Virus record (IMG/VR): IMGVR_UViG_3300042545_001134
Coordinates: 124,001-188,000 of that record
DNA: 64,000 nucleotides
Strand: one strand, 5' to 3'
Shown here in pieces: positions 1 to 64,000 of the stretch. Positions within the stretch are counted from its first letter, which is position 1, and every line of letters begins with the position of its first letter. Made by a program: the position numbers and the translations under genes. The notes below the pieces were generated by a model. It saw only the letters and a program-made list of their open reading frames with translations. It had not been told where the DNA came from and made no database searches.

Positions 1-3000
1 TAACAAAGAGTTTAACTCCTGAAACGGGTGATGCACCCATCGCAATGTTTCCACTAGTATTAAGATGGAAATCGTTTTGATTATAACGACCCATTATAAC
101 TTTATTATCAGCGAACGCCTCAATTACGGGAACACCCGCAATTGTATTAACTGAGAATAATGAGTTACTTAAATCATCTGTGATTGTAAACAATCTACCA
201 TTAACACCATCAACCGTGAATACTTCTGTTCCACTTGCTGTACTGTTTAATTTAACAGTTGATAAGTTTGAAGTACTTGCCGGATTTAAATAATATGCGG
301 TGTCATTAATATCGTAGTAAATTGGTGCGTAAACTCTACCTGAACCATCTACTCTATATGTGAATGATGAACTGTCCGTTCTTAATGCGTAACCATAAGT
401 GGCCCCTGCGGCAATGTTTACATAAATACCATATTCTGATTTAGAACTGTTATATGCGTTGAACTGTGCCAACCAGTCATTGTTGTTTGTTGCGGTTACA
501 TATAAAGTGGCATCTTGAACTGTGTTACTATTTCCACCATCAATCCAAAGACCTCTATTATCATAAGTTCGAACCATTGTTGATTCGGTTTGGTAGATAC
601 CACCACCATGTGTTGAGTTGTACCAACCAGTATTTCCACTACTTCTAAACCAATCACTTGCGTTAAATGAAGCGGCATAAACGTAATCAGTTGATGGATT
701 TACATAAACTTCAGCGGTTCCATAAACCGCATTTCCTGAACCCCATAATAATTGATAGTTACTGTTACTATTATTGTTGTAACTAATTGCCCCAAGATAC
801 GTTCCCGCCTCTTGGTACTTACCATCGATATCAACTGTTACAGTACCGCCATCATTTCTTGTCATGGTGATAACACCAGTTGATGTATTAAATGTTGCTC
901 CGGTTACATAATAATTTGTGTCGGTATCAACAACTGTTTCACTTGCGGTGGTGATTCCGGTGATGTGACCAAAACTATCTAATAAAATGTCTTGTATGTA
1001 AGTTCTACCTGAGTTGTCTGAAGAACCAGCAGCACTTACTGAAGGGTGACCTGTTAAGAACGCAGATGCGTGTTGACCATCAAGAGTATCCGCATCCAAC
1101 CCACTTCCACTTCCATCATTACCAGAATGCCAAATTCTATATCTAACGTTACCTACTGACCATCCACCCCATACTAAGTCATTTTCTGCACCACCTAATC
1201 CGAAGTAACCCGCATAATCTCCACCAATGTGGAATGTCATATATGCATCAGCACCTGCGGTATCTTGGTAGACAGTTAATCCCCTATTAGCGGCGGCAAC
1301 TGTATTAATAAATGTATTTGATGTTTGATAAAACTCGGCAGTTCTTGTTGTTGATGCCCCACGAGAAAGTACACTATCTAATGTATCGGTTTCAGAATAA
1401 CCAGTTATGTATCCACTATTATTTGTAAACTGAGAAATATTCATACTACTCAACGCACCAGCAGTATCGGCATAACCCGCATAAATCTTATACCAAGAAC
1501 CCCACGTAGTTGCTTCTCTTGTTCTAAATGTTACATACCTATCAGAAGTATTATATCTTGGGATTGCCAACTGCATTGCGTAGTTAGCAAATGAATAATC
1601 ATTACCAAGTCCCAAAGTAAATCCGTAGAATTGTGATGAACCCGTACCCGGACCGTTTGTTGACCCATTCACATATCTCGCTCCAAAGTCTCCAACACTA
1701 TTAAAATCGGTGTAGGTACTATGATTCTGACCCATGTTATTGAACAAACGATGTTCGTCTGTCATATCATCTATTACCGAATGGGTGTGTGATGATTCCG
1801 CATATTTTCCATCAATATCAACCGTGACTGTACCACCATCATTTCTTGTCATGGTGATAACACCAGTTGAAGTATTAAATGTTGCTCCCGTTACGTAATA
1901 GTTCGTATCGGTGTTAACTGATGATATATCAACCGGACTACTAAACGCCCCTCCTGAACCGGTAAATGTTAAATTAGTGCCGTCAAAAGTAACATCACTA
2001 ATAAAATCATTCGTATCGGTTACAGTCTCACTCGCGGTAGTGATACCGGTTATATGACCAAAACCATCCAATAAAATATCTTGTATGTATGTGCGTCCAC
2101 TGTTGTTCGATGAACCTGCAGCACTTACTGAAGGGTGAGCAGTTAAGAATGAAGATGCGTGAAGACCATCTAAGGTATCGGCATCTAATCCTGAAGATGC
2201 CCCATCAGTACCCGCAGTCCACACTTTTGAATTATCCCAATATAAAACACCATCAGTTCTCATTTCTAAGAACTTACCAACATTACCACTTATATGAAAC
2301 GCAACACCAGTGGTGGTGTTACCATATGATTCAGTTGTAAGTGCTGCGGTCGAGTAGTTATTATCGGTTTGATTCTTTCTGGCATTTAAACCTCCGGTGA
2401 ACACCGATTGTGTTGAGGTTGACGCTCCCCTTGCTGTTACAGATGCCAATGTATCCGTTTCAGAATATGAAGTTAAGAATGAAGATGCGTGAAGACCATC
2501 TAAGGTATCAGCATCTAATCCTGAAGATGCCCCATCGTTTCCTGAGTGCCATACCGTTCCACCATTTACTGTTGCGGAACCACTAACCGCAAATGAACCA
2601 CTTACTGTTGTTGTTGTTCCACTAACAACAAATGCGTTTGTTCCGAATGAACCCGCAACTAATTTGTCATCAGAGAATACCTCTAATATTGGTAAACCTG
2701 AAATATCGTTAACTGAGAATAATGAACCCGATAAACTATCGGTTATTGAGAACAATTGTCCTTGTGAACCTTGAACATCAAATACTAAACTACCTGAACC
2801 ATAAACTTGTAATGGAACGTTTGGTGTTGCTGTATCTGATTCACCATAACCAACTCTAACACCTCTAGCAACTGTTAAGTAACCATTGGTTGTAAGTGCC
2901 ATTGCACCTTGTGCATCACTATGAGCAGTATCACCCCACCAAAAACCTCTATCGTCTTCACTATTGAATTGGAAAGTCATTGCGTAGTCATTAAGACCAC

Positions 3001-6000
3001 CATATGTCATTCCATTCATCATACCAATTGCATACTCACTAGATGTACCCCATAATCTAAACTTATCTCTTAATGGTGAATACGTTGTGTTATATGCCGT
3101 TGCGGTAACACTTGAGAATGTTGGACTATTACTTGTACCTAAATCTTGGTTGATTGTATATTGAGTAATATTGTATGCGTTTCCGGTAATATTACCTGTG
3201 ATTTTTGAACCGGCAAGTGCGGTAATCCATGAAGGGTTACTATATGTACCGTTATCGTAAACACCATTAGTTACCGTTGCGGCATTTCCTGATATATTGA
3301 TACCCCAAGTACCATTTTCAAAAACATATTTGTAACCGGCACCATTTCTAAGGAAACCATCTGTCGCCAAATAGAATCTAACATTACCTGATTGTGTGAA
3401 TTTAATTTCTTCATCACTATCATCCTGTGTACCGATTTCTAAGTATGAACCACCAGCGGCGTTACTTGTTGAAATAAACTTGATGAATGCAGCATCGGTA
3501 TTCACTCCCCATGTTAAACCTAAGTTTGATGTTGCACCGAATGCAATGTTACCGGTCATTGTACCTCCCGATAATGGAAGTTTTGCTCCGATTGAACTCG
3601 CAATCGTTGTTGCGAAGTTCGCATCGTCACCTAACGCCGCCGCCAATTCATTTAAAGTATCAAGTGCTGAAGGTGCCCCATCAATCAGGTTCGTAATTTG
3701 TGTTTGTACATAACCTGTGGTTGCATAACCCTGACTTGCGTGGTTACCCCATCCATATGCGGTATCCCAATTTGATTTGTTATATCCTGTTATCGCAACC
3801 GAACCTCCAAAGAAGTTGGCGATTTCAGTTTCTGTATAATATCTTGTATCTGTTGTAGTTGAATAGTTGTTTGTATTCAAATACTCATATTGTGTTATGT
3901 CTCCACCACCGTAGATTGGTCCCGTCACAATCATACCACCTTGTGGTGTTTGGTCAAGGTCAACTTGTGCTGGAGTTTCGGTCAATGCGGGGAAATTACT
4001 TACATCTCCAGGGTCAACAGCCTCATCAACCCAATCTTTAATAACCCAACCGCTTGATTGGATATTTTCCAACATCCATGCTTGTACCGTAGAACTACTT
4101 TGGTCTATATAAACTTGAAGTAATGCACCATCGTATGTTGAACCATCTTGAATACGAATGTATCTAAATGGATTACCTGAATATCTTGAGTTAATTAAAA
4201 CTGTAATATCTGAGTAATTTCCATAATGGTGTGTTGCATAGAACACAACTGATTGGTGATTACCACTTGAGGTGTCTCTTAAAATAAATTTACCAACCGC
4301 TCTGCTCCCCGTGTTTACCGCAATGGTATACCATCGACCATCGGGTAATCCCAAAGTTTCTACATTTTTAACATACGGAAGATATCTATCATCATGAGTG
4401 TGACCCAATTCTGAATACTTTCCATCGATATCAACTGTTACAGTATTACCGTCATTACGTGTAAGTGTAATAATACCATTACCTGTATTGAAAGTTGCTC
4501 CTGTTACATAGTAATTTGTATTTGTATCAACAACCGTTTCAGTACCTGTTGTAATTCCTGTAATATGTCCAAATGAATCTAATAAGATGTCTTGGATATA
4601 TGTTCTTCCTGAGTTATCAGATGAACTCGCCGCACTCACCGAAGGGTGAGCGGTTAAGAATCTACCATCGATATCAACGGTGATTGTGTTTCCGTCATTT
4701 CTTGTTAAAGTGATAACCCCATCACCTGTGTTGAACGTTGCCCCCGTTACATAATAGTTCGTATCGGTTACTGTTTCACTTGCGGTTGTTATACCTGTTA
4801 TATGTCCAAATGAATCTAAAAGTATGTCTTGGATGTATGTTCTTCCACTATTGTTCGAAGAACTTGCCGCAGATACAGAAGGGTGTGCGGTTAAATATGT
4901 GTTAGTGTCTAACGAACCATCACCCTTAACGAACTCACCACTATTACCTCCTTGGGTAATGAATGATGCCGCAGTTATTGATATTGTTGAGGTGTTACCT
5001 CTTTGAACAACATCCTCTAATGTTGATATTTCACTGTACGATGTTAAGAACCTACCATCGATATCAACAGTATATGTTCCACCGTCGTTACGAGTGTATG
5101 TAATTACACCGTTACTGGTATTGAAGGTTGCACCTGTTGTGTAGTAATCAGTACTTGATACACCATATCTTCCATCTAAATCAACAGTATAAGTTCCACC
5201 ATCTGTTCTTGTGAAAGTTAAAACACCGTCGCCCGTGTTAAATGTTACACCAGTTGTGTAATAGTTTAAGTATGAAGTTAAATATGTATTTGTATCAACA
5301 CTACCATCTGCCTTTAAGAACTGAGATGATGTTCCACCACTCTTAACAAATGATGTTGCTCTTACATTTCCACTCACCGCCAATTTATATCCCGATACAG
5401 GTAGTAATCCCATACCAATCTCACCTGTTGTTCCTAAGTAGAAATCATTTTGATTAAATCTACCCATTACAATGTGGTAATCGGCAAATGCCTCAATCAC
5501 AGGTAAACCTGAAATTGTACTAACTGAGAATAATGAATTACTTAAATCATCAGTAACCGCAAACAATCTACCATTTGTACCGTCAACCGCAAATACGGTT
5601 GCTCCCGATACTGATTCGTAAACTGTTAATGTACCACCACTAATTACAACATCATTATATGATGTCATTCCACTTACAGTGATTGCTTGGTTGGTTGTGT
5701 TACCTCTTGCGGTAACTGTTGCTAGTGTATCTGTTTCACTATATGAAGTTAAGAATCTACCATCAATATCAACTGTTACAGTTCCACCATCGTTTCTTGT
5801 TAACGTAATAATACCATTACCGGTATTGAAGGTTGCTCCCGTTACGTAATAGTTTGTATCGGTGTTAACTGATGATATATCAACCGGACTACTAAACGCT
5901 CCACCTGAACCGGTGAATGTTAAATTAGTACCATCGAAAGTAACATCACTAATAAAATCATTAGTATCTGTTACGGTTTCAGTTGCAGTTGTGATTCCCG

Positions 6001-7969
6001 TTATATGACCAAAACCATCTAATAAGATGTCTTGGATATATGTTCTTCCTGAATTGTTTGATGAACCTGCAGCGCTTACTGAAGGGTGGGCGGTTAAATA
6101 AGTGTTCGAATCAACACTACCGTCTGCCTTTAAGAACTGCGTTGAAAGTCCACCTATTTTTTTTATTGTCGCGGCATTTAGTATACCACCATTTTCAAAG
6201 AAAATTCTTGGAACACCACCACCATCGATGAACTCTAATTGGTCAAAACTTGAATCCTTATTATATCTAATTAGGTACCCATTAAATGCACCCCCATCAC
6301 CGGCATACATTTCAATTGTTGTAAATCCGGTTGAGACGTTAATTTGACCTAATGTAAGTGTTGTATTATTCTTAAAGATACTAAGGTTACCAGTCATGGT
6401 ATCGCCACTCTTAGAAACTTTGTTTCCAATTGATGTTGCGACTGTTGTTGCGAAGTTAGGGTCATCCCCTAACGCCGCTGCCAATTCATTTAAGGTATCT
6501 AATGTTGATGGTGACGAATCAATTAGGTTAGTAATTTGTGTTTGTACGTAACCTGTAGTTGCATAACCATTAAGTGATGTTGATGTTAAATATGTGTTTG
6601 TGTCAACACCTAATGTACCATCTGAGTTAATAAACTTAACGAAACCATTTGTTGAATATGCATTGAATCTTGTTGTACCATTATTACTTAAACGGAAGTA
6701 TTCACTTCCACCAAATGTATACCATAATCCTTGGTTAGGTGTTGATGCGTTACTTCCACCAATATTGAAAACACTTTGTGTGCTTCCATCACCCGCCTTT
6801 AAAACTAAATTACTAAAGAATTGGTCGGCGGTACCTTGGTTATTTGAGTGGATATTAATTTGTCCACCACTCTTAATTGAGTAATTAACATTATTATCAG
6901 CAACAGGTCCAAATTGGATGTCACCGTTTGTTGTTAATCCACCAACTTCGATTGTATTTGTTGTTACCGAACCTCTGTCTGTTACATTATCAAATGTATC
7001 CGTTTCGGTGTATCCTGTTAGATATGAACCAGCGGGTTGGAATCTTCCATCAATGTCAACGGTGTATGTTCCACCATCGTTTTTTGTAAACGTGATGACA
7101 CCATCTCCGGTGTTAAACGTTGCACCAGTTGTAAATGTATTTGTATCTGTGTAACCTGTTAGGAAACCAAGAGAATATATCTGAGCGGAACCACTAATGA
7201 TATTAGAAGGTATTCCCGTCAATCCACTATAAGAAATTTGAGATGAACCCGATACTAATGTTGGTACATTAATAAGGTATGAATAACCTAATGAACCCGA
7301 TAAACCGTTGGTTACAATTAATGAACCTGTAATTTCAGAATTACTATTGATTGATACGATTGTACCCGTATCTGTAATATTTGAAGAGGTGATGTGGTCA
7401 CCACCTTGACCTTTTGTTACTCTATTATTTATGGTACCAACTTCATCACCAAGAGAACCTGTGTTTCTTGGACCTGAAATTAACATACCACCACTATACA
7501 TGGAGTCGACCGTGTTAGTGTAAACCCAATGATTTTTTTCACTATCCCATGTAAGAGATGCAGTCGCATTAGATGAACCCGAATCGTATACTTTAATACC
7601 TCCGAATCTCTCTAACGGTTCAAAAACGTTTACACTAATGTATGATTCACTAACTGCAAGTTGTGATGCGGTCAAGTAAAGTACCGATGATGAACCGTGT
7701 ACAATTAAATCATTAAGAATATAAACTGAACCACTTACAAATTGATTTCCTAAAAGATTTAGAGAACCCGTTAATGTATGTGAGCCGGAAATGTTAACAC
7801 TACCAGTAAAATTATGATTATCACTTAATTGGTCTCCGAACTTGGTGTTTCCATCAACAGTCAAAGAACCTGTAATAGTTTGTGAACCACTAACAACCAA
7901 GTTACCTTTTAATTCTGATGAACCCGATACGTGTAACGACCCCGTTACGTCTGCGTCAAATATTCTCAT
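1..7969 (-). CDS. Giant repetitive tail fibre / receptor-binding protein, partial (>=2656 aa, runs off the left edge)
   Basis: ATG at 7969 (MRIFDADVTGSLHVSGS). The same frame reads ...GNIAMGASPVSGVKLFV at position 1, and the ORF track reports no closed ORF in this frame, implying no internal stop. G/S/T/N-rich with fibre motifs LDTLNELAAALGDDxNFATT (x2) and GLDADTLDGxHASxFL (x3), and 8 copies of YVTGATFNTxTGVITxTRxDGxTVTVDxDG. Confidence 0.88.
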   Translation of the reverse strand, partial: MRIFDADVTGSLHVSGSSELKGNLVVSGSQTITGSLTVDGNTKFGDQLSDNHNFTGSVNISGSHTLTGSLNLLGNQFVSGSVYILNDLIVHGSSSVLYLTASQLAVSESYISVNVFEPLERFGGIKVYDSGSSNATASLTWDSEKNHWVYTNTVDSMYSGGMLISGPRNTGSLGDEVGTINNRVTKGQGGDHITSSNITDTGTIVSINSNSEITGSLIVTNGLSGSLGYSYLINVPTLVSGSSQISYSGLTGIPSNIISGSAQIYSLGFLTGYTDTNTFTTGATFNTGDGVITFTKNDGGTYTVDIDGRFQPAGSYLTGYTETDTFDNVTDRGSVTTNTIEVGGLTTNGDIQFGPVADNNVNYSIKSGGQINIHSNNQGTADQFFSNLVLKAGDGSTQSVFNIGGSNASTPNQGLWYTFGGSEYFRLSNNGTTRFNAYSTNGFVKFINSDGTLGVDTNTYLTSTSLNGYATTGYVQTQITNLIDSSPSTLDTLNELAAALGDDPNFATTVATSIGNKVSKSGDTMTGNLSIFKNNTTLTLGQINVSTGFTTIEMYAGDGGAFNGYLIRYNKDSSFDQLEFIDGGGVPRIFFENGGILNAATIKKIGGLSTQFLKADGSVDSNTYLTAHPSVSAAGSSNNSGRTYIQDILLDGFGHITGITTATETVTDTNDFISDVTFDGTNLTFTGSGGAFSSPVDISSVNTDTNYYVTGATFNTGNGIITLTRNDGGTVTVDIDGRFLTSYSETDTLATVTARGNTTNQAITVSGMTSYNDVVISGGTLTVYESVSGATVFAVDGTNGRLFAVTDDLSNSLFSVSTISGLPVIEAFADYHIVMGRFNQNDFYLGTTGEIGMGLLPVSGYKLAVSGNVRATSFVKSGGTSSQFLKADGSVDTNTYLTSYLNYYTTGVTFNTGDGVLTFTRTDGGTYTVDLDGRYGVSSTDYYTTGATFNTSNGVITYTRNDGGTYTVDIDGRFLTSYSEISTLEDVVQRGNTSTISITAASFITQGGNSGEFVKGDGSLDTNTYLTAHPSVSAASSSNNSGRTYIQDILLDSFGHITGITTASETVTDTNYYVTGATFNTGDGVITLTRNDGNTITVDIDGRFLTAHPSVSAASSSDNSGRTYIQDILLDSFGHITGITTGTETVVDTNTNYYVTGATFNTGNGIITLTRNDGNTVTVDIDGKYSELGHTHDDRYLPYVKNVETLGLPDGRWYTIAVNTGSRAVGKFILRDTSSGNHQSVVFYATHHYGNYSDITVLINSRYSGNPFRYIRIQDGSTYDGALLQVYIDQSSSTVQAWMLENIQSSGWVIKDWVDEAVDPGDVSNFPALTETPAQVDLDQTPQGGMIVTGPIYGGGDITQYEYLNTNNYSTTTDTRYYTETEIANFFGGSVAITGYNKSNWDTAYGWGNHASQGYATTGYVQTQITNLIDGAPSALDTLNELAAALGDDANFATTIASSIGAKLPLSGGTMTGNIAFGATSNLGLTWGVNTDAAFIKFISTSNAAGGSYLEIGTQDDSDEEIKFTQSGNVRFYLATDGFLRNGAGYKYVFENGTWGINISGNAATVTNGVYDNGTYSNPSWITALAGSKITGNITGNAYNITQYTINQDLGTSNSPTFSSVTATAYNTTYSPLRDKFRLWGTSSEYAIGMMNGMTYGGLNDYAMTFQFNSEDDRGFWWGDTAHSDAQGAMALTTNGYLTVARGVRVGYGESDTATPNVPLQVYGSGSLVFDVQGSQGQLFSITDSLSGSLFSVNDISGLPILEVFSDDKLVAGSFGTNAFVVSGTTTTVSGSFAVSGSATVNGGTVWHSGNDGASSGLDADTLDGLHASSFLTSYSETDTLASVTARGASTSTQSVFTGGLNARKNQTDNNYSTAALTTESYGNTTTGVAFHISGNVGKFLEMRTDGVLYWDNSKVWTAGTDGASSGLDADTLDGLHASSFLTAHPSVSAAGSSNNSGRTYIQDILLDGFGHITGITTASETVTDTNDFISDVTFDGTNLTFTGSGGAFSSPVDISSVNTDTNYYVTGATFNTSTGVITMTRNDGGTVTVDIDGKYAESSHTHSVIDDMTDEHRLFNNMGQNHSTYTDFNSVGDFGARYVNGSTNGPGTGSSQFYGFTLGLGNDYSFANYAMQLAIPRYNTSDRYVTFRTREATTWGSWYKIYAGYADTAGALSSMNISQFTNNSGYITGYSETDTLDSVLSRGASTTRTAEFYQTSNTFINTVAAANRGLTVYQDTAGADAYMTFHIGGDYAGYFGLGGAENDLVWGGWSVGNVRYRIWHSGNDGSGSGLDADTLDGQHASAFLTGHPSVSAAGSSDNSGRTYIQDILLDSFGHITGITTASETVVDTDTNYYVTGATFNTSTGVITMTRNDGGTVTVDIDGKYQEAGTYLGAISYNNNSNSNYQLLWGSGNAVYGTAEVYVNPSTDYVYAASFNASDWFRSSGNTGWYNSTHGGGIYQTESTMVRTYDNRGLWIDGGNSNTVQDATLYVTATNNNDWLAQFNAYNSSKSEYGIYVNIAAGATYGYALRTDSSSFTYRVDGSGRVYAPIYYDINDTAYYLNPASTSNLSTVKLNSTASGTEVFTVDGVNGRLFTITDDLSNSLFSVNTIAGVPVIEAFADNKVIMGRYNQNDFHLNTSGNIAMGASPVSGVKLFV
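1881..2090. repeat. Intragenic duplication, copy A (copy B at about 5832-6041)
   Basis: Near-identical run gttgctcccgttacgtaatagtt..gtatcggtgttaactgatgatatatcaaccggactactaaacgc...aaagtaacatcactaataaaatcatt at both loci; differences are mostly at synonymous positions. Confidence 0.9.
2141..2536. repeat. 66-bp direct repeat x2 (2141-2206 and 2471-2536)
   Basis: agttaagaatgaagatgcgtgaagaccatctaaggtatc(g/a)gcatctaatcctgaagatgccccatc with one mismatch; encodes DGASSGLDADTLDGLHASSFLT. Confidence 0.9.
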
Positions 7970-7993
7970 GTAAAGTTCTTATTATTTTATTAG

Positions 7994-8000
7994 ATAAATA
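7994..8000 (-). promoter_or_regulatory. TATTTAT putative late-promoter element
   Basis: Motif about 25 nt upstream of the giant fibre ATG; recurs upstream of many structural genes. Confidence 0.55.
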
Positions 8001-8033
8001 CTTCAAATGTCCGTTCTTTATCCCTTTGCTTGT

Positions 8034-8040
8034 TATTTAT
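8034..8040 (+). promoter_or_regulatory. TATTTAT element (plus strand)
   Basis: Same motif, flipped to the plus strand, 25 nt upstream of the plus-strand GNAT gene. Confidence 0.45.
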
Positions 8041-8065
8041 TCTTAGTAATCTATTATAAATATCG

Positions 8066-8542
8066 ATGGTCCCTTATAGTCTAAACATTCAAAACAGAAT
8101 TTATAGTGAAAATACACAATTAGTTGTGGAAGAAATACTAGAACCGAATCACTCGGATATCCAAAAAACAATTGACAATTTTAATTCCCAATACACATGG
8201 GATATGATGTTTACCATACAAGAAACCGAATTAAGAATGGATTATGGTGATAGACTGTTCTTATTTTATCTGAATGGTGAGGTTGTGGGACATACGTGGG
8301 TTTCAAAAAAACATCTTCCTGAACCACATATATACATATATAATGTGTTTGTGGATAAAACCAAACATAACAAAGAGTTATGTGATAGTACAACTTATGT
8401 TTGTATGGTGATGGATATATTATCTAAGGAAGGTTACACCGATGTTCACCTTTACGTGGATAAATGGCATAAAAAAGCCCAAACTTTTTTTACGAGAATG
8501 GGCTTTAAAGAATCAAATTGGCTTACTCTCCAAGATGTTTAA
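8066..8542 (+). CDS. GNAT-family N-acetyltransferase-like protein
   Basis: 158 aa; FLFYLNGEVVGHTW beta-strand, IYIYNVFVDK (motif A-like), VHLYVDKWHKKAQTFFTRMGF (motif B, N.xA..FY..xGF-like). Confidence 0.65.
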   Translation: MVPYSLNIQNRIYSENTQLVVEEILEPNHSDIQKTIDNFNSQYTWDMMFTIQETELRMDYGDRLFLFYLNGEVVGHTWVSKKHLPEPHIYIYNVFVDKTKHNKELCDSTTYVCMVMDILSKEGYTDVHLYVDKWHKKAQTFFTRMGFKESNWLTLQDV

Positions 8543-8672
8543 GTTTAATTGCATTAACAATTTGTGTCGTTAAATTCTTTAAAATTACCTTTTTAGGTTC
8601 TGAAACCTTTTTCAAGAACATTTTATATTCTTGAGCGGTATATAGTTTGTTTTTGTTTACTTCTGTACTCAT
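8523..8672 (-). CDS. Small hypothetical protein (49 aa, below ORF-track cutoff)
   Basis: Hand translation MSTEVNKNKLYTAQEYKMFLKKVSEPKKVILKNLTTQIVNAIKLKHLGE*; A-rich leader; starts 18 nt after the ATP-grasp gene stop. Confidence 0.6.
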   Translation of the reverse strand: MSTEVNKNKLYTAQEYKMFLKKVSEPKKVILKNLTTQIVNAIKLKHLGE

Positions 8673-8690
8673 AGTTTTAATTTTTTAATT

Positions 8691-10604
8691 TTACGCTCCA
8701 TGTTCTTTTGTGTTACTCGTTTCACAAGTAAAAAATTCTCCCGGGCCTGAGGGGGGGTCGTATCTTAAAACATATTGTGGTGGATAGGAAGTTATTGAAC
8801 AATCAACTGGTCCAAATGTTTGAGTTGTCAACTCACCAGCACAACAAAAATAATCACAATAATTACACGTATAAGTTGGAAGGGGACCGCTGTATGGCAT
8901 TTGTCTTTCACAATCACTTCTGTTTGCCCCATAAAAATAAACGTACCATTGTGGGGTCATTGGGATACTCATTGGGTCATACCCTGGTGGAAATGGCTCA
9001 CATGGTTGAGTACAAGACCAACTACAATTCGGTTGGCCCCTTTCACCCCATTCAACCATCGGAGGTAAATCGTTACAATTACCACCAAAACCATTTCTTA
9101 AATTATTTTGATTAGGGGGGTTGGGTTGTGAAGGAAAGTTACCGTAAGATGGTTGATAAAAAGAAGCACAAACACCAGCGTTTGATTGTACTGACGCAAA
9201 TCTTGGTTGATTGTTTTCTTCTTCGACAACCATATAGTTATCTATATCTTCTATGTCGAGTGTCGATACATTTTGTTTTGTGAATTGGAATTTAATGTTC
9301 AAAATATTTTTTATAACAAAACTTTCTGTATCCATATCATATAAAACAACACCATCTCCAACCTCTAAGAATTGATATTTTTTATATTTTGTTATGCCAT
9401 TATTGTCCACCGCAATTGATGAGTTCGGTACGTCAGAAAAAATAATACCGTCTTCCAATTCAATTCTCCTAACCCAAATCAATACATTTTCATATTTTGA
9501 AATGTTTTTAACTTTTGAAAAACCTATCGTTGAACCTGTTAAAACATTTTCAGTTGTTGCCGACCATGATGTGGTAACACCGGTCAATGGTAACTCATAC
9601 AAATTTGCTGATTTAACATCGTCATCAATTTGTATGGTTGTTCCATTAACAAATGTACCGTCAGATTTTAAAATAAAACTATTATCATCTAAGTGATATA
9701 AAACATTATATATAAGTGAGTTTTGGTGTTTTTGTAAATAAACAGGTCTTTCCCAATATTGTATCTCGTTGTTATCGTCGTAATCTACTGAAACTGATAA
9801 TGGGCAAGGGTTTGTTTGTTCAAATGGTTGGAATAGGTTTAAAATACTAAGAGTATCGCCATATAAAACATCGATGGTTCTATATGTTACCTGTTTACCT
9901 AAAACCAAATTATCCGTGTTAACGATATATTCTTGTAATAGTGTATTTTCAGGTAAATTAGTTTTTAAAGTTTCTAGTTCTTCAATTGTGTCTATTTTAA
10001 AAACTTTTGGGTATATCCCATAATTTGTTGTTGGGTATCTTTCCTTTATAATAAAATTAGGATGAACCCCATTGTCTCGAATATCACTACCGATGGTGTC
10101 AAACCCCAGTGTCCCATTTATAAAATATGTTTTAGGTATTGAAGTTGACTCCGTATCGTACATTAATTTTAAAAACTCAAAGTTGTCCTTTGCGTATGTT
10201 GAATCAACTAACGCGGTTGTATCATAAACCTGTCTTAAAATTAATTCATTTGGGGAGTTTTCAATATATGGAACAGTGATTGCCCTTGGGGATATGACCT
10301 CAATGTGTAATGAAATTCCCTTATCAGCACATTTATCAAATAAAAAATCTTGAAATGTATATAATGTACCGTAATTAACGTTATTGTTTTCATCCAAATC
10401 ACCATACTGACCCGGTAATTCTTTATTTAGAAGGTAGGTAATTTTTGTTATCTCATTGTCAATCAAAAAATTATCAAACGCAACCTCATTAATGTATTCT
10501 CTACAATCAGAAAAAACAAATCCAACGTTGGTATTAATTTCAAGTATTTTGAAACTACCGTCCGTATCCTGTATGTAATCAGTTCCTACTAAAACTCCTC
10601 TCAT
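8691..10604 (-). CDS. Circularly permuted ATP-grasp ligase-like domain + degenerate Hint domain + Cys/Pro-rich C-terminal tail
   Basis: N-terminal DYIQDTDGSFKILEINTN (D..ExN motif moved to the N-terminus), then FIIKERYP and LLQEYI. Aa 303-475 are Hint-like (HLDDNSFILKSDGTFV..IQIDDDVKS; IELEDG; FLEVGD; VSTLDIEDIDNY; VQSN). Aa 476-637 contain 12 Cys. Confidence 0.65.
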   Translation of the reverse strand: MRGVLVGTDYIQDTDGSFKILEINTNVGFVFSDCREYINEVAFDNFLIDNEITKITYLLNKELPGQYGDLDENNNVNYGTLYTFQDFLFDKCADKGISLHIEVISPRAITVPYIENSPNELILRQVYDTTALVDSTYAKDNFEFLKLMYDTESTSIPKTYFINGTLGFDTIGSDIRDNGVHPNFIIKERYPTTNYGIYPKVFKIDTIEELETLKTNLPENTLLQEYIVNTDNLVLGKQVTYRTIDVLYGDTLSILNLFQPFEQTNPCPLSVSVDYDDNNEIQYWERPVYLQKHQNSLIYNVLYHLDDNSFILKSDGTFVNGTTIQIDDDVKSANLYELPLTGVTTSWSATTENVLTGSTIGFSKVKNISKYENVLIWVRRIELEDGIIFSDVPNSSIAVDNNGITKYKKYQFLEVGDGVVLYDMDTESFVIKNILNIKFQFTKQNVSTLDIEDIDNYMVVEEENNQPRFASVQSNAGVCASFYQPSYGNFPSQPNPPNQNNLRNGFGGNCNDLPPMVEWGERGQPNCSWSCTQPCEPFPPGYDPMSIPMTPQWYVYFYGANRSDCERQMPYSGPLPTYTCNYCDYFCCAGELTTQTFGPVDCSITSYPPQYVLRYDPPSGPGEFFTCETSNTKEHGA

Positions 10605-10882
10605 TATATTAATGTAGTATTTTTCTTTGTTGGTAGGTATTTTTCATCAACCTCACCCCATTTTGCCAATGGACATGAATTGTGAATCATACTGAATACC
10701 TTTTTATTAATCGGACATCCACATTCTCCACAGTACGCGGCCCAATCCTGATTTATGTTTAATCTTCTATTTAATGATGGACATTCCGCACAAATCGCAA
10801 TCCTCTCTTTGGACATATTTCGTTGAATGTCTGTTGGGTTGAATGAACTCAACCACGAATTAAAAATGTCTTTTAAGTCCAT
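10604..10882 (-). CDS. Small Cys-cluster protein (DUF6171-like; CxxC...CxxCxC...CP..KW)
   Basis: 92 aa, RIAICAECPSL...YCGECGCPINKKV...SCPLAKW; its stop overlaps the ATP-grasp start (TAATG). Confidence 0.65.
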   Translation of the reverse strand: MDLKDIFNSWLSSFNPTDIQRNMSKERIAICAECPSLNRRLNINQDWAAYCGECGCPINKKVFSMIHNSCPLAKWGEVDEKYLPTKKNTTLI

Positions 10883-10922
10883 ATATGTAAATATCTTTTG
10901 ATTAGAATATAAATAAAAAAAA

Positions 10923-11036
10923 CTAATGATTGTAGGTAAAAGGGTCTCTTTTCTTTAATTCCCTTAGTTTTTCCCTGAATTTCTTCTTCCGTTTATAGTC
11001 TAACCAAATTCCTTTAATCCACTGTATTATTTTCAT
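10923..11036 (-). CDS. Small basic peptide (37 aa, KRDPFTY motif)
   Basis: Hand translation MKIIQWIKGIWLDYKRKKKFREKLRELKKRDPFTYNH*; ATGA overlap with the carbamoyltransferase stop. Confidence 0.65.
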   Translation of the reverse strand: MKIIQWIKGIWLDYKRKKKFREKLRELKKRDPFTYNH

Positions 11037-12703
11037 TTTTTTGTTATTATGTAGTTATTAATCACCAATATATCTATTTCGGTATCCAAAAATGTCTCTA
11101 CCGCATCTTGTGGGGTGAGTACCATAGTTTTATCTTTAATATTAAAAGATGTGTTAAGTAATATTGGATACCCTGTTATGATTTCAAACTTTTTTAATAG
11201 GTGGTATATGTCATTGTACGGTATAACGGATTGAATTCTTGCCGTCCCATCTACATGAACCACCGCCGGTAGTTTATCGATATATTTTTCTTCCACCTCT
11301 ACCACTTGGTTCATATAGGGAATGAAATCACCACTTTTAAAGTATTTCTTTTGTGATTCAAACAATACCATTGGGGCAAAGGGTCTAAACCCTTCTCTTT
11401 TTTTGATTACTTTGTTGATTCTATCCTTCATATTAGGTGAAGTCGGGTTCGCCAATATTGACCTATGACCTAACGCTCTAGAACCAAATTCAATCTTACC
11501 TTGAAACCACCCAACTATCTTGTTTCTTTTTAATTCCATCGCAATTTTATCATGAACTGATGTAATCGTTTCATATCTTTTATAAGTTATCCCATTTGTG
11601 TTTTTTAACACGTCAAGAATTTCCTCATTTGAGTATGATGGACCTAAAAAAGGATTCGTGTGAACCCTAACGGGTGTTTTCTTTTGATGAAAGTAATTTA
11701 AACATGCACCAATACAAGAACCCGCGTCAGATGGTGCTGGTGGGACCCACACGTTTTTAAAGTCAGTATTTTCTTTTATTTTCCCATTTGCGGTTCCGTT
11801 GTATGCGCATCCACCGGCCAATGCAAGATTTTTTGAATCACTGAATAAGTGAACATCCTTTAAAATCTCAAATAATACGTGTTCATACTTTTCTTGAACG
11901 GATGCTGCAATGTTTTTATGTTCCTGTGTTATATCTTCTTCGGGTAATCTATTTTCAACACCCATTAATTCAATCAAATCTTCGTTGAACATTAGGTCAT
12001 CTCTATCCCATGTGAAATAAATCATATTTGTTTTTAACGACACACAATTGTGTATCACCAACTTATCAATCTTATCTCTATATGGTTCGGGGTCCCCGTA
12101 AGATGCAAGTCCCATCATTTTATATTCACCTTCGTTTGGTTTAAATCCAAGGAACGATGTCATTGCAGAATAGAATAAACCAATTGAATGTGGGTAAACC
12201 GCCAGTGGTATAATCTTAAATGAATCTTTATTCACATATGCGGCCGATAATGTTTCCTTCTCACCAACACCGTCTACCGATAAGACAACACAATCTTTAA
12301 ATGGTGATGTGTAATATGAATAATATAAATGTGAATCGTGATGTTTTGAGTAGAAGATATTGTCTGATAACTTTCTCAACTCTCTTTCTAATGACCAATA
12401 ATTGTATTTGGTTCTTATTAGGGTTTTGGCAACATATATTGGACGCTCAATAAAATTTCTGAAGAATGTATTTTTAACTCTCTCAAGTTTAATTTTTGGG
12501 TCTTCATAATAACAAATCATTTCAACATCTTTCTTTTTGATGTTATATTTTTTGTAGATGTATTGTAACGTATTAACTGGAAATCTATAATCATGTTTTA
12601 CCCCTGTGAATTTTTCTTCTTCACATGCAAAAACCAACTCCCCATTTTTGAACAAACAGACAGATGAGTCATGATAATATGATGATATACCAATTACGTA
12701 CAT
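11033..12703 (-). CDS. Carbamoyltransferase (NodU/CmcH family)
   Basis: GISSYYHDSSVCL...EEEKFTGVKHD, HHDSH, SVDGVGE, LAGGCAYNG, GWFQGKIEFGSRALGHRSIL, KKREGFRPFAP, HVDGTARIQ, LLNTSFN. Confidence 0.95.
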   Translation of the reverse strand: MYVIGISSYYHDSSVCLFKNGELVFACEEEKFTGVKHDYRFPVNTLQYIYKKYNIKKKDVEMICYYEDPKIKLERVKNTFFRNFIERPIYVAKTLIRTKYNYWSLERELRKLSDNIFYSKHHDSHLYYSYYTSPFKDCVVLSVDGVGEKETLSAAYVNKDSFKIIPLAVYPHSIGLFYSAMTSFLGFKPNEGEYKMMGLASYGDPEPYRDKIDKLVIHNCVSLKTNMIYFTWDRDDLMFNEDLIELMGVENRLPEEDITQEHKNIAASVQEKYEHVLFEILKDVHLFSDSKNLALAGGCAYNGTANGKIKENTDFKNVWVPPAPSDAGSCIGACLNYFHQKKTPVRVHTNPFLGPSYSNEEILDVLKNTNGITYKRYETITSVHDKIAMELKRNKIVGWFQGKIEFGSRALGHRSILANPTSPNMKDRINKVIKKREGFRPFAPMVLFESQKKYFKSGDFIPYMNQVVEVEEKYIDKLPAVVHVDGTARIQSVIPYNDIYHLLKKFEIITGYPILLNTSFNIKDKTMVLTPQDAVETFLDTEIDILVINNYIITKK

Positions 12704-13842
12704 TATTTAATTCTTTTACCGTAGTAGATTGTATCTTTATGTACTCTTTCTCTCCATGGGTCTAAAACAATACTACCCATTGGAAATTCTGTTCCATTAA
12801 AAACATTTCTATGTCCTAATAAATAAATAGCGGGTTTGTTAATAGTGTCATATTCAACTTCCATAATAAAACTACCAATAAGTAATGAATATGAACCATC
12901 AATATATTCAACACCGGGTTTGTAACTCTTACCCATAATAACCACAGGTAAAGAATGTTCAACAGAAAGGTCAATTAATCTATTTGCCATGTTCTTTGCC
13001 TGTATTTCTCTCGACAACATAATTGAATCAAAAAGGTCATAACCTAAATCTAATTCTTTTGCCATGTATCTTAATGCAATATTGTCGCGAGGGTGACACG
13101 AACCTCCATCACCTAATCCCGCCTTCATATACGCGGGACCCGTAATGCGGTAGGTACTTCTTTCCAACGCACCCGTTACAATATCGGTATCCATATTACC
13201 ATTCTTTTCCGCAACATCCTGAATCATATTGACCAATGAAATCTTTGCGGATATGAATGTATTATAAAATATTTTAATTGCCTCAGCATCATCCCACGTA
13301 CCAATTTCATAACGAGTCCACGGTGTGATGAGTGTTTCGTAAAAATCTCTCAGTATTTTCGCATCGGTTGTTTCTGAACCATCCTCAGTCCCAATGATAA
13401 CCATTTCAGGATTTACCATATCGTTTTTTACGGTACCCATGGCAATAAGATATGGGTTGTAAATGAATCGATAATTCTTAACAAGTGGAATGAACTCTCT
13501 ACGAGTTGTTCCCGGTAGAACTGTTGAAATTAAAACAACCAATTGTTCTTTGGTTGTGTAATCGTTTATTTCATCTAAGATGTTCTTTACTGTCGTGTAA
13601 TCAAAATCCTTTGGGGTTAGATGTGATGTTGGGTGGCTACCATCATATAATGGGTCATGGGGTGTGGGTACCGCAATAAAGATTAAATCTTTACCGTTAC
13701 ACACTTCTTTTATGGTTGATACCATTTTAAAATTAGTGGGAGTCACTTCTCTAACATCGTAACCCTCAACAAAGTGTTTCTCCGCCATTACTTCCCCCAC
13801 ATCTTTTCCGAGTTTTCCAACTCCGATAAATCCTATTTTCAT
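12703..13842 (-). CDS. ugd: UDP-glucose/GDP-mannose dehydrogenase family protein
   Basis: Rossmann GFIGVGKLG, IAVPTP, ISTVLPGTT, YNPYLIAMG, AEAIKIFYNTF..KIS, GDGGSCHPRD with the catalytic Cys. Confidence 0.92.
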   Translation of the reverse strand: MKIGFIGVGKLGKDVGEVMAEKHFVEGYDVREVTPTNFKMVSTIKEVCNGKDLIFIAVPTPHDPLYDGSHPTSHLTPKDFDYTTVKNILDEINDYTTKEQLVVLISTVLPGTTRREFIPLVKNYRFIYNPYLIAMGTVKNDMVNPEMVIIGTEDGSETTDAKILRDFYETLITPWTRYEIGTWDDAEAIKIFYNTFISAKISLVNMIQDVAEKNGNMDTDIVTGALERSTYRITGPAYMKAGLGDGGSCHPRDNIALRYMAKELDLGYDLFDSIMLSREIQAKNMANRLIDLSVEHSLPVVIMGKSYKPGVEYIDGSYSLLIGSFIMEVEYDTINKPAIYLLGHRNVFNGTEFPMGSIVLDPWRERVHKDTIYYGKRIK

Positions 13843-14570
13843 AATACGTTATTTTTTAAATACGGAACAATTACTTCTTCCGAAAACTTTTTATGTCCAA
13901 ACTCAGTTGGGTGTATACCTCTATGTTCATAACCAACATGTCCATCAAATCCTAATTCGTTGTAGTTCTCTTTAACCCATTCATGACAACCACTCACGGG
14001 GAGGAACTTACTAAAATCAACCATATCAAATAGATATTTTACTTCGGGATGTGATATCAAAGTGTCTGCGCCATTTGCATGGAAAATATCCAAATATGAT
14101 GACATAAAATATTTGATACCTTTACGTTCCAAATACCATTGCACCATTAATATATTTTGCATGGTCATTAACATTGAACCAACATATGTATGTAGATTTT
14201 CGTACCAAATCTTTGCTTGGGGTATGTCCCACATATAGTTAGTTATAACCCAATTTTTTCTACCGTCAACAACATTAGTTGGGTTTTCAATCCATCCATT
14301 AATGTTTGATATTCTTTTTGAATCTTCAGTGTAAAAATCGTGTCGGTCAATACCACTCCACATGACACCAACAATAATGTCTTCAGGTTTGTGTGTCTCT
14401 AATAATTTATCTACTTGGTATATTACTTTTTTAGAAATTAATCCGTTACCCTGTGATGCCATCCCAACATTAACCAAATTGTAATCCATTTCATTACATA
14501 CAAATGTTGGCCAATTCCATGGTTCAAATGTGAAACTACATCCACTGGCAATTAGTGTTTTCTTATTCAT
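13839..14570 (-). CDS. SGNH/GDSL hydrolase-like protein
   Basis: LIASGCSFT (block I Ser), NVGMASQGNGLI (block II), C-terminal IHPTEFGH. Confidence 0.6.
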   Translation of the reverse strand: MNKKTLIASGCSFTFEPWNWPTFVCNEMDYNLVNVGMASQGNGLISKKVIYQVDKLLETHKPEDIIVGVMWSGIDRHDFYTEDSKRISNINGWIENPTNVVDGRKNWVITNYMWDIPQAKIWYENLHTYVGSMLMTMQNILMVQWYLERKGIKYFMSSYLDIFHANGADTLISHPEVKYLFDMVDFSKFLPVSGCHEWVKENYNELGFDGHVGYEHRGIHPTEFGHKKFSEEVIVPYLKNNVL

Positions 14571-15358
14571 TATATTAATTTTTTATTTATGTGTTCAAAC
14601 CAATTGTTTGATAATTGTTCCTGATACTCTAATGTGGTGTGGAATCTATATTTAATTGATGGGTCACTTCCCCGATATGTCCACGGGTTTAGTTTAGAAT
14701 CTAACATTATCATTCTATCACCAAAAAATTCAAACTCATTTGAATATAGATTTGTGTTTATACAATAGAATTCAATTCCGTTATCTAACAACTTTCTTAA
14801 CCCATTGGCAACAATCCAAGAGTCCTGTTGTGCTTTCCAATTGAAGTCGTAGAATCTATCAAACCATTCTTCTAAAATTCTAACCTCAGATTTGTTAAGT
14901 GTCTCCTTAGATTGGTTACCCCAAAAAAAGTTATTTAATGTTTCACTAATCATCTTAGGTGTTATCACTCCGAATCCCCCATGTTCCGAACTCTTATCGG
15001 GAAACCCAACATAATCTATGTTATATAGTCCATTGTTTGGTTCGTACATATTTGTTTTAAATTCCTCTTTAAATTTATCAAAATAATCTTCAGTCGTTAA
15101 GTCGTATATTGGGTATTCAAATCTATCTGGTGAGGTTAGACCAATAATCACCAAATCGGGTTTGTGTTTTATAATCTCATCGATTTGTAAACGAATAGTT
15201 TGATTACTACATCCACCTCGAGCATAGGTTACGACATTCCACCCAAGTTTTTCTCCCAGTAACTCAGTAAAATGTTTACCGTAACCATTATCTAAATCAT
15301 TTTCATTAAATGAAATTGCAGACATAAAACTATCACCACAAACACCTAAAGTTTTCAT
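14570..15358 (-). CDS. SGNH/GDSL hydrolase-like protein
   Basis: LGVCGDSFM, YARGGCSNQTI, C-terminal FHTTLEYQ. Confidence 0.55.
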   Translation of the reverse strand: MKTLGVCGDSFMSAISFNENDLDNGYGKHFTELLGEKLGWNVVTYARGGCSNQTIRLQIDEIIKHKPDLVIIGLTSPDRFEYPIYDLTTEDYFDKFKEEFKTNMYEPNNGLYNIDYVGFPDKSSEHGGFGVITPKMISETLNNFFWGNQSKETLNKSEVRILEEWFDRFYDFNWKAQQDSWIVANGLRKLLDNGIEFYCINTNLYSNEFEFFGDRMIMLDSKLNPWTYRGSDPSIKYRFHTTLEYQEQLSNNWFEHINKKLI

Positions 15359-16785
15359 ATTAATCTATTTGATATCTTTTTGTTTTCAAGTACTGTGAAA
15401 AGTTTAATAACCTCATGATTACTAATCATATTATTAAAATTATGAATTAATACTTCTTCCATTTCTTGGGTTACCTGATAACATTTATCCATATCCCACG
15501 ATGCAATTTCCTCCATTACACTGGTAATCATGTCCATTCTTTTCGTATAATTGGTCTCATTGTCATAACTTTCATCCCACCATTTGTCAAATGTTTTGAA
15601 CCCCAACTCTTTTAATTTTTTAATTGAGTATGGGTTACCAACAATAATGAATGGTTGACACGTATACATTGGTTTGTATGTCTTTTCAGAATAAAATATT
15701 GAACCTTCATCAATTAGAGATTCTGTAACCACATTTACAAAAGTGGTACTATGCGCTCCTTTACTCAAATTGGCCGCTTTGTTATTTTCTAAATCATTTT
15801 CATCGTACACGTAATGTTTTGATGAATCGTATGTGTTATAAAAATCTAATAGTCTTTTCTTTGAATGAACATAATACTCGCCTAAAGTTGCATTTAATAT
15901 GTTAAAAAATTCATGGTGGAACTTATTTTGTGAAGCACCTAAAGATTTAATTGATTTACCTATTAATTTTTCATTTGAAGATAATTCAGCAAACATAACC
16001 AGTCTATGTGGTTTAGTAACCCTATTAAAAGATAAAAAATGAAATTCTTTTTTAGTGGTTTTATTATTTTGTAAATACCAATTAAAGTTTTCTCTCATTT
16101 TTTCTTTTGTTTCATCCATTAAAATTCTACCACCGTCATGAAACCAAAGACTGTGTTGAAAATATGAGTATGGGTGTATAGTAAAATTGTCTCGGATTAA
16201 CCCGTCATTAAGTAATTTTGAATATCTATTAGTAGTCAAGAAATTAGACGTGATAACGATTACATCATCTTTATTGAAATCATATTTAGTTGATAAATTT
16301 GAAACCCATACATAATCGTTCATATTTTGTCCAAAAAATCCCTCTGTTGCCTGTATAATACACAATCTTGCTCTTTTATTTTTAATACATTCAACTAATT
16401 TATCATCTAAATCTATTGTTGGGTATTTTAAAAATAAGTCATTGTTATATAACACAATTGGGTAAACAAAACTTTTATCGGTTTCGTATATTTCATCTAA
16501 AGAAAATACTTTAAAATTACCATATGTGTTATCCAGTAAACCTTCAAAATTTTGACTATAAAATTTACACAAATACATCCTTAACTCATTAGAATCTTCG
16601 GACTTTAATCTATATGGAAATTTAATACCAAGTTCCTCCTCAATTTCATGTATTTTATCAAATTTAGCGGTGTGCCATGGGTGGATATCGTACTTCGCAA
16701 CATTTGAGTTGGGGTATAGAATTCTATTGTCTTCCGTATAAACCAAAATTTCGGAATATGCGACATTTATCTCAATATCTTTCAT
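15355..16785 (-). CDS. Putative glycosyltransferase (GT10/fucosyltransferase-like phage family)
   Basis: C-terminal FLSFNRVTKPHR, FVNVVTES, YSEKTYKP, PFIIVGNPYSIKKLKELGFKTFDKWWDESYD, resembling the GT10 ..SEK...A.....P region. Confidence 0.5.
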   Translation of the reverse strand: MKDIEINVAYSEILVYTEDNRILYPNSNVAKYDIHPWHTAKFDKIHEIEEELGIKFPYRLKSEDSNELRMYLCKFYSQNFEGLLDNTYGNFKVFSLDEIYETDKSFVYPIVLYNNDLFLKYPTIDLDDKLVECIKNKRARLCIIQATEGFFGQNMNDYVWVSNLSTKYDFNKDDVIVITSNFLTTNRYSKLLNDGLIRDNFTIHPYSYFQHSLWFHDGGRILMDETKEKMRENFNWYLQNNKTTKKEFHFLSFNRVTKPHRLVMFAELSSNEKLIGKSIKSLGASQNKFHHEFFNILNATLGEYYVHSKKRLLDFYNTYDSSKHYVYDENDLENNKAANLSKGAHSTTFVNVVTESLIDEGSIFYSEKTYKPMYTCQPFIIVGNPYSIKKLKELGFKTFDKWWDESYDNETNYTKRMDMITSVMEEIASWDMDKCYQVTQEMEEVLIHNFNNMISNHEVIKLFTVLENKKISNRLI

Positions 16786-18185
16786 TAAATCACAATTGTT
16801 TTACAAAAATTATAAAACTCCTCATATTCGGGGAATGTTTTACAGAAGTTAGTTCCTCTTCTTATATCATGTTCATTAAAGAACCTATAAAAATCTCTAC
16901 GATTTATCATTTGACGATAATCATCCTGTGGTGAAATCATCCAATCATAAATTCTCTTAATTTTTGGGATTTCCATTTGTGTAAAACCGTAACTAACCCC
17001 CTCTTTATTTAACCCAACATGAAATACTTCTTCATATGATTCCATTAAATCCCCATGACCCTTTACTAAACCACTAAAATTATGTGGTAAAACTTGTACA
17101 GTTTGATGTAACGGATACCTCAAGAATGATGAATCTAAAGAAACTGGTGTGGTCCATGCTCTTTGTGTTGATGCGTATTCCTTTTTAAGGTCGTAAACAC
17201 CACTAATCAATTTATCATAACTTAATACTGACAGTGCATTATAGGTGCTCATAATACCAATTGTCACAGTAGGACATTTAGTAAGTATTTTATTTAAGTT
17301 ATCCCAAAATTTGTTAAACACTAATCCGTGTCTACCGTATTCGGCGTGTTCACCCCAACCATCAACTGAGGTGAAAATAACAAAGTCTTTTACTCTTCGT
17401 TGGTCCTCGATTATATTGATTTTCTCAATTAGTTTATCAATTAAATTATCTGGTACACCTAAGTTACTATTAATAGCCAAGTGTAGATTTCTATTTGGTT
17501 CTTTTTGTTCGATTATATAATCTAAAACACCCCATGTATCCTTAGATAATAATGGCTCACCACCAGTGATTCTAAAAGTATCTAAGTCTCGATATAATTC
17601 GGGCCACCACTCCCAAAATGCATCAACATATGGGTTTGGTTCCGTTGCCTTAAATGGCATTCTATTTTCTTTCTTTAAATAATCTAACCCATTAAAGTTA
17701 GTAGTTGTTGGGTATGCTCCGTGACGTTCAATTTCTTGAACCCACTGTGATGAAAATGACGGACCGCAGTACGAACATTTAAAATTACATGTGTTTGAAA
17801 ATGCAACCTCAACGTAACGAGGGTTAAAATCTTCTCTCCAATCTGATTTTTTAATATCATCTAAAAGTGGTAATGACCATGGTTCGGCTGATTTAAATAT
17901 CCTATCCGAATGTTGGTCTGAATTATCTTCTACATTCCAACAATAAGCACATTCTGTTGGTCTACCGCCCTCTAACATTTCCTTTCTTTTCTCTTTTTTA
18001 AATTTAGTATTGTGTAGAGCAGAGGGGTTCCTTTTCAATTCGGATAAAGGGATAACGTGAGTATCGGGGTGGTGACATGAGTGTGTTCTACCCAATTGTA
18101 AGTGTATGGTTACTTGTGTCCATTTCGCAAGACAGAACCCGCAACCAACCTTATTTAATTCTTCTTTTATGTTATTTCGGTCCAT
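16785..18185 (-). CDS. Radical SAM protein with N-terminal auxiliary Cys cluster (twitch-like)
   Basis: CNFKCSYC (CxxxCxxC), ITGGEPLL; N-terminal CLAKW...SCHH...CAYCW. Confidence 0.88.
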   Translation of the reverse strand: MDRNNIKEELNKVGCGFCLAKWTQVTIHLQLGRTHSCHHPDTHVIPLSELKRNPSALHNTKFKKEKRKEMLEGGRPTECAYCWNVEDNSDQHSDRIFKSAEPWSLPLLDDIKKSDWREDFNPRYVEVAFSNTCNFKCSYCGPSFSSQWVQEIERHGAYPTTTNFNGLDYLKKENRMPFKATEPNPYVDAFWEWWPELYRDLDTFRITGGEPLLSKDTWGVLDYIIEQKEPNRNLHLAINSNLGVPDNLIDKLIEKINIIEDQRRVKDFVIFTSVDGWGEHAEYGRHGLVFNKFWDNLNKILTKCPTVTIGIMSTYNALSVLSYDKLISGVYDLKKEYASTQRAWTTPVSLDSSFLRYPLHQTVQVLPHNFSGLVKGHGDLMESYEEVFHVGLNKEGVSYGFTQMEIPKIKRIYDWMISPQDDYRQMINRRDFYRFFNEHDIRRGTNFCKTFPEYEEFYNFCKTIVI

Positions 18186-19602
18186 TTGTTTTTACGTTTA
18201 TTATCTTAGTGTTGTTGTAATTATAAGGATTTTCTTCAATATTTTGAATCGTTAAATTGTCCATAATTTGATTGAATCCATCATTTTTATAGTCTATTTT
18301 TCTTTGTTGCATTTCGGTAACAAATCTTTTTTCATTTCTCGCCGTGGTCTCACCCTTCACCCATCCTCCATTAACGAATCCCTCATCTTCATGTTGAAGG
18401 CATTGGAATGAACCTTCCCTTCTGTATGGGATAATATTTTCAATAATTTCAATATCCTCATCCTCAAATAAAATGTTATTTATGTCTCCATCTATTTCCT
18501 TTGTAAAGTTACAATCTAAAACTAAACTATCTACATCATCTTCCATTTTAGTGATATCATCAAAAAATCTGTTATATATCTTTATGTCCGCAATTTTACC
18601 TTTATAGTGGGTGTTTGATTGACCGCAGAATCCAATTAGAAACGGTTTAATTGATGTGTGTGACCTTAAATCTCCAGATATGGGAAATGGTATGTTTTGT
18701 TTAATACCGTCCATCTGAGAGATTAATTCATCGTTTATGTAAAAGTACATATTTTTCTCCTCACTATTGTAAGAAAGAGTCACTTGTGTCCATAGATTTT
18801 CAAATCTCTTGGCCCAATTGTAATTGAATTGATTTGACTTATCGAATAGAGTTGCGGTTACTGCTCTTGAATTATTAAATGAAATCCCCCAAGTACCACT
18901 ACCATCTTTTCTCAATAATGGGTATTCTATAAATTTTCTATTCTTATCCCCAACTAACCAAATTGGTGTCTTTTCGTCTTGTTGCTCGGCATTAAAAATG
19001 ATTGTTATTGTATGGTCATTATGTAAACAAGAATTACTTTCCCTGTTAGATAATATTTTAATCGATGAGTTTTCACCATTAAATTTGGCAACTCGTTTGT
19101 TGTTTATTTTTTTGTGTATTTTACCGGTGGTGTAATTTTCAAAATAACATCTCCAAAACAAATCATCATCCTCTTGACCCCAATCCCAATACTCGTTTGA
19201 ATATCCATTTGTTCTTTCAACATGTTCTTTGGTAAACAAAACAACCCCTCCGAAATATTGGTCATAACCTAATCCATATTGATATTTGGATAGTTTTGTT
19301 GCGATATGGATTGGGTTGTCTTTCGGATATGAATAATCGGGTAACGTATCCATATGTTTGGTATATGCTAACATATCAACATCGTGCCATGCAATATAAT
19401 CACAACCATCGTCAAATGCGAATTTGGCCGCAATGTTTTTCATCATACCCCTATTGAATAGATTATCATCCACCTGATGACCAACGTAAAATTTATGTTC
19501 AATACCTCTTTCATTTAGGTAGTTACTTAAATGTGGTACCAACCTATCGAGGTGTTCTTGTCTGTTTCTATATGGGATACAAATCCCTAATTTATGTGTC
19601 AT
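18172..19602 (-). CDS. GT7 (beta-1,4-galactosyltransferase-like) with inserted LamG-like domain
   Basis: IPYRNRQEHL, FNRGMMKN, HDVDM, YFGGV, GYSNEYWDWGQEDDDL; then about 220 aa LamG-like (KFNGENSSI...WTQVTLSY...YKGKIADIKIYNR); then PYRREGSFQCLQH. Confidence 0.85.
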   Translation of the reverse strand: MTHKLGICIPYRNRQEHLDRLVPHLSNYLNERGIEHKFYVGHQVDDNLFNRGMMKNIAAKFAFDDGCDYIAWHDVDMLAYTKHMDTLPDYSYPKDNPIHIATKLSKYQYGLGYDQYFGGVVLFTKEHVERTNGYSNEYWDWGQEDDDLFWRCYFENYTTGKIHKKINNKRVAKFNGENSSIKILSNRESNSCLHNDHTITIIFNAEQQDEKTPIWLVGDKNRKFIEYPLLRKDGSGTWGISFNNSRAVTATLFDKSNQFNYNWAKRFENLWTQVTLSYNSEEKNMYFYINDELISQMDGIKQNIPFPISGDLRSHTSIKPFLIGFCGQSNTHYKGKIADIKIYNRFFDDITKMEDDVDSLVLDCNFTKEIDGDINNILFEDEDIEIIENIIPYRREGSFQCLQHEDEGFVNGGWVKGETTARNEKRFVTEMQQRKIDYKNDGFNQIMDNLTIQNIEENPYNYNNTKIINVKTNGPK

Positions 19603-21011
19603 ATTCCTACTACAATATTTGTTTGATTCTCAACATTCGCAACACTATGTTGAATGTACTTACAAGTGGATAAACCATCTTCCTTTATGTTTCGATAACC
19701 TTTCATTACTTCATTGTAAAATCTTAATTGGTTAAACCTCGTCATGTCACTTCTCCAACCATCTTTAACAAAACCATTTTCTTCGTGGGTTAATAATTTG
19801 AATGTTGATTGTCTTCTAAATGGTACATCAATTGTTTTGAATTCATCATAGGTGTTACCAACAATCTCACAATTAATGATTTCCCCATCGTTTCCATTAC
19901 CAGATAAATCCATAAGTTTATAACCTTTAATGAATTTTGAATCATAATAAAGTTTCAATGCATAATCAGATGTATATCTTCCAAAACTTTGAGTTAAACC
20001 AAAATAATGATTGTCAGATATTTCCCTTATCTCAGCATATGATAATTCTTTATCGAAGACCGCAAATGAACTAATTAATCCTCTATAATAATTGTTTTCT
20101 CGGGTTCTATTTGGATTACCAACACCTAAATAAAAATGTGGTTCCTTTGTGTACTCGTATAATTTGGTGAACTTGTCTTGTGAAACCAAATCCCCATCCT
20201 GATAAAATTTAATTATCTTATCTGTTGGGTTAATGGTTACCGCAATATTGGTTCTATAATTTGTTTTTATATTTGAATATTGATATATGATATTTCTACC
20301 TCCATCAAAAATTTCCACTGTGTATCTTGAGTATGAGTTATATGTAATTGTGAAATCATAACCGGGTATGGTAAATAATGAATACTTATCACTTTTCTCC
20401 TCGAAGTCACAAACTAGTTCATCGGGGTAGAATGAAATGAATATTGTCATCTCCTCTCTTTGTTTGAAGAAGTTGTTACCCTTAACATATGCATCAACAC
20501 CATTAAATTTTAAAGATGCAACATTCCCACCCTTCATTTCAATTTTCTTTGTGTCGAGTGGAACTCCATTTACTTTACATCTAAAAAGTAAATCATCATC
20601 TTCGTAACCCCATCCCCAATAATCATTTGAATACCCATTTATATGTTCGAATGAATCAATAGGAAACATTGTTACCCCACCGAAGTAACCATCAAAGATT
20701 ACCCTATTTGTTTCACCAATAAAGTTTGTTGCCATTTGAATTGGTATGTCAGAATACGAATAATCAACATCAACTGGTAACATGTCTACATCGTGGAAAA
20801 CAACATAATCACATTTAATTTTCTTGGCATACAAAAATCCCACATTCAATAATTTACCTCTATTGAATGCAGAAGAATCGTCCTGTTCAACTACAATTAA
20901 CTCAAAATCAATTCCTTTATTTTTTAAGTAAGGTATAATTGATTGTTTAAACATTTGTAGATGTTCATAACGGTCTCTATATGGGACTATGACACCAAGT
21001 TTCTTATCCAT
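19599..21011 (-). CDS. GT7 (beta-1,4-galactosyltransferase-like) with inserted LamG-like domain, paralog
   Basis: VPYRDRYEHL, FNRGKLLNVG, FHDVDMLP, YFGGV, GYSNDYWGWGYEDDDL; LamG-like insert (KFNGVDAY...YRGLISSFAVFDKELS); then PFRRQSTFKLLTH. Confidence 0.87.
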   Translation of the reverse strand: MDKKLGVIVPYRDRYEHLQMFKQSIIPYLKNKGIDFELIVVEQDDSSAFNRGKLLNVGFLYAKKIKCDYVVFHDVDMLPVDVDYSYSDIPIQMATNFIGETNRVIFDGYFGGVTMFPIDSFEHINGYSNDYWGWGYEDDDLLFRCKVNGVPLDTKKIEMKGGNVASLKFNGVDAYVKGNNFFKQREEMTIFISFYPDELVCDFEEKSDKYSLFTIPGYDFTITYNSYSRYTVEIFDGGRNIIYQYSNIKTNYRTNIAVTINPTDKIIKFYQDGDLVSQDKFTKLYEYTKEPHFYLGVGNPNRTRENNYYRGLISSFAVFDKELSYAEIREISDNHYFGLTQSFGRYTSDYALKLYYDSKFIKGYKLMDLSGNGNDGEIINCEIVGNTYDEFKTIDVPFRRQSTFKLLTHEENGFVKDGWRSDMTRFNQLRFYNEVMKGYRNIKEDGLSTCKYIQHSVANVENQTNIVVGI

Positions 21012-21222
21012 TTATGGTTGGGTCTTTCGGTTTTGTGGTATCGTGCCACTCAGAAAGATAAAATTGAATTCTATCACTCCATTCTTTTTTATCAACCTCT
21101 TCAAACCAAACGGTTAGTGCATCTAAAGAGTTGGCAATTTTTTCCATTGCCTTAACTTTTCTTTGCTCAAGAAGTAGGAACTCATTTTGTTCTTCTGTCG
21201 TGTTTCCTTTTTTTACGGTCAT
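21004..21222 (-). CDS. Hypothetical protein (72 aa)
   Basis: ORF track; overlaps both neighbours in operon fashion. Confidence 0.6.
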   Translation of the reverse strand: MTVKKGNTTEEQNEFLLLEQRKVKAMEKIANSLDALTVWFEEVDKKEWSDRIQFYLSEWHDTTKPKDPTING

Positions 21223-22076
21223 ATTGATATGATTTTTTTAATTAATTTATTCCATTGTTTATACTGTTTGAATTCGGGTTTTGATGTATTTTTTTCAAAC
21301 ATGTATTCAGGTTCATTTAAATCTATTTTAAATTTTGATTTTCTCAATGATTCGTACATTTTTTTATACTCGGATGAATATGCGTATGGTTGATTGATTA
21401 ACGCAACATTTTTAACCCTCCCAATTGAATCTTTATCCCATTTAAAATGGTGAACCTGTATTGAATATGTATCAATTGGTGCAATCAGTGGGTGACTCCA
21501 ACCTTGCCATCTCCATGTGGTGTGACCATCTATTTTTGCATAGTGTTGACCATTTGTGATTTCAACATATCCTTTAACAACACAAATCTTATTGGGGCAG
21601 GCATCACTCATTGGATGTCTAAAGAAACCAGCATTTGGGTATTGTTTCCAAATAGATTCATTTGGTTGTAATTCTGAAAACTCCCCATCGGGTCCAATTC
21701 TATCAATAAATCCACCGCGTACAATATCCCAATTGTTTTTTTCACAATCAGATATTAATTGTTTTAAATTGTCTTTGGGGTATAGATGGAATTCATCGAT
21801 ATCGGCGATTACCCACCAATCATCAGGATAATCCTTTTTAATGTAGTTGTATGATTGAGTTACTTTTTCCCAATCAAAAACTCTTTCGTTGATTGTCTTA
21901 ACAATCTTTACATTGGTAAACTCGATAAGAATCTGACTAATTTCATCACCCAATTCTCGGTGTAAATCAGATTCGTATACAACGATGTTAATTTCGTCAA
22001 CATATTTTTCATAATGTTTTATAAAGTGGGGTAGTAACTTAGTTCCATGTCCAATTACAGTTAATAACCTTATCAT
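21219..22076 (-). CDS. GT-A fold glycosyltransferase (GT2/GT92-like)
   Basis: LLPHFIKHY, WWVIADIDEFH (DxDE motif), KICVVKG, HHFKW. Confidence 0.7.
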   Translation of the reverse strand: MIRLLTVIGHGTKLLPHFIKHYEKYVDEINIVVYESDLHRELGDEISQILIEFTNVKIVKTINERVFDWEKVTQSYNYIKKDYPDDWWVIADIDEFHLYPKDNLKQLISDCEKNNWDIVRGGFIDRIGPDGEFSELQPNESIWKQYPNAGFFRHPMSDACPNKICVVKGYVEITNGQHYAKIDGHTTWRWQGWSHPLIAPIDTYSIQVHHFKWDKDSIGRVKNVALINQPYAYSSEYKKMYESLRKSKFKIDLNEPEYMFEKNTSKPEFKQYKQWNKLIKKIISI

Positions 22077-22801
22077 TTTTTTCTATTTATAATCGTTATC
22101 CCCGTCGAAGACGGTTTTGAAGGAATAATACGAAAATTAAATAGATTAATCAAGTTCCACTCGGGATTTTCTTGTAGTTCTTTAATAAATTTGGACGGAC
22201 CGTCAAACTTATGGTAATCTTTTTTTGCATCTTCAGACACAATTAGATTCTTTTCATAGTTTTCATCGGTATCGTGAATAACAATCACCCCGTTTTCAGA
22301 TAATAAGGTGGAGTAAAGGTCAAAATCTAATTTTACACCCTCATAGGTGTGGTCTCCATCAATAAATAGGAAATCAATCTTAATATCTTGGAGAGTAAAA
22401 AAGTTATAAAAGGCGTTTTCTGAGGTATTTTTAATAAATCGTGGGTAAAACGTTTTTCTATAGAAAGAATCTTCATTTTCAAGGTCAGTTTCTCCACCAA
22501 CACCGTTACATGCGTCCACAACATAAGTTGCACCAATGTCACCCCAATTATAATCGGGATTCCCCTCAAAAATACCTTGTTTGTGAAGGTCAATACGTGA
22601 CTGTGTGATGATACGTGGAATGAATCCACCACCTGAACCGATACACACACAATTCTTTGCTCTCATGTGTTGTATTAGACTATAAACAACAATCCCATCA
22701 CCCATATGGAAATCGGTTGCACCGTGTGTCCAACGATAGGGAACGGGATTATCCTCGTTATTAGTAATAAAGTTCTTTATGTAGTCACTATTGGTAATCA
22801 C
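22073..22801 (-). CDS. Class I SAM-dependent methyltransferase (Methyltransf_24-like)
   Basis: VCIGSGGG, VVDA, IDFLFIDGDHTYEGVKLDFDLYSTLLSENGVIVIHD. Confidence 0.85.
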   Translation of the reverse strand: MITNSDYIKNFITNNEDNPVPYRWTHGATDFHMGDGIVVYSLIQHMRAKNCVCIGSGGGFIPRIITQSRIDLHKQGIFEGNPDYNWGDIGATYVVDACNGVGGETDLENEDSFYRKTFYPRFIKNTSENAFYNFFTLQDIKIDFLFIDGDHTYEGVKLDFDLYSTLLSENGVIVIHDTDENYEKNLIVSEDAKKDYHKFDGPSKFIKELQENPEWNLINLFNFRIIPSKPSSTGITIINRKK

Positions 22802-22820
22802 AATAGAAATTTACATAAAA

Positions 22821-23183
22821 TTATTCAGGTTGTGAAGGGGTTGGAAACATTTCAGGGTCCATGGGTACTGTCCACTCTTCTGTTGCCAAAAGCGCCAAAA
22901 TATCTTCATGGTTGTACTCAGGATAAGTACCATTATAAATTGCCGGTCTACCATATGTTCCAGCAAGAATTGTTGATGTCCCCTCTTCCATAGTTTCGGG
23001 GTTAATGAAGGTACTTGTTGTATCTTCTTCAACAATATTAACTTCATATTTAATGAATGTTTTAGTTCCATCAACTGAATAACGTAATGTTTCAGTTGAA
23101 TTCTCATGTACTTGATTGAAGTCTACGTTTTCGACTTCTGAGGTTGGGATTACCAACCAACGTCTATTAGGAAAATTGCTCAT
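22821..23183 (-). CDS. Conserved phage hypothetical protein, probably virion-associated
   Basis: 120 aa, VDFNQVHENSTETLRYSVDGTKTFIKY...YNHEDILALLATEEW; preceded by a TATTTAT motif. Confidence 0.7.
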   Translation of the reverse strand: MSNFPNRRWLVIPTSEVENVDFNQVHENSTETLRYSVDGTKTFIKYEVNIVEEDTTSTFINPETMEEGTSTILAGTYGRPAIYNGTYPEYNHEDILALLATEEWTVPMDPEMFPTPSQPE

Positions 23184-23196
23184 ATTCTTTTTATTT

Positions 23197-23203
23197 ATAA
23201 ATA
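23197..23203 (-). promoter_or_regulatory. TATTTAT putative late-promoter element
   Basis: 13 nt upstream of ATG 23183. Confidence 0.5.
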
Positions 23204-23213
23204 TTCTTAATTA

Positions 23214-25166
23214 TTAAAAGACAACCCACAAACTCCAGTTATCTGCTCCACCGATAATTGATGGTTCTGTCCAACCGGCGTATCCACATACACCCGTTTT
23301 AAGTGGGTTACCACCATTGACACCTATACCGAACGCAGAACCTGCGGCACCATATGACAACGCACCTGTATTTCCGGTACTCTCATCCAATATACTACCA
23401 ACTCGTATTCTTCCTCCTGAACTACCTCCACCACCACCATAGTGTCCCTCATGTTTTAAATCCATACCCATTAGGTATATTTCAGTACCAAGAGCACTGG
23501 TGTATCGTCTATCTGCACCAACTAAACTTCTATAGTCAATACTGTTACCGAAATGTGGTGAACTTCTATTTGCTGAACTATTCCAACTTCTTGTTTGTGC
23601 TGCGTACATACTACTCACTTCACTTGCCAATGAGAATGTTGATTGGTAATTAAGTTCACCCATGGTCCAATAGAATTCCGTAAATGGAACGACGTTGTAA
23701 CTTTGATATTTACTACTAACTCCGTTTGTTAGGGTAAAATCATTTTGGTTATCTAATGTTGTGTTTTCCCAATATGAACTATCGGGTACATAACCACTTT
23801 CATTTCCACCTTTCATTACGCAAACCATTGCCTTATTTAAATAAAATTTAACAGGTGCTTGAAACGCCGATTGTCCACTTGGTTGTAACCAATAGTTACC
23901 ATCTTTTGAAATACCTAAATTTTTTAAATAAGTGGCACTTGGAGCCGCTAACGCTTGGGTGCTACCATCCTTAACTGATGGTAATGAAAATCTACCTTTA
24001 TATTGTTGATAGTTATTTAAAATTTCATTTTCGGTTAATGCCCTGTTATAAACTTTTGTAACGTCTACTTGACCATTTAATTTATAAGTACCGTAACCAC
24101 TATGATTACTTTGTCCAATCCAAGTTCCGTATATTGGATATGCTCCCATTTTTGTGTCAACATAAACACCGGCAGATTGTCCATTAATATATAATCTCAC
24201 TCTACCATCTGTTGCACTTATTGTTTCGTAAATCCCAACAACATGATTATAATTGGTTTTTGGTTGGCACGCAACTGTTGCGTTTCCACTAACCGTGTAT
24301 TGATATCCTACAGTGTCGGGTGGCCCACTTCTTGTTGATAAACTAACAATATCGGATGAATATGAGTACCACAAATTAAAACGATAATTTTCAAATAACG
24401 GTCCGTCATTACCTGATGCTCCACTAGCAATTTTAAAAACTTGTTCAACGGTTACCGCAGAAACGCTCGATGGGAAATAATCACTAACATTACCTAAATC
24501 AATTCTATCATCTGTTCCATCTAAAACGGGTTTACCATTTGCATCAAAAGAAGATGCCGATAAATCAATAGTTGTTAAACCCACAATATCTAATAACCCT
24601 TGTGTTACACTTCTTGAACCGTCAACAAATGGTGTGGCAAACGAACCAGCCTCAATTTGTGGCATTGTTACTTCCCATGACGAAAAATCATCACAATAAG
24701 TTCCACCGAATGATATTAAATAAAAGGTACCGTTAGTTCCCGTGCAATTTTGTGTGTTGGACACTCTAATCCACTCACCGGGAGACGATTTACTATGGTA
24801 CGCTGCGGTGTCACCGATTCCAAAACCACTTGTATAGACTGTACCACCATTATTATTTGCCGAACCTCCAATATACCTAATATATGCGGAAAATGTGTAT
24901 GTTCCGGTTGATGGTAATGATATACCACCCATAACGACACCATTCCAAGAGCCAAGATTTGACATTCGATATCCTGTTGTTCCAAACTCTGTTGTAAACG
25001 TAACAGGTGTACCACAAGAATAGTTACCAAAATTCGCCATAGTTGACGCATTGGTAACATAATTTGTTGTTGGTTTACCCTTAAATGAATTTTTAGTTTC
25101 ACCAACATCATACCCAAAGGTTAATCCTGATGTTGAAATTTTTCCATATCCCGAATTTACTGACAT
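23214..25166 (-). CDS. LamG/ConA-like lectin protein with CBM-like insert and C-terminal fibrinogen/intelectin-like domain
   Basis: GLTFGYD..NSFKGKPTTN; insert ending PQIEAGSFATPF; LDGTDDRI..LNGQVDVTKVYNRALTENEILNNY; then SATYL..DGNYWLQPSG. Confidence 0.8.
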   Translation of the reverse strand: MSVNSGYGKISTSGLTFGYDVGETKNSFKGKPTTNYVTNASTMANFGNYSCGTPVTFTTEFGTTGYRMSNLGSWNGVVMGGISLPSTGTYTFSAYIRYIGGSANNNGGTVYTSGFGIGDTAAYHSKSSPGEWIRVSNTQNCTGTNGTFYLISFGGTYCDDFSSWEVTMPQIEAGSFATPFVDGSRSVTQGLLDIVGLTTIDLSASSFDANGKPVLDGTDDRIDLGNVSDYFPSSVSAVTVEQVFKIASGASGNDGPLFENYRFNLWYSYSSDIVSLSTRSGPPDTVGYQYTVSGNATVACQPKTNYNHVVGIYETISATDGRVRLYINGQSAGVYVDTKMGAYPIYGTWIGQSNHSGYGTYKLNGQVDVTKVYNRALTENEILNNYQQYKGRFSLPSVKDGSTQALAAPSATYLKNLGISKDGNYWLQPSGQSAFQAPVKFYLNKAMVCVMKGGNESGYVPDSSYWENTTLDNQNDFTLTNGVSSKYQSYNVVPFTEFYWTMGELNYQSTFSLASEVSSMYAAQTRSWNSSANRSSPHFGNSIDYRSLVGADRRYTSALGTEIYLMGMDLKHEGHYGGGGGSSGGRIRVGSILDESTGNTGALSYGAAGSAFGIGVNGGNPLKTGVCGYAGWTEPSIIGGADNWSLWVVF

Positions 25167-25169
25167 ATC

Positions 25170-26381
25170 TTAAATAAACTTAGATTTTGTATTTGTATAT
25201 AGTTTATTAATTTCAGTTGCATTCAACACTTCATTGTATACCATAGATAGTGGTAATTTACCTTCATATGATGAGTGGTATTCTCTACCAATCATCGCGG
25301 TCGACGCTCTCGCAGTTCCACCCAAAAATCCCGTATTGGCACTATTAATCGATTGACCATTCAAATAAAGAATTAAACCTCCCGCTATATTGTAGGTACA
25401 CGCTAACATATTCCAAGAATTTAATGGTGTACTTCCACCTCCAAGTAAATAATCATTTGCCCCATTATTGTTACCAACCCATGCGGCCAAACCACCATGA
25501 TAATAACTCATTAATTTAACACCATGTCTATATGCTGTATCAGTACAAATTATTGTTCTATGTGGTGCACCTGTTCCACCATTCCAATAAAACCAACCAG
25601 CAAGTGTTACATCACCGGTTATTGTACTTATTGGTCCGTTTGTGATGACACCATAACTATTCGAACCATCAAAATATATCTGACCATTATTATCGAATCC
25701 ACCATTGGTCATTGTCACCGTTGAATTACCTGTTACATCGACAATTGCATTTGTTGTACTTCTTGTTCCTAAAACTAAAGATGTCATGTGGTTTTTTTGT
25801 TCGACTTGATGTCCAAAATACCATATTTTATCCCCAATATATGTTCCTATGTAGTTACTAATATAAATTCCATCCTCGTTAGCTGCTGTGGTTCCACTTG
25901 CAGTTATTTTTATCCATTGATTGGCTGGCCATGTACTTGTATCTGTATTTCCATTATAAGCCAAATTGGCTAAACCCACATTTGTAATATTGGTTCTTAA
26001 ATATGGTTGGGACGCACCTGCCCTGCTTTGTCTGTACCATACTGAAACGGTATATGTTGTTGATGGGGATACGTATGTAAACCCACACCCAAATTGTACA
26101 CTCCCACCCGTTGCGGTACTTCTTCCACTTAATACTCTAAGGTTTGTGGCATCAACCCCCGGAGTTGATGGTTTTGGAACATCGGTTTCGTTATCGTTGT
26201 ATTCCCATGAACCCACATTCACCCATGATATTGGTGCTGCCAAATATTCACTACCACCTTGACCATTATTATATGAAAGGTTGGTTGTTGGTTCTCCTTT
26301 AAATGAGTTTGCAGTGTCAGTTACATCGTAACTGAATATCAATCCACTATTGTTAATATTTGGTCCTAAACTTTGTGACAT
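25170..26381 (-). CDS. LamG/ConA-like lectin protein with CBM-like insert
   Basis: GLIFSYD..NSFKGEPTTN, TYTVSVWYR, QVEQKNH, YFDGSNSY, WNMLACTY, YEGKLPLSMVYN. Confidence 0.8.
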   Translation of the reverse strand: MSQSLGPNINNSGLIFSYDVTDTANSFKGEPTTNLSYNNGQGGSEYLAAPISWVNVGSWEYNDNETDVPKPSTPGVDATNLRVLSGRSTATGGSVQFGCGFTYVSPSTTYTVSVWYRQSRAGASQPYLRTNITNVGLANLAYNGNTDTSTWPANQWIKITASGTTAANEDGIYISNYIGTYIGDKIWYFGHQVEQKNHMTSLVLGTRSTTNAIVDVTGNSTVTMTNGGFDNNGQIYFDGSNSYGVITNGPISTITGDVTLAGWFYWNGGTGAPHRTIICTDTAYRHGVKLMSYYHGGLAAWVGNNNGANDYLLGGGSTPLNSWNMLACTYNIAGGLILYLNGQSINSANTGFLGGTARASTAMIGREYHSSYEGKLPLSMVYNEVLNATEINKLYTNTKSKFI

Positions 26382-27088
26382 TATAAACCGAATCTATTTT
26401 TTGTTGCGTTATAGTTTTGTGTTATTTCCGTTGGACTTAATGGTCGATTATAAATCCTATAAATTGGAATTGCACCATTTGTGGCATAAGACCCACCATC
26501 ATATGCTCCAATGGATATTGGGCTCGATGTGTTTTGAGAGTATACATTATTTGTGTCGTTTAATACCAAGGTTGTGTTAGAATATAATCTTCGATTAACC
26601 CCATCATGTGTTGCCACAATATTTCTCCAAGTACCTGCAGATGACCCAATACTTGCACCACCATCATTTCCATTTGTTCCTTGTGTTCTGAAGGTCAGAG
26701 TAGAACAATAATATAGTTCCCAAGAACCATTCCATTTAGTAAACGCAGTACACACATATGATGTTTCTCTAATCCACATATCTATGGTCATACCATTCTC
26801 ACATAACGCTTGGTCAAGGATACTTGTATTTGAGATTAATGCGTAGTTATTTGCATCACCATCACTTCCACCAAGATGTCTATCAAACATCATATATTTT
26901 GTTGTTGTGTCGTATCCCGATGTATTTCCCGCAGATGGTGAATTCATATTAATCATGCTAGCGTTATGACCATATCCACTTAAATCGTACCATGTGGTAC
27001 CACTACCCGGATATGATGTACTATCCATGGAATCTAATAAAACTATTAAACCATCTGTAACTAATCTCGAACTAAAATGTAATGCCAT
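26381..27088 (-). CDS. LamG/ConA-like lectin protein (no insert)
   Basis: TDGLIVLLD..SYPGSGTTWYDLSG...IYRIYNRPLSPTEITQNYNATKNRFGL. Confidence 0.85.
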   Translation of the reverse strand: MALHFSSRLVTDGLIVLLDSMDSTSYPGSGTTWYDLSGYGHNASMINMNSPSAGNTSGYDTTTKYMMFDRHLGGSDGDANNYALISNTSILDQALCENGMTIDMWIRETSYVCTAFTKWNGSWELYYCSTLTFRTQGTNGNDGGASIGSSAGTWRNIVATHDGVNRRLYSNTTLVLNDTNNVYSQNTSSPISIGAYDGGSYATNGAIPIYRIYNRPLSPTEITQNYNATKNRFGL

Positions 27089-27100
27089 ATCTTAAATACT

Positions 27101-29170
27101 TTATTTAATCCAAATACTATAGTAGTATGTCCCACCAATATTTGCCGGTGGAAAATCTTGACCCGCACCATAAACTGAACCAGGTATGATATCTCTATAA
27201 TCAATGGTACCACCTCTATTGGTAAAACAACCAATCCCTGAAGGACCGTCAACGCCATCAGCGGCATCATGTCGATGCCACGCAATCATAGTTCTATCTT
27301 TATTTCCGTCTTGAGCCCCGTCAATTTCACCGTATTTAAATAATAATTTACTCTTACCTGATGATTGTAAAACTGGGTCATCAACTCCAAAATTTGTTAT
27401 ATTAAGTGCCTTAACTCTATTTCTATTAAATGCATCATTTGATGCATCGGAACCGAGTGCTCCCCATTTTAATGAACCAAACCAACTTGATAATGAAGAA
27501 TTATTGGATTTAATCTGACCTTCATTTGTATATAATAATTTACGTTGTGAATTACCTGCATCTTTTATCATTATCTGTGAGAAGGGGATTGATGACCATC
27601 CTGTATTTTTATAATCGGAAACAAACGTCGGAGTCGAACCCCCAAAAGTTGTATTATCATCCCACGGCGGACATGATTGAATTGCATTCATATCATTACT
27701 CCATTTATGATATGTTGAGTTATTACTCGGAGCATCCTCATCGTCGATTGTCCCGACATGAACCCATGGTGCGCCTACACTATTAAAATCAATATACGCC
27801 TGAAATGGTGTTGAACCTGATGTTGGTTTTAACCAATAAACACCGTCAGTTCTATATCCAACATCATATAATAATTGAGCACTTGGCGATGCTGATTCCG
27901 ATGCGGTACCCAAAGTATTAACCGCCGTTAGTGATTTTACATCTCTTAAAACAAATCTATCTTTATAATGTAGGTAGTTTTTATGAACTTCCTCCGGTGT
28001 TAATTCTTTATTATAAATTTTAAGAACGGGAATGTCTCCTTTATAATAGTATGCTTTGACCGTATCAATATCATATCTACCAATACTTACACTATTAAGT
28101 AAAGAAATTGTTGATGTTTGACCCCCTCCATAGTGCCACAAAGTACCATCCAAATAAATTCTCATAATACCTGTGGTTGAATTCTTACTAACCACCCAAT
28201 GATGATTACCAAGATAATTATCAGACGACCCAATTGCTTTAGATATTCTATTAAACGGTCTACCAAAATCCCAATAAACATTTCCATCACCCCATGGTAG
28301 GTGTAAATTTAAATCTTGATTTCCTCCACTACCACCCGCAATAATTGAGTTATTCTGTAACGCACCACTCCACGATGTTACTATCTCGATTGTTATTTGA
28401 TTTCCTGTTGGTATTGCCGACGGACTCAAGTTGATGTAATCATCAGAACCATCAAAATTTATTTTTGGATTTGTATCTGAATTAAAGGTTACGTTCGTTA
28501 AATCTAATGAATGATTATTAGTTAAATCTTTTAACCCTTGGGTTACAGAACGAGTACCATAAACATATTGTGATATTGCGGTACTATTTAAATCTTCTTT
28601 GAATGGTCCCGCCCAAAATATAGTGATTGGAACATTTAATGATGCACTTAACGGGTTAATTGCCCAATATTTTCCATCGGATTGTGTTACCGTATTATAC
28701 CATAATACCCTTGCTCTAAACCAACCATCCCCCATATCTTCGGGTGCACAGCTTTGACATTGCCAACCACCAATATTTGAATAGTGTAGATAAATTGGTG
28801 TACCAGCCATTGGTACTGTTGGTTTAAAAAATATTGAGTGTCCCGTGTATCTATTCGCTAACCCACCGCCAGATGCTCCACCATAAAGAACAACACCTAA
28901 TCCGGGATTATTCGCATTCGATAACCAAGAAACACCACTACCATCCAATGGAGTTAGTGTTTGTCTCCATATTGGTGCACCTTTATATGTGTCACTTGTT
29001 TGAGTTAAATTTGTTGTAACACTTCCCGGTACGTTATTGTAGTTATATAAAGGTTCATTAAATCCGATATTATTTGTTGGTCTACCCAAATATGAATTAT
29101 ATGTGTCACCCGTGTCAAATCCGAATACTAAACCATCTTTTGTTGTTGAACCGTTTTGTTTACTTGCCAT
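27101..29170 (-). CDS. LamG/ConA-like lectin protein with insert and C-terminal fibrinogen/intelectin-like domain
   Basis: GLVFGFD..NSYLGRPTNN, GTRSVTQGLKDLT, FDGSDDYI, YKGDIPVLKIYNKELT; then SAQLL..DGVYWLKPTSGSTPFQAYIDF. Confidence 0.8.
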   Translation of the reverse strand: MASKQNGSTTKDGLVFGFDTGDTYNSYLGRPTNNIGFNEPLYNYNNVPGSVTTNLTQTSDTYKGAPIWRQTLTPLDGSGVSWLSNANNPGLGVVLYGGASGGGLANRYTGHSIFFKPTVPMAGTPIYLHYSNIGGWQCQSCAPEDMGDGWFRARVLWYNTVTQSDGKYWAINPLSASLNVPITIFWAGPFKEDLNSTAISQYVYGTRSVTQGLKDLTNNHSLDLTNVTFNSDTNPKINFDGSDDYINLSPSAIPTGNQITIEIVTSWSGALQNNSIIAGGSGGNQDLNLHLPWGDGNVYWDFGRPFNRISKAIGSSDNYLGNHHWVVSKNSTTGIMRIYLDGTLWHYGGGQTSTISLLNSVSIGRYDIDTVKAYYYKGDIPVLKIYNKELTPEEVHKNYLHYKDRFVLRDVKSLTAVNTLGTASESASPSAQLLYDVGYRTDGVYWLKPTSGSTPFQAYIDFNSVGAPWVHVGTIDDEDAPSNNSTYHKWSNDMNAIQSCPPWDDNTTFGGSTPTFVSDYKNTGWSSIPFSQIMIKDAGNSQRKLLYTNEGQIKSNNSSLSSWFGSLKWGALGSDASNDAFNRNRVKALNITNFGVDDPVLQSSGKSKLLFKYGEIDGAQDGNKDRTMIAWHRHDAADGVDGPSGIGCFTNRGGTIDYRDIIPGSVYGAGQDFPPANIGGTYYYSIWIK

Positions 29171-30444
29171 TATAATCCGTATTGTGATTTTGTTCTATTG
29201 TAATTATTTTGAATTTCTGATTGGGTTAACCCTTTTGAGTATGCCCTTACACTTCCAATTTTTCCATTAAAATTATATGATGAATTTCCTATTCCCCAAC
29301 TCCATGTTGGGGAACCGATTGTACATTGAGTTCCTTGTGGTGTGATTAAACCACTTCTCGTTGCGGTGTATTCCGTACCATTTAAATAAAATCTACAGGA
29401 TGTACCATACCATGTATAAGCCACATGCATCCAAGTGTTTACAGGGGCACTAACACCTGTTAACCAATCTTCAGTACTACTTCCATAATTAATAACGTAC
29501 CAAACACCATCTGAAATCATTAATGACCTCGATGCCCCATAAACTTGCGCTTCCCCCATTGAGAAAACATAATTTTGACCACTTACGTTTGTTGGGTGAC
29601 ACCATGCCTCAATTGTTCCAAATGCCTGTTGGTGACCTGTAATTCCCGTGAACGACATGTAATCGTCAGTACCATCAAACTCAAGTTCCCCAAGAGTTTT
29701 AATAGGTAATCCAAAGTTTAAATGAGCAACTGCTGATGTATCAACAGGATAGTTTTCAAACGCCCAACCAAATGCATTTCCAACACCAAGACCTGGTCTA
29801 CCAACCAAAACCCATTCGGGTCTTCCCGGTGATGGGTTCCACCCTGAAACCAATGACGGTGCACCTAAATCCAACATCATATTGACTGTGTTAGTGTCGT
29901 ATTGGTCAGCGGCGTGTGAACCAATTAAAATAAATGTACAATTTGGGAAACGTCCTCTTATTCTACTATAATCTCTAACTAACCAAACTAAATTATTTCC
30001 ATAACCAGTTTCTGAACCACCATAGTTGTCATAAGTATGGTAACCACTTGAATTTGAACCAACAAAATACGAATCCGCAACCCAAGAACTTGTATCGTTA
30101 TCCCAAGCCCACATACCTATTCCTCTACCAACACCAAATAAATTGTACGAACCTCTAATATTGTATCCCGTGTGAATCCCTTGGTATAAAAAACCTATTG
30201 AATCGGTACCGTAGTTACCTTCGGGGTATGTTTTCCCACCTCCAGTATAATATGTTTTATTTGAAAGTCTTAATCCATTAATGAAAAGACTTTTATTACT
30301 ATTAATTTGATTAACCACACCATCAGTACTTCCATTATATCCACCACACCCAATAGGGCTAACACCCGTACCAATGTTATGGGTGTCAACTACAAAATAT
30401 GCATCTTGTAAACTCGATAATATGGTTCCCGATTTTGACGACAT
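29170..30444 (-). CDS. LamG/ConA-like lectin protein with ILEI/PANDER-like segment
   Basis: C-terminal FDGTDDY..WMHVAYTW..FNGKIGSVRAYSKGLTQSEIQNNY; middle FILIGSHAAD..MLDLGA..R.EWVLVGRPG. Confidence 0.75.
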   Translation of the reverse strand: MSSKSGTILSSLQDAYFVVDTHNIGTGVSPIGCGGYNGSTDGVVNQINSNKSLFINGLRLSNKTYYTGGGKTYPEGNYGTDSIGFLYQGIHTGYNIRGSYNLFGVGRGIGMWAWDNDTSSWVADSYFVGSNSSGYHTYDNYGGSETGYGNNLVWLVRDYSRIRGRFPNCTFILIGSHAADQYDTNTVNMMLDLGAPSLVSGWNPSPGRPEWVLVGRPGLGVGNAFGWAFENYPVDTSAVAHLNFGLPIKTLGELEFDGTDDYMSFTGITGHQQAFGTIEAWCHPTNVSGQNYVFSMGEAQVYGASRSLMISDGVWYVINYGSSTEDWLTGVSAPVNTWMHVAYTWYGTSCRFYLNGTEYTATRSGLITPQGTQCTIGSPTWSWGIGNSSYNFNGKIGSVRAYSKGLTQSEIQNNYNRTKSQYGL

Positions 30445-30632
30445 TAAACGTTAATTTTTTCTACCTCAGTTATGTCCCATAAATTACCCATTTGATTTTC
30501 AAAATCAACGAATATTTGGTCACCATATATTGGGCAATAAATTTCCCAATTACTTTCGAAATCAATCTCACCTTCTGAGGTTTTGATTATTCTCTTATAC
30601 TTGTCTTCTTTTATGTGGAACTCTAATTTCAT
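30444..30632 (-). CDS. Hypothetical protein (62 aa)
   Basis: ORF track; TAATG coupling to the downstream gene. Confidence 0.6.
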   Translation of the reverse strand: MKLEFHIKEDKYKRIIKTSEGEIDFESNWEIYCPIYGDQIFVDFENQMGNLWDITEVEKINV

Positions 30633-30638
30633 AATATT

Positions 30639-31337
30639 TTATTTTATATAAACCGCACCATATTGGTGCGTGTCAGAACTTGAACCATTCCAATATGGTC
30701 CATTATCATATCCAAAATAGTTACCGCCCCAACATGACTCATACCACCACGGGTTATTACCGTAATATGATGAACAACTTCCACTATTGGTATCTTGGTC
30801 GTTATCGTATGTACTTAAATTATATCCGCCAGCAGCGTGATTATTGTATAAACCGGGTGAACCGGTACTTGTTTCATCACTTAACGCGGCAACACCAGAA
30901 AACGCAAATGTTGGTGTGAAATTATCAAACTTCCATCTGTATCTTTTGGTGTGTGAACCATTTAAAGGTGTCCCATTTGTTGGTGAAACAAACTGAGCAA
31001 CGGTTACATAACTTGAGTTGTTTCTTTTACCTAACGCCTCCCAATATTTTGTTCCAATCCAAACATTGTAGTTTGTTAATCCCGATAAATTATATAATGG
31101 TTCATTGGTATTACTCGATGTTCTATAGTTACACGTATTAATTGCATCATAGTACGTTAAGTTTCTCATTCCAACTGAACTCGCCCTATTCGCAATAACA
31201 CATACCCATCCGCCACCATCATATTCTTGGTCCACGTACACCACAACATTGTCGTTTCCAACTTTGATGTTGTAATATCCACTAGGTCCTGTTATTTGAG
31301 ATACACTCGTATATCTCCCTCCAAAATGCATTGCCAT
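30639..31337 (-). CDS. Fibrinogen C-terminal (FReD) domain protein
   Basis: SGYYNI..VYVDQEYDGGGWVCV; HAAGGYNLSTYDNDQD..SCSSYY..PWWYESCWGGN. Confidence 0.82.
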   Translation of the reverse strand: MAMHFGGRYTSVSQITGPSGYYNIKVGNDNVVVYVDQEYDGGGWVCVIANRASSVGMRNLTYYDAINTCNYRTSSNTNEPLYNLSGLTNYNVWIGTKYWEALGKRNNSSYVTVAQFVSPTNGTPLNGSHTKRYRWKFDNFTPTFAFSGVAALSDETSTGSPGLYNNHAAGGYNLSTYDNDQDTNSGSCSSYYGNNPWWYESCWGGNYFGYDNGPYWNGSSSDTHQYGAVYIK

Positions 31338-31355
31338 ATCTTATTCTTATATTAT

Positions 31356-31362
31356 ATAAATA
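31356..31362 (-). promoter_or_regulatory. TATTTAT putative late-promoter element
   Basis: 18 nt upstream of ATG 31337. Confidence 0.5.
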
Positions 31363-31366
31363 CCTT

Positions 31367-32539
31367 TTAAGTCAATCCGTATTGACGTTTATATTTTAAG
31401 TAATCATTTAGAATTTCTGTATCACTTAACTGTTTATTATAATGTTTGAAAACAGGAATATCCCCTTGGAAAAATTCATTTGTACTGTTATCACTACCTA
31501 TAGTTATTTTATTATTTGGTGCATTGTTGAATCCTGTTCTAACCGGTGTGGTTCCACCCAATACTCCATTTGAAAAGTGGGATATTGACCCATCATTATT
31601 TAATCTTACAACGATGTGTACGTATTGATTATCTGGAATTGCACTTACGGTATGGTATGGTACATTTAAACTATCGTAATATGTGAATATTGCCCCCGAA
31701 CCTGAACCAATATATAACGCACCTCCACTTGTTCCGTTTCTATAACTAATAATGTTTTTTTGTCCCGTATATCCCGTACTTGTTTTTCTGATAACCGCAA
31801 CAATTGTGGTTCCTGTGTTCACATTAACGGTTGATGGTGGAACAACATCAATTTTATCGTTTGTTCCGTCAAATGTCATTACCGCACTTGAATTAAACGA
31901 AACTCCCGATATATTAACTGTCGAATTTGTGGTTAAATCTAATAACCCTTGTGTGTTACTTCTTGATGTTGTTGTAAATGGTGTAGAATGTGAATTTCTT
32001 TCCCATTGAGCGGAAGATATGAAAACATTTGTACTTGTTGTGATACCCCTAACCGCAACCCAATGATAATCAACAAACGTAGTTAAACTTTCTGTGATTG
32101 TGTATCTAACCCAATCACTAGTTAATGTAATATCGGGACCCAGTTGATAACAGCATTGGTCATTATATGTTGCCAAATGACATGTTCCACTTCCTTTTAA
32201 ATAAACACTAAAACTTACCGTTTGATTAGATTCATTAACTACCGCATTTCCTTGTATCGTCCAATATGTTTGTGAATTTGTATCTGTTGTTGTTCCACTA
32301 ACTTGGGAAAAGTTACCCGATGGTATTGTATTGTCAACTCCATTAATAACAATTGCACTGGTTTGATATTGTCCATTAGCATAACTAGTACTTACATTCC
32401 CACCATAGTATGAGGCAATTGTTGCCACTAAATTAGTTGTTGGTTCCCCTCTATATGAGTTTGTTGTATCTTTTAAATCGTAGGCAAACACCAACGATTC
32501 TGAACCTGAAGTTTTACCAAATCCGTCTTGTACTGCCAT
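31367..32539 (-). CDS. LamG/ConA-like lectin protein with CBM-like insert
   Basis: LVFAYD..NSYRGEPTTN, SFSVYLKG..WVRYTIT, QWERNSHSTPF, FDGTNDKI, FQGDIPVFKHYN. Confidence 0.8.
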   Translation of the reverse strand: MAVQDGFGKTSGSESLVFAYDLKDTTNSYRGEPTTNLVATIASYYGGNVSTSYANGQYQTSAIVINGVDNTIPSGNFSQVSGTTTDTNSQTYWTIQGNAVVNESNQTVSFSVYLKGSGTCHLATYNDQCCYQLGPDITLTSDWVRYTITESLTTFVDYHWVAVRGITTSTNVFISSAQWERNSHSTPFTTTSRSNTQGLLDLTTNSTVNISGVSFNSSAVMTFDGTNDKIDVVPPSTVNVNTGTTIVAVIRKTSTGYTGQKNIISYRNGTSGGALYIGSGSGAIFTYYDSLNVPYHTVSAIPDNQYVHIVVRLNNDGSISHFSNGVLGGTTPVRTGFNNAPNNKITIGSDNSTNEFFQGDIPVFKHYNKQLSDTEILNDYLKYKRQYGLT

Positions 32540-33684
32540 TATATTCCGTATTTTCTTTTAATGTTATTATAGTTATTCAAAACTTCTGAGGATGATAATG
32601 CTCGGTTATAGAACGAAGTATTCGTAATTTTACCGTTAAAGTTTGCGGAAGATATGGGTCCATCGTTTCCAATATAAGCGGTGGCCTGTACAAAGTTGTA
32701 CCCTGTTGTGGCTGTGGCAACTGAATTTGCATTATAGTAGAGTGTAACGGCGGTTCCATCTCTGGTTATGACTACGTTAGTCCATTGCCCCACTGTGGGA
32801 AGTGTACTGTATTGAAGATGGTCTTCGACATTATATGCCCTTAAAACCATATTAGAACCAAGTTTACCTATCCAAAGTCCTCCAGTGACCGCAACAACTA
32901 ATAGACCAGCATAGTAAGAATATCCCACCGGATTTATCCAACAGGAGTATGTAAAATTTCCAGTTCCCGGAGCTAAATATGGATTATTACCAGCAGTAAT
33001 AAAATCATCCGTACCATCAAAAACCATTTGAGAGTTAGAATCGAATGAGACACTTGATAAATTAATTGTTGAATTGCCGGTCAAATCTAAAAGTCCTTGT
33101 GTTGTTGAACGGGTACCATTTACAAACGGTGTTGGATGTGATTTTACTTCTACTTGAAGATTTGAAAATCTCACTTTAACACTTCCCGATGAACCACCAC
33201 TACCGTTATTCATCCAAATTAAAATTCCAACCTTACCACCCGTACCAATAACTCCACTCCATGAAATTCTTTCTCGTGTTTTAGTATTTTTTGTGTTTCT
33301 ATCTTGTTCGGGTGAATACCCTAAATAAGTTTCTTCATTAACCGTTTGACCAATCCACATAAAACTAAACACACCATTGGTTTCATCGAACGACTCAACC
33401 ACCGCAGATATTGTAACGTATTGACCTGTATAATCGGATACATTATAATAAAAAGTTGTCCATGCCGCAACACCTCCCCACTCAACAGATGATGTTGTGA
33501 AATCAAAAGTTTTTGTTGCGCTATCAATTAAGGCATATGAACTCGGCCAACCACCATATAGTGGAGTGTTGTTTGCCAAATTTGTTGTTGGTTCACCCAA
33601 ATAGGAATTCTTTTGGTCAGATAAATCATAACCAAATACTAAATTCTCTTCTCCTGATATGTTGGGTCCTACGTGTGTTGGCAT
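32539..33684 (-). CDS. LamG/ConA-like lectin protein with CBM-like insert
   Basis: LVFGYD..NSYLGEPTTN, QVEVKSHPTPFVNGTRSTTQGLLDLT, FDGTDDFI, FNGKITNTSFYNRALS. Confidence 0.82.
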   Translation of the reverse strand: MPTHVGPNISGEENLVFGYDLSDQKNSYLGEPTTNLANNTPLYGGWPSSYALIDSATKTFDFTTSSVEWGGVAAWTTFYYNVSDYTGQYVTISAVVESFDETNGVFSFMWIGQTVNEETYLGYSPEQDRNTKNTKTRERISWSGVIGTGGKVGILIWMNNGSGGSSGSVKVRFSNLQVEVKSHPTPFVNGTRSTTQGLLDLTGNSTINLSSVSFDSNSQMVFDGTDDFITAGNNPYLAPGTGNFTYSCWINPVGYSYYAGLLVVAVTGGLWIGKLGSNMVLRAYNVEDHLQYSTLPTVGQWTNVVITRDGTAVTLYYNANSVATATTGYNFVQATAYIGNDGPISSANFNGKITNTSFYNRALSSSEVLNNYNNIKRKYGI

Positions 33685-34382
33685 TATAATCCGAATCTTG
33701 TTTTAGTTGCATTATAATTTTGAGTAATTTCTGCTTGAGTTATTACTCTATTATACATGAGAAAATTATATACATTTCCATCTAACGGATAGTTTCCACC
33801 AATTTGTAATCCTGATTGATTACCTAATGCCGCTCCACCTCCTCCTGTAGTAGTTAATAGGGTTGTGTTTTTGTAAAAATTTATATTTGAATTTGTTAAA
33901 CCATTTCCGTTATAGGTCATGGTAAAATAAAATATTTCGTTGTCAGTAAAGTTACTTGTAGTTTGAGTAAAGTTTGTTTGAGTTGCCGTGGAATTTTTTA
34001 TAAAATACCAATAACTTTGACCGTTACTATAGAATACATTTGTAACTATATAATGTAAACTATTGGATGAATTTAGATTGACTAAACACTTATCACCCAA
34101 TGTATCAAGTTTCATCCATGTACTAAATGACCACGCTCTTGATGACCAATCAATATCGCCAAATGGGGATGTTACTTGGGCATAATCATTACTCCCGTCA
34201 AAAACAATACTTCCTTTATTATTGGAGTTAAACGATGCACCATTAATCAATGTACCATTGTTTGCATTACCACTTAAATCATTCCACGAAGTACCCGACC
34301 CCGGATACGAATTGGTATCGGCGGAGTTCAAACATAAAACTAATCCATCTGTAATGATTTTTGCGGTGTATTCTAAACCCAT
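33684..34382 (-). CDS. LamG/ConA-like lectin protein (no insert)
   Basis: TDGLVLCLN..SYPGSGTSWNDLSG, FDGSNDY, MYNRVITQAEITQNYNATKTRFGL. Confidence 0.85.
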   Translation of the reverse strand: MGLEYTAKIITDGLVLCLNSADTNSYPGSGTSWNDLSGNANNGTLINGASFNSNNKGSIVFDGSNDYAQVTSPFGDIDWSSRAWSFSTWMKLDTLGDKCLVNLNSSNSLHYIVTNVFYSNGQSYWYFIKNSTATQTNFTQTTSNFTDNEIFYFTMTYNGNGLTNSNINFYKNTTLLTTTGGGGAALGNQSGLQIGGNYPLDGNVYNFLMYNRVITQAEITQNYNATKTRFGL

Positions 34383-34386
34383 ACCA

Positions 34387-34393
34387 ATAAATA
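34387..34393 (-). promoter_or_regulatory. TATTTAT putative late-promoter element
   Basis: Only 4 nt upstream of ATG 34382. Confidence 0.4.
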
Positions 34394-34446
34394 CCCAAAA
34401 CCTCAGTTATTAGGTCTCAATTTGTTAGATAATAAACATGGTAGTG

Positions 34447-35214
34447 TTAAATGTCGTATCTTTTCTTGAAGATTTCCCAATGATGTTCAATTTCAGTGTC
34501 AGATAATCTCTTTGAGTGGCACATCACGACCCCCATTTGACCGTTAAACTGAGTACTAGGTCCATCCGTACCGGGACCATAACTATCGGAGTTACAAGGA
34601 CCCCATAAACACCCAATACTATTTAATGGTGGATTAATTGACCCAACTAAAGTGGTATCATCCACCATATTATTATCAATGTACATTTTAATGTTTGTAC
34701 CTGCAACTGACCAAACGCAATAATGCCAATTACCATCATTAATTCCACCCGTTGTACTGTCAATTATTTGCCACGGTGCGGTATAATACCACATTCTTAG
34801 AAATCCATTTGAAATAACAAATCCAGCTCCCGATGGACCTCCATTACAGTGACCTAAAATTGCGTTATCACCACTAACACTTAATTTAACCCACGCCGAT
34901 ACGGTAAAGGTTGTTCCTAAGTTAAACGTTGATGGTGTTTTACCAAAATCATTAACACCATCAAATGTAAATTCACCACCTTTTGTTGTGGTGAATGGTA
35001 CTCCTTGTGATGGGTTACTGGAGTAAGTTGTCCCCCCATATGTGTACATGGTCAAATCTCTACCATTACCACTTAAATCTTTCAATATAGGACCATTACC
35101 TGAATATGAATAATAACGAGCAGGGTCGTAATATAATTGTAGTGAGTCAGTAACCACACCACTAATGTTGTAGTTTGAGTTTATTTTATTATCGGGTCCA
35201 GTTGTTATCGACAT
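34447..35214 (-). CDS. LamG/ConA-like lectin protein (no insert)
   Basis: DSLQLYYD..LKDLSGNG, FDGVNDF, FTVSAWVK, WHYCVW, FNGQMG. Confidence 0.82.
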   Translation of the reverse strand: MSITTGPDNKINSNYNISGVVTDSLQLYYDPARYYSYSGNGPILKDLSGNGRDLTMYTYGGTTYSSNPSQGVPFTTTKGGEFTFDGVNDFGKTPSTFNLGTTFTVSAWVKLSVSGDNAILGHCNGGPSGAGFVISNGFLRMWYYTAPWQIIDSTTGGINDGNWHYCVWSVAGTNIKMYIDNNMVDDTTLVGSINPPLNSIGCLWGPCNSDSYGPGTDGPSTQFNGQMGVVMCHSKRLSDTEIEHHWEIFKKRYDI

Positions 35215-35215
35215 A

Positions 35216-36373
35216 TTATATTCCGAATCTATTTTTTATTGCATTATAGTTTTCTAAAACTTCATTACTACTAAGTGTTCTATTATATATTTTAGATATC
35301 GGGATTTCTCCTGAAAAATTAGCGGCAGTTCCTAAGTTTTGCGCTCCAATTATTAAACTCACGTCAGGGTCTTCAGTCCACGTTCCTGTCGCAACTGAAT
35401 CGGTACTATCCAATACCCCATTTATATAATAAGATAAAACGGTGTCGTTTAAAGTTACGGTTATGTGGTAATAATTTAATGTGGAAGAAATGTCTCCATC
35501 ACTAAAATACGCATAATATCCACCATTAATAATAAATGCAATATGTATTTTTGTTGTGGGGTATCTTCCAAACCACCATACCGACCCTAAAGTATTATCC
35601 CATCTCGTAATAAATGCTTCTGAACCTGTGGAGTTATTAAATTTTACAACCGATTCCCAAGTCACTCTTCGACTATTTAAATCAAACGGTTGGACTAACC
35701 CACAATTAATAAAATCATTCGTACCATCAAATTCTATTTGTGAACTAGAATTAAATGAGACATTTGATATATCGATAGTTAAATTTCGTGATAAATCTTT
35801 TAACCCTATAGTGGATGAGCGCGTACCATTAATAAATGGTGTTGTGTGTGATTTCTTTTCAACTTGTGGTTCTTTTAATTCAAATGAGTGTGTATATGGA
35901 GTATAATCATCACCATCTTGCATATACCAAAAAAACAAATCAGTACCTGGTGGTGTAGTATAGTTATATGTCGCGGTTTGCCATTCATATGTATCAACAA
36001 CCCCTAATTGAATTGTTGTTGGAAACGCTGGTTGTACATAACTCCCACCTACTCTAGAATAAATTTGAAATCTAAGTGATGGTGTACCTCCAATTTTTCT
36101 ATATTTTACCGAAAAAGTATATATTGAATTTTCATTAACACCCCCCATCGTAATTGATTGTCTTGTATTTGACGCAATGTCATCAATTCTACAATGGTAT
36201 GGAGATATTATCGTTCTTGTTCCAGCGGCACTGTAACCTGACGCATCTATTCCCCATGCACCCCATACTGGATTAACCAAATTAGTTGTTGGTTCTCCAA
36301 CATATGATTTGGCATTATTAACATCGTAATAAAACACTAATCCATCTCTCGTTATTTTAGGTCCATTACTCAT
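35216..36373 (-). CDS. LamG/ConA-like lectin protein with CBM-like insert
   Basis: GLVFYYD..SYVGEPTTN, YTFSVKYRK, PQVEKKSHTTPF, FDGTNDFI, FSGEIPISKIYNR. Confidence 0.82.
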   Translation of the reverse strand: MSNGPKITRDGLVFYYDVNNAKSYVGEPTTNLVNPVWGAWGIDASGYSAAGTRTIISPYHCRIDDIASNTRQSITMGGVNENSIYTFSVKYRKIGGTPSLRFQIYSRVGGSYVQPAFPTTIQLGVVDTYEWQTATYNYTTPPGTDLFFWYMQDGDDYTPYTHSFELKEPQVEKKSHTTPFINGTRSSTIGLKDLSRNLTIDISNVSFNSSSQIEFDGTNDFINCGLVQPFDLNSRRVTWESVVKFNNSTGSEAFITRWDNTLGSVWWFGRYPTTKIHIAFIINGGYYAYFSDGDISSTLNYYHITVTLNDTVLSYYINGVLDSTDSVATGTWTEDPDVSLIIGAQNLGTAANFSGEIPISKIYNRTLSSNEVLENYNAIKNRFGI

Positions 36374-37491
36374 TATATTCCAAATCTTGTTTTAATTGCA
36401 TTATAGTTCTGATATAATTCCGAAGATGTGAGTGCCCTATTATACACCTTCGCAATTGCGATTTTTCCAATCCATCTTTCTCCATCACCTGACCCATGAG
36501 CACCTATACGTAAAAAATCCCAATCCATAATATCAGCACATGTGGTTGTTACAACTTGAATTGTTCCATTTACGCAGAAAGTTAAAGTGGTACCATTATA
36601 TGAAACGGCAACATATGACCATTGTCCGGTTGGAACAGATAAACTTGAACCTGCACATGGCCAAAACCCTAAAGTTCCATTTGGGAATACGTACAACGCA
36701 TCGTCACTATCAACATTATTTTGAATGATTGCCTCATATCTTCCAGTTGCGGTGTTTCTATAAACAACCGCCTCTATTGTTGGGTAATTAATTGAAGTTG
36801 GGGAAAAATTGGTATCGATAAAATCATCTGTTCCATCAAACGACATTTGTGCATTTGAGTCGAAAGAAACACTAGATAAATTTATTGTTTCATTTCTTGT
36901 TAAATCAAGTAAACCTTGTGTTACTGAACGTGTACCATTTACAAATGGTGTTGCATGTGACTTTGCTTCCACTTGCCAATCCGCAACATAAAAAGTTTTA
37001 GGTCCGCCCTCACCATAGAACCCAGTTATCGATGTTAGAGTCATAGATGTTCCATTATATAAAAGAGTACCTAAATACCATCCATCGAATAGATAAGTGA
37101 ATGTTGGTCCAGGATAAAAAGAACCCTCAGAACCGTAAATATATCCACCCGTTATTATTGTATTGGGATTTGACCCATCTGACATTTTTATTTTAAACGA
37201 TACCGTAAAAATTGGACTACTAACACTAGTATTATATGAGTAAACATATGAATTCCAAAATCCACCAGCATTTATTACCACCTTTCTTGATAATCTTCCT
37301 TGGAATGTTTCTTCCGAAGAATTTGCGGTTTGAGTGATATTCAATGGAGTATCACTACTAAATGTATTATTCGCAATATTAAAATTAGATAAATTTGTTG
37401 TTGGTTCACCGGCAAACGACTTTTCATTACCTGTATCGTAATAAAAAATTAAATCTTGTGTTGTTGTTTTTGGTCCTCTGTGGTGTCCCAT
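36373..37491 (-). CDS. LamG/ConA-like lectin protein with CBM-like insert
   Basis: LIFYYD..SFAGEPTTN, WQVEAKSHATPFVNGTRSVTQGLLDLT, FDGTDDFI, WIGKIAIAKVYNRAL. Confidence 0.82.
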   Translation of the reverse strand: MGHHRGPKTTTQDLIFYYDTGNEKSFAGEPTTNLSNFNIANNTFSSDTPLNITQTANSSEETFQGRLSRKVVINAGGFWNSYVYSYNTSVSSPIFTVSFKIKMSDGSNPNTIITGGYIYGSEGSFYPGPTFTYLFDGWYLGTLLYNGTSMTLTSITGFYGEGGPKTFYVADWQVEAKSHATPFVNGTRSVTQGLLDLTRNETINLSSVSFDSNAQMSFDGTDDFIDTNFSPTSINYPTIEAVVYRNTATGRYEAIIQNNVDSDDALYVFPNGTLGFWPCAGSSLSVPTGQWSYVAVSYNGTTLTFCVNGTIQVVTTTCADIMDWDFLRIGAHGSGDGERWIGKIAIAKVYNRALTSSELYQNYNAIKTRFGI

Positions 37492-37496
37492 ATTAA

Positions 37497-38570
37497 TTAC
37501 GCTATTTGAGACATTGTTACAATTATTGATGGTGTTGCGGGTCTAGATGGACTGGATTGTATTCCTTCGTAATATATTTGAGTGTCAGAACGGGTTGATG
37601 ACCACATTAATTCCACATATTCGGTTGCGTTTAATTCAACAAAAAAATTCCATGCGGCAACTAACTTCCCACCACCCGATATTTTTTCAATAGTTAAATC
37701 GGTATTGGAATTTGGGACATTGTTTCCATTCTTTCGTAACCAAATCGATATCTCCGCAGCATTATTTGTGGTTTGAAGTAACTGTGCCGAGAATTGTAAA
37801 TTATATATCCCACTATTTGCTGCGGTTATTCTTGTTCCACTAACAATACTAAATCCACTCGCCAAATCAACGGTATTAAGTCTCATTTCATGTGGAGTGG
37901 ATGAAGTCCCACCTCCATTTTGAATTGTTGTGTCACTAAATTGTCCGTAGTTGAGTGGTTTCCAACTCGCACCCACTCCATCAGTCTGTAAAATTCTTCC
38001 ATCATATGAAGAACTAATTGCCGGTAAACCACCACCAACTGTAGCAGTTGCATAACCTGATTGTGCTAAAGAAAATGTAATAATTGTTGTTATGTCACTG
38101 AACATCTCAATAGATGTCGGTATTACCACAAATCCGTTATCGTCATATACCTGAATAACGGGAAATTGTTCACCTAAATTGTGATTAAATGTCCAAGTTG
38201 TTGCTGGTGTTGAAACTGTTAATAATTGTGTTGAACCCGGAGTGGATTCAATTGTAAACGCCAAACCAGCATAAGAAGAGGAAACAGAATATGAGGATGA
38301 TACCGCATATGATGATGAAATTACATTCGTAATTCCTGAACCATTACCGACGAAATTAGACGCGGTTATATCTCCAATTAAATTTATCGAACCCGTGTTT
38401 ACGGTATTCGTGGAGATTAATTCTTCGATTGAGGGTCCCCCCGAACCTGACTTGGCAAGAAAAACTTTACCGTCACCAGTGTTAATGGATAATTCCCCTA
38501 ATTCGAGTTGTGCGTTTGTAGGTTTTTTACCTAAAACGGAACTTCTACGCAGTCTTACTATTTGCGCCAT
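37497..38570 (-). CDS. Tail-fibre-like protein (Mtd_N-like N-terminus, C1q/BclA-like C-terminal head)
   Basis: MAQIVRLRRSS..KPTNAQLELGELSINTGDGKVF; C-terminal ITAANSGIYNLQFSAQL..IWLRKNG..FVELNATEYVELMW. Confidence 0.65.
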   Translation of the reverse strand: MAQIVRLRRSSVLGKKPTNAQLELGELSINTGDGKVFLAKSGSGGPSIEELISTNTVNTGSINLIGDITASNFVGNGSGITNVISSSYAVSSSYSVSSSYAGLAFTIESTPGSTQLLTVSTPATTWTFNHNLGEQFPVIQVYDDNGFVVIPTSIEMFSDITTIITFSLAQSGYATATVGGGLPAISSSYDGRILQTDGVGASWKPLNYGQFSDTTIQNGGGTSSTPHEMRLNTVDLASGFSIVSGTRITAANSGIYNLQFSAQLLQTTNNAAEISIWLRKNGNNVPNSNTDLTIEKISGGGKLVAAWNFFVELNATEYVELMWSSTRSDTQIYYEGIQSSPSRPATPSIIVTMSQIA

Positions 38571-38634
38571 ATGTATGGTTTCTTCTTAAACTTGGTATGT
38601 ACCAAAAATTATTATAACCTATATAGGTCTAACA

Positions 38635-38641
38635 ATAAATA
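38635..38641 (-). promoter_or_regulatory. TATTTAT putative late-promoter element
   Basis: Immediately downstream of a terminator, 64 nt upstream of ATG 38570. Confidence 0.5.
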
Positions 38642-38654
38642 CTTCATTACCTAC

Positions 38655-38684
38655 AAATAAAAAACCCCAATTTCTTGGGGTTTT
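38655..38684 (-). terminator. Rho-independent terminator
   Basis: AAAACCCCAA-GAAA-TTGGGGTTTT stem-loop followed by a T tract on the minus strand, after gene 38708-40687. Confidence 0.8.
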
Positions 38685-38707
38685 CTTTTGTTTGTGTTTG
38701 GTTGTTT

Positions 38708-40687
38708 TTAGTAAGTTCCACCATCAATGACGGTCGAGAATATTAATCCACCATTTGAGTTTTTATAACCCAAAATACCATCCATAACGTCAGTTGTTTC
38801 TGTTGTTGAAACATAACCAACTACGTTGGTATTATTTCTAAACATAATTGCCGATGTTTTGGTTAAACCATCCGCACCGCCCGCAGAACTCAAAGTAACG
38901 TTACCAGCGATTAAGGTTGCCCCATCACTCGCAGTTACGGTGAATTTATTTGTGTTGTACGCTAAAGTTGTTCCATTATCAGTAAGTAAACTGTTTCCAA
39001 TACTACTTGCTCCGGTTGCTTTAGGGATTGTATTTGTTGTTAAACTTATTTCAGAACCATATGTTCCTGGAGTTGTACCAATTAATTTACTTGATTCACC
39101 ACTTGAAGAAACGAACATCCAATAGTCACTCAATGAATCCCAAACCAATGATGCAGAAACACCAACAGAACCTGAGTCAATAACTTCAAATCCAGCATAT
39201 CTTTCAAATGGAGAATATGCGTTCAATCTGATAATATTGTCATCCAATTCAATAACTGATGAAGAGATATGTACTTGAGTTGCACTACCTAATAAATTTA
39301 AATTACCACTAATATTAACATCACCACTGAAACCTGTGTTTCCTGTGATTGTCATTGTACCACCTGTAATGTTAGTTGATACTAAGTTAGTATGGTTAGC
39401 GGTTGTTGAATTTAATGTTGAACCCGTTCCTAAATCTACCGTTTGTGGTAAACTAACCGTCCAAGTTCTATCACCTGTTAAGTTTTGAGCCCCACCAACT
39501 ACAGTTACTTGGTTTGTTGTTCCTGTCACAGTTAAGTTTCTGTCACCCCTAACCGCATGTGATGTGGTGGTTGCTTGAGAACTTAATGTAAATTGATTAA
39601 AGGTAGGAGTTGCTCCTGTTCTAATGTCTTGGTCTAAATCATACTTTAATGTGTTTGTACTATTGTTGAATGTGGTGGTTAAACCTTTAGATGCAACACC
39701 TTCAAATGTTATACTTTCAGTTTTCAATGAAACCTCACCGATATTGGTGGTCGTACCATCGGAAGATGTAACAAATAATGTTGAAACAATTCCTGTTAAG
39801 TTAGAACCATCACCGATAAATGAACCTGTGAATGTAGATGCGGTAACTGCTCCTGTTAATATTGCTGAACCCTGTACATTCAATGAACCTGTAACGATAA
39901 CTTTATCAGTTACTTCATTACCCAAATAAGAACTACCACTAACAAGTAAATCCTGAGATATTGTCACTCCAGTGGCATTTAATGTACTAACGTATGCGGT
40001 ACCACTAAGGTATAGGTTTCTCCAATATTTTGAAGTAGAACCAAGGTCAAACGCGTTATTAATGTCGGGAACAATTGAAGAGGAGATATCAGCACCAAAT
40101 GATACAAAATCTGTATCACCGTCACCAACCGTGATATTACCACCTAAAGTGATATTACCATCAATAACTGCGTTTCCTGTTAATTTTAAGTTTGAACCAG
40201 TAATGTTTCCTGTAAAGATACTATCACCACCAACAGTTAAACTGTTTGTTACTTTTACGTGAGAACCTGTTAATGCAGATGTGAAGTTACCAATACTACC
40301 AGTTACTGAATTAACGTTTGCATTACTACCTGTTAAACTAGTAACGGTAACGTTGGAAATCGTATTTCCCTCCATGTTACCTGTTAAGTCTACCTTTCTG
40401 TTACCACCCGACGCTAAAACATATAATGCCTCATCTGTGGTTGAATAAAATGGAGTACCATCTAAAACAGTACCGTATGAACCGGCAGCAATTGTGGGTA
40501 CTGTTGACCCTTCATAAATTTTAGAAGTGGGTTTATATCCACCAGCGATTTCATCATCACCAACGAACACCCAAGGTCCATTCATTGTACCGATAGAACC
40601 GGTTGCTACAACAAATTCACCTTTTCTGGCTGTTACATCTTTCAGTTGTGTGATGGAACCCCTTCTGTGTTTGATTATTTGTGCCAT
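38708..40687 (-). CDS. Tail-fibre-like structural protein (659 aa)
   Basis: MAQIIKHRRG..ARKGEFVVATG (Mtd_N-like); G/S/T-rich beta repeats; C-terminal IDGGTY. Confidence 0.7.
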   Translation of the reverse strand: MAQIIKHRRGSITQLKDVTARKGEFVVATGSIGTMNGPWVFVGDDEIAGGYKPTSKIYEGSTVPTIAAGSYGTVLDGTPFYSTTDEALYVLASGGNRKVDLTGNMEGNTISNVTVTSLTGSNANVNSVTGSIGNFTSALTGSHVKVTNSLTVGGDSIFTGNITGSNLKLTGNAVIDGNITLGGNITVGDGDTDFVSFGADISSSIVPDINNAFDLGSTSKYWRNLYLSGTAYVSTLNATGVTISQDLLVSGSSYLGNEVTDKVIVTGSLNVQGSAILTGAVTASTFTGSFIGDGSNLTGIVSTLFVTSSDGTTTNIGEVSLKTESITFEGVASKGLTTTFNNSTNTLKYDLDQDIRTGATPTFNQFTLSSQATTTSHAVRGDRNLTVTGTTNQVTVVGGAQNLTGDRTWTVSLPQTVDLGTGSTLNSTTANHTNLVSTNITGGTMTITGNTGFSGDVNISGNLNLLGSATQVHISSSVIELDDNIIRLNAYSPFERYAGFEVIDSGSVGVSASLVWDSLSDYWMFVSSSGESSKLIGTTPGTYGSEISLTTNTIPKATGASSIGNSLLTDNGTTLAYNTNKFTVTASDGATLIAGNVTLSSAGGADGLTKTSAIMFRNNTNVVGYVSTTETTDVMDGILGYKNSNGGLIFSTVIDGGTY

Positions 40688-40715
40688 AATTTTTGTATAA
40701 TTTTTTTTCTTTTAT

Positions 40716-40722
40716 ATAAATA
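40716..40722 (-). promoter_or_regulatory. TATTTAT putative late-promoter element
   Basis: 28 nt upstream of ATG 40687. Confidence 0.5.
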
Positions 40723-40735
40723 GTTAATTTTTCCT

Positions 40736-41449
40736 TTAAATAAAACCTCCCAAGTCAATTTCAGCATTTGCGGTTGGATTGGAAAACACACCCAAACCTT
40801 GGAGACTTAAAGAGGCGGATACTACTTGTGTGTTAATCATGTTTTGAACAATAGACATCGTTCCTGAAACCACAAGAGATTCGGTATTTGGGTCATTTTT
40901 CTGAATAAGGGTTGTTTTACCCTCAACGATTAAATCTCCCTTAATTATGGTCGCACCACTAATAGTAATGATGGAACCGTCGTCAGATACTCGTGAATCT
41001 ACAAGAGTACCGTTCGCATGAACTTTTTGTAACACATTTGTGTTACCCAAACCACCAATAAGAATTGGTTGTTCAGAACCTGAAGGACCCGCTATCCATC
41101 TGTCATTTGCGGAATCCCATAATAAACTTCCCGACACCAAATTTGGTGATGTTGGGTCTCTAACGATAAAACCACCAAATGCATCTGCAGTCCCGTTTAG
41201 TTCGATAATATTATCGCCAAGGGATATTGTGGTTGAATCAATAGTGGTAGTTGTACCAAGTACAGTTAAGTTACCACCAACAACAACACTACCAGATGTT
41301 TGGAGGGTATTGATTGTGAGTGCTCCACTAACGTTTAAATCATTAGCGAATATTCCCTCTAATGGGGAACCGATACTACCTAAAACTACCGTAGTACCTG
41401 AAGGTGGAACCGTCTCAATTTGTGTCCAATTAATCTTTTGTAATGCCAT
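40736..41449 (-). CDS. Tail-fibre-like structural protein (237 aa)
   Basis: Shares the GNLTVLGTTTTIDS..DNIIELN..G..LLWDS module with gene 38708-40687 and the giant fibre N-terminus. Confidence 0.65.
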   Translation of the reverse strand: MALQKINWTQIETVPPSGTTVVLGSIGSPLEGIFANDLNVSGALTINTLQTSGSVVVGGNLTVLGTTTTIDSTTISLGDNIIELNGTADAFGGFIVRDPTSPNLVSGSLLWDSANDRWIAGPSGSEQPILIGGLGNTNVLQKVHANGTLVDSRVSDDGSIITISGATIIKGDLIVEGKTTLIQKNDPNTESLVVSGTMSIVQNMINTQVVSASLSLQGLGVFSNPTANAEIDLGGFI

Positions 41450-41476
41450 GTAAAAGTAAAGTCTTTTACATAAATA
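41448..41476 (-). promoter_or_regulatory. TATTTAT element overlapping a 9-bp hairpin that sequesters the start codon
   Basis: Minus strand reads TATTTATGTAAAAG-ACTTTA-CTTTTACATG; stem ATGTAAAAG/CTTTTACAT includes the AT of the ATG. Confidence 0.55.
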
Positions 41477-41498
41477 TTTTATATTAAGTTATAGGCAC

Positions 41499-41527
41499 AA
41501 AAAAAGAGGATTAATTATCCTCTTTTT
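41499..41527 (-). terminator. Rho-independent terminator overlapping the glutaredoxin stop
   Basis: AAAAGAGGAT-AATTA-ATCCTCTTTT followed by TTT. Confidence 0.7.
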
Positions 41528-41804
41528 CTAAAGTAATGTACTTTTTTATAATTTCTAACGCTTCTTCCTCGTTATTGAAGTCCCTTGTGGGACAAAAAAC
41601 AGGTCCATTTTCGGTTCCTTCCTGTTTTATAAAAAATGTTGGTAGGTAATCCAATTTGGTTTGAGCAACCACTTGGTCCCATAATTTTTGATTAGAATCA
41701 ACATCAATTTCGGTAAACGGAATGGAAAGTTCTTTTAGTTTACCCTTTAGGGTTTTACAGTGTCCACATCCTTTTAGGGTGAACAATAACAATTTATTAC
41801 TCAT
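41511..41804 (-). CDS. Glutaredoxin/NrdH-like protein
   Basis: LFTLKGCGHCKTLK, IPFTEIDVD, LPTFFI. Confidence 0.85.
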   Translation of the reverse strand: MSNKLLLFTLKGCGHCKTLKGKLKELSIPFTEIDVDSNQKLWDQVVAQTKLDYLPTFFIKQEGTENGPVFCPTRDFNNEEEALEIIKKYITLEKEDN

Positions 41805-42114
41805 TTATACTCAATTGTGACAATACATCTCGATAATGAGTGTCGGCTTGTATACCTGTGGTTGTGTTAACTTTTAAATTTCCATCAAAAAATATAACAG
41901 TCGGTACTGAGCGAATACCCAAATCTAACATGTATGATTGGTTATCATCAACATTTACCTTAACAAATTTAACGTCAGGGTACTCTGATTCTAATCTTTC
42001 TAATCTTGGGATTAACGTTTTACAGGGTCCACACCAGTCGGCGTAGAAATCCGCTAATACTTTTTCTCCACGGAACTTCATTTGTTCCAATTCTTCACTT
42101 GATACTTGTTGCAT
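41797..42114 (-). CDS. trxA: Thioredoxin
   Basis: ADFYADWCGPCK, KFVKVNVD, IRSVPTVIFF. Confidence 0.92.
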   Translation of the reverse strand: MQQVSSEELEQMKFRGEKVLADFYADWCGPCKTLIPRLERLESEYPDVKFVKVNVDDNQSYMLDLGIRSVPTVIFFDGNLKVNTTTGIQADTHYRDVLSQLSINE

Positions 42115-42119
42115 ATTTT

Positions 42120-43193
42120 TTAATTAAATCCTATTTGTGTTTTATTATCGTGTTTAAAGACTTCTTCGTCTATATTGTAAATATCAGCCAAAGTCATTCC
42201 TTTGTCAACCCTTTTTTCATTTCCAAGGTGTTCTAAAAGACGATTTGACTCTTCAGTTGTTAGTTTTTCAAATTTGTGTTCGGCAATCAATCTTCCTTTA
42301 CGAAGTAACGCTTGGTCAATCTTCTCTCTTTTCATATTAAATGTTGCCACAACCTGAATGTTCAAACAATCACCCAGAATACCGTCTGTAAGGTTCAGGA
42401 TGTTCGAAACTCCAACAGATGACCCATTACCCTCTCTATCGGCAATAACTCTCTCAGCGTCCTCTACAATCAAAATAGAGTTCTTATGTTCCATTAGGAA
42501 TGGAATGATTGATGGTTCGGATAATGATTCCGCCATTGATGGTGGAATGAATAAAATTTCCTTATCTGTAATCAAACGAGTAAGATATTTGATATATGAA
42601 GTTTTACCTGTCCCCGGGTCACCGTGAAATAGGATAATACCTTTATCATTCGGGTTGTTTAATCTTTTGATGATAACATCATGTACTTTAACAAACTCAG
42701 AACCGTAATTTAATTCCAAATTAATATCAGGTACATTCATCTCATACTCTTCAGTATCTAAATGTCCCATTTCTGATTTGACCAAGTTGATGCCCGATTT
42801 TTTAATTGAGATTTCAAATTGACTTAAATCCAAATATACAGTTTGCTCTTCGAATGAACCATTCTGAGTATTATAAAGTACTGATATCTCATAATAAATC
42901 CCATGAGTCTTATCATAATTACCTTTTAATAGGATACCAAGATGACCATCCGCATTAAAGAATAAATGATTATTCGATGGTTTATCGTATCTTCTACCGG
43001 TGTGTCTTGTCTCCACTTCTAAATAAAATTTATTTGAAATTAAGTGGTTATATAAATTATGTCCGTATTTTTTTGTTGAATCTGAAAATTTAGACGGTAC
43101 TGCGTCGAAGTAATGAACAAATAATTGTTCTAACGGCATTTCATATCCATATGAAATTTCGTGTAGTGGGTATTTTTCTGGTAATCTATTCAT
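42120..43193 (-). CDS. AAA+ ATPase (BCS1-like)
   Basis: Walker A GDPGTGKT, Walker B ILIVEDAE, SRH DQALLRKGRL. Confidence 0.88.
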   Translation of the reverse strand: MNRLPEKYPLHEISYGYEMPLEQLFVHYFDAVPSKFSDSTKKYGHNLYNHLISNKFYLEVETRHTGRRYDKPSNNHLFFNADGHLGILLKGNYDKTHGIYYEISVLYNTQNGSFEEQTVYLDLSQFEISIKKSGINLVKSEMGHLDTEEYEMNVPDINLELNYGSEFVKVHDVIIKRLNNPNDKGIILFHGDPGTGKTSYIKYLTRLITDKEILFIPPSMAESLSEPSIIPFLMEHKNSILIVEDAERVIADREGNGSSVGVSNILNLTDGILGDCLNIQVVATFNMKREKIDQALLRKGRLIAEHKFEKLTTEESNRLLEHLGNEKRVDKGMTLADIYNIDEEVFKHDNKTQIGFN

Positions 43194-43194
43194 C

Positions 43195-43488
43195 TTATTT
43201 TAAATAAAAATTTATCTGGTTTGGGATGTATTCGTATATTGAGTCATCCGGTATTTCCTCTTCTGATTTTTTAAATGCAACTAATGTTATTCTAACTAAT
43301 TCAAATTGTTCTTTACTTAATTCCGGTTGTCCTCTCTTTTCAAAATTGATTTGTGAAATGTCACTTACCAAATCAAAAAAATCAGATTCACTATCATTGG
43401 CAATAAAATACCTTTTTGCGTCTTCATTACCATCGATATATTTTTTTACAGTCTGCAGATAAATTAATACCTCAGGTGATTTCTCCAT
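43195..43488 (-). CDS. Hypothetical protein (97 aa)
   Basis: ORF track; operon spacing. Confidence 0.65.
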   Translation of the reverse strand: MEKSPEVLIYLQTVKKYIDGNEDAKRYFIANDSESDFFDLVSDISQINFEKRGQPELSKEQFELVRITLVAFKKSEEEIPDDSIYEYIPNQINFYLK

Positions 43489-43491
43489 AAA

Positions 43492-44379
43492 TTAATAATT
43501 CATTATCAGTAATTCGATGCCATCGTTTTGTGTTCCATCTTTCTTAGAACCCGCGGCCTTTTTGAACGTTCGTCTTTCCCATCTAAATTGTTTACTGAAC
43601 ATTGATAGTTGACCATTCTCACCTACATTGGTTCCGTATATTGGAAACCAATCATGTAGTTGTGGGAATTCGTAATATGATAAACTAAATTTACCTTGTG
43701 CACCCTTCAATGCGTTTGCCAATCTTTCGTGGTCTTTTGAATCGAAGTCGTGGTTTGAGTAATAGTTCTCAGTTTTCCAATACGGTGGGTCCATATAGAA
43801 ATATGTTGTGGGTGAATCGTATTTTTCAATTACTGTTTGAAAATCCATATTCTCAACGAATGTGATTCTCCCTAAATGTGCTCGGTATTCAAGATGTTTT
43901 AATTTATCCATGAATATCAAGACTTTACATCTGTACTTACCCTTATAATCAGTGTAATTTGATGACTCGGGTTTTGACCCCGAGAATACTTGGGTTAACA
44001 CATAGACGTACTTCGCAGCAACATCATAGTTAGGTTCGTCTCCAATTACTAAATCAGGACTAAACACCTCTTTTTGATAGGTTTTGAACATCTGTTCATA
44101 TTCAGGTGGGGTTACCTCAACACCAACCTGTTGACATGGGTATTTTGCCAACTCTTCCCACATCCTATCGCAGTCTCTTGAACATTTAAATAGATTGGCG
44201 TTCAATCCATTAAAGTCATTGTAGACTACAGTTTTCAAGTTAGGGTAGTTCTTTAAATCCATGTTAAAGAAAACCCAAAACATCCCTGAAAACCCTTCAA
44301 CATATGTTTCAATATCCGTTGGTATGTACGGAACTATCCATTTACCTATTCTTGCTTTTCCACCAATGTATGATATCAT
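43492..44379 (-). CDS. dam: N6-adenine DNA methyltransferase (D12/Dam class)
   Basis: MISYIGGK, YVEGFSG, VYNDFN, YMDPPY, FSLSY. Recognition sequence cannot be read from the sequence. Confidence 0.85.
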   Translation of the reverse strand: MISYIGGKARIGKWIVPYIPTDIETYVEGFSGMFWVFFNMDLKNYPNLKTVVYNDFNGLNANLFKCSRDCDRMWEELAKYPCQQVGVEVTPPEYEQMFKTYQKEVFSPDLVIGDEPNYDVAAKYVYVLTQVFSGSKPESSNYTDYKGKYRCKVLIFMDKLKHLEYRAHLGRITFVENMDFQTVIEKYDSPTTYFYMDPPYWKTENYYSNHDFDSKDHERLANALKGAQGKFSLSYYEFPQLHDWFPIYGTNVGENGQLSMFSKQFRWERRTFKKAAGSKKDGTQNDGIELLIMNY

Positions 44380-44415
44380 CTCCTAAAGTTGTAATTTAGT
44401 GTTTTATTTGTACGT

Positions 44416-44440
44416 ATTAGAAAATATAAGTAAAAAAAAC
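44416..44440 (-). promoter_or_regulatory. Putative early/middle promoter (T-tract + CTTATATT)
   Basis: TTTTTTTTACTTATATTTTC; shares the 14-mer TTTTTACTTATATT with 61694-61708 and resembles a degenerate Bacteroidota -7 element. Confidence 0.45.
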
Positions 44441-44498
44441 CGTAAAAAAAAGAGGTGGGTCAAAGTTTTTTGAGTGTCCTTATTTCTTGACAAACTCC

Positions 44499-44505
44499 TA
44501 TTTAT
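44499..44505 (+). promoter_or_regulatory. TATTTAT element (plus strand)
   Basis: 17 nt upstream of plus-strand ATG 44523. Confidence 0.45.
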
Positions 44506-44522
44506 TATGTATACTTTAAATT

Positions 44523-44675
44523 ATGGCATGTTCAGAATGTAAGAAAAAACAATCTCTCAAGGAGGAATTGGTTAAGAGCACCGAGTTTGTTCAGAAGGGG
44601 GTGATGTGGTTTGTTGTTATTTGGAGTGGGTTCGCCATTTACGGTATCTACACACTCATCTGTAAGTTTATATGA
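44523..44675 (+). CDS. Small membrane protein with N-terminal CxxC (50 aa, below ORF-track cutoff)
   Basis: MACSECKKKQSLKEELVKSTEFVQKGVMWFVVIWSGFAIYGIYTLICKFI*; ATGA overlap with the next gene. Confidence 0.7.
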   Translation: MACSECKKKQSLKEELVKSTEFVQKGVMWFVVIWSGFAIYGIYTLICKFI

Positions 44676-45310
44676 AAAACGGAAAGTACTTTATAGTTCT
44701 TTTCTGTAATAAGAAGAGAATAAAAATTTTGTATCGTTGTCAGAAACTGACGACAATACATGAGTACTGGCGCGAATTTAAAACTGAAAGACAACCACGT
44801 TTCTTAAAGACACAAGGTGGTAAAAGAAAACAAGAACAATTATTTGAATTGGCATTAATCTTCCCAAATAGTCGTTGGGTTAAGAGTACATATGTTAAAG
44901 ATAGTCTTGGTAGATTAATTGAGACAAAGATGGAAGACGATAAACTTCGCATCAAAGAAATTATTCCATATTGGAAAGAAGAATTAATTTATGATTTTCA
45001 AACAAAGAAAAGAATCCGATATCATGAGATGTTATCATCAATAATGGAGATATCGGAGATTGGTCAGATATTCACATTAAATAACAAACTATTTGTACAG
45101 GTTGAGGATGATATAAGATTGTACGGTAATAAAAATATTGCGGATGCTGAGAGATTGTTTGGTTTGGTTAGAGAGGACCTATTAAAAAAGAAAAAGGGTA
45201 ATTTCATCTTCGTTAAAGATGTAACTACCGCTCAAAGAAAATTACTTTATACTTTATTGGAATCAAAAGGATTTAAGAGGACTGAACTTTTTCGTCATTA
45301 CTCTTATTAA
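44672..45310 (+). CDS. Hypothetical basic protein (212 aa)
   Basis: ORF track; coupled to 44523-44675. Confidence 0.75.
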   Translation: MKNGKYFIVLFCNKKRIKILYRCQKLTTIHEYWREFKTERQPRFLKTQGGKRKQEQLFELALIFPNSRWVKSTYVKDSLGRLIETKMEDDKLRIKEIIPYWKEELIYDFQTKKRIRYHEMLSSIMEISEIGQIFTLNNKLFVQVEDDIRLYGNKNIADAERLFGLVREDLLKKKKGNFIFVKDVTTAQRKLLYTLLESKGFKRTELFRHYSY

Positions 45311-45524
45311 ACACAATATCCACCTCACCCATTTTAATTGTAAATGATTTACCGGGGTTTGAGGTTTTTCTATTTTGTTTTTTAGAAACGTAATCATATG
45401 TTTTATAGAATTCTAATTCGGCAACCTCAATTACGATTGTGTTTGAAACCGAGGCGATATTTAATTTTTCAATTAAATCGCTAACAATCGCAAGTTGATT
45501 TAATAAGTCACCCTTTTTTTCCAT
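45273..45524 (-). CDS. Hypothetical protein (83 aa)
   Basis: ORF track. Confidence 0.65.
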   Translation of the reverse strand: MEKKGDLLNQLAIVSDLIEKLNIASVSNTIVIEVAELEFYKTYDYVSKKQNRKTSNPGKSFTIKMGEVDIVFNKSNDEKVQSS

Positions 45525-45723
45525 AACCGAATATCATTAGTATTTTAGTAAATATGTTTATTTTCTTTTTTTCAGGTTCTTTGAACATTTGAGTCTTATC
45601 AATTTTTTTGATTTCCTCAATCATCCTCCTCTTCTGGTTCAGAATCTCCCTCTGGTCCCTCTCCGCTTCCTTCTTCAACCAATTTAATCCCTGTTGTAGG
45701 CTCTTGTTGTTTTTCTGTGCCAT
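45508..45723 (-). CDS. Hypothetical basic coiled-coil protein (71 aa)
   Basis: ORF track; overlaps the upstream gene by 107 nt. Confidence 0.55.
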   Translation of the reverse strand: MAQKNNKSLQQGLNWLKKEAERDQREILNQKRRMIEEIKKIDKTQMFKEPEKKKINIFTKILMIFGYGKKG

Positions 45724-46081
45724 TATCTATAAATGAAATTTCTTTTAGTTTATCAAGTGTTTCATGTTGGAACAGCAATTCCAATTCTTTAATTTTTGAC
45801 TGTAGTAGTTTTTGTTTTTCCTCCATCTCTTTGTTAGTGTCGATTACATCCTGAGCACATCTGAAGACAACATCATAACCATCTGTGGTTGCATGTGAAA
45901 TCAATGACAACAAAGTAAACTTATCGTTCTTGTCTTGGACTTTTGTTTTAATTGATTTATACGGAGCGACGATTTGTTCGAATCTCCATGTTACAGGTAG
46001 TTTAATGTCTAAACTGACATTGCCGTCAATCTCCCTTAATGAGAAAAAGAAAGGTCTTAAAAATCTTATAGTTTCAAACAC
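45617..46081 (-). CDS. Hypothetical protein (154 aa, coiled coil and acidic tail)
   Basis: ORF track; GTG start. Confidence 0.7.
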   Translation of the reverse strand: MFETIRFLRPFFFSLREIDGNVSLDIKLPVTWRFEQIVAPYKSIKTKVQDKNDKFTLLSLISHATTDGYDVVFRCAQDVIDTNKEMEEKQKLLQSKIKELELLFQHETLDKLKEISFIDNGTEKQQEPTTGIKLVEEGSGEGPEGDSEPEEEDD

Positions 46082-46085
46082 GTTG

Positions 46086-46265
46086 TTAAATTATAAAGTA
46101 AGTTATTATGTATGATGTTGTTAAGTAAAGAATCGTTTCATTTACTTTTGATACCTTCATCGGTACCGGTTCAGACTGAAATAGTTTAACTATAAACTCC
46201 AATATGAATCTTAGAGTGTAAACACAACTCAGAATGAGTAAGAATAATTTAAATTGCTCAATCAT
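46086..46265 (-). CDS. Small two-TM membrane protein (59 aa, below cutoff)
   Basis: MIEQFKLFLLILSCVYTLRFILEFIVKLFQSEPVPMKVSKVNETILYLTTSYIITYFII*. Confidence 0.6.
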   Translation of the reverse strand: MIEQFKLFLLILSCVYTLRFILEFIVKLFQSEPVPMKVSKVNETILYLTTSYIITYFII

Positions 46266-46437
46266 GTTGTTTAATCTCCTCCAAAATTTCTTTACGATAT
46301 TGTGCCATTAGTATTTTAACCTCCTGTGCGTGTTTCCTAGCACGTATCGATGCACTTCGGTTACCCTTTTCATAAACTTTAGTAGTGTCAACAGACATTT
46401 TCTCCACCAAGTCTTTTATTTTCTTTAGCGTTTCCAT
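46258..46437 (-). CDS. Histone H1-like / Hc1-family nucleoid protein (59 aa, below cutoff)
   Basis: METLKKIKDLVEKMSVDTTKVYEKGNRSASIRARKHAQEVKILMAQYRKEILEEIKQHD*; matches the EKGN[KR]xAxxRxR...YRKE core of Hc1 and Bacteroidota histone H1 proteins. Confidence 0.75.
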   Translation of the reverse strand: METLKKIKDLVEKMSVDTTKVYEKGNRSASIRARKHAQEVKILMAQYRKEILEEIKQHD

Positions 46438-46474
46438 ATTTTTCCGTTTTTATTACTAATATACGGAAAAAATT

Positions 46475-46930
46475 CTATTTTTTCAAGTTTTGTTCTAATA
46501 ATTTATAGACCTCAGTTAACATATCAAGCTCTGACCTTGATTTTTTATGTTTGAAGTCAAATAATTTATAGAAATACTCACCCATACGGGGATTACCTTC
46601 ATCCATTTTGGTACCGTAGTATGCCTCATAGAAGAAATTCCAAAGGTATTCATAATGATTACCCTTTTCTTTAAAATAAATCTTTTCCTTTGAAAAATCA
46701 GACAGTAATTTATCCCAACACCAGTTGAAGTGGTTTCGTTGGTCTGTCTCGTTGAATAGGACATCGACACCTAAGAATGTGGTATCGACTAGTTCATATA
46801 AAGAAGATAGAAAATCATAAAAAAGTTCTACCCTCTCTCTATGTATGTTATATGCCCTGTACCAAATGTCGATTTGATGTTTGTATTTGTCGGTAGTTTC
46901 AAACTCAATGTAATCTTCTCTCTTTTCCAT
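46475..46930 (-). CDS. Hypothetical protein
   Basis: ORF track gives a start at 46969; ATG 46930 (MEKREDY) is more plausible. Confidence 0.7.
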   Translation of the reverse strand: MEKREDYIEFETTDKYKHQIDIWYRAYNIHRERVELFYDFLSSLYELVDTTFLGVDVLFNETDQRNHFNWCWDKLLSDFSKEKIYFKEKGNHYEYLWNFFYEAYYGTKMDEGNPRMGEYFYKLFDFKHKKSRSELDMLTEVYKLLEQNLKK

Positions 46931-46977
46931 GTTGCCGAATATAAAAAATATAAGGAAAGAAAAGGACAAAAAGAAGT

Positions 46978-48432
46978 TTATTGAGTTTTTTCGTTGTATC
47001 CAAAGATTTTTTTCATTCTTTGAACTTCTTCCTCTAAGATTGATGACATTGTAGTTTTAGACTCGTTAACTGTTTTAACGTTCAAAGGTTCAATACCTTT
47101 ATGTCCCCAACTAACTTGTTTTTCTCCCGCTAACTTCTTTGCTTTTCTTTCTACTTTTTTACCCATGTTCTCACCTGTTTTAGAAGGGATAACATTTGCC
47201 GCGTCGTGTGAGTTACCCATTGTAGAATCACCCTCTAACGCCTTTTTTAATCTTACTTTAAATCTTTCTGATGGTTCGTAGTCGTATTGTAAATCTTCCA
47301 TTCCACCACCTCTATTATCTTCAATTGTTTCGTTTTCTTCGTCAGTTGTTCTTTGAGCAACTTTCTCACCTTTATTGATTTGGTTAGGAAACTCAGGGTT
47401 ATCATTACCATCAAACGTTGAGATGTCTTTCAATTTCTTTTCAACATCAGACATGTGTGATTTAGAGTCGTCACCCGAAGTTTTTTGCACCTTCTTAGTA
47501 AACTCAAGACCCGGTACTGATTCAGAAACCATTCTTGAAATCAATGAAACTAATTCACTTTCTGACAATCTTAAAGTTGCCCTTTTAGATTCACCTAACT
47601 GGTCTAAAGATGTAACGATTTCTTCGTCATCACCTTCGCCAAGGTCATCCATACTTGTAACAACCGTTTCATCTTCTTCCTTCATTGTTGAACATTCACT
47701 ACATTGTCCTTCCTCATTCATAGGAGAACCACATTCGTTGCACATTCCTTCACCTTCATTTAATTTATGGTCATGACCTTCACACTTACAATCTTCAACA
47801 GATTTACCACATGAATCACATGTTTCCATTTCACCCTCATTAGTGTCAATATCTTTGGTTATGGTTACTTTATGCATTTTACCACTTCCTTTTGGAAATT
47901 CAAATTCTTTTTTACCACCATCTCTAGCAGCATCGGCAGCTAAAACAAATGCATTAGATTCTTCAACATCACCTTCTTCATTCACATCACCATACCCAGA
48001 ATGCATTTCTTCTTCTTCAAGTTGTTTATAGTATTCATTAACATTATAAGATTCGGTTCCTACTTTTATTTCAGAAAGACCTCTTTCTTTAGCATCTAAA
48101 ATTGCTTGTGCTATGTTTTTAACTTTTATAGACTTTTTTTCCATGGTTTTTGTTTCTTTTACTTCAAAGGTTTCTCCCATCTCATCCAATTTGTCAATCA
48201 TATCAGAATGTGAGTTATATTTTTGTTTTTCAATAATAAACTCCTTTTCAGGATGTTTATCTTTATAAATATTTAAATGTTGATTTGCTTCTTCCTCAGA
48301 TTCAAATGAATCAATAGGTTCACCTTCACAAGTAATATGAAACACATCATTACCTTTTTCACCCTCTAAAATGGTTCTTTTTACCTCATCCATTAGGGTT
48401 TCATTAATTATATTTTGAATATTTGTTTTCAT
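46978..48432 (-). CDS. Acidic putative internal head / prohead core protein
   Basis: 484 aa, E/D-rich, many [LIVM]xE[EGS] motifs, CxxC clusters; TATTTAT motif 8 nt upstream. Confidence 0.55.
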   Translation of the reverse strand: MKTNIQNIINETLMDEVKRTILEGEKGNDVFHITCEGEPIDSFESEEEANQHLNIYKDKHPEKEFIIEKQKYNSHSDMIDKLDEMGETFEVKETKTMEKKSIKVKNIAQAILDAKERGLSEIKVGTESYNVNEYYKQLEEEEMHSGYGDVNEEGDVEESNAFVLAADAARDGGKKEFEFPKGSGKMHKVTITKDIDTNEGEMETCDSCGKSVEDCKCEGHDHKLNEGEGMCNECGSPMNEEGQCSECSTMKEEDETVVTSMDDLGEGDDEEIVTSLDQLGESKRATLRLSESELVSLISRMVSESVPGLEFTKKVQKTSGDDSKSHMSDVEKKLKDISTFDGNDNPEFPNQINKGEKVAQRTTDEENETIEDNRGGGMEDLQYDYEPSERFKVRLKKALEGDSTMGNSHDAANVIPSKTGENMGKKVERKAKKLAGEKQVSWGHKGIEPLNVKTVNESKTTMSSILEEEVQRMKKIFGYNEKTQ

Positions 48433-48433
48433 A

Positions 48434-49276
48434 TTATCTTATAAATATCTTATTTATTTCATTTAACACTACTTTCTCCATCTCTGAGTATGGAATTCCG
48501 TATTTTTTTGATACTTTCTTTACCGCTTCAACCAATCCATCCACTTCATAGAATTCAAGTGCTTTGGTACTTCCTTGGTTACAATAAGGGAATTTCTTAC
48601 ACTTATCCTTAACTCTTACGTAAACACCCTTAGGACCACCCCATTTAGGGAATTTTTTATCCTTAACCGCTCTACTTTGTTTGATACTCTTTTCCCCACC
48701 AATACTCAGTGGGTTTTTACGGTTTTTACTTGGGAATGGTGCATCATACGCACCATTAGAATCTGCAGTCATCGCCTCATCGATATCACCCTCTTCATTC
48801 ATATTATGTATCTTGGTGATTGGTCTATTAATTGGTTTACTATTAAACGCCATTTCAAATGAACCACCAGATTCTGCACCCATCGCCTCTGTGGTATCTT
48901 GTTTCTTCTTTTTACCTTGACAATGTGCCCTCTGTGAGAATCCTTTTGGATTTGAACAATCTATAGAATCTTTATATTCCTGTGACCATTTCTCCTCAAT
49001 CTCCATCTTACTTAATTTATCATAGTATTTTGGGTCTTCACCAATATGGTCCATGGCAATTTCCTTTGCTTGGCTTTTATTTTTGGTGTGTTCAAGTTCA
49101 ATCTTAATACCTTTATTCAATTGTTTTAACAATTCTGAAACCGTGATTTCAATGTCTTTTTTATCAACTGAATCGGTTGAATCGTCGTAGGCGTGTTTTA
49201 TCGCAATGTCTTTAATCGACATATTATCAGATTTACCACCCTTTAATTTGTTTGATTCTTTCATATTACTTGACAC
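48434..49276 (-). CDS. Putative head-associated mosaic protein (DUF5661-like domain)
   Basis: GIKIELEHT...AKEIAMDHIGEDPKYYDKL, followed by EEKWSQEYKDSIDCSNPKGFSQRAHC. Confidence 0.55.
   Translation of the reverse strand: MSSNMKESNKLKGGKSDNMSIKDIAIKHAYDDSTDSVDKKDIEITVSELLKQLNKGIKIELEHTKNKSQAKEIAMDHIGEDPKYYDKLSKMEIEEKWSQEYKDSIDCSNPKGFSQRAHCQGKKKKQDTTEAMGAESGGSFEMAFNSKPINRPITKIHNMNEEGDIDEAMTADSNGAYDAPFPSKNRKNPLSIGGEKSIKQSRAVKDKKFPKWGGPKGVYVRVKDKCKKFPYCNQGSTKALEFYEVDGLVEAVKKVSKKYGIPYSEMEKVVLNEINKIFIR
48441..48447 (-). promoter_or_regulatory. TATTTAT putative late-promoter element
   Basis: Embedded in the last codons of 48434-49276, 8 nt upstream of ATG 48432. Confidence 0.45.
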
Positions 49277-49505
49277 TCTTTAATGAACTTTCCCAAAACG
49301 ACTTACGCTGCCAAAGAGTTTTGAATAGTTCAACAACCACCTTAGTTGATAGGTCCACAATTCTGTCGTCGATACTTTTTGCACCGGTTTCCTTTTGTAT
49401 CATCTTAATAACGATATTATGTGCTTGAGTGGACTCAAGGAAGTCTTTCATTTCTTTCCTTGAAATTTTTTCAATCTCTTTAATATCTGCGCTTGATAAT
49501 GCCAT
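49266..49505 (-). CDS. Hypothetical protein (79 aa)
   Basis: ORF track. Confidence 0.7.
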   Translation of the reverse strand: MALSSADIKEIEKISRKEMKDFLESTQAHNIVIKMIQKETGAKSIDDRIVDLSTKVVVELFKTLWQRKSFWESSLKSVK

Positions 49506-49506
49506 C

Positions 49507-50061
49507 TTATGTGTTTCTTCTTGTTCTAATCAAAGGTTCCATTGCCGATGTATATGTCGGTAAAAACTTAACTAACTTGTCTAACATAGTCATAGTTTCG
49601 TTTTCAATTGGTAACATGTCTGAGTTAATATATAAACCACCATCTTGACCAACAATCATTACAAAGTTGATGTCTAAGTCACTAATAGTACCATCTAACC
49701 TAATTTGGTTATCGTCAATTGTAAAACCTGGGTCTAATTCCGCAAGTTGTGCGACTTGTTGTCTGAATGAGTCAATCAATTGACTTATTGAACCCTTTTC
49801 ATCTTCCTGTAGTTTAACATCCTCTTGGTCATATGAAAGTAATTTAACTTCCACATCGTTAACCACTTCTACGTTGTCAAACTGTTCTTGACTTGACTCA
49901 GGTGCTGGTTCATTAATATCGTCACCGGGTTCCATTGGTCTTGTTTCCTCAACCTCTTCGGTGATTGTTTTCTTGTTTGTCACTTTTGACTCGTTAAGAT
50001 TTCTCATTATATTGAGGAAACCTTTCATCTCGTCATATGGTGTCTGTTTCTTGTTGCTCAT
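49507..50061 (-). CDS. Hypothetical acidic protein (184 aa)
   Basis: ORF track. Confidence 0.7.
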   Translation of the reverse strand: MSNKKQTPYDEMKGFLNIMRNLNESKVTNKKTITEEVEETRPMEPGDDINEPAPESSQEQFDNVEVVNDVEVKLLSYDQEDVKLQEDEKGSISQLIDSFRQQVAQLAELDPGFTIDDNQIRLDGTISDLDINFVMIVGQDGGLYINSDMLPIENETMTMLDKLVKFLPTYTSAMEPLIRTRRNT

Positions 50062-50656
50062 TTCTAAAAAATATTCTAAAATTAAATGATGGGTTTATAT
50101 CTGTATAAATATTCGAAAAGTTGGATTTACAAACAACTCCATGGAATTTTATGACATTTTCTAAATAACCTTGTGATTGTACCACCTGTTTAGGTATACT
50201 ATGTAACCCACATAAGTGGTCACACAGGTCAGCAACAGACTCTAATTGACTGTCACTGTACTTATCCCAGAAATAATAGTTTCTCCAATTCCTAACGAAT
50301 GGTTCGGACCTATATGGGTCTCCAATCCAATTATTTAAAAACCCCGTGATGGTATTTTTACTTAACCACCCGAGGTTTTCAATTGCTATTTTAATAAATT
50401 GTTTATCTACTTTAGGTTCCTCAAAAGTATTTGAGTAGTAATTTGTATCGTATAATTGATACACCGTACCTAATTTAGTAACCACGAAATGTGGTATTTC
50501 AGAGTATTTCCCGTTATTTCTATACTTTAACTTATTAATGAAGTCGTCGGCTCTTCTACCGGTATCGTATAGTAATATTTGGGTTTTTTTTGTTTTTCTT
50601 TTTGTTATGTTTAGTACCTTACTATCTAAACCTTCTACGTTGTGTATTTCCAACAT
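50033..50656 (-). CDS. N-acetylmuramoyl-L-alanine amidase-like (Amidase_2 fold), Zn ligands apparently substituted
   Basis: QILLYDT, IPHFVVTKLGTVYQLYD, IKIAIENLG, YSDSQLESVADLC, GVVCKSN..TDINP. Confidence 0.65.
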   Translation of the reverse strand: MLEIHNVEGLDSKVLNITKRKTKKTQILLYDTGRRADDFINKLKYRNNGKYSEIPHFVVTKLGTVYQLYDTNYYSNTFEEPKVDKQFIKIAIENLGWLSKNTITGFLNNWIGDPYRSEPFVRNWRNYYFWDKYSDSQLESVADLCDHLCGLHSIPKQVVQSQGYLENVIKFHGVVCKSNFSNIYTDINPSFNFRIFFRNEQQETDTI

Positions 50657-50831
50657 TCCTTGTAATCGTTTTTCTCATGGGGGAAGGTCTTGGCGATAAC
50701 TCCGCCGTTGGTGTCTCCTCCACGTTATTGTCCTCAGATTCCCAATAAAGGTCATCATTTTTAATAGTATCCGTAACCTTTTCCAAACCATCGTTTGGAG
50801 AATTTATTACTTGGGATTGGGACTCTGTTAC
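50622..50831 (-). other. -1 frame extension (69 aa) of gene 50828-52051 via slippery site A_AAA_AAG (50837-50831)
   Basis: GAA AAA AAA AAG TAA; the -1 frame stays open as VTESQSQVINSPNDGLEKVTDTIKNDDLYWESEDNNVEETPTAELSPRPSPMRKTITRNVGNTQRRRFR*, with a TGA closing that frame just upstream (50849-50847). Confidence 0.6.
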
Positions 50832-52051
50832 TTTTTTTTTTCTTCCTCAGATTCTATCGTTGGAAGTTCTTCAGTTGGTGTTTCGATAAGAGGTTCTGAT
50901 AATGGTTCCTCGTATGGTGGTTCATCTTCAAAACCATCCATTAACGTAATATCCCACTCTTTAAACTCTTCCATATCTTCAGGTGAATATATTTCATCCG
51001 ATTCAATTGGCATATCCTCAATCGTTAATTGTGGTACTTCAACCACAGGAATATTTTCGAGTAAAACCTCTATAACCTCCTCTGGTGTTACCGTTGCGGT
51101 TGGGGTGAATGTCGGAACCTCAGTCTCTGTTGGAGTCATTGTAGGTGTCTCTGTTGGGGTATTAGTTGGGGTTGGTGTTACTGTAATTGTAGGTGTCTCT
51201 GTTGGGGTATTAGTTGGGGTTGGTGTTACTGTAATTGTAGGGGTTGGAGTCACCTCAGGTATAATAAGTGGTTCCGTACCAAATCCATCTAATTCTTTTT
51301 CATAGACCCCAATAGGTTGTTCAGTAATTTGGGGTTCTTGTTGTTTTTTATACTCCTCCGCCGCCTTAACTAACGTATCATTTGGTTTAGGTGGGTTGTT
51401 TAAATATCTTTCCAATATGGCCAAATCTTCTTCAGTTAATCTAACTCTTGAAACCTCACCAACAATGTCTTTTGCATCAACCACAGGGATTTCTTCTTTA
51501 ACTTCTTCTTTGGATTTATTTTTCTGCTCCCTTATGTATTCACTAATACCACCATCATCAATAATTGCGTCAATTCCCCTTTCTTTATTTTCTTGAGTAA
51601 ACTTAACTAACATGTGTAAGAATGACAATGAAATGATTGGTAACATTCCACCAGCAAAAAACGATAAGAATCGTTTATGACCAACAAGGTCTGTTTGGTC
51701 AACTCCCATGAATTCAACAAATGGGGCAACCAATTCTACCCATGATTTAAATGAGTCACTCGTAACATCAATAAACGAATACGCAAAATAGACATTACCA
51801 ATAAATTGAATAAGGGTCACTATACCAAATGGAAAATATACTTTTCTACCCATATCGGCGGAAATTGCTGCAAGTGCTGATAATGCGGCAATCTCAATAC
51901 CAATTGATAGGTAAACCGCCCAAGTAACTGGGTTTGATAACCCATACCACTTTGTTACGTGTGATATAGATACCAATGCAACCGTAATAATCGGTATTAA
52001 AAATGCCGATATAATGATTGTTTTATAATTCCTTTTAAACCAAGTCTCCAT
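50828..52051 (-). CDS. Four-TM membrane protein with acidic Pro/Thr-rich cytoplasmic or periplasmic tail
   Basis: Four hydrophobic segments in aa 10-150, then an E-rich region and TPTPT repeats. Confidence 0.8.
   Translation of the reverse strand: METWFKRNYKTIIISAFLIPIITVALVSISHVTKWYGLSNPVTWAVYLSIGIEIAALSALAAISADMGRKVYFPFGIVTLIQFIGNVYFAYSFIDVTSDSFKSWVELVAPFVEFMGVDQTDLVGHKRFLSFFAGGMLPIISLSFLHMLVKFTQENKERGIDAIIDDGGISEYIREQKNKSKEEVKEEIPVVDAKDIVGEVSRVRLTEEDLAILERYLNNPPKPNDTLVKAAEEYKKQQEPQITEQPIGVYEKELDGFGTEPLIIPEVTPTPTITVTPTPTNTPTETPTITVTPTPTNTPTETPTMTPTETEVPTFTPTATVTPEEVIEVLLENIPVVEVPQLTIEDMPIESDEIYSPEDMEEFKEWDITLMDGFEDEPPYEEPLSEPLIETPTEELPTIESEEEKKK
51141..51240. repeat. 48-bp perfect tandem repeat x2 (encodes ITVTPTPTNTPTETPT)
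   Basis: gtaggtgtctctgttggggtattagttggggttggtgttactgtaatt at 51141-51188 and 51189-51236. Confidence 0.95.
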
Positions 52052-52338
52052 TAATTCAATTTTGATTCTAATGATTTTAATTCATTGTCGATTTCGGTTT
52101 GTCTTGTAACATCTAAAATCTTTCTGTCTGTTGATTGAATCATTCTTTTTTCTGCCTTCAATCCTTCAATTTGTAATCTAACATTTAATTCTTCTTTTGT
52201 ATAAGTCGAATCTTTAATTGTCTCGATTTCTTTTCTCATTTTAGACAATTCTCTACCGTCACCACATCCTTTAAGGAATGTTAACACGGCAATTACAAGA
52301 ACAATTACAATGAAGTTATTTTCAACGAACTTTTTCAT
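52051..52338 (-). CDS. Small membrane/lipoprotein-like coiled-coil protein
   Basis: N-terminal hydrophobic helix ending FLKGC (possible lipobox), then a coiled coil. Confidence 0.6.
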   Translation of the reverse strand: MKKFVENNFIVIVLVIAVLTFLKGCGDGRELSKMRKEIETIKDSTYTKEELNVRLQIEGLKAEKRMIQSTDRKILDVTRQTEIDNELKSLESKLN

Positions 52339-52349
52339 AATTTTTTATT

Positions 52350-53159
52350 TTATAAATAGTTTAGTAATCCATAACTATCGTTTCTAAGTTTTTTAAGTGC
52401 CTTGTCACGTAGTTGTCTAATACGTTCTTTGGTACATCCAAACTCTTCACCGAGGTCTTCCAAATTCATTTCTACACCAGCAAGACCGTAGGATTTTTCA
52501 ATTATGACCTTTTCTCTGTCATCTAAGATAGATAACATCATATCCACTCTTCTACGAACTTCTTCGGGAGTGTTTAATAGTGCCTCAGGGTCATCGGCAT
52601 CTTTATTTGGGATTACATCAATAAGTTGGTCCCCATCTTCATTTATTTCATCATTAAGGTTTACACAATGTGGTAAAATAAAATCTCTTCCCTTATCTTC
52701 ATAGTTAATGAAAAATTGGTCGTCTTTGTATGGTTGGTTTTTTTGTCTTTTCTGATTTTCTTGAATGATATTCGAAGGTAATCGAATGATTCTTGCATTC
52801 TCATTAAGAGATGCCATGATTGATTGTTTCACCCACCAAACGGCGTATGATATAAATTTGAAACCACTAGTTGGGTCGAATCTTTCCGACGCTTTCATTA
52901 GACCGATATTACCTTCAGATATTAAATCCATAATATCCATTCCTTGACCTTGATATAATTTGGCAACGGTAATAACAAAACGAAGATTTCCTACAACTAA
53001 TTCATTGAGATAATTTTCTCTTTCTTTTTTTGGTAGGTCTTTTCTTTTTAGTTCAGTAAAAATTATTTCTTGTCTCTCGTGAGAAATAACTTTAATCTTT
53101 CTAAGGTCTTTTATGTATTGTTGTATTTCCTCCGTGTTGATTAATATTGATTTACTCAT
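52350..53159 (-). CDS. rpoD: RNA polymerase sigma-70 factor, RpoD/SigA family
   Basis: Region 2 NLRFVITVAKLY..DLISEGNIGLMKASERFDP..FKFISYAVWWVKQSI; region 4 MNLEDLGEEFGCTKERIRQL..KAL.KLR; no region 1.1. Confidence 0.93.
   Translation of the reverse strand: MSKSILINTEEIQQYIKDLRKIKVISHERQEIIFTELKRKDLPKKERENYLNELVVGNLRFVITVAKLYQGQGMDIMDLISEGNIGLMKASERFDPTSGFKFISYAVWWVKQSIMASLNENARIIRLPSNIIQENQKRQKNQPYKDDQFFINYEDKGRDFILPHCVNLNDEINEDGDQLIDVIPNKDADDPEALLNTPEEVRRRVDMMLSILDDREKVIIEKSYGLAGVEMNLEDLGEEFGCTKERIRQLRDKALKKLRNDSYGLLNYL
52352..52358 (-). promoter_or_regulatory. TATTTAT putative late-promoter element
   Basis: Within the last codons of the sigma gene, 13 nt upstream of ATG 52338. Confidence 0.45.
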
Positions 53160-53181
53160 AAATTTGTTGTTTGGTTCACTA

Positions 53182-53212
53182 CAAATGTACGAATATTTTT
53201 TTAATTTTCAAA
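53182..53212 (-). promoter_or_regulatory. Bacteroidota sigmaA-type promoter (-33 TTTG / -7 TAnnTTTG)
   Basis: Minus strand TTTG (53212-53209), 19-nt spacer, TACATTTG (53189-53182), 22 nt upstream of the sigma ATG. Confidence 0.75.
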
Positions 53213-53665
53213 GTTATCTAGAAAGTTTTTTTCGTCTTCCGTTAAACTCCCAACACCAAACTGTTCTATTTTTTCGAGGATAATATCTAAATCCATGGTT
53301 TCGAAGTTAATAGGGTCTTTAACGTCTTTATCCAATGGATACTCCACTCTAAGGGATGTGTGATTTTCTTTTGGTTTAAAGATGAATTCTTTCATCTGTA
53401 CAGGTAAATTGGCACTGTAGATGTTCTCACGGTCAAAAAGAAAGTAAAACTTCACGGTATCATTAACTAGAATACTATGAAGTTCTGCGGATAATTCTTT
53501 TCTTTCCATTTCAGAATCAAATATAACAATTATATTCTTATTATTTTCAATCACAAATCTAACAGAATTAACTGCTGGACTTGTACCTAAAATTTCCATA
53601 CAGAAAAATTCAATATCCTCAATATCTTCAAATGTTCCGTATAAAAACAATAAAAATGTTTTCAT
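53201..53665 (-). CDS. Hypothetical protein with C-terminal DxILEKI..G..SLTxxEK motif (DUF6576-like)
   Basis: LDIILEKIEQFGVGSLTEDEKNFL. Confidence 0.7.
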   Translation of the reverse strand: MKTFLLFLYGTFEDIEDIEFFCMEILGTSPAVNSVRFVIENNKNIIVIFDSEMERKELSAELHSILVNDTVKFYFLFDRENIYSANLPVQMKEFIFKPKENHTSLRVEYPLDKDVKDPINFETMDLDIILEKIEQFGVGSLTEDEKNFLDNFEN

Positions 53666-53682
53666 ATATAATAAAAATGTAT

Positions 53683-54093
53683 TTAAGGTAACAACAATAA
53701 AACTCCTAAAACTGCAACCATACCACCACCAAGGATTGTTTTGAATTTACCTTTTACTTTCTCTTTCTTTAATTGAAATTCAAGTTTTTTAGTATATCCT
53801 TCTAACACAGTATATTTTTGGTTTTGAGCGTCAACTATTGATATGTAATTCTGTTCTTTGATTTGCATAGTTGAGATGACACTATCTTTAAGTATTACCT
53901 TTTCCTCGGTTTTAATTAGTTGTTCGTTAACTAATTTTAACTCAGCCATTGCTGAATCACCTCTTAATAAATCTTGTGCGATTTTCTTAAAAGTTGATAC
54001 TGGTAGACATTTAACTTTAATACTAGTATCTGTCTGAGAAAAAGCTGTCAAGCTCAGGCTCAGTGTAAGTATTAACACGATTAATTTTCTCAT
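53683..54093 (-). CDS. Secreted coiled-coil protein with C-terminal TM (spanin-like candidate)
   Basis: Signal peptide MRKLIVLILTLSLSLTAFSQ, coiled coil, C-terminal ILGGGMVAVLGVLLLL. Confidence 0.6.
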   Translation of the reverse strand: MRKLIVLILTLSLSLTAFSQTDTSIKVKCLPVSTFKKIAQDLLRGDSAMAELKLVNEQLIKTEEKVILKDSVISTMQIKEQNYISIVDAQNQKYTVLEGYTKKLEFQLKKEKVKGKFKTILGGGMVAVLGVLLLLP

Positions 54094-54379
54094 GATATTC
54101 TTTTTTAACTGTTGTTTTTTTATGTTTTATTTCTTCAATTTGTTTGTCAACCGCGTCAATTTCTTTATTTAGACCAAGAATGGTACTATCTAATTTTGCG
54201 TTCTCTTTATGAAGACCTTGAATTACGACATTTAATGAGTCAATTTGTGACTTTTCTTTGCCGGACATTGAAACTGAAGGTGTTAATACGAAAATCATCC
54301 AATATAACACAAACAGCCCAAACAGTAAACCTAAGATAATTTTGTAGTTTTTACCGATAAAAGATGTTACTTTATTCAT
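54023..54379 (-). CDS. N-terminal TM + coiled-coil protein (i-spanin-like candidate)
   Basis: IILGLLFGLFVLYWMIFVL followed by heptad repeats; overlaps the next gene by 71 nt. Confidence 0.6.
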   Translation of the reverse strand: MNKVTSFIGKNYKIILGLLFGLFVLYWMIFVLTPSVSMSGKEKSQIDSLNVVIQGLHKENAKLDSTILGLNKEIDAVDKQIEEIKHKKTTVKKEYHEKINRVNTYTEPELDSFFSDRY

Positions 54380-54393
54380 ACCTATATTTTATT

Positions 54394-54400
54394 ATAAATA
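54394..54400 (-). promoter_or_regulatory. TATTTAT putative late-promoter element
   Basis: 14 nt upstream of ATG 54379, just after the clpP terminator. Confidence 0.5.
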
Positions 54401-54402
54401 TG

Positions 54403-54432
54403 AAGAAGGGGGAAAATGTCTCCCCCATTTTT
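54403..54432 (-). terminator. Probable terminator after clpP
   Basis: GGGGGA-GACATTT-TCCCCC stem with a weak TTCTT tail. Confidence 0.5.
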
Positions 54433-54434
54433 AG

Positions 54435-55109
54435 TTACTTCTTCTTACGGATAATTTCATCAATGATTCCGTACTCAAGAGCGTCATCGGCAGATAACCA
54501 CAAGTCTCTCGATGCATCATTTTTAACCTGTTCTGCCGGTTTATTACAGTAAGAACCCAATAATTCAAAGAGAACATTGTTGAGTTTGTCCCACTCAATC
54601 ATGTCAATTCTCGCATCTTGGATGTTTCCTCTAAAACCACCTGAAGATTGGTGTAACATTGTGCGTGAGAAACGAAGTGAACTTCTCTTTCCAACTGTGC
54701 CCGCTCCGAGTAGAATGGAACCCATTGATGCCGCCATACCGGTGTTAATTGTACGGATGTCTGAATTGATGTAATCCATTACGTCAACCATTGACAAACC
54801 AGATTTAACTGAACCGCCGGGACTATCAATATGCATTGTTATATCATTATTATCTATACTATCCAAGAACATCAACTGTGCTTGGACAATTGTTGACATG
54901 TGGTCGTTTACCTCACCGGCAACCCATATGATACGTTCCATCATTAAACGAGAGAACACATCCATTACGGTGATGTTCATTTGTCTTTCCTCAAGGATAT
55001 AAGGTGTTAGACTTGATTCAATTTGTTTATTGAAATTGTGTAGACTTAGACTACTGATACCTTTGTCTTTGGCATATAATCCAAAGTCTTTATAATCGTT
55101 TGTGTTCAT
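54435..55109 (-). CDS. clpP: ATP-dependent Clp protease proteolytic subunit
   Basis: TPYILEERQMNITVMDVFSRLMMERII, IDSPGGSV, GMAASMG (catalytic Ser), MLHQ (His), RDLWLSADDALEYGIID. Start revised from 55169 to ATG 55109. Confidence 0.95.
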   Translation of the reverse strand: MNTNDYKDFGLYAKDKGISSLSLHNFNKQIESSLTPYILEERQMNITVMDVFSRLMMERIIWVAGEVNDHMSTIVQAQLMFLDSIDNNDITMHIDSPGGSVKSGLSMVDVMDYINSDIRTINTGMAASMGSILLGAGTVGKRSSLRFSRTMLHQSSGGFRGNIQDARIDMIEWDKLNNVLFELLGSYCNKPAEQVKNDASRDLWLSADDALEYGIIDEIIRKKK

Positions 55110-55146
55110 AATTTGTTTTTTATAAAAATAAGAAAAATTTTTGGTT

Positions 55147-57489
55147 TTAGGAAATTTTGGGGGTAACATAATCCACAGAACTTATGTTATCCTCTTTTTT
55201 AACCATAATCAAGTTATCGGACCAATTACGTATTAATGTATTGTGTGAGATAACAAATATATGGTCAAAGTAAGTTTTAATCTTTTTGAAGAACTCACCA
55301 ACCATCTCCAAGTTCTCATCTGCAATCTTACCGAACACCTCATCCATCACAACGATGTTTGGTTTTGGTAATGATGATATCTTAGTTAATACACTTCTAA
55401 GTGCTAACGATGAAATGGTACGTTCATAACCTGAACCAGAATTAAGTGGTTTTACAACTCTTGTTTCTGTGTCAATCATTACGAATTCAACCTCATTCTT
55501 TTCATTAATATTCAATTCCAATATGAAGTGACAACTATCAACCAACAAACGATACAACTCCTGATTGATTAATGGAATCATGTTTTTAAGAACAACCTTA
55601 GAGATTCCATTTTTACCAAACACAGTTAAATACACTTTGAAGATTGCCTGAGTTTCATTCTCTACTTTGATTTTTGCGATTAATTCTTCTGAAGTCTTAA
55701 TCTTATCATTTAGTACGGAGATGTTACTGTTACATCTTTCAATTAGTGAATTGTAGTTACGAATGTTGGCGTTTGCGGTTTCAATCTGTGTTCTCAAACC
55801 AACCAAATCCGTATCAATCTTTTTATTCTCCTCTAACTTTTGTTTGTTACGGTCAAAGTTGTCTAACTTGGTTTGTAACTTATCAATTTCATTTTGTTTT
55901 TGTTCCGACTCGAGTTCATAACGAGCCTTCTTTAACTTATTCTTCTCGTACTCATCAAACTCTTTCTTCAAGTTAACGAATACCGTTTGAAGTTCATTCT
56001 GTTCGTTCAAGTTCTTTGTGAAACCATCTTTTAAATCGTACAGTTTTTTGATGTCCTCTTTAATTTTATTAATCTCATCAGTGTGGTCAACGTCCGCAAG
56101 TGCTCGTTTACATGTTGGACAAATTGAACCCTCGGTCAATTGTTTAACCAAATTTTCTAAACGGGTAATCTCACCTGTATTCGCTCTACCTTCAACAATA
56201 ATGTTGTTGATTATATCATTTTGTTTTTGATGGGCATCCTCATCATAATATTGAGATGGTTCTTTTACATCGACAGATTTTGCGTTGTTTACCGCAGAAG
56301 TTTTTGAAACATTGAACGCATTGATATCCGATTTGATTTGGTCGGGGTTTGTCCTGATTAACTCTTGGTCGATGTCGTTGTTTCTTCTCTTTAACGCATC
56401 TTCTTTTTTCGTTTCAAGTTCCAATAAGTTAGTTTGTGTTGTTTCTAACTCTCCCTGATATTTTAGAATATTGTTTTGATTGGTTTCAATCTCTTCTTTG
56501 TATTGGGTGATGTCTGTTTCTAACTGAATTGTATTATAATTGTTGGATGTTAGTTTTTTAGACCACTCAGTTTGAATACTCTTACAAATCTCCTCCTTTT
56601 GTTTAAGGGTTTCCAATCCTAAGAATTTAGTAAGGATTTGTCCACGTGCGGTTGGTTTAGATTCAATTAACTCCTCCAAGTTATATCCTGTTGTTAAGAT
56701 AGTCGATAAGAAGTCCTCTTCTGAACCAATTGCGGACGTAATAAACGCCTCAGTTTCTCTACGTTGTTCACCATTTAAGTTCTCAATGGTACCGTCAAGA
56801 TTTTGTCTGTAGAACTCAAGTTTATTGGTAACGGTATAATCACCACTTCTACCTTTTTTACGATTAGTGATTCGTTCAATAACGTAATCGTCACCATCTA
56901 TCGACACAAACCCTTTTACATATACATCATCGATGTCTGTAAAACGATTAAAGATTTCAATATTGGTTTTGGTCTTAGTTGTCTTATTGAAGAATAAGAA
57001 CATTAATAGGTCAACTGTTGCAGTTGATTTACCCCCAAAGTTTTTAGGTGTTGACTCAACAACAGTGATTCCAGGTAAATCTGTAAAATCAATAATATTA
57101 TCGTTACCATAAGAAAGAAAGTTTGAAAATTCTACTTTCTTAATGAACCACTTATTATATTTTACTTTACTACCGTTAATATGTAATAACTCTTCGTTGA
57201 CTTTATTATCCAACTTGTCAAGTCTTTCCCAAATAACATCAATTTTGTTTTCCTCAACAAAATCCTTCATTAAGGTTTTTTGATAATCGTTATCTGAAAT
57301 GTTTTCAGAAATATCAAGTGACTTTAATTTCGTATCCTCAACATTAGAAACGGTCTTAGTAATAATTTGAACATTCTTACTATTGTATTTATTTTGGAAA
57401 TAGGATTTAACACTTCTGATTTTTTCAGGGGTAAAATTCTCAGGTGTATCCTGCCAAGTTACTTTAATGTATGGGTTATTGTATGCCAT
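55147..57489 (-). CDS. sbcC: SbcC/Rad50/gp46-like recombination ATPase with N-terminal extension
   Basis: FSNFLSYG, Walker A NFGGKST, zinc hook CPTC, signature SGSGYER, Walker B VVMDEVFG, ISHN. Start revised from 57528 to ATG 57489. Confidence 0.9.
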   Translation of the reverse strand: MAYNNPYIKVTWQDTPENFTPEKIRSVKSYFQNKYNSKNVQIITKTVSNVEDTKLKSLDISENISDNDYQKTLMKDFVEENKIDVIWERLDKLDNKVNEELLHINGSKVKYNKWFIKKVEFSNFLSYGNDNIIDFTDLPGITVVESTPKNFGGKSTATVDLLMFLFFNKTTKTKTNIEIFNRFTDIDDVYVKGFVSIDGDDYVIERITNRKKGRSGDYTVTNKLEFYRQNLDGTIENLNGEQRRETEAFITSAIGSEEDFLSTILTTGYNLEELIESKPTARGQILTKFLGLETLKQKEEICKSIQTEWSKKLTSNNYNTIQLETDITQYKEEIETNQNNILKYQGELETTQTNLLELETKKEDALKRRNNDIDQELIRTNPDQIKSDINAFNVSKTSAVNNAKSVDVKEPSQYYDEDAHQKQNDIINNIIVEGRANTGEITRLENLVKQLTEGSICPTCKRALADVDHTDEINKIKEDIKKLYDLKDGFTKNLNEQNELQTVFVNLKKEFDEYEKNKLKKARYELESEQKQNEIDKLQTKLDNFDRNKQKLEENKKIDTDLVGLRTQIETANANIRNYNSLIERCNSNISVLNDKIKTSEELIAKIKVENETQAIFKVYLTVFGKNGISKVVLKNMIPLINQELYRLLVDSCHFILELNINEKNEVEFVMIDTETRVVKPLNSGSGYERTISSLALRSVLTKISSLPKPNIVVMDEVFGKIADENLEMVGEFFKKIKTYFDHIFVISHNTLIRNWSDNLIMVKKEDNISSVDYVTPKIS

Positions 57490-58003
57490 TTTTCTTTTTA
57501 ATTCGTTGTTTTTTCCATTTACCACCAACCAAGTCGTATGTGTCTACGTGTTCTTGTCTGAATGACATCCACTTCTCAACTTCAGTACTATTGTTTGGTT
57601 GGAACTCGGTCCACAGTATTTTGTTTCTGTTCTTAATTGTTGTTGGTTTAATTACAATCGCTTGGGTGAAGTCTTTATTGGTGCGAATAAACAGATTTTT
57701 TTTCCTATTCGGAAGTAAAACTTCATTTATTTTATCATACCAATATTTTGTTTTCCTGATTGGGATATTAATTGTACCAAAATCTAATTTACTAATCTTC
57801 ACATATTTCTCATTTAACCAAAAATCACCTTCCCATCCTCCTCCTTCCATCTCAACTCCTTTATTGTAATCTTCAGGGTTGATTAGGTCTATCGCAATTT
57901 TGTTTGGGTGGTTTTCAAATAGTAAACCAAACTGTTCTTTTGTAAATTTAATTCCAAATTCTCTAACAAGAGTGTCATCAAAATTTCTTCTTATAAATGC
58001 CAT
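57476..58003 (-). CDS. Putative PD-(D/E)xK-like endonuclease
   Basis: IAIDL...GVEME...INIPIRKTK pattern; weak. Confidence 0.4.
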   Translation of the reverse strand: MAFIRRNFDDTLVREFGIKFTKEQFGLLFENHPNKIAIDLINPEDYNKGVEMEGGGWEGDFWLNEKYVKISKLDFGTINIPIRKTKYWYDKINEVLLPNRKKNLFIRTNKDFTQAIVIKPTTIKNRNKILWTEFQPNNSTEVEKWMSFRQEHVDTYDLVGGKWKKQRIKKKNGIQ

Positions 58004-58037
58004 TAATCATAATCTAATGCATCCACTCAATGGTGGT

Positions 58038-58346
58038 TTATTTTATTCTGCTCTCCTCGAAGAACTCAACGATTCCGTTAATCGCCCAAACAATACCCGC
58101 AGTAAACATACCATCGAAAAAAATTGATGGTATCCAATGGATATCCAATGATGTAGTTAATCCACCAAGGGTTATTGACATGAAGAAACCGACCCACGTC
58201 GATGTACATAACATGCATGAAATTAAATCTCCAAAGAATTTTGAATTTCGTTTAATCCACTCTCTTGATTTTTCAAAGATGGAACCATAGACAAGTATTG
58301 TTGTCATTCCATATGCCATAAAAGACCATAAAAATAATGTTGCCAT
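58038..58346 (-). CDS. Membrane protein with CxxC (DUF1360-like)
   Basis: DLISCMLCTSTWVGF plus three hydrophobic helices. Confidence 0.65.
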   Translation of the reverse strand: MATLFLWSFMAYGMTTILVYGSIFEKSREWIKRNSKFFGDLISCMLCTSTWVGFFMSITLGGLTTSLDIHWIPSIFFDGMFTAGIVWAINGIVEFFEESRIK

Positions 58347-58392
58347 AAGTTTTTTTATTAAAATAATACGAAAAAAATTTGACTAAACCAAA

Positions 58393-59004
58393 TTATTCGT
58401 CATATAATGATGACATATTACTACCACGCATTAATGTACCCTTCTTACCAATATTGTCGAGGGAACTTTTAAGTGAATTCAATTCGTTTGTTAGTTTAAG
58501 ATTCTCTTGGGTTAATTTGTCAATTTCTTCTGTGTTGATTACTTCTTTTATAACCTCAACAATTTTTTCAACCTTAACTTCCTTAATAACCTCAACAGGT
58601 ACCTCTACCTTAACTTCTTTGATTATTTCTTTTGTAATGACTTGAGTGTCACCTTTTATTTCGATAGGTACTTCTCTAACCACTTCAACGGTTACCTCTT
58701 TAATTACTTCCCTAATGACCTCAACTGGTACCTCTTTGATTACTTCCTTAATAACTTCAACAGGAACTTTAACTATCTTCTCAACAATCTTCTCTACCTC
58801 AACCTCTTTAATAACTTCTTTGATTACCTCCTTTTCAACAACCGTGGGTTCTGATTTAAACCCGTTAGGTGTCTCACCATACTTCAACAACGAAAACCCC
58901 TTATTGAATACTTGTTTGGCAAGTTTCTCAGGGTTTTCAATGTTGTTTAAATCACAATATTGTTGAAAGTCGTTATCTAACGTTAAGGAGATTTTCTTCT
59001 TCAT
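58393..59004 (-). CDS. Protein with V/I-K-E-V(P) low-complexity repeats (alveolin-like)
   Basis: About 100 aa of VIKEVIKEVPVEV / VEKIVE repeats between a globular N-terminus and a C-terminal coiled coil. Confidence 0.75.
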   Translation of the reverse strand: MKKKISLTLDNDFQQYCDLNNIENPEKLAKQVFNKGFSLLKYGETPNGFKSEPTVVEKEVIKEVIKEVEVEKIVEKIVKVPVEVIKEVIKEVPVEVIREVIKEVTVEVVREVPIEIKGDTQVITKEIIKEVKVEVPVEVIKEVKVEKIVEVIKEVINTEEIDKLTQENLKLTNELNSLKSSLDNIGKKGTLMRGSNMSSLYDE

Positions 59005-59776
59005 TTTCTATGTCTGCAATATCTGATATTGAGAAGTGCAGGAATGGTTGTTCGTTTTTTAAATCGCGTGTTGTGTATTCGTTTGTTGGTACATCATAAA
59101 TACCATATCCGTGGTAGTTTACGGTCTCACCGAAGTTCTGTTGGATTAATGAACCAATCATTATTGCCTTACCTCCACCGGGTAAATCAAACATTTGTCT
59201 CTTATGAATATCACCACATAGAAGTAAATCTAAATCAACAAAGTTTAATGGTGAGTACGCACTTTCAAATTCAAATCCTAAGTCGGTTGACAGACCTTGA
59301 ATTGGTCCGTGAAATAAACCAACGTAGAAACCTTCTTCTTTTGTGTACTCAGGTTTTTGATTGTGTTCATATAATGAATAAACAACCCAATTGATGTTGT
59401 CATCTTCATATACTCCACTATTTTTATAGTATTTAATATCCTCGTGGTTTAATAACTCAACCACAGGTGTGATACTATCTAAACGCTGTACGTTGTTCTC
59501 CAAGAAGTCATGGTTACCCGGAATGATAATAACTTTACCAATAATATCGGCAAGTTCTTTAATTAACCAAGAGGTTAACATCATTTGTTCGTTTGAAATA
59601 TTAATCTTTTGATGTGCAATGTCTCCAGCAATTACAACTCTAATTTCAGAATAGTCATAATCCAAAACTTGTTCCTTTAAATCTTCCAATAGTAAATCAA
59701 ATTGTCTCTTGTACATCTCATGGTATTGATATGTACGAATGTGCAAATCTGCAATATGTATAATCTTTTTTATCAT
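58973..59776 (-). CDS. sbcD: SbcD/Mre11/gp47-like metallophosphoesterase nuclease
   Basis: HIADLHI, IAGDIAH, IPGNHD, FHGP, CGDIHK. Confidence 0.9.
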   Translation of the reverse strand: MIKKIIHIADLHIRTYQYHEMYKRQFDLLLEDLKEQVLDYDYSEIRVVIAGDIAHQKINISNEQMMLTSWLIKELADIIGKVIIIPGNHDFLENNVQRLDSITPVVELLNHEDIKYYKNSGVYEDDNINWVVYSLYEHNQKPEYTKEEGFYVGLFHGPIQGLSTDLGFEFESAYSPLNFVDLDLLLCGDIHKRQMFDLPGGGKAIMIGSLIQQNFGETVNYHGYGIYDVPTNEYTTRDLKNEQPFLHFSISDIADIENEEENLLNVR

Positions 59777-60636
59777 TTCTTTTTCATGTATTGTTTAACA
59801 TTCATTTGTAATATTGATTGGGTAACTTCAAATGGTACCTTAAACTCTTCAAATGTACCATCGTCTTTTAATAAAACAACAACACAACCCAATAATTTTG
59901 TTAGGTCAAATTTAGTACCCTGTAACATTTTAATTAACAACTTACCGTATAATGGTAATTGAATAAAATAATGTGTTAATGCCGTATCGTAATAATTTTC
60001 AAACGGATGTATCATCTTACCTGTGTAAGGTTGGATTTTAAAGTTCTTTGGTTGATTTGTTTTCCAATCCGTAACAACGATACCAAAACCATCTTGTGTT
60101 TTGTTCATCATCAACCACACTTTATCTGGTTGACCTGTGTAACCTAATTCAGGGTCACCAAGTACAAGTTCCGTGTCTAATAATACCGCATTTCTCTCGG
60201 TCATTAAATCTAAGAACTTATTACCAGCACCAATCATCGAATCACTCTTAATAATTTGACTGTTATCACAATTAAAGATTGGTTCTCTAACTTGTTTATA
60301 GTCTCCATACCTTGTGATGGTTTCGGTTTCTAACAAATAGTGAACACGACTACCCATATTGGTTGAGTAATCTCCCGATGCCTTCCATTGCTCCAGTAAT
60401 TCCCTTTGTTTATTTAAATCACCTTTGGCCATTTGAAGTGATTTTGTTTCAGCGTCAAATGGTACATAAAAATTCTTTATTACTTTAGAAACTGAAGGAA
60501 AGTTACTTTTAATAACACCATCGGTATCCTTCATATAATAAATGTGGTCCTCTTCAATGAATGTGAGTTCCATTTCCTGTCTTCTAATCTCAAGAGCATC
60601 TCTCATCTCCTGAGCAATCTGTTTTAAGTCTATCAT
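59773..60636 (-). CDS. PD-(D/E)xK exonuclease (phage Cas4/RecB-like)
   Basis: FPSVSKV, GSRVHYLLE, ELVLGD..GYTGQPD, VTDWKT, YFIQLPLY. Confidence 0.82.
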   Translation of the reverse strand: MIDLKQIAQEMRDALEIRRQEMELTFIEEDHIYYMKDTDGVIKSNFPSVSKVIKNFYVPFDAETKSLQMAKGDLNKQRELLEQWKASGDYSTNMGSRVHYLLETETITRYGDYKQVREPIFNCDNSQIIKSDSMIGAGNKFLDLMTERNAVLLDTELVLGDPELGYTGQPDKVWLMMNKTQDGFGIVVTDWKTNQPKNFKIQPYTGKMIHPFENYYDTALTHYFIQLPLYGKLLIKMLQGTKFDLTKLLGCVVVLLKDDGTFEEFKVPFEVTQSILQMNVKQYMKKK

Positions 60637-61580
60637 TCTAATTTAAATTCTTTGTAATCACCTAATTTACCCTGTAAGTCGGCAATATCTTGTTCTATTG
60701 GAAGTTTAATTATCCATACCTTACCCATCAACTTACCACAATTCAATTTGTGGAATAACAATTCAGCATCATTCCATGCGTCTCCATCCAACACAATAAC
60801 CACCTTAGTTGCGTTGTCATAGATTTTATTAAATAAATGTTCCGACATGAACTTACCTAACATTGGTACTGAGTTGGGTAAGAATATACTATCGAACGCG
60901 CCCTCGACAATATAAACGGGGTCTTCCCATTTGATGTTATATTCGTTCCATATAATGATTTCTTTTTGAACCTCGGGGTTCTTATATTTCATATAAGGTT
61001 TTGTCAGATACGACCTGGCAATAAAATAATTTAATTTGAAATATTCATCATATGATGGAATGATAATTCTAAATGCATATGGACCTTCATAACAAAACCC
61101 AATGTTATATCGGGTAATCATTTGGTCGGTAATGTTTCTTTTTTTAATATAATTCCACGCTTGTCTATATTGTGGAGTTAGTTTTAATCCCGCACTTGCC
61201 TTGTCAAACGAGTTATATTCTTTTGGTAATTGAACTTTATTATAAACTCTCTTATTTCCATCCTCATCTTCTTCAGGTCTTAATAGTTCATAATTTTTAA
61301 GATGTTTTGCGTTACCGTGTTTTTTTATCAACTTATAAAGTGAACCATATGTGTTATGTGTTTCTGCACAAGACCAACATTTATAAACACCTCGACGATA
61401 ATTTACTTCCAAATTTCCCTTACCATCACCATCATCTAAACCTTTGATATCATGTGAACAAACAGGACAATCAAATGACATTTGACCCTTGTAGTCGTTG
61501 TGCATGTGATGTCCCCCTAAGATGTCTTCAAGAATGTCTATAATCGGTTCGTATTCCATAATAAGGGTTGCCATACCCAT
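60633..61580 (-). CDS. dnaG: DNA primase (Zn finger + TOPRIM)
   Basis: FDCPVC...YKCWSC, IIIPSYD..LNYFIAR, YIVEGAFD, VLDGDA. True start may be ATG 61559. Confidence 0.88.
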   Translation of the reverse strand: MGMATLIMEYEPIIDILEDILGGHHMHNDYKGQMSFDCPVCSHDIKGLDDGDGKGNLEVNYRRGVYKCWSCAETHNTYGSLYKLIKKHGNAKHLKNYELLRPEEDEDGNKRVYNKVQLPKEYNSFDKASAGLKLTPQYRQAWNYIKKRNITDQMITRYNIGFCYEGPYAFRIIIPSYDEYFKLNYFIARSYLTKPYMKYKNPEVQKEIIIWNEYNIKWEDPVYIVEGAFDSIFLPNSVPMLGKFMSEHLFNKIYDNATKVVIVLDGDAWNDAELLFHKLNCGKLMGKVWIIKLPIEQDIADLQGKLGDYKEFKLE

Positions 61581-61617
61581 AATATAAATAAAAAAAATGG
61601 ATTTTCCAAATGAGCAT

Positions 61618-61652
61618 AAAAAAGGGCGGAGGTTACACCAAAACCCCCACCC
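61618..61652 (-). terminator. Rho-independent terminator
   Basis: GGGTGGGGGTT-TTGGTGT-AACCTCCGCCC, an 11-bp stem with two G-U pairs, followed by TTTTTT. Confidence 0.75.
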
Positions 61653-61690
61653 GTAACTAACACCTATATTTCTATAGGTTCAGTACTATT
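61618..61690 (-). ncRNA. Candidate small structured RNA or attenuated leader (about 70 nt)
   Basis: Promoter-like TTTTTACTTATATTCT, then ACCTATA-GAAA-TATAGGT hairpin, then a terminator; no ORF. Confidence 0.35.
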
Positions 61691-61728
61691 GTAGAATATA
61701 AGTAAAAAGATTTATAAAAAAAAATTAA

Positions 61729-62328
61729 TTATAAACTTTTTTGCATATTAACATGACCGATAACGGCAGTTGCTGCGTCACTCATATCGTAATTCTCTTT
61801 TCTGAGTTGTCCCGTTTTACCATATAACCACTCAACCTCAGGACACACCGCATTAACGTGTTCCCATATAACGTGTTTTTTATCAATGTCTTTTGGTAAA
61901 CCACCAAATAAAACTTTCCTACCTTTATCGTTCATACTTACCAAATCAGGAAATGCAAATTTCCTTGCGTTGTAAGTTGAAATAAATGTTGGGAGTACTC
62001 CAAGAACATCATAACACGACTTGAGAATCAATGTGTTATACCTTAAAAGGGTACCAACTGTGTAAATGTTATTTGATTGTAATAGTGGCTCTTCAATCAC
62101 CACCTTGGTAATACCAACATCTCTGTAGTTCTCCAATTGTTTTTTAAACGCATCGGCCTTCAATAAAAGTTCTTCAATTTTATCTTCGGGTTGAGGTTTA
62201 ATTTTTGGTGAAAAATGTGTCAGTTCTAATAATTTAGAAGAACCGATATCAAATAGCGCCCATCCGATGGTCTTAGTTGAAATGTCTAAACCCAAAATTT
62301 TGGGTGCATTCTTTAGTTTTATACTCAT
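61729..62328 (-). CDS. ruvC: RuvC-like Holliday junction resolvase
   Basis: ILGLDISTKTIGWA, VVIEEP, DMSDAATAV. Confidence 0.8.
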   Translation of the reverse strand: MSIKLKNAPKILGLDISTKTIGWALFDIGSSKLLELTHFSPKIKPQPEDKIEELLLKADAFKKQLENYRDVGITKVVIEEPLLQSNNIYTVGTLLRYNTLILKSCYDVLGVLPTFISTYNARKFAFPDLVSMNDKGRKVLFGGLPKDIDKKHVIWEHVNAVCPEVEWLYGKTGQLRKENYDMSDAATAVIGHVNMQKSL

Positions 62329-62367
62329 ATAACAATATATAAGAAATATTATGCAATTAGTAAAGTC

Positions 62368-64000
62368 TTAGAAGTCTAATCTTACTCCAAACACTTGTGT
62401 GCCAATTCTTTTAATTGGTTTTGCGGTTTTAGCAATCACCATAACTTCCTTATTACTGTTCAATAAGGCAACTTCAGTAATTCTTTTATCCGCACCTGAT
62501 GGGTAAGTAGGATTTTGTGTTGTTGTGAACTGAGATGATGGTAAGTTTACCATAAATGTCATTCTTTCTATGTCAGTTGCTCTAACCAATCTAATACTTC
62601 CCGGAAATGGTTGTTCATCACCAAATTGTGGTAATCCAGGTTCGGTTAATGAATCAGATTCATTGGGAACTAAACCTAAATAACTTTCAATATCATATAA
62701 TGTACCACTTGTATACATTGCGTTTGTAACTTTCATTGAAACATTAGTGATATCTAATGGGTCAATTAATTGTCCAACCGTATGTCCCGAAATGTGTGAT
62801 GTGTAATTGATTCTTGTCCAGTTATCATGAATCGGTAGTTCACCTGTATCAGTAACTTGTACCAAAATTTGGAATTGGTTTGCGATGAATCCTGATGACG
62901 CTCCTGAACACACGTTTGTGTTATTCATGAATGGGAAACTATCTTCTCCAAATTTAACAAATAATTGAGATGGGTTTTTTAAACATTCGTCACCATCAAA
63001 TACTTCAATTTTAGAATAATAATTACATGGTAATCCATTTAATTGTGTGTCACCTGTGTAATTGAACATGTATGTTACCCAAATAGTTTGTCCTGTTGTT
63101 GAACCTGTGAAGAATGATTCTCCTGTAGATGTGTCACTCGGAATTAAACTAATTTTAGGTGCTGGTAATGTGTATTTTCTATTTGATTTATAGTCAAGTA
63201 CCGCAATAAGTTCTTGGTCGTCAAAAACAATTGTTTTGTTGTTAACGTAAATCTTACCAACTTTATAACCTTGTTCATCTAACAAATATCTGAACAATAA
63301 TAATTGAGTTGGGTTAATACTTGATTTCATATAGTAATCGGTAGTATCCATTGTAAATAACGCACCAACTGTGGTTCCAGTATTTCTGTGATATTGAACA
63401 AACGGAATATAAACCTCAAAATATTCTAAATCGGTAATTGTGTTCTCATCGGCATCTTCCAATAACGCATCACCTTCAACATTATTTGTTGAGATGTAAT
63501 CATCGTACTTATAAAATCTTTCAGGGTCATTAACTAAATCTCCCAATTCTGAATAATGAATAATCGCAATTGTTCTTTGTTCTTCGGGAGAAACAATAAT
63601 TTTCTCGTCAAATGAATTGTAATAAGATGTAACACCCGTAATTGTTCCACCTGTACTGTTTACCCATGTTTGACCACTTGTTGTGGTATAACCTAAAAAT
63701 TGTTTTGTTGATACGTGTTTGTTACTTGTGAAACCAGTTAGATTTTCATCTAAACCATTAACATCAAATCCGGTTGGTTTTTTATCCCATACAATATTCA
63801 TTGTCCACGAATTTAATTGTTGTGATGGGTCGATATCATTTGGACTACAATACGGACTAATTCCCGCATCTATAGGATATTCATTTTCACACGAATTACA
63901 AATAACCTGAACATTACCCGAACATCCTGAGAAGTTAGGTAAATTTCTATCCACCGTGATTGTGTTTCCACTTACACTGATTACTTGATAAATTAAACTT
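62368..64000 (-). CDS. Large virion structural protein (baseplate/tail-associated), partial at the right edge
   Basis: Frame is open to the window edge (SLIYQVISVSGNTITVDRN...), so the track start at 63954 is internal. C-terminal RITEVALLNSNKEVMVIAKTAKPI..VRLDF resembles tail-collar/baseplate C-termini. Confidence 0.65.
   Translation of the reverse strand, partial: SLIYQVISVSGNTITVDRNLPNFSGCSGNVQVICNSCENEYPIDAGISPYCSPNDIDPSQQLNSWTMNIVWDKKPTGFDVNGLDENLTGFTSNKHVSTKQFLGYTTTSGQTWVNSTGGTITGVTSYYNSFDEKIIVSPEEQRTIAIIHYSELGDLVNDPERFYKYDDYISTNNVEGDALLEDADENTITDLEYFEVYIPFVQYHRNTGTTVGALFTMDTTDYYMKSSINPTQLLLFRYLLDEQGYKVGKIYVNNKTIVFDDQELIAVLDYKSNRKYTLPAPKISLIPSDTSTGESFFTGSTTGQTIWVTYMFNYTGDTQLNGLPCNYYSKIEVFDGDECLKNPSQLFVKFGEDSFPFMNNTNVCSGASSGFIANQFQILVQVTDTGELPIHDNWTRINYTSHISGHTVGQLIDPLDITNVSMKVTNAMYTSGTLYDIESYLGLVPNESDSLTEPGLPQFGDEQPFPGSIRLVRATDIERMTFMVNLPSSQFTTTQNPTYPSGADKRITEVALLNSNKEVMVIAKTAKPIKRIGTQVFGVRLDF

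Follow-up and report, generated by a model that had tools for sequence, protein, structure and literature searches.

Binding proteins determine which hosts a phage can infect, and how these proteins diversify is a central question. The locus described here raises it in the form of a row of lectin-type genes that resemble each other at a few short joints and differ strongly between them: have the parts between the joints been exchanged, by what means, and within one genome or between genomes?

The LamG array and its source

The window (the whole stretch of DNA that was analysed, 64,000 nucleotides) comes from an uncultured, T4-like lake phage of 311 kb (310.7-kb genome, 93% complete), which carries a gp23-type capsid gene, an SbcC/gp46-like gene and a weak RecA/UvsX-like match. 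Twelve open reading frames lie back-to-back on the minus strand at 23214-37491. Eleven of them are LamG genes, as the preliminary description had counted, with scores of 40.5-67.3 bits against Laminin_G_3 (PF13385, ConA-like lectin/glucanase superfamily; gathering cut-off 27.6 bits), and the twelfth, at 30639-31337, matches Fibrinogen_C (PF00147; 30.1 bits, cut-off 22, E 5.5e-7). At least 850 members of the array family occur in uncultured freshwater jumbo phages; a megablast query with 8 kb of the array gave zero matches in cultured-phage records.

36373..37491, minus strand: o36373, long-type LamG gene, 372 aa (Pfam PF13385); modules by motif HMMs: N-tag residues 1-33, nested insert 34-171, linker 172-224, LamG core 225-340, C-motif 341-372
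35216..36373, minus strand: o35216, long-type LamG gene, 385 aa (Pfam; AlphaFold2 model; nested topology); modules in window coordinates: N-tag 36281-36373, insert 35870-36280, linker 35711-35869, core 35315-35710, C-motif 35219-35314
34447..35214, minus strand: short-type LamG gene, 255 aa, without the nested domain (Pfam)
33684..34382, minus strand: short-type LamG gene, 232 aa (Pfam)
32539..33684, minus strand: o32539, long-type LamG gene, 381 aa (Pfam; motif HMMs)
31367..32539, minus strand: o31367, long-type LamG gene, 390 aa (Pfam)
30639..31337, minus strand: fibrinogen C-terminal-like gene within the array, not LamG, 232 aa (Pfam PF00147)
29170..30444, minus strand: o29170, LamG gene, 424 aa, with another type of N-terminal domain, about 250 aa long (Pfam)
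27101..29170, minus strand: o27101, long-type LamG gene, 689 aa, with a 280-aa C-terminal extension (Pfam; motif HMMs)
26381..27088, minus strand: short-type LamG gene, 235 aa (Pfam)
25170..26381, minus strand: o25170, long-type LamG gene, 403 aa (Pfam)
23214..25166, minus strand: o23214, long-type LamG gene, 650 aa, with a 255-aa C-terminal extension (Pfam)

The three short genes have a plain loop in place of the insert, as described before. Neither the GEPTTN nor the KSH..TPF motif occurs in the N-terminal domain of o29170, and Pfam scans assigned no family to this domain or to the C-terminal extensions of o23214 and o27101, which share only a 42-aa stretch with each other. Kinship of the o27101 extension with the fibrinogen-like gene was also considered, and the comparison did not support it. 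A scan for promoters found promoter-like sites to be rarer than in shuffled sequence, and promoter and terminator scans together revealed no clear operon boundaries.

Three short motifs and two cassettes

Seven of the eleven LamG genes carry about 135-155 residues between the first LamG strand and the remainder of the domain. Alignment of these long genes bears out the N-terminal, linker and C-terminal motifs attributed to them: L12, F14, D17, G26, P28, T29 and N31 are invariant in the first, E172, R185, S186, T188 and D193 are shared in the second, and the third reads YN..L...E...NY...K.RFG. A regular expression proved too strict a definition of the motifs, recovering 13 proteins and overlooking 50 of 120 known homologues, and modules were delimited with three motif HMMs in its place.

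Between paralogs of the window, identity is 46% in the N-tag, 49% in the linker and 42% in the C-motif, as against 22% in the insert and 23% in the core. The array, its motifs and its CBM-like internal insert thus survive from the preliminary description, but the LamG domain as a fixed scaffold does not, its core being as divergent as the inserts. The conserved scaffold consists of the three short motifs only; each gene has two swappable cassettes, insert and LamG core, and core replacement is at least as frequent as insert replacement. The claim that the flanks are conserved even in DNA also proved weak, identity among the three linker stretches cited for it being 71-79% across 158 nt. At conserved residues, synonymous codons agree only slightly more often than expected in the motifs (0.58-0.60 versus 0.50-0.56) and as often as expected in the cassettes (0.45 versus 0.45-0.46).

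A jelly roll nested in a jelly roll

The AlphaFold2 model of o35216 (pLDDT 91.5) resembles LamG-type jelly rolls (Z 18-19). About 195 residues of LamG-only structures can be aligned over model residues 7..384, and a 219-aa viral LamG cluster of a protein atlas aligns 212 residues across residues 1-385; as modelled, the insert is truly internal to the LamG domain. Modelled alone (pLDDT 93.6), the insert adopts a whole-domain beta-jelly-roll CBM fold, with matches to CBM70, CBM16, CBM61, CBM4 and CBM22 at Z 12-14.7 over 126-138 of 149 residues, and at Z 13-14.7 to CBM70, CBM16, CBM4 and the C-terminal domains of phage tailspikes. The insert-family profile matches CBM4 (1gui, E 8e-5). Against PF02018 (CBM4/9) the o35216 insert stays below the cut-off of 25.9 bits (16.7 bits, E 0.01); this family gives a weak match in one relative's gene and occurs in 97% of the members of a similar protein-atlas cluster. 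The CBM-like nature proposed for the insert is upheld by these fold and profile matches, and the models place a CBM4-like jelly roll within the LamG jelly roll, between its first and second strands.

With one jelly roll nested in another, each long-type protein offers two modules that could bind sugars. Neither a CBM nor a LamG fold proves sugar binding by itself; fold, family and gene neighbourhood together suggest that the array proteins bind glycans. A likeness of the LamG domain to the HCN domain of clostridial neurotoxins was attributed to the shared lectin-type jelly roll only, and a toxin reading was rejected.

Mosaicism in relatives

Two relatives, L001 and L002, have flanks about 85% identical to the source. 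Genes at the same position in them keep the N-tag at 64-91% identity (mostly 80-91%), and the insert, the core or both fall to 23-30%. In both relatives the N-tag of o31367 is kept at 86-91% and its insert and core are replaced; in L001 only the core of o27101 (residues 247-375) is replaced; in L002 o25170 has retained its insert (75%) and received another core (25%). The core of o32539 recurs in L001 at a neighbouring array position, as a copy with 93% amino acid identity. Among the short genes, those at 34447..35214 and 26381..27088 have stable positions in L001 and L002 (76-89% and 78-91% identity, respectively), and at the position of 33684..34382 there are unrelated short LamG genes (31% identity). 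The fibrinogen-like gene is 96% identical in L001, and L002 has no copy of it.

Five homologues (P0003, P0004, P0017, P0077, P0085) are clean chimeras in sliding identity, which within a single gene falls from >90% to <30% at a motif border. P0003/L001 joins the o35216 insert (93%) to a core of the o23214 type (76%), P0004 joins the o35216 core (93%) to an unrelated insert, and P0085 has an o29170-type N-terminal domain before an o35216-type core. In a homologue set skewed to the o35216-type insert, a single insert type occurs with 48 core types among 101 proteins, and cores are <30% identical in 123 of 254 pairs whose inserts are at least 85% identical. AU tests, on clades picked after the identity data had been seen, reject congruence of insert and core both ways (dlnL 358.5, p 1e-44; dlnL 90.3, p 2e-5). 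Chimeras and incongruent trees had been named beforehand as the expected marks of module recombination, and P0003 and P0004 supply the former, the insert and core trees the latter.

The longer, high-identity homology blocks end in the N-tag, linker or C-motif or at most about 6 residues from their borders, and none ends deep within a cassette; because BLAST blocks extend into any conserved motif, the crossovers are resolved to the motif and not to a place inside it. Contigs from lake metagenomes diverge at the conserved joints. A relative with flanks 98% identical is collinear over the first three genes, so that turnover is not fast. Shuffling of the modules is real.

Joints, repeats and the means of exchange

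At the DNA level the joints form two repeat families:

32999..33156, minus strand: linker joint, reference copy of repeat family D1, where block ends map; other copies at 31851-32008, 35709-35866 and 36818-36975 (62-79% nucleotide identity)
33683..33779, minus strand: C-motif and stop/start joint, repeat family D2 (repeat search); other copies at 26380-26476, 35215-35311 and 36372-36468 (65-72% identity)

Lake-metagenome contigs diverge to either side of 33683-33722. The repeat families are 60-88% identical, the best paralog pair in DNA reaches 87% over 62 nt, and exact matches between paralogs extend to 20 nt at most. Such homology is too low for frequent homologous recombination within the genome, and most swaps are better explained by exchange between co-infecting related phages, which share the position-specific joints; moves from one position to another need homeologous or illegitimate recombination, since DNA identity between paralogous joints is low. 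The earlier interpretation holds for recombined modules, which the block ends at the motifs support; frequent homologous recombination among the paralogs of one genome is not upheld.

Two other origins of the diversity were weighed. Without any recombination, inserts and cores would have diverged fast under diversifying selection with the motifs held constant; the 22-23% identity of paralog cassettes is in line with this, and fast evolution is common in surface lectins. The same cassette, however, is met at 76-93% identity with unrelated partners or at another array position, identity breaks within genes at motif borders, and the AU tests reject a shared history of insert and core, so that chimeras, positional comparison and tests refute this origin and leave it next to no probability. 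A programmed system of the genome itself (a diversity-generating retroelement, DGR, an invertible shufflon or pilin-like gene conversion of cassettes) could instead reshuffle the array in one lineage. Tandem paralogs with conserved joints do look like silent-cassette systems, and the lake metagenomes have depth peaks and contig branching at the joints. Against this, PF00078 found no reverse transcriptase in the 310.7-kb genome, and profile searches of the genome, 93% complete, found no resolvase and no integrase or tyrosine recombinase, in agreement with the earlier remark that neither reverse transcriptase nor invertase was in view. With at most 20 consecutive identical bases between paralogs, there is no near-identical template/variable repeat pair of the DGR kind. 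Inverted repeats do not exceed 28 nt and 85% complementarity, long inverted or near-identical repeats are absent, and all genes lie on one strand; the site-specific recombinase and flanking inverted repeats of a shufflon were not found. Every copy is a full-length gene and not a silent fragment, a second assembly matches over 21 kb at 100% identity, and the 98% relative is collinear over its first three genes. The array is not a programmed switch, and programmed reshuffling, already largely refuted, is very improbable.

Gene neighbourhood and probable virion location

Three fibre-like genes of the same strand immediately precede the array, stop and start codons overlapping, and sugar-modification genes follow it:

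38708..41449, minus strand: two further fibre-like genes, 659 and 237 aa (sequence; no Pfam match)
37497..38570, minus strand: tail-fibre-like gene directly upstream of the array, 357 aa (PHROG tail fiber and virion structural matches)
18172..21011, minus strand: two GT7-type glycosyltransferase-LamG fusion genes, downstream (Pfam, PHROG)

The 357-aa protein has a tail-fibre-type N-terminus and a C-terminal tip with relatives in small freshwater phages, one of which carries the annotation of a C1q-like roll fold; at its N-terminus the 659-aa protein has a motif resembling that of the 357-aa protein. A 4057-aa open reading frame neighbouring the array had no family in a Pfam scan. The fusion genes belong to a sugar-modification cluster at 11033-22801, and immediately downstream of the array lie a methyltransferase, a GT2-like gene, the two GT7-LamG fusions, a radical SAM gene, a UDP-glucose dehydrogenase and a carbamoyltransferase. 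Glycosylation of the array proteins by the neighbouring glycosyltransferases was also considered, and the enrichment of N-x-S/T sequons was unconvincing (z -1.8 to 3.2).

The LamG cores match phrog_8510 'virion structural protein' (E down to 7e-20), and nearly all comparable family clusters of the protein atlas are viral. Judged by fold, family and gene neighbourhood, the array proteins are probably located on the virion. They might instead work together with the neighbouring sugar-modification cluster, within the infected cell or on its surface, for example in targeting or recognizing glycans for modification or for the exclusion of other phages, with cassette exchange tracking host glycan diversity. 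LamG is fused to enzymes in that cluster directly downstream, and the array proteins have no separate anchor domain that could be found, residues 12-17 of the N-terminus being part of the LamG sandwich in the AlphaFold2 model. Nevertheless, neither a catalytic domain nor an N-terminal hydrophobic signal was found in the array protein sequences, the array is contiguous with the fibre-like genes on the same strand, and the nearest annotated phage relatives are called virion structural proteins; a role off the virion is considered unlikely.

A model for diversification

At a probability of about 0.62, the array encodes lectin-like proteins, putatively located on the virion, that are diversified by recombination at structurally constrained joints. 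Architecture and mosaicism are observed, as are the positions of the block ends and the lack of a dedicated diversity enzyme; beyond these, the account has the following predicted steps. Protein structure would hold three short segments constant: the N-tag (first strand and S(Y/F)xGEPTTN), the linker (QVExKSHxTPF..GTRSxTQGLxDL...FDGTDD) and the last strand with the C-terminal helix. During co-infection by related phages, recombination in or beside these segments, presumably by the general T4-type machinery, would replace an insert or a LamG core whole, and a cartridge may occasionally relocate to another array position. The outcome would be a combinatorial repertoire across the phage population, borne on the virion beside the fibres and binding host surface glycans.

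More speculatively, and with considerable doubt on our part, the joints may themselves be a selected 'plug-and-play' clasp, a constant docking piece (first strand, linker, last strand and C-terminal helix) carrying two independently exchangeable lectin cartridges, and the array with its lake-wide relatives may form a two-slot combinatorial library of host-binding modules. To our knowledge, such a two-slot combinatorial design has not been described for any phage receptor-binding system.

The locus combines nested whole lectin-type domains, independent exchange at three fixed joints and up to 11 tandem genes, and it offers a clean, testable case of protein structural constraints setting the placement of crossovers. 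If the array proteins are virion adhesins, they represent a natural two-slot modular design, a possible explanation of how large lake phages keep pace with variable host glycans and a possible template for engineering binding specificity.

Comparison with known systems

Large phages are known to carry sets of several receptor-binding proteins, such as TSP1-4 of CBA120 and the many depolymerase tailspikes of Klebsiella jumbo phages. The array shares with these sets a row of many, here putative, binding proteins beside tail genes, and the C-terminal domains of CBA120 TSP4, the K2-2 tailspike and Kp7 gp52 are among the structures that its nested insert resembles (Z 13.8-14.4). Unlike them, the array proteins have neither a beta-helix depolymerase body nor a separate N-terminal anchor (LamG is the sole Pfam family above cut-off in the long type); they are lectin-like proteins of small size (232-689 aa), probably without enzymatic activity, and their exchange unit is internal and not C-terminal.

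The LamG core is homologous, at 26-31% identity, to the LamG/ConA-like genes annotated as virion structural in the cyanophages S-PM2 and Syn1 (phrog_8510). These matches span the LamG half only, and no record of the phage collection searched has the nested CBM-like domain, the three joint motifs or the 11-gene array. As with DGRs acting on lectin-fold phage tail proteins, a (putative) phage surface-binding protein is diversified; unlike them, the array has no reverse transcriptase or template/variable repeat pair, and whole domains are exchanged in place of targeted mutation.

A close parallel is offered by gp37/gp38 of the T-even phages, tail-fibre adhesins whose hypervariable specificity segments are exchanged by recombination between conserved motifs, namely His boxes and glycine-rich motifs (Tetart et al., 1998, as cited in PMC3157838; Trojet et al., 2011, PMC3157838), the exchange points of gp38 lying in or beside conserved motifs (PMC3157838). 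The array phage is likewise T4-like with a gp23 capsid, its short motifs (42-49% identity) flank variable cassettes (22-23%) with junctions in or near the motifs, and its repertoire is spread over the population and not made by one genome. Homology to gp37/gp38 was not detected, Pfam and PHROG scans of the array proteins giving LamG and virion-structural families only. Unlike the single gene of gp37/gp38, with its swapped loops of a small adhesin, the array has up to 11 tandem paralogs of predicted adhesin role and exchanges whole folded, nested domains, a CBM-like jelly roll and a LamG core. On the best reading, the array is a new and unusually modular variant of T-even adhesin shuffling, in which the lectin-like proteins would serve as the adhesins.

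The virus and its relatives

The array belongs to a single IMG/VR virus record of 310,691 bp, 93% complete according to CheckV, of which the window covers bases 124001-188000. The genome encodes a major capsid protein of the T4 gp23 type, whose closest relatives (from uncultured huge phages, Rhodothermus phage RM378, Microcystis phage Mel-JY01, and Flavobacterium phage immuto) are just 29-42% identical; the virus is therefore without a cultured close relative. Public runs containing the array are lake-water metagenomes. Seventeen LamG matches occur across the whole genome, and a search with the long-type protein o35216 (array genes are named by their window start) yielded 850 homologues, many of them from contigs of 180-376 kb. 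In more distant relatives, array size varies from none to 11 LamG genes.

Architecture of the LamG array

Features of the region are as follows.
11033-22801, minus strand: sugar-modification cluster, downstream of the array
23214-37491, minus strand: array of 12 ORFs lying back to back, stop and start codons overlapping in several
30639-31337, minus strand: array ORF matching Fibrinogen_C
35216-36373, minus strand: o35216, 385 aa
37497-38570: nearest of three fibre-like genes, 357 aa

The other 11 of the 12 array ORFs passed Pfam Laminin_G_3, with an overall identity between paralogs of only 25-40%. Long-type genes consist of an N-tag, a nested insert, a linker, the LamG core, and a C-motif, in that order. 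The three motifs reported in the preliminary description as shared by the seven long genes (N-tag, linker, and C-motif, the joints) are indeed present, each with invariant residues. When module borders were placed by three motif HMMs, mean pairwise identity among the seven was 46% in the N-tag, 22% in the insert, 49% in the linker, 23% in the LamG core, and 42% in the C-motif. The core therefore varies as much as the insert, and the constant part is not a fixed LamG scaffold, as had been proposed, but the three short motifs. The strong DNA conservation described for the flanks is likewise not supported: linker copies are 62-79% identical across 158 nt, the best paralog pair reaches 87% over 62 nt, and the longest exact match is 20 nt. 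At residues identical between paralogs, same-codon use is in slight excess in the motifs (0.58-0.60 versus 0.50-0.56 expected), with no excess in the cassettes, that is, insert and core (0.45 versus 0.45-0.46).

An AlphaFold2 model of o35216, built from 99 homologues, had a mean pLDDT of 91.5. It aligned over about 190-205 residues (Z 18-19) with LamG-type jelly rolls, namely domain 4 of the AbnA arabinanase and the lectin-like HCN domains of clostridial neurotoxins, in alignments scattered across residues 7 to 384; likewise, 212 residues of a LamG-only viral cluster (219 aa) align to model residues 1-385. LamG-only folds thus span nearly the whole model, so the insert is predicted to be nested inside the LamG sandwich, with the N-terminal strand (residues 12-17) forming part of the sandwich and residues ~32-170 a domain in its first loop. 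Modelled separately (pLDDT 93.6), the insert is a CBM-type jelly roll, resembling hyaluronan-binding CBM70 (Z 14.7), the C-terminal domains of the Klebsiella K2-2 tailspike, CBA120 TSP4, and Kp7 fibre gp52 (Z 13.8-14.4), and CBM16, CBM61, and CBM4 (Z 13.4-13.5). The family profile matches the CBM4 of laminarinase 16A (E 8e-5) and found no solved structure matching insert and LamG together; Pfam CBM_4_9 scored under its cut-off in the insert. The motifs fall on the first strand of the LamG jelly roll, on the strands following the loop, and on the last strand with the terminal helix, and their conservation would be most simply explained by structural constraint.

Two array proteins, o23214 and o27101, carry C-terminal extensions (255 aa at 23214-23978 and 280 aa at 27101-27943, respectively) with a 42-aa stretch in common (45% identity) and similar endings; these have no Pfam family and may represent a third type of add-on module.

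Exchange of cassettes between relatives

Several homologues of o35216 are highly identical to it over just one half of its length, and sliding identity revealed clean chimeras among these homologous proteins.

Chimeras revealed by sliding identity
P0003: 90-100% to o35216 until about residue 170, then 60-90% to o23214
P0004: unrelated insert, with an o35216 core at 86-100%
P0085: o29170-type N-terminal domain, with an o35216-type core

The same flanks bracket the array in two related loci, L001 (a 60-kb JGI contig) and L002 (a 64.6-kb ENA scaffold), at about 84-86% nucleotide identity. Position-matched genes retain the N-tag at 64-91%, mostly 80-91%, with the insert and/or core often down to 23-30%. 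In L001, the o32539 core is found in the next gene at 93% identity, and in the counterpart of o27101 replacement is confined to the core (aa 247-375). Stable positions include those of the short genes 34447 and 26381, of the fibrinogen-like gene, and of o29170; other positions are replaced, and three genes are missing from L002. The longer high-identity homology blocks that the window shares with L001 or L002 end within the N-tag, linker, or C-motif, or no more than about six residues from their borders, and none ends deep within a cassette, the lone apparent exception being a locus end; as BLAST blocks naturally extend into conserved motifs, crossovers are resolved to the motif only. L001 also holds an unrelated 232-aa gene without a LamG domain (L001:1960-2658), inserted between the two short LamG positions.

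Separate phylogenies of insert and core, the check suggested earlier, were incongruent in tests on 25 proteins, both tested groups having been named after the identity data were seen. The insert-tree group (o35216, P0001, L002_10001, L001_7, P0005, and P0006; support 98/97) was rejected by the core data (dlnL 358.5, AU p 1e-44), and the core-tree group (o35216 with P0001, L002_10001, P0004, P0007, P0017, P0081, and P0115; support 100/100) by the insert data (dlnL 90.3, AU p 2e-5). Among 141 unique long-type proteins, a set biased to the o35216-type insert because one query supplied it, 101 proteins in one insert cluster were distributed over 48 core clusters, and 14 in one core cluster over 10 insert clusters; cores were <30% identical in 123 of 254 pairs with inserts ≥85% identical. 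The shuffling initially proposed is thus supported by the chimeras, the insert/core incongruence, and the block ends at joints.

Short assembled contigs from four lake runs match the array as far as a joint motif, beyond which they continue as unlike sequence (33683/33722, 36286/36411, 36822/36858, and 32999/33032). Depth maxima lie in joint bins, at a low, contig-derived depth of ~3-7 in which holes carry no weight. Paralogs within this genome have no 31-mers in common, and the branching therefore stems from other co-occurring genomes with the same joints. In a further relative, L079 (98% flank identity), the array's first three genes are collinear at 96.5% identity, and a second assembly agrees at 100% over 21 kb; turnover is thus evolutionary rather than a rapid switch.

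Neither a reverse transcriptase, as already noted, nor a resolvase or tyrosine recombinase was found in the genome, and no inverted repeats of note occur in the array. Phage recombination genes include an SbcC/gp46-like gene and a weak RecA/UvsX-like match. The exchanges most likely arise by general recombination between related phages infecting the same cell, in which same-position exchange could proceed via well-conserved position-specific joints and adjoining genes, and moves between positions would rely on the weaker homology among paralogous motifs.

Possible function and genomic neighbours

Immediately upstream of the array are three fibre-like genes, the nearest of which has PHROG tail-fibre and virion-structural matches and a C-terminal tip also present in small freshwater phages. 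LamG cores match phrog_8510, labelled "virion structural protein", as well as genes of S-PM2 and Syn1 that carry a virion-structural annotation. Fibre neighbours and virion-structural matches support, but do not show, a role of the array proteins as virion adhesins. An intracellular glycan-related role is a less probable alternative suggested by the downstream cluster, which encodes a NodU-like carbamoyltransferase, UDP-glucose dehydrogenase, GDSL-like, radical SAM, and GT2-like proteins, a methyltransferase, and two fusions of GT7 (beta-1,4-galactosyltransferase-like) with LamG; the cluster could possibly modify glycans of the virion or the host. A test for sequon enrichment in array proteins was unconvincing.

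The 357-aa fibre-like protein is modular as well, its relatives matching either the N-terminal part (1-190) or the tip (195-357). Relatives of the tip are found in Limnohabitans and spring-water phages, and one of them carries a C1q-like roll fold annotation. L079 (L079:8419-8873) has no nucleotide match to most of the tip-coding region (window ~37500-37960). Between this gene and a 659-aa fibre gene, a perfect 10-bp hairpin bordered by runs of A and T (38661-38684; AAAACCCCAATTTCTTGGGGTTTT) looks like a terminator for both strands. In relatives, the region a few kb ahead of the fibre genes encodes a protein of 59 aa that matches Pfam Hc1 (chlamydial histone H1-like; L002:97-276 and L079:61-240). 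Beyond the sugar-modification cluster, a single 4057-aa ORF without a Pfam family occupies window 1-7969 and continues to G000:C1:119796 (L082:97-12270, minus strand), with two LamG matches just below it (genome coordinates 118261-118662 and 119063-119524).

Comparison with known systems

Of the preliminary description, the shuffling stands, shorn of the fixed LamG scaffold and the strong DNA conservation. The finding is real: it is T4-like adhesin shuffling at conserved motifs, in a new form with two whole-domain cartridges per gene, arranged in a tandem array.

What the first reader, a model, noticed from the sequence alone, without database searches (positions are those of the whole stretch)
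41448..41527. AUG-sequestering hairpin overlapping the late-promoter motif at the early/late boundary
At the junction between the redox/DNA genes and the fibre block, the minus strand reads terminator ... TATTTATGTAAAAG-ACTTTA-CTTTTACATG. A read-through transcript would fold a 9-bp stem that hides the start codon. A transcript starting just downstream of TATTTAT would lack most of the 5' arm. This mirrors the established T4 mechanism (genes e, soc, I-TevI) that blocks premature translation of late genes.
Basis: partly seen in the sequence, partly recalled or inferred. Interest (0 to 1): 0.6.

Follow-up and report, generated by a model that had tools for sequence, protein, structure and literature searches.

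The report
Late-promoter hairpin hiding a start codon
In an uncultivated 311-kb freshwater phage, a small conserved RNA hairpin pairs the late promoter of a tail-fibre-like gene with that gene's start codon. Only RNA started at the late promoter should therefore be translatable, which is an independent copy of a timing trick known from phage T4.

Summary
On the minus strand a perfect 9-bp stem (41471-41463 with 41456-41448, loop 41462-41457) buries the A and U of the start codon at 41449-41447 of a 237-aa fibre-like gene. Two U·G pairs can extend it to 11 bp. Its 5' arm overlaps TATTTAT (41476-41470).

TATTTAT is the most enriched upstream 7-mer in this 310,691-bp phage. It precedes the portal, terminase, tail-sheath and fibre genes. 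The spacing TATTTAT-N4/5-ATG at the portal gene is kept in 44 distinct relatives' upstream contexts. This places the late start site at about 41465/41464, inside the 5' arm.

Statistics within this one genome are weak, and close relatives show no compensatory changes. A leader-blind sample of 50 distinct leaders settles the matter. 32 of the 50 fold at -5 kcal/mol or better, against 1.9% of random leaders. They use different stem sequences in two registers, and show a C-G, U·G, U-A series that fits sense-strand RNA.

Such RNA must start upstream and cross a conserved terminator. The start site, read-through and the effect on translation remain untested. I file it as a new member of a known kind, of moderate interest.

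The parts
41797..44379 (-). Upstream, tightly packed block of non-structural genes: Dam-type methylase 43492-44379, small ORF 43195-43488, AAA ATPase 42120-43193 and thioredoxin 41797-42114. Presumed early or middle operon.
   Evidence: ORFs; Pfam hits. No TATTTAT on this strand between 41477 and 47000. The timing class is inferred from gene function and from the absence of the motif.
41511..41804 (-). Glutaredoxin-like gene (97 aa), the last gene before the boundary.
   Evidence: PF00462, E = 1e-9; phrog_22 thioredoxin domain. Relatives' upstream flanks align to it, so the synteny looks conserved.
41499..41528 (-). Intrinsic-terminator-like hairpin (12 bp, 5-nt loop) followed by a U-run. It overlaps the glutaredoxin stop codon.
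   Evidence: Fold. 100 of 102 distinct relatives' contexts have a hairpin plus T-run here, with about 50 different stem strings. The simple consensus scanner did not call it, probably because the A/U extension of the stem uses up the T-run.
41470..41476 (-). TATTTAT, the -10-like core of the phage's late promoter class. This copy is the only one of 69 with G as its eighth base (41469).
   Evidence: enrichment and orientation; late genes carry it; conserved at the portal gene in relatives.
41464..41465 (-). Inferred late transcription start: the fifth or sixth base after TATTTAT. The RNA would keep only AAG or AG of the 5' arm.
   Evidence: Nine genes in this genome have TATTTAT-N4-ATG. Relatives' portal genes keep N4 or N5 (N6 in one context; the three with trimmed match starts were not measured) across 44 distinct contexts. 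AAG at motif positions 12-14 is invariant in the type-B register, where positions 13-14 are unpaired, and nearly so (18-20 of 20) in type A. This is an inference, not a mapped start.
41463..41473 (-). 5' arm of the hairpin: ATGTAAAAG at 41471-41463, plus two U at 41473-41472 that can pair with G41446 and G41447. It overlaps the last four bases of the promoter motif.
41457..41462 (-). Hairpin loop, ACTTTA.
   Evidence: It is the most variable segment among type-A relatives: 15% non-reference cells, against 4% in the 5' arm.
41446..41456 (-). 3' arm of the hairpin: CTTTTACAT at 41456-41448, plus G41447 and G41446 as U·G partners. It contains the start codon at 41449-41447.
40736..41449 (-). The regulated gene: a 237-aa fibre-like virion protein, first gene of the fibre block.
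   Evidence: Translation. Weak PHROG hits to virion structural proteins. Similar to the neighbouring 659-aa fibre protein and to the N-terminal part of the 4057-aa giant protein. No Pfam or PDB match.
52350..53159 (-). Phage sigma-70-family factor with regions 2 and 4. It is a candidate for the factor that reads TATTTAT promoters; this role is an inference.
   Evidence: phrog_351, E = 2.7e-49. No RNA polymerase beta-type domain was found in the genome. A host-type TTTG...TAnnTTTG match lies just upstream at about 53212.

Best explanation
This is a transcript-length-dependent translational gate.

- RNA that starts upstream, in the methylase-ATPase-thioredoxin-glutaredoxin block, and escapes the terminator at 41528-41499 carries both arms of the hairpin.
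- In that RNA the 3' end of the promoter sequence and the bases after it pair with the region over the start codon. The AUG at 41449-41447 then sits in an 11-bp helix.
- This phage shows no Shine-Dalgarno signal, so access to the AUG region should be the main requirement for initiation. The gene should therefore stay silent on such RNA.
- When host RNA polymerase carrying a phage sigma factor initiates at the TATTTAT promoter, RNA starts at about 41465/41464, inside the 5' arm. The hairpin cannot form. The 16-nt A/U-rich leader is open, with an opening cost of about 0.9 against 7.9 kcal/mol, and the fibre-like protein is made.

**Shown here:** the structure, its conservation and covariation, the promoter class, and the spacing rule.

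**Inferred:** the start site, read-through of the terminator, the identity of the sigma factor, and the effect on translation.
For: **Structure and energetics.**

**Outlier status.** Most structured of 42 comparable late leaders in this genome, and in the top 0.025% of random leaders.

**Conservation in a leader-blind sample.** The sample was anchored on the protein's N-terminal codons only.
- It gave 102 distinct contexts and 50 distinct leaders.
- 32 of 50 fold at -5 kcal/mol or better, against 1.9% of random leaders. 28 of those have the AUG paired.

**Different sequences rebuild the same helix.** Examples are TTATCTGAA/TTCAGATAA, TTATTTGTA/TACAAATAA and TATAATA/TATTATA.

**Covariation in the type-B alignment.**
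- Pair 8-23 is CG 7, UA 3, UG 2, GC 1, GU 1, with no broken cell.
- The covariation score is 0.147 against 0.065 in shuffles, reached in 0 of 500 shuffles.
- RNAalifold finds the same helix.

**RNA, sense strand.** U·G intermediates occur, and the sense strand folds better than the antisense in 37 of 50 leaders. This argues for sense RNA rather than a DNA palindrome.

**Loop varies most.** In type A the loop is the most variable segment while the arms hold.

**Promoter class.**

**Spacing rule.** TATTTAT-N4/5-ATG.

**Boundary.** This is the first TATTTAT after more than 5.5 kb without one.

**No Shine-Dalgarno signal.** SD-like 4-mers occur upstream of 5.7% of genes, against 10.5% at random positions.

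**Precedent.** T4 genes e, soc, 49 and I-TevI, in PMC3014915 section 29.
Against: - Among close relatives there is not one compensatory change. All 22 departures break a pair, and the 5' arm is nearly invariant.
- 18 of 50 distinct leaders fold more weakly than -5 kcal/mol. A few leave the AUG free, such as the L088, L138 and L144 types.
- A strong terminator, conserved by covariation in 100 of 102 contexts, lies 22 nt upstream. Read-through may be rare.
- No metatranscriptome contig bridges the terminator. One RNA-library contig (run X16) ends at 41474, nine bases upstream of the inferred start. Molecules carrying the whole 5' arm therefore exist in that library. Read-through RNA, DNA carry-over and an upstream start cannot be told apart.
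- No other late gene in this genome has such a hairpin. Why this gene needs one is unexplained.
Confidence: 0.6

Rival explanations
1. The hairpin belongs to the late mRNA itself, because transcription starts at or upstream of TATTTAT. It would then act as a 5'-terminal stabiliser or a constant brake that keeps output of this fibre-like protein low.
For: A contig from RNA library X16 ends at 41474, two to three bases before the helix. The gene would be needed in fewer copies than the major virion proteins. The structure is gene-specific.
Against: - The portal and terminase genes have TATTTAT only 4 nt before their ATG, and the terminase copy sits directly after a terminator. That leaves no room for another promoter.
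- This spacing is kept in 44 distinct relatives' contexts. TATTTAT therefore behaves as the core promoter, with the start 5-6 nt downstream.
- The X16 contig has about 4.6-fold depth, in a library that covers early and late genes evenly, and may be DNA.
Confidence: 0.12
2. The hairpin serves the upstream transcripts. It would act as a back-up 3' structure that stalls or protects RNA that escaped the first terminator. Its overlap with the AUG would be a by-product of the very short (20-nt) leader.
For: It lies 22 nt behind a terminator at a strikingly constant distance: 19-23 nt in 98 of the 100 contexts that have a terminator. Any hairpin in a 20-nt leader must touch both the promoter and the AUG.
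Against: - No U-run follows the hairpin.
- In both registers the pairing specifically uses the start codon: A6-U7 with AU of the AUG in type A, and UAU of the motif with AUG in type B.
- No similar second hairpin follows the other terminators of this genome that are followed directly by a late promoter.
Confidence: 0.1
3. It is a DNA-level element: a palindromic operator for a dimeric regulator, or a cruciform, that controls firing of this one late promoter.
For: It is a perfect inverted repeat overlapping the promoter and the start site. The 5' half is almost invariant among close relatives, as a protein-binding site would be.
Against: - The arms differ completely between lineages while complementarity is kept.
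- Changes run through U·G intermediates, which are mismatches in DNA. The outermost pairs are U·G in every sequence.
- The sense strand folds better than the antisense in 37 of 50 leaders.
- The motif occurs nowhere else in the genome.
Confidence: 0.07
4. It has no function. The stem would be a chance product of an A/T-rich leader, carried along with a conserved promoter and N-terminal coding block.
For: Single-genome statistics are weak. Close relatives show only uncompensated changes. Several lineages have lost most of the stem.
Against: - 32 of 50 distinct leaders fold at -5 kcal/mol or better, against 1.9% of random leaders.
- Stems of unrelated sequence occur at the same place, with significant covariation.
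- The loop varies more than the arms.
Confidence: 0.05

Closest known systems
Phage T4 inhibitory hairpins at the translation starts of genes e (lysozyme), soc, 49 and I-TevI (review PMC3014915, section 29)
   Same: Longer transcripts started upstream fold a helix that hides the start codon. A late promoter lies in the DNA that encodes the 5' strand of that helix, so late transcripts lack that strand and are translated. Related phages keep comparable structures.
   Different: - It is not homologous.
- The promoter core is TATTTAT(A/T), not TATAAATA. In the upstream, same-strand position TATTTATA occurs 41 times and TATAAATA 6 times.
- The start-site spacing is shorter, 5-6 nt after the 7-mer.
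- There is no Shine-Dalgarno sequence to hide.
- The promoter element itself is the strand that pairs with the AUG.
- A strong terminator stands directly upstream.
- The regulated gene is a fibre-like structural gene.
Hairpins that sequester the ribosome-binding sites of free-standing homing endonuclease genes (Aeh1 mobE, T4 segB), as cited in PMC3014915
   Same: A local RNA hairpin limits translation of a gene that is embedded in, or follows, earlier transcription units.
   Different: Those regulate selfish endonuclease genes in T4-like phages of Proteobacteria. Here the gene is a virion gene in a phage with Bacteroidota-like expression signals.
Bacteroidota promoter architecture (-33 TTTG, -7 TAnnTTTG) and Shine-Dalgarno-independent initiation. 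This is from my own knowledge of the literature and was not re-read here.
   Same: TATTTATN resembles the -7 box, and the inferred start 4 nt after the 8-mer fits that geometry. The phage's presumed early block carries many TTTG-N17-23-TAnnTTTG matches, and genes lack SD motifs.
   Different: The late motif has A where the -7 box has T, usually ends in A or T rather than G, and has no fixed -33 partner. It is probably read by a phage sigma factor.

Membership tests
T4-type gate: inhibitory start-site hairpin with an internal late promoter | The start codon (and the SD, where there is one) is paired in a stable helix in the longer transcript. | tested here: met
   An 11-bp helix including A and U of the AUG, about -8.9 kcal/mol. 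Opening cost is 7.9 kcal/mol in long RNA.
T4-type gate: inhibitory start-site hairpin with an internal late promoter | A late promoter lies in the DNA encoding the 5' strand, so late RNA starts inside the structure. | tested here: met
   TATTTAT at 41476-41470 overlaps the 5' arm at 41473-41463. The motif's promoter status rests. The start at 41465/41464 is inferred from the N4/5 spacing and is not mapped.
T4-type gate: inhibitory start-site hairpin with an internal late promoter | Transcripts from upstream early or middle promoters extend into the gene. | tested here: inconclusive
   Covariation of sense-strand RNA that includes the promoter implies such RNA exists. However, a terminator intervenes, and no metatranscriptome contig bridges it.
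T4-type gate: inhibitory start-site hairpin with an internal late promoter | Translation is repressed on the long RNA and active on the short RNA. | not testable with these tools
   Only predicted opening energies are available: 7.9 against 0.9 kcal/mol.
T4-type gate: inhibitory start-site hairpin with an internal late promoter | The structure is kept in related phages. | tested here: met
   32 of 50 distinct leaders fold at -5 kcal/mol or better, with compensatory changes. About a third are weakened.
T4 late promoter (TATAAATA, read by gp55 with gp33 and gp45) | TATAAATA on the non-template strand, centred near -10. | tested here: not met
   The enriched, oriented motif is TATTTAT(A/T). In the upstream, same-strand position TATAAATA occurs 6 times and TATTTATA 41 times. 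Homologues of gp55, gp33 and gp45 were not searched for.
Intrinsic (factor-independent) terminator, for the element at 41528-41499 | A G+C-containing stem-loop directly followed by a U-run, at the end of a gene. | tested here: met
   Fold. 100 of 102 relatives' contexts have a hairpin plus T-run, with about 50 different stems. The simple scanner missed it.
Any Rfam family | A match at the family's gathering score. | tested here: not met
   Best hits have E = 0.4-0.5 and 20-26 bits, against gathering scores of 60-90.

The most novel reading that the evidence does not exclude
The roughly 30-nt module is a self-contained timing device in which the -10-like promoter element doubles as the strand that pairs with the start codon. 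TATTTAT pairs with AUAAAUG in one register, and UUAUGU with ACAUGG in the other.

Its maintenance by covariation would mean that the conserved terminator just upstream is routinely read through or anti-terminated early in infection. In a host without Shine-Dalgarno selection, any exposed AUG on such RNA would be used. Promoter-to-AUG pairing would then be a general, still unrecognised way for phages of such hosts to insulate late genes.
Probability: 0.3. Interest if true: 0.6.

Novelty: new member of a known kind. Interest (0 to 1): 0.5.

Why it matters
- It shows that the T4 strategy has arisen independently. In that strategy, long early RNA is kept untranslatable because the late promoter sits inside an inhibitory hairpin. 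Here it appears in a large, uncultivated freshwater myovirus group with different promoters and no Shine-Dalgarno signals.
- It provides a working late-promoter motif, TATTTAT(A/T), and a start-site rule for that group. The rule implies leaderless portal and terminase mRNAs. Both can be used to annotate timing classes in hundreds of related metagenomic contigs.
- Conserved sense-strand RNA structure across a promoter is indirect evidence that the upstream terminator is leaky or overridden.

Tried and rejected
- **Phage collection searches.** Megablast and tblastn of the locus against the annotated phage collection found nothing.
- **Genome-wide hairpin count.** The count of perfect hairpins of at least 9 bp is too weak to prove anything. 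There are 30, against about 15 expected, and 2 lie at start codons.
- **Close-relative alignment A1.** It gave zero covariation. Taken alone it would have argued against a structure. It was superseded by the leader-blind samples.
- **First DNA pattern.** The pattern fixed the loop and the flanks and so was biased towards type A. It was used only as a lead.
- **Consensus terminator scan.** It called no terminator in 40600-44700. I judge this a limit of the scanner, given.
- **Rfam.** No family matched.
- **Metatranscriptome contigs of four RNA runs.** Depth was low, pieces were short, none bridged 41475-41570, and one ended at 41474. Contigs cannot show RNA ends, so this is inconclusive.
- **ATG-TAA mini-ORF in the 5' arm.** Rejected as a feature, because types B, C and G lack it.
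- **RNase III site.** Rejected from general knowledge, because the helix is too short at 11-12 bp.
- **Phage-encoded multisubunit RNA polymerase.** No beta-type domain was found.
- **Identity of the 237-aa protein.** PDB and Pfam gave no match. Structure prediction and the large protein searches were not spent on it.

Full report
**Setting.**
- The window is bases 124001-188000 of a 310,691-bp IMG/VR virus record, about 35% G+C and estimated 93% complete.
- The phage encodes a tail sheath, a portal and a large terminase, so it is a jumbo myovirus.
- It encodes a sigma-70-family factor with regions 2 and 4 at 52350-53159, a weak second sigma-like ORF, and no RNA polymerase beta-type domain.
- Shine-Dalgarno-like 4-mers are depleted upstream of genes: 5.7% against 10.5% at random positions.
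- A plus-strand block at genome 41.8-54.8 kb carries many TTTG-N17-23-TAnnTTTG matches.
- Both features fit a Bacteroidota-type host. That is an inference resting on my knowledge of that promoter type.
- The DNA occurs in many lake-water metagenomes.

**The observation.**
- Read on the minus strand, the locus runs as follows. The glutaredoxin-like gene 41804-41511 ends in a 12-bp hairpin plus U-run (41528-41499). Then come 22 nt of spacer, TATTTAT (41476-41470), and a perfect 9-bp inverted repeat with a 6-nt loop. The 3' arm of that repeat contains the A and U of the start codon (41449-41447) of a 237-aa ORF.
- RNAfold extends the stem by two U·G pairs.
- The ORF's product resembles the neighbouring fibre protein and the N-terminal part of a 4057-aa giant protein. 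It has weak PHROG hits to virion proteins.

**Is it chance?**
- Within one genome the case is weak. Perfect hairpins of at least 9 bp are only about twice as common as in Markov simulations, and half a hairpin would be expected to overlap a start codon by chance.
- The start-region opening energy in a long RNA is 7.9 kcal/mol, which ranks 22nd of 369 genes.
- Compared with its own class the site stands out. Of 42 TATTTAT promoters with 12-35 nt leaders, its motif-to-start segment folds at -8.9 kcal/mol. The next best is -3.9 and the mean is -1.1 (sd 1.6). Only 0.025% of random leaders of matching composition reach -8.9, and 1.9% reach -5.

**The promoter.**
- TATTTAT is the most enriched 7-mer in upstream regions: 62 regions against 3.1 expected.
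- 87 of its 146 copies lie in the 7% of the genome that is intergenic.
- 64 intergenic copies lie within 60 nt upstream of a same-strand start, against 15 for the reverse complement.
- It precedes the portal, terminase, tail-sheath and fibre genes.
- On the minus strand there is no copy between 41477 and 47000. The first copy is the one at 41476, and each fibre gene downstream has its own. The site is therefore a boundary between a block without the motif (methylase, ATPase, thioredoxin, glutaredoxin) and a late block.

**The start site.**
- Nine genes in this genome have TATTTAT-N4-ATG. The terminase copy sits directly after a terminator.
- In 44 distinct upstream contexts of relatives' portal genes (78-100% protein identity), the spacing is N4 or N5 in nearly all. 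One has N6, and three have match starts offset into the gene.
- The start codon must be on the RNA, so late transcription starts no later than the fifth or sixth base after the motif. The sharp spacing suggests leaderless mRNAs.
- Applied here, the start is A41465 or A41464. The late RNA then keeps two or three bases of the 5' arm, and its AUG region costs about 0.9 kcal/mol to open.
- AAG at motif positions 12-14 is invariant in the type-B register, where positions 13-14 lie in the loop. In type A it is nearly invariant (18-20 of 20). This fits a constraint from initiation.

**Relatives, first look.**
- Thirty loci that share the protein's N-terminus and the same gene order were aligned.
- The block from the promoter to the start codon is almost invariant, while the terminator stems and the spacer differ.
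- The helix shows no compensatory change, and all 22 departures break pairs. The 5' arm never varies but the 3' arm does.
- On this evidence alone the stem could be a passenger of a sequence-constrained block.

**Relatives, leader-blind sample.**
- Searching only for the codons of the N-terminus (M-A-L/F-Q-x-I-N-W) in viral and metagenome contigs gave 102 distinct contexts carrying the motif and 50 distinct leaders.
- 32 of the 50 fold at -5 kcal/mol or better, and 28 of those have the AUG paired.
- The stems are not all the same sequence.
  - Type A is the window's form.
  - Type B pairs the whole TATTTAT with AUAAAUG and adds an inner stem CUGAA/UUCAG or variants.
  - Other lineages use UUGUA/UACAA, UAUAAUA/UAUUAUA, a shifted UUAUGUAAA/UUUACAUAA, or an A-U pair in place of G-C.
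- In the gap-free type-B alignment:
  - Pair 8-23 is C-G in 7 sequences, U-A in 3, U·G in 2, G-C in 1 and G·U in 1, with none broken.
  - Pair 9-22 alternates between U-A and U·G.
  - The covariation score is 0.147 against 0.065±0.018 in shuffles (reached in 0 of 500). It also exceeds all slid controls.
  - RNAalifold recovers the same helix.
- In type A the loop is the most variable segment at 15% non-reference cells. The 3' arm has 11% and the 5' arm 4%.
- The sense strand folds better than the antisense in 37 of 50 leaders.
- The C-G, U·G, U-A series and the constant outer U·G pairs make sense for RNA read in the gene's direction. They do not fit duplex DNA or a protein operator.

**Consequence.**
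- A selected sense-strand RNA helix that includes the promoter element can exist only on RNA started upstream of that promoter.
- The promoter's own RNA starts inside the 5' arm.
- It also implies that the terminator, conserved in 100 of 102 contexts with about 50 different stems, is not fully efficient. This was not tested.

**What stays open.**
- No start site, read-through RNA or translational effect has been observed.
- Logan contigs from four metatranscriptomes cover parts of both gene blocks at low depth. None bridges 41475-41570. One from run X16 spans 41203-41474 and so ends inside TATTTAT, nine bases upstream of the inferred start. It could be read-through RNA, carried-over DNA, or evidence for an upstream start.
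- About a third of the distinct leaders have weakened stems, so the gate is dispensable in some lineages.
- It is not clear why this gene, alone among the late genes of this genome, is gated.

**Comparison and verdict.**
- The architecture works like the T4 gate. It meets three of that gate's five defining features here; read-through was inconclusive and the translational effect could not be tested.
- It is not a member by descent. The promoter is TATTTAT(A/T), not TATAAATA, the spacing is shorter, and there is no Shine-Dalgarno element. The promoter core itself is the strand that pairs with the AUG.
- No Rfam family matches.
- I rate it a new member of a known kind, with confidence 0.6 in the mechanism and about 0.9 that the hairpin is a selected RNA structure. 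Interest is 0.5.

Noticed in passing
whole genome G000; in the window e.g. 40716-40722, 38635-38641, 34387-34393, 31356-31362 (minus strand): TATTTAT(A/T) is a phage-specific promoter-type motif, 20-fold enriched upstream of genes. Its eighth base is A in 44 copies, T in 20, C in 4 and G in 1. The bases after it are A-rich. I found no description of it in the paper library.
   Followed up: partly
genome 281695-283506 (portal) and 283564-285333 (terminase), loci L280 and L281; in the window 33684-34382: Nine genes have their ATG exactly 4 nt after TATTTAT. The portal spacing is kept in relatives. This implies leaderless, or one-base-leader, late mRNAs for the portal and terminase genes.
   Followed up: partly
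genome about 41.8-54.8 kb, plus strand (outside the window): A block of short plus-strand genes is preceded each time by a near-identical element of about 45 nt containing TTTG...TAnnTTTG, the Bacteroidota-type -33/-7 pattern. There are 17 matches in 13 kb. This is probably the early region.
   Followed up: no
window 58347-58392, 53160-53200, 46438-46474 (minus strand), and elsewhere in the genome: A second recurring upstream motif, T(T/C)CGTA(T/C)(A/T), lies 4-48 nt before the starts of 11 genes, including the sigma-factor gene. It may mark a further promoter class.
   Followed up: no
window 52350-53159 (minus strand); genome 266252-266950 (plus strand, L129:1366-2064): A phage sigma-70-family factor with regions 2 and 4 (phrog_351), plus a second, weak sigma-region-2-like ORF of 232 aa with no PHROG match. 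No RNA polymerase beta-type domain was found in the genome.
   Followed up: partly
window 2-7969 (minus strand), running on to genome 119796: A giant ORF of 4057 aa has its own TATTTAT promoter and a leader ending in ACTTTACATG. Its N-terminal part resembles the 237-aa fibre-like protein.
   Followed up: no
window 41477-41498, and the same place in relatives: The distance from the end of the terminator's T-run to TATTTAT is almost fixed: 22 nt in 63 contexts and 19-23 nt in 98 of the 100 contexts that have a terminator. ATGC usually follows the T-run directly. In the window itself the T-run reads on as TTTG, 21 nt before TATTTATG. That resembles a host-type promoter with one mismatch.
   Followed up: no
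window 41203-41474: A 280-nt contig from metatranscriptome run X16 ends at 41474, inside the promoter motif. No RNA-library contig crosses the terminator-promoter gap.
   Followed up: partly
genome 1-1,000 and about 303-308 kb (outside the window): Upstream regions at both ends of the record look like tRNA genes, suggesting a large tRNA cluster. No tRNA scan was run.
   Followed up: no

What the first reader, a model, noticed from the sequence alone, without database searches (positions are those of the whole stretch)
50622..50850. Candidate programmed -1 frameshift (A_AAA_AAG-stop) giving two isoforms of a 4-TM protein
The gene ends GAA AAA AAA AAG TAA, the classic dnaX/IS-type slippery heptamer in the correct phase, directly before the stop. 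The -1 frame has a TGA just upstream and no ATG for 150 nt, yet stays open for 69 codons. It fills the otherwise unexplained 170-nt gap, has the same E/S/T/P-rich composition, and ends in an Arg-rich tail (NTQRRRFR) overlapping the amidase-like gene. This is not the tail-assembly-chaperone context. The nearest hairpin (TCCAAAC-GATG-GTTTGGA, 50799-50782) is about 31 nt away, farther than a canonical stimulator. The A10 run also allows transcriptional slippage or a one-base assembly error.
Basis: partly seen in the sequence, partly recalled or inferred. Interest (0 to 1): 0.8.

Follow-up and report, generated by a model that had tools for sequence, protein, structure and literature searches.

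The report
Three-frame poly-A slippage site in phage gene
A run of ten A's at the end of a jumbo-phage membrane-protein gene is a conserved recoding site, kept in about 90 distinct relatives, that most likely lets RNA polymerase slip and so make three versions of the protein with different tails.

Summary
The 407-aa 4-TM gene (minus strand, 50828..52051) ends GAA AAA AAA AAG TAA. The A10 run is 50841..50832. The -1 frame is closed by TGA 5 codons upstream and then runs 69 codons to an Arg-rich end that overlaps the amidase gene.

It is not an assembly error. Independent assemblies carry A10, and 90 distinct homologous loci from uncultured freshwater jumbo phages have the same layout.

What is conserved is an A9-A11 run (7, 70 and 13 loci; never 8 or fewer), not A_AAA_AAG (14 of 90). 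No 3' stimulator is conserved. About a third of sites have a covarying stem-loop directly 5' of the run.

The +1 frame is also maintained: median 23 codons against about 6 expected, and dN/dS 0.20. It encodes a conserved basic tail. Beyond the +1 stop, the -1 frame shows a normal coding pattern.

The site therefore serves three C-termini: none, short and long. The likeliest mechanism is transcriptional slippage, as in tssM1, Thermus dnaX and IS1447. Ribosomal shifting on the A-run is not excluded, because no raw RNA reads were available. The protein's function is unknown.

The parts
50828..52051 (-). Main ORF (0 frame, 'S' product, 407 aa). It has an N-terminal 4-TM domain (about residues 1-150, window 51602..52051), a TacA1-like segment (residues 192-235, window 51347..51478), and a Pro/Thr-rich acidic tail ending ...ESEEEKKK.
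   Evidence: Pfam TacA1 scores 26.4-27.5 bits against a cut-off of 21. More than 3900 homologs were found. AF2 predicts the helices but with low confidence.
50832..50841 (-). A10 homopolymer (T10 on the + strand): the proposed slippage or recoding site.
   Evidence: The homologous run is A9 in 7 loci, A10 in 70 and A11 in 13, of 90 distinct split loci, and never shorter. It is also kept in the in-frame variants.
50842..50866 (-). Weak stem-loop directly 5' of the run: CTTCC...GGAAG with an inner GAT/ATC stem. It is the homolog of stronger hairpins in relatives.
   Evidence: About -4.8 kcal/mol and not significant alone. Family-wide, a perfect stem of 7 bp or more ends within 2 nt of the run in 25 of 78 sites, against 4.1% of control positions. 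Compensatory pair changes are seen.
50847..50849 (-). TGA that closes the -1 frame just upstream of the run. Together with the 0-frame stop it defines a 16-nt window for the frame change.
   Evidence: The median overlap window across 90 loci is 16 nt.
50622..50831 (-). 'L' extension in the -1 frame: 69 codons plus TAG. It contains the LYWExxD motif and the Arg-rich end RNVGNTQRRRFR. It would be reached by one extra A in the mRNA or by a -1 ribosomal shift.
   Evidence: It is in frame in A11 relatives. After the +1 stop, differences per site at codon positions 1/2/3 are 0.078/0.084/0.26, a coding pattern. No ATG is present in 54 of 90 extensions.
50761..50832 (-). 'M' extension in the +1 frame: 23 codons SNRVPIPSNKFSKRWFGKGYGYY plus TAA. 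It would be reached by loss of one A or gain of two.
   Evidence: It is open 18 codons or more in 84% of 82 sites, against 9% of control points. Synonymous resampling gives a median of 6 codons, and P=0.03 for the window. dN/dS is 0.20, against 1.09 for the -1 frame in the same stretch. The basic motif is conserved across clades.
50782..50799 (-). It equals the M-frame codons S K R W F G.
   Evidence: The T-to-C change in L006 and L024 is synonymous in the +1 frame and Leu-to-Ser in the -1 frame.
50033..50656 (-). Amidase_2 (endolysin-like) gene. Its first 35 nt overlap the end of the L extension.
   Evidence: Pfam PF01510 at 1.9e-8. The overlap is almost invariant, at 0.011/0.004/0.053 differences per site.
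52051..53159 (-). Upstream neighbours conserved with the gene: a sigma-70-family factor (52350..53159) and a 95-aa single-TM protein (52051..52338).
   Evidence: The gene order is the same in L084-L089.

Best explanation
The A10 run is a conserved, programmed recoding site that yields three C-terminal isoforms of one membrane protein.

The DNA-encoded frame stops right after the run and gives the tail-less 407-aa 'S' form. One extra A in the mRNA (A11) joins the body to the 69-codon 'L' extension, which ends in an Arg-rich tail overlapping the amidase start. One A fewer, or two extra (A9 or A12), joins it to a 23-codon basic aromatic 'M' tail.

The most likely engine is slippage of the transcribing bacterial-type RNA polymerase on the T10 template run. 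In many relatives a nascent-RNA stem-loop directly 5' of the run may help this. Ordinary translation of the mixed mRNAs then sets a fixed ratio of the three forms in every infected cell.

Shown here:
- the site, its conservation and the stability of the DNA run length;
- purifying selection on both alternative frames;
- the lack of independent start codons.

Inferred:
- that the frame change happens at the RNA level;
- the isoform ratios;
- any effect on translation of the overlapping amidase gene.

The biochemical role of the protein (4-TM anchor, TacA1-like segment, acidic linker) is unknown.
For: 1. Conservation. 90 distinct split loci all have A9-A11 (7/70/13). The run ends 0-4 nt before the 0-frame stop in 84 of 90. 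All need the -1 frame for the long extension. Of the top 120 protein clusters, 109 end at the K-run.
2. One-A toggles. L087 and L089 (A10, split) differ from L084 and L086 (A11, fused) by one A. Distant fused variants still keep an A10 run, and most keep the S/M/L layout.
3. The heptamer is not conserved. The base after the run is T in 52 loci, C in 24 and G in 14. No run of 8 or fewer occurs. Nine A/T is the length at which bacterial RNA polymerase slips efficiently (PMC5009743, PMC1088944).
4. The +1 frame is maintained. Its median open length is 23 codons, against 5 at control points and 6 after synonymous resampling. Its dN/dS is 0.20, against 1.09 for the -1 frame in the same stretch. Substitutions peak at its third codon position. 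Polymerase slippage, which gives both insertions and deletions, reaches both frames. IS1447 shows +1 and -1 slippage at about 16% each, and tssM1 mRNAs carry A10-A15.
5. The -1 frame is coding further downstream and has conserved motifs.
6. A 5'-adjacent stem-loop is enriched 8-fold and shows compensatory changes. This is the architecture of IS1447 and Roseiflexus IS630.
7. No conserved 3' structure exists at PRF spacing and Rfam finds nothing.
8. The DNA run length is stable. None of 26 clusters (77 near-identical contigs) is mixed, and DNA contigs of two runs carry A10.
Against: - There is no direct RNA evidence. Only Logan contigs were available, and the one metatranscriptome contig across the run reads A10. 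Contigs hide minority species.
- Every A9-A11 run also contains an in-phase A_AAA_AAA/N heptamer, so a ribosomal contribution cannot be excluded.
- The close 0-frame stop is also a feature that can favour ribosomal shifting.
- AAA (80%) and GAA (78%) codon bias would give a long A-run from an E-K-K-K motif fairly often. The 'run of 9 or more' argument is therefore suggestive, not decisive.
- The 5' hairpin is strong in only about a third of sites and weak in the window itself.
- It is unknown which polymerase transcribes this gene. No RNA polymerase gene was seen in the window.
Confidence: 0.6

Rival explanations
1. Ribosomal frameshifting on the A-run. A -1 slip of tRNA-Lys on A_AAA_AAG or A_AAA_AAA gives the L form, and a -2/+1 slip or 'sliding' on poly-A gives the M form. 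The mRNA stays A10.
For: An in-phase slippery heptamer is present in the window and necessarily within every A9-A11 run. The 0-frame stop lies 0-4 nt after the run in 84 of 90 loci. A_AAA_AAG is the best E. coli -1 motif (PMC4066793). The junction peptide would be identical to that from RNA slippage.
Against: G follows the run in only 14 of 90 loci. No site has just 7-8 A's, although 7 would suffice. The GAGG upstream of the run is not conserved. The selected +1 frame would need a second, different shift. The enriched hairpin lies 5' of the run, touching it, where it would be unwound inside the ribosome.
Confidence: 0.25
2. DNA-level phase variation. Replication slippage makes A9, A10 and A11 sub-populations, each encoding one isoform.
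For: Relatives differ by exactly one A (A10 against A11). Long homopolymers are mutation hot spots.
Against: None of 26 clusters of near-identical contigs (77 contigs from different assemblies) mixes run lengths. DNA contigs of two lake runs show A10 with no indel variant listed at a 1% reporting threshold. The consensus is the tail-less frame in about 90% of lineages, which would be odd if the tails matter and are only made by rare mutants.
Confidence: 0.05
3. The downstream ORFs are translated on their own from internal start codons, for example the TTG at 50786, as separate small proteins.
For: the ORF listing gives a 54-aa TTG ORF. Gene callers sometimes call a 50-aa gene here.
Against: 54 of 90 -1 extensions have no ATG at all, and only 6 have one in the first 20 codons. 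The +1 frame is open a median of 5.5 codons before the run and lacks any start codon in 32 of 82 sites. Both frames open exactly at the run. The extension is the in-frame C-terminus in fused relatives.
Confidence: 0.04
4. Sequencing or assembly error (true A11), or a decaying frameshifted pseudogene.
For: Homopolymers are error-prone. One extra A would give a single ORF.
Against: A10 is found in independent assemblies and runs. 90 distinct loci share the split layout, while assemblers do report A11 where it is in frame. Both alternative frames show purifying selection.
Confidence: 0.02

Closest known systems
Citrobacter rodentium tssM1 transcriptional frameshifting (PMC4256274)
   Same: A membrane-protein gene whose stop codon is directly preceded by a long A-run (A11). 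RNA polymerase adds A's, so a truncated and a full-length variant are made, and both are needed. No SD-like or 3' structure lies nearby.
   Different: That case is in a bacterial secretion system and has two products. Here the gene is in a jumbo phage, three frames appear to be used, and the site is conserved across a very large family. tssM1 slippage is shown experimentally; this one is not.
IS1447 (IS3 family) and Roseiflexus IS630 slippage sites (PMC6211511; PMC5009743)
   Same: A slippage-prone run directly follows an mRNA stem-loop. IS1447 has A9 and slips both +1 and -1 at about 16% each. A covarying stem abutting the run is seen in about a third of the phage sites.
   Different: In the IS elements only one slipped frame is productive (the transposase). 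Here both slipped frames are under selection. The hairpin is not universal and is weak in the window.
Thermus thermophilus dnaX (tau/gamma by slippage on A9)
   Same: A homopolymer of 9 or more inside a gene, giving a mixed mRNA population and a fixed ratio of long and short proteins. The phage family also shows both 'long form in frame' and 'short form in frame' configurations.
   Different: In Thermus both non-zero frames simply stop nearby. Here they encode conserved tails of 23 and 69 codons.
E. coli dnaX / IS-type -1 programmed ribosomal frameshift (A_AAA_AAG plus SD-like element plus 3' stem-loop)
   Same: An in-phase A_AAA_AAG is present in the window, and the -1 frame carries a functional extension.
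   Different: The heptamer identity, the 3' stimulator and the SD-like element are not conserved. A +1-frame product is also selected.
Paramyxovirus P/V/W, Ebola GP/sGP/ssGP and potyvirus P3N-PIPO polymerase stuttering
   Same: One homopolymer site gives access to all three frames, each with its own C-terminus, through insertion of one or two bases in the transcript.
   Different: Those are RNA viruses using viral RNA-dependent polymerases and short runs with specific context. This is a dsDNA phage, presumably using a bacterial-type polymerase.
Phage tail assembly chaperone G/GT -1 frameshift
   Same: A conserved phage recoding event that sets a ratio of a short form and a C-terminally extended form.
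   Different: The gene family and genomic context differ (the gene lies between a sigma factor and an amidase), as do the signal type and the number of frames used.

Membership tests
dnaX/IS-type -1 programmed ribosomal frameshift | In-phase X_XXY_YYZ slippery heptamer conserved among homologs | tested here: inconclusive
   The window has an in-phase A_AAA_AAG. Every A9-A11 run contains some in-phase A-heptamer, but A_AAA_AAG itself is present in only 14 of 90 loci.
dnaX/IS-type -1 programmed ribosomal frameshift | Stimulatory 3' stem-loop or pseudoknot about 5-9 nt downstream, or an SD-like element upstream | tested here: not met
   The nearest 3' hairpin is 31 nt away and is coding sequence of the +1 ORF. 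The mean z-score of the downstream 70 nt is -0.77, with no shared position. GAGG upstream is not conserved. Rfam finds nothing.
dnaX/IS-type -1 programmed ribosomal frameshift | Only the -1 frame carries a selected product | tested here: not met
   The +1 frame has dN/dS 0.20 and a median open length of 23 codons against about 6 expected.
Programmed transcriptional slippage at a homopolymer | Run of about 9 or more A or T at the frame junction, conserved | tested here: met
   A9 in 7 loci, A10 in 70 and A11 in 13, with none shorter. The run is also kept in in-frame variants.
Programmed transcriptional slippage at a homopolymer | Heterogeneous run length in mRNA but not in DNA | not testable with these tools
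   All runs are held as Logan contigs only. DNA contigs and one RNA contig read A10, and contigs drop minority variants.
Programmed transcriptional slippage at a homopolymer | Slipped frames encode conserved, selected products | tested here: met
   The -1 frame has conserved motifs and third-position variation. The +1 frame has dN/dS 0.20.
Programmed transcriptional slippage at a homopolymer | Nascent-RNA stem-loop 5'-adjacent to the run (a feature of the IS630 and IS1447 subclass) | tested here: inconclusive
   A stem of 7 bp or more ends within 2 nt of the run in 32% of 78 sites, against 4.1% of controls, with compensatory changes. The stem is weak in the window and absent in some clades.
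Pfam TacA1 (PF08681) domain | Score above Pfam's gathering cut-off | tested here: met
   26.4-27.5 bits against 21, covering residues 192-235 and profile positions 36-79 of 80. 11 of 17 relatives match. The match is partial-length, and no toxin partner was examined.
DUF2637 (PF10935) 4-TM domain | Sequence match to the Pfam model | tested here: not met
   No hit at E of 1 or below in 17 members. The only support is atlas similarity (feature score 0.70, TM-score 0.51), which is a lead.
Phage holin | Small membrane protein next to the endolysin gene that forms lethal membrane lesions | tested here: inconclusive
   It has 4 TM helices and lies directly upstream of, and overlapping, an Amidase_2 gene. 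However, it is 407 aa or longer, has no PHROG lysis hit, and its N-terminal domain is unusually conserved. Activity is not testable here.

The most novel reading that the evidence does not exclude
A dsDNA jumbo-phage lineage uses one poly-A 'editing' site, like the P/V/W site of paramyxoviruses, to make three C-terminal isoforms of a membrane protein in a fixed ratio. The isoforms are tail-less, short basic tail and long Arg-tailed. The mechanism would be RNA-polymerase slippage assisted by a nascent-RNA hairpin. Because only the long isoform's reading frame runs into the overlapping amidase start, the slippage rate would also gate endolysin translation or lysis timing.
Probability: 0.35. Interest if true: 0.85.

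Novelty: new variant of a known kind. Interest (0 to 1): 0.72.

Why it matters
Recoding in phages is known almost only from tail-assembly chaperones and a few capsid or lysis genes. Productive transcriptional slippage in bacteria is known mainly from IS elements, dnaX and secretion-system genes, and it normally has one useful slipped frame.

Here a single homopolymer appears to feed all three frames. Two alternative tails are under purifying selection in a family seen in many independent freshwater metagenome assemblies (90 distinct loci examined here).

This has three consequences:
- Gene callers split or truncate this gene everywhere, and the 'hypothetical' 50-aa ORFs downstream are artefacts.
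- It offers a natural, comparative test bed for what makes a bacterial-type polymerase slip: run length, a 5' hairpin and flanking bases.
- It links the isoform choice physically to the start of the neighbouring amidase gene.

Tried and rejected
- Megablast of the region against GenBank phages found no match. tblastn found only a 32%-identical 306-aa homolog in an uncultured 462-kb phage, without an A-run site and in a different context.
- RNA evidence: two run searches and the single read-laying run returned only Logan contigs. A10 appears in DNA and in one RNA contig, and no A11 or A9 variant is listed. The RNA unitig break at the run is not interpretable at depth 5-6.
- A possible second slip site in L025, L048, L073, L074 and L045, where the -1 extension is short, was rejected. 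These are simply shorter extensions that lack the Arg-rich tail.
- The GAGG upstream as an SD-like stimulator is not conserved.
- Stop-codon reassignment was rejected. The window's stop is TAA, and after the stop the 0 frame is open a median of only 6 codons.
- The AF2 model of the N-terminal 240 aa has mean pLDDT 62, too poor for a fold search, so none was run.
- Pfam, PHROGs and Rfam gave nothing for the extensions.
- The other long run in the window (A9 at 61716..61724) is intergenic and unrelated.
- Host: one 2.2-kb contig binned in an Emticicia MAG is only a hint.
Full report
**Observation.** The gene lies on the minus strand. ORF 50828..52051 (407 aa) ends GAG GAA GAA AAA AAA AAG TAA. 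The A10 run is 50841..50832. The -1 frame is closed by TGA at 50849..50847, then stays open for 69 codons after the run (50831..50625, stop 50624..50622). It ends NVGNTQRRRFR and overlaps the Amidase_2 gene (50033..50656) by 35 nt. This is the only homopolymer of 10 or more bases in the 64-kb window.

**Genomic setting.** The window comes from an uncultured freshwater jumbo phage. Identical copies occur on IMG/VR contigs of 310 and 245 kb, and 17 lake-water DNA runs hold the region. There is no close relative in GenBank phages. The gene order ClpP ... sigma-70-family factor, 95-aa TM protein, this gene, Amidase_2 is conserved.

**The protein.** It has a very conserved 4-TM N-terminal domain, a TacA1-like segment above Pfam's cut-off, and a Pro/Thr-rich acidic linker. 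Atlas searches suggest a DUF2637-like fold, but Pfam does not confirm this. The AF2 model is poor. Function is unknown.

**Not an error, and conserved.** Protein homologs number in the thousands. Of the best 120 clusters, 109 end at the K-run and 5 run on to an RNV...RRR tail. P0013 and P0017 carry the window's -1 extension in frame. Their DNA has A11 where the close relatives L087 and L089, and the window, have A10.

In 170 fetched loci I found 90 distinct 'split' sites:
- The run is A9 in 7, A10 in 70 and A11 in 13, and never 8 or fewer.
- The run starts at codon position 2 or 3.
- It is followed by T (52), C (24) or G (14).
- It ends 0-4 nt before a TAG or TAA stop in 84 of 90.
- The window between the -1-frame stop and the 0-frame stop is a median of 16 nt.
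- The -1 extension has a median length of 74 codons.

In-frame variants (L026, L044, L053, L070, L084, L086, L112, L136) still keep an A10 or A11 run at the junction. Among 26 clusters of near-identical contigs (77 contigs) none mixes run lengths. Logan DNA contigs of two runs, and one metatranscriptome contig, read A10.

**The -1 extension is coding.** It carries conserved motifs (LYWExDD, NPNQVIYDLENNxTIIP, RNVGNTQRRRFR). Its pairwise dN/dS is mostly 0.1-0.6. It lacks internal starts: 54 of 90 have no ATG.

**A third frame.** The +1 frame after the run is open for a median of 23 codons, and for 18 or more in 84% of 82 sites. At control points inside the extension the median is 5 codons and only 9% reach 18. 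Resampling synonymous codons of the -1 frame gives a median of 6, and P=0.03 for the window.

The substitution pattern was measured in 22 independent pairs, as differences per site at -1-frame codon positions 1/2/3:
- In the stretch that overlaps the +1 ORF: 0.083/0.21/0.106. The peak is at the third position of the +1 frame.
- Beyond the +1 stop: 0.078/0.084/0.26, which is ordinary -1-frame coding.
- In the amidase overlap: 0.011/0.004/0.053.

A sanity check upstream of the run shows the expected 0-frame pattern. Nei-Gojobori estimates on 18 ungapped independent pairs give dN/dS 0.20 for the +1 frame, 1.09 for the -1 frame and 1.8 for the 0 frame in that stretch.

The +1 tails align across clades: a basic R/K-x-P segment followed by an alternating hydrophobic segment such as KLWFG, RYSIITFG, NVKFSRI or NVRISRF. 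Their mean net charge is +4.8. In the window the tail is SNRVPIPSNKFSKRWFGKGYGYY (50832..50764, stop 50763..50761). The +1 frame is open only a median of 5.5 codons before the run and often has no start codon. It therefore has to be entered at the run.

**Mechanism.** Both non-zero frames are selected and both open at the run. The run is always 9 or more, the length at which bacterial RNA polymerase slips efficiently and at which selection against such runs in coding sequence becomes evident in many bacterial genomes (PMC5009743, PMC1088944). The flanking base varies. No 3' structure is shared. Rfam finds nothing and there is no terminator in the gap.

A perfect stem of 7 bp or more ends within 2 nt of the run in 25 of 78 sites, against 4.1% of control positions in the same genes. 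Compensatory changes occur in three geometry classes. That is the architecture of IS1447, where A9 follows a stem-loop and slips +1 and -1 at about 16% each, and of Roseiflexus IS630. The closest functional precedent is C. rodentium tssM1, where A11 lies just before the stop, mRNAs carry A10-A15, and both length variants are needed.

I therefore favour transcriptional slippage. A10 mRNA gives the tail-less form, A11 gives the long form, and A9 or A12 gives the medium form.

**Caveats.**
- No raw RNA reads could be examined.
- Every such run also holds an in-phase A-heptamer next to a stop codon.
- Codon bias (AAA 80%, GAA 78%) inflates A-runs in E-K-K-K motifs.
- The 5' hairpin is weak in the window.

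Ribosomal shifting or sliding on the A-run therefore remains a live rival.

**Consequences that are inferred only.** The long frame terminates 35 nt inside the amidase gene, so slippage may also tune amidase translation. This would parallel Shigella spa13/spa32. The minimal 231-234-aa relatives that lack the linker end in a basic tail overlapping the amidase start. This suggests that a basic C-terminal tail is the ancestral, functional end and that the DNA-encoded form here is the tail-less variant.

**Verdict.** This is a real, conserved recoding site. The proposed dnaX-type signal and the two-isoform picture are not the best reading. I rate it a new variant of a known kind (programmed slippage at a homopolymer), notable for three-frame use in a dsDNA phage.

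Noticed in passing
window 50622..50661 (minus strand); same region in L-loci: The last 12 codons of the long extension, which overlap the amidase start (AGGAATGTT...), are almost invariant across relatives at all three codon positions (0.011/0.004/0.053 differences per site). This suggests dual coding or a translational-coupling signal.
   Followed up: partly
window 50661 -> 50832 (run X15): One DNA contig (depth 16.6, only 21 nt on the shorter side) joins the A-run directly to 50661. That would fuse ...EEKKK in frame to RNVGNTQRRRFR, skipping the whole 170-nt extension. It may be a relative or a chance match and is not verified.
   Followed up: no
window ~51140..51260 and 51041: There is a tandem 48-nt Pro/Thr-coding repeat inside the gene. 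Relatives differ by whole repeat units (P0001 is 16 aa shorter). The metatranscriptome contig and P0002 carry a 27-nt insertion at 51041. The linker is therefore length-polymorphic.
   Followed up: partly
L084/L085/L086 vs L087/L088/L089: Close relatives differ by exactly one A in the run (A11 fused, A10 split), while the immediate stop and the +1 tail are kept. The DNA-encoded default isoform has switched during evolution.
   Followed up: yes
L078, L080, L081, L082 (IMG/VR): Short 231-234-aa homologs have the 4-TM and TacA1-like core but no acidic linker and no A-run. They end in a basic tail (for example ...RLSYTRRNV) that overlaps the amidase start.
   Followed up: partly
L090 (CAYUFZ010000430.1): The only hit in 185,579 species genomes is a 2.2-kb contig binned in an 'uncultured Emticicia sp.' MAG. 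This is a weak hint of a Bacteroidota host, or a mis-binned phage contig.
   Followed up: no
window 61716..61724: This is the only other run of 9 or more bases in the window (A9 on the + strand, T9 in gene sense). It lies in the gap just after the stop of the gene 61729..62328 and is not in a coding frame.
   Followed up: yes
window 23214..30444 and 11033..12703: Three large paralogous ORFs carry Laminin_G_3 (concanavalin-like) domains, and there is a carbamoyltransferase gene. No RNA polymerase subunit was recognised among the ten large ORFs scanned.
   Followed up: no
window 52350..53159: A sigma-70-family factor (regions 2 and 4) lies two genes upstream, followed by a 95-aa single-TM protein. 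The sigma, TM protein, 4-TM protein order is conserved and could indicate a sigma/anti-sigma-like module rather than a lysis cassette.
   Followed up: no
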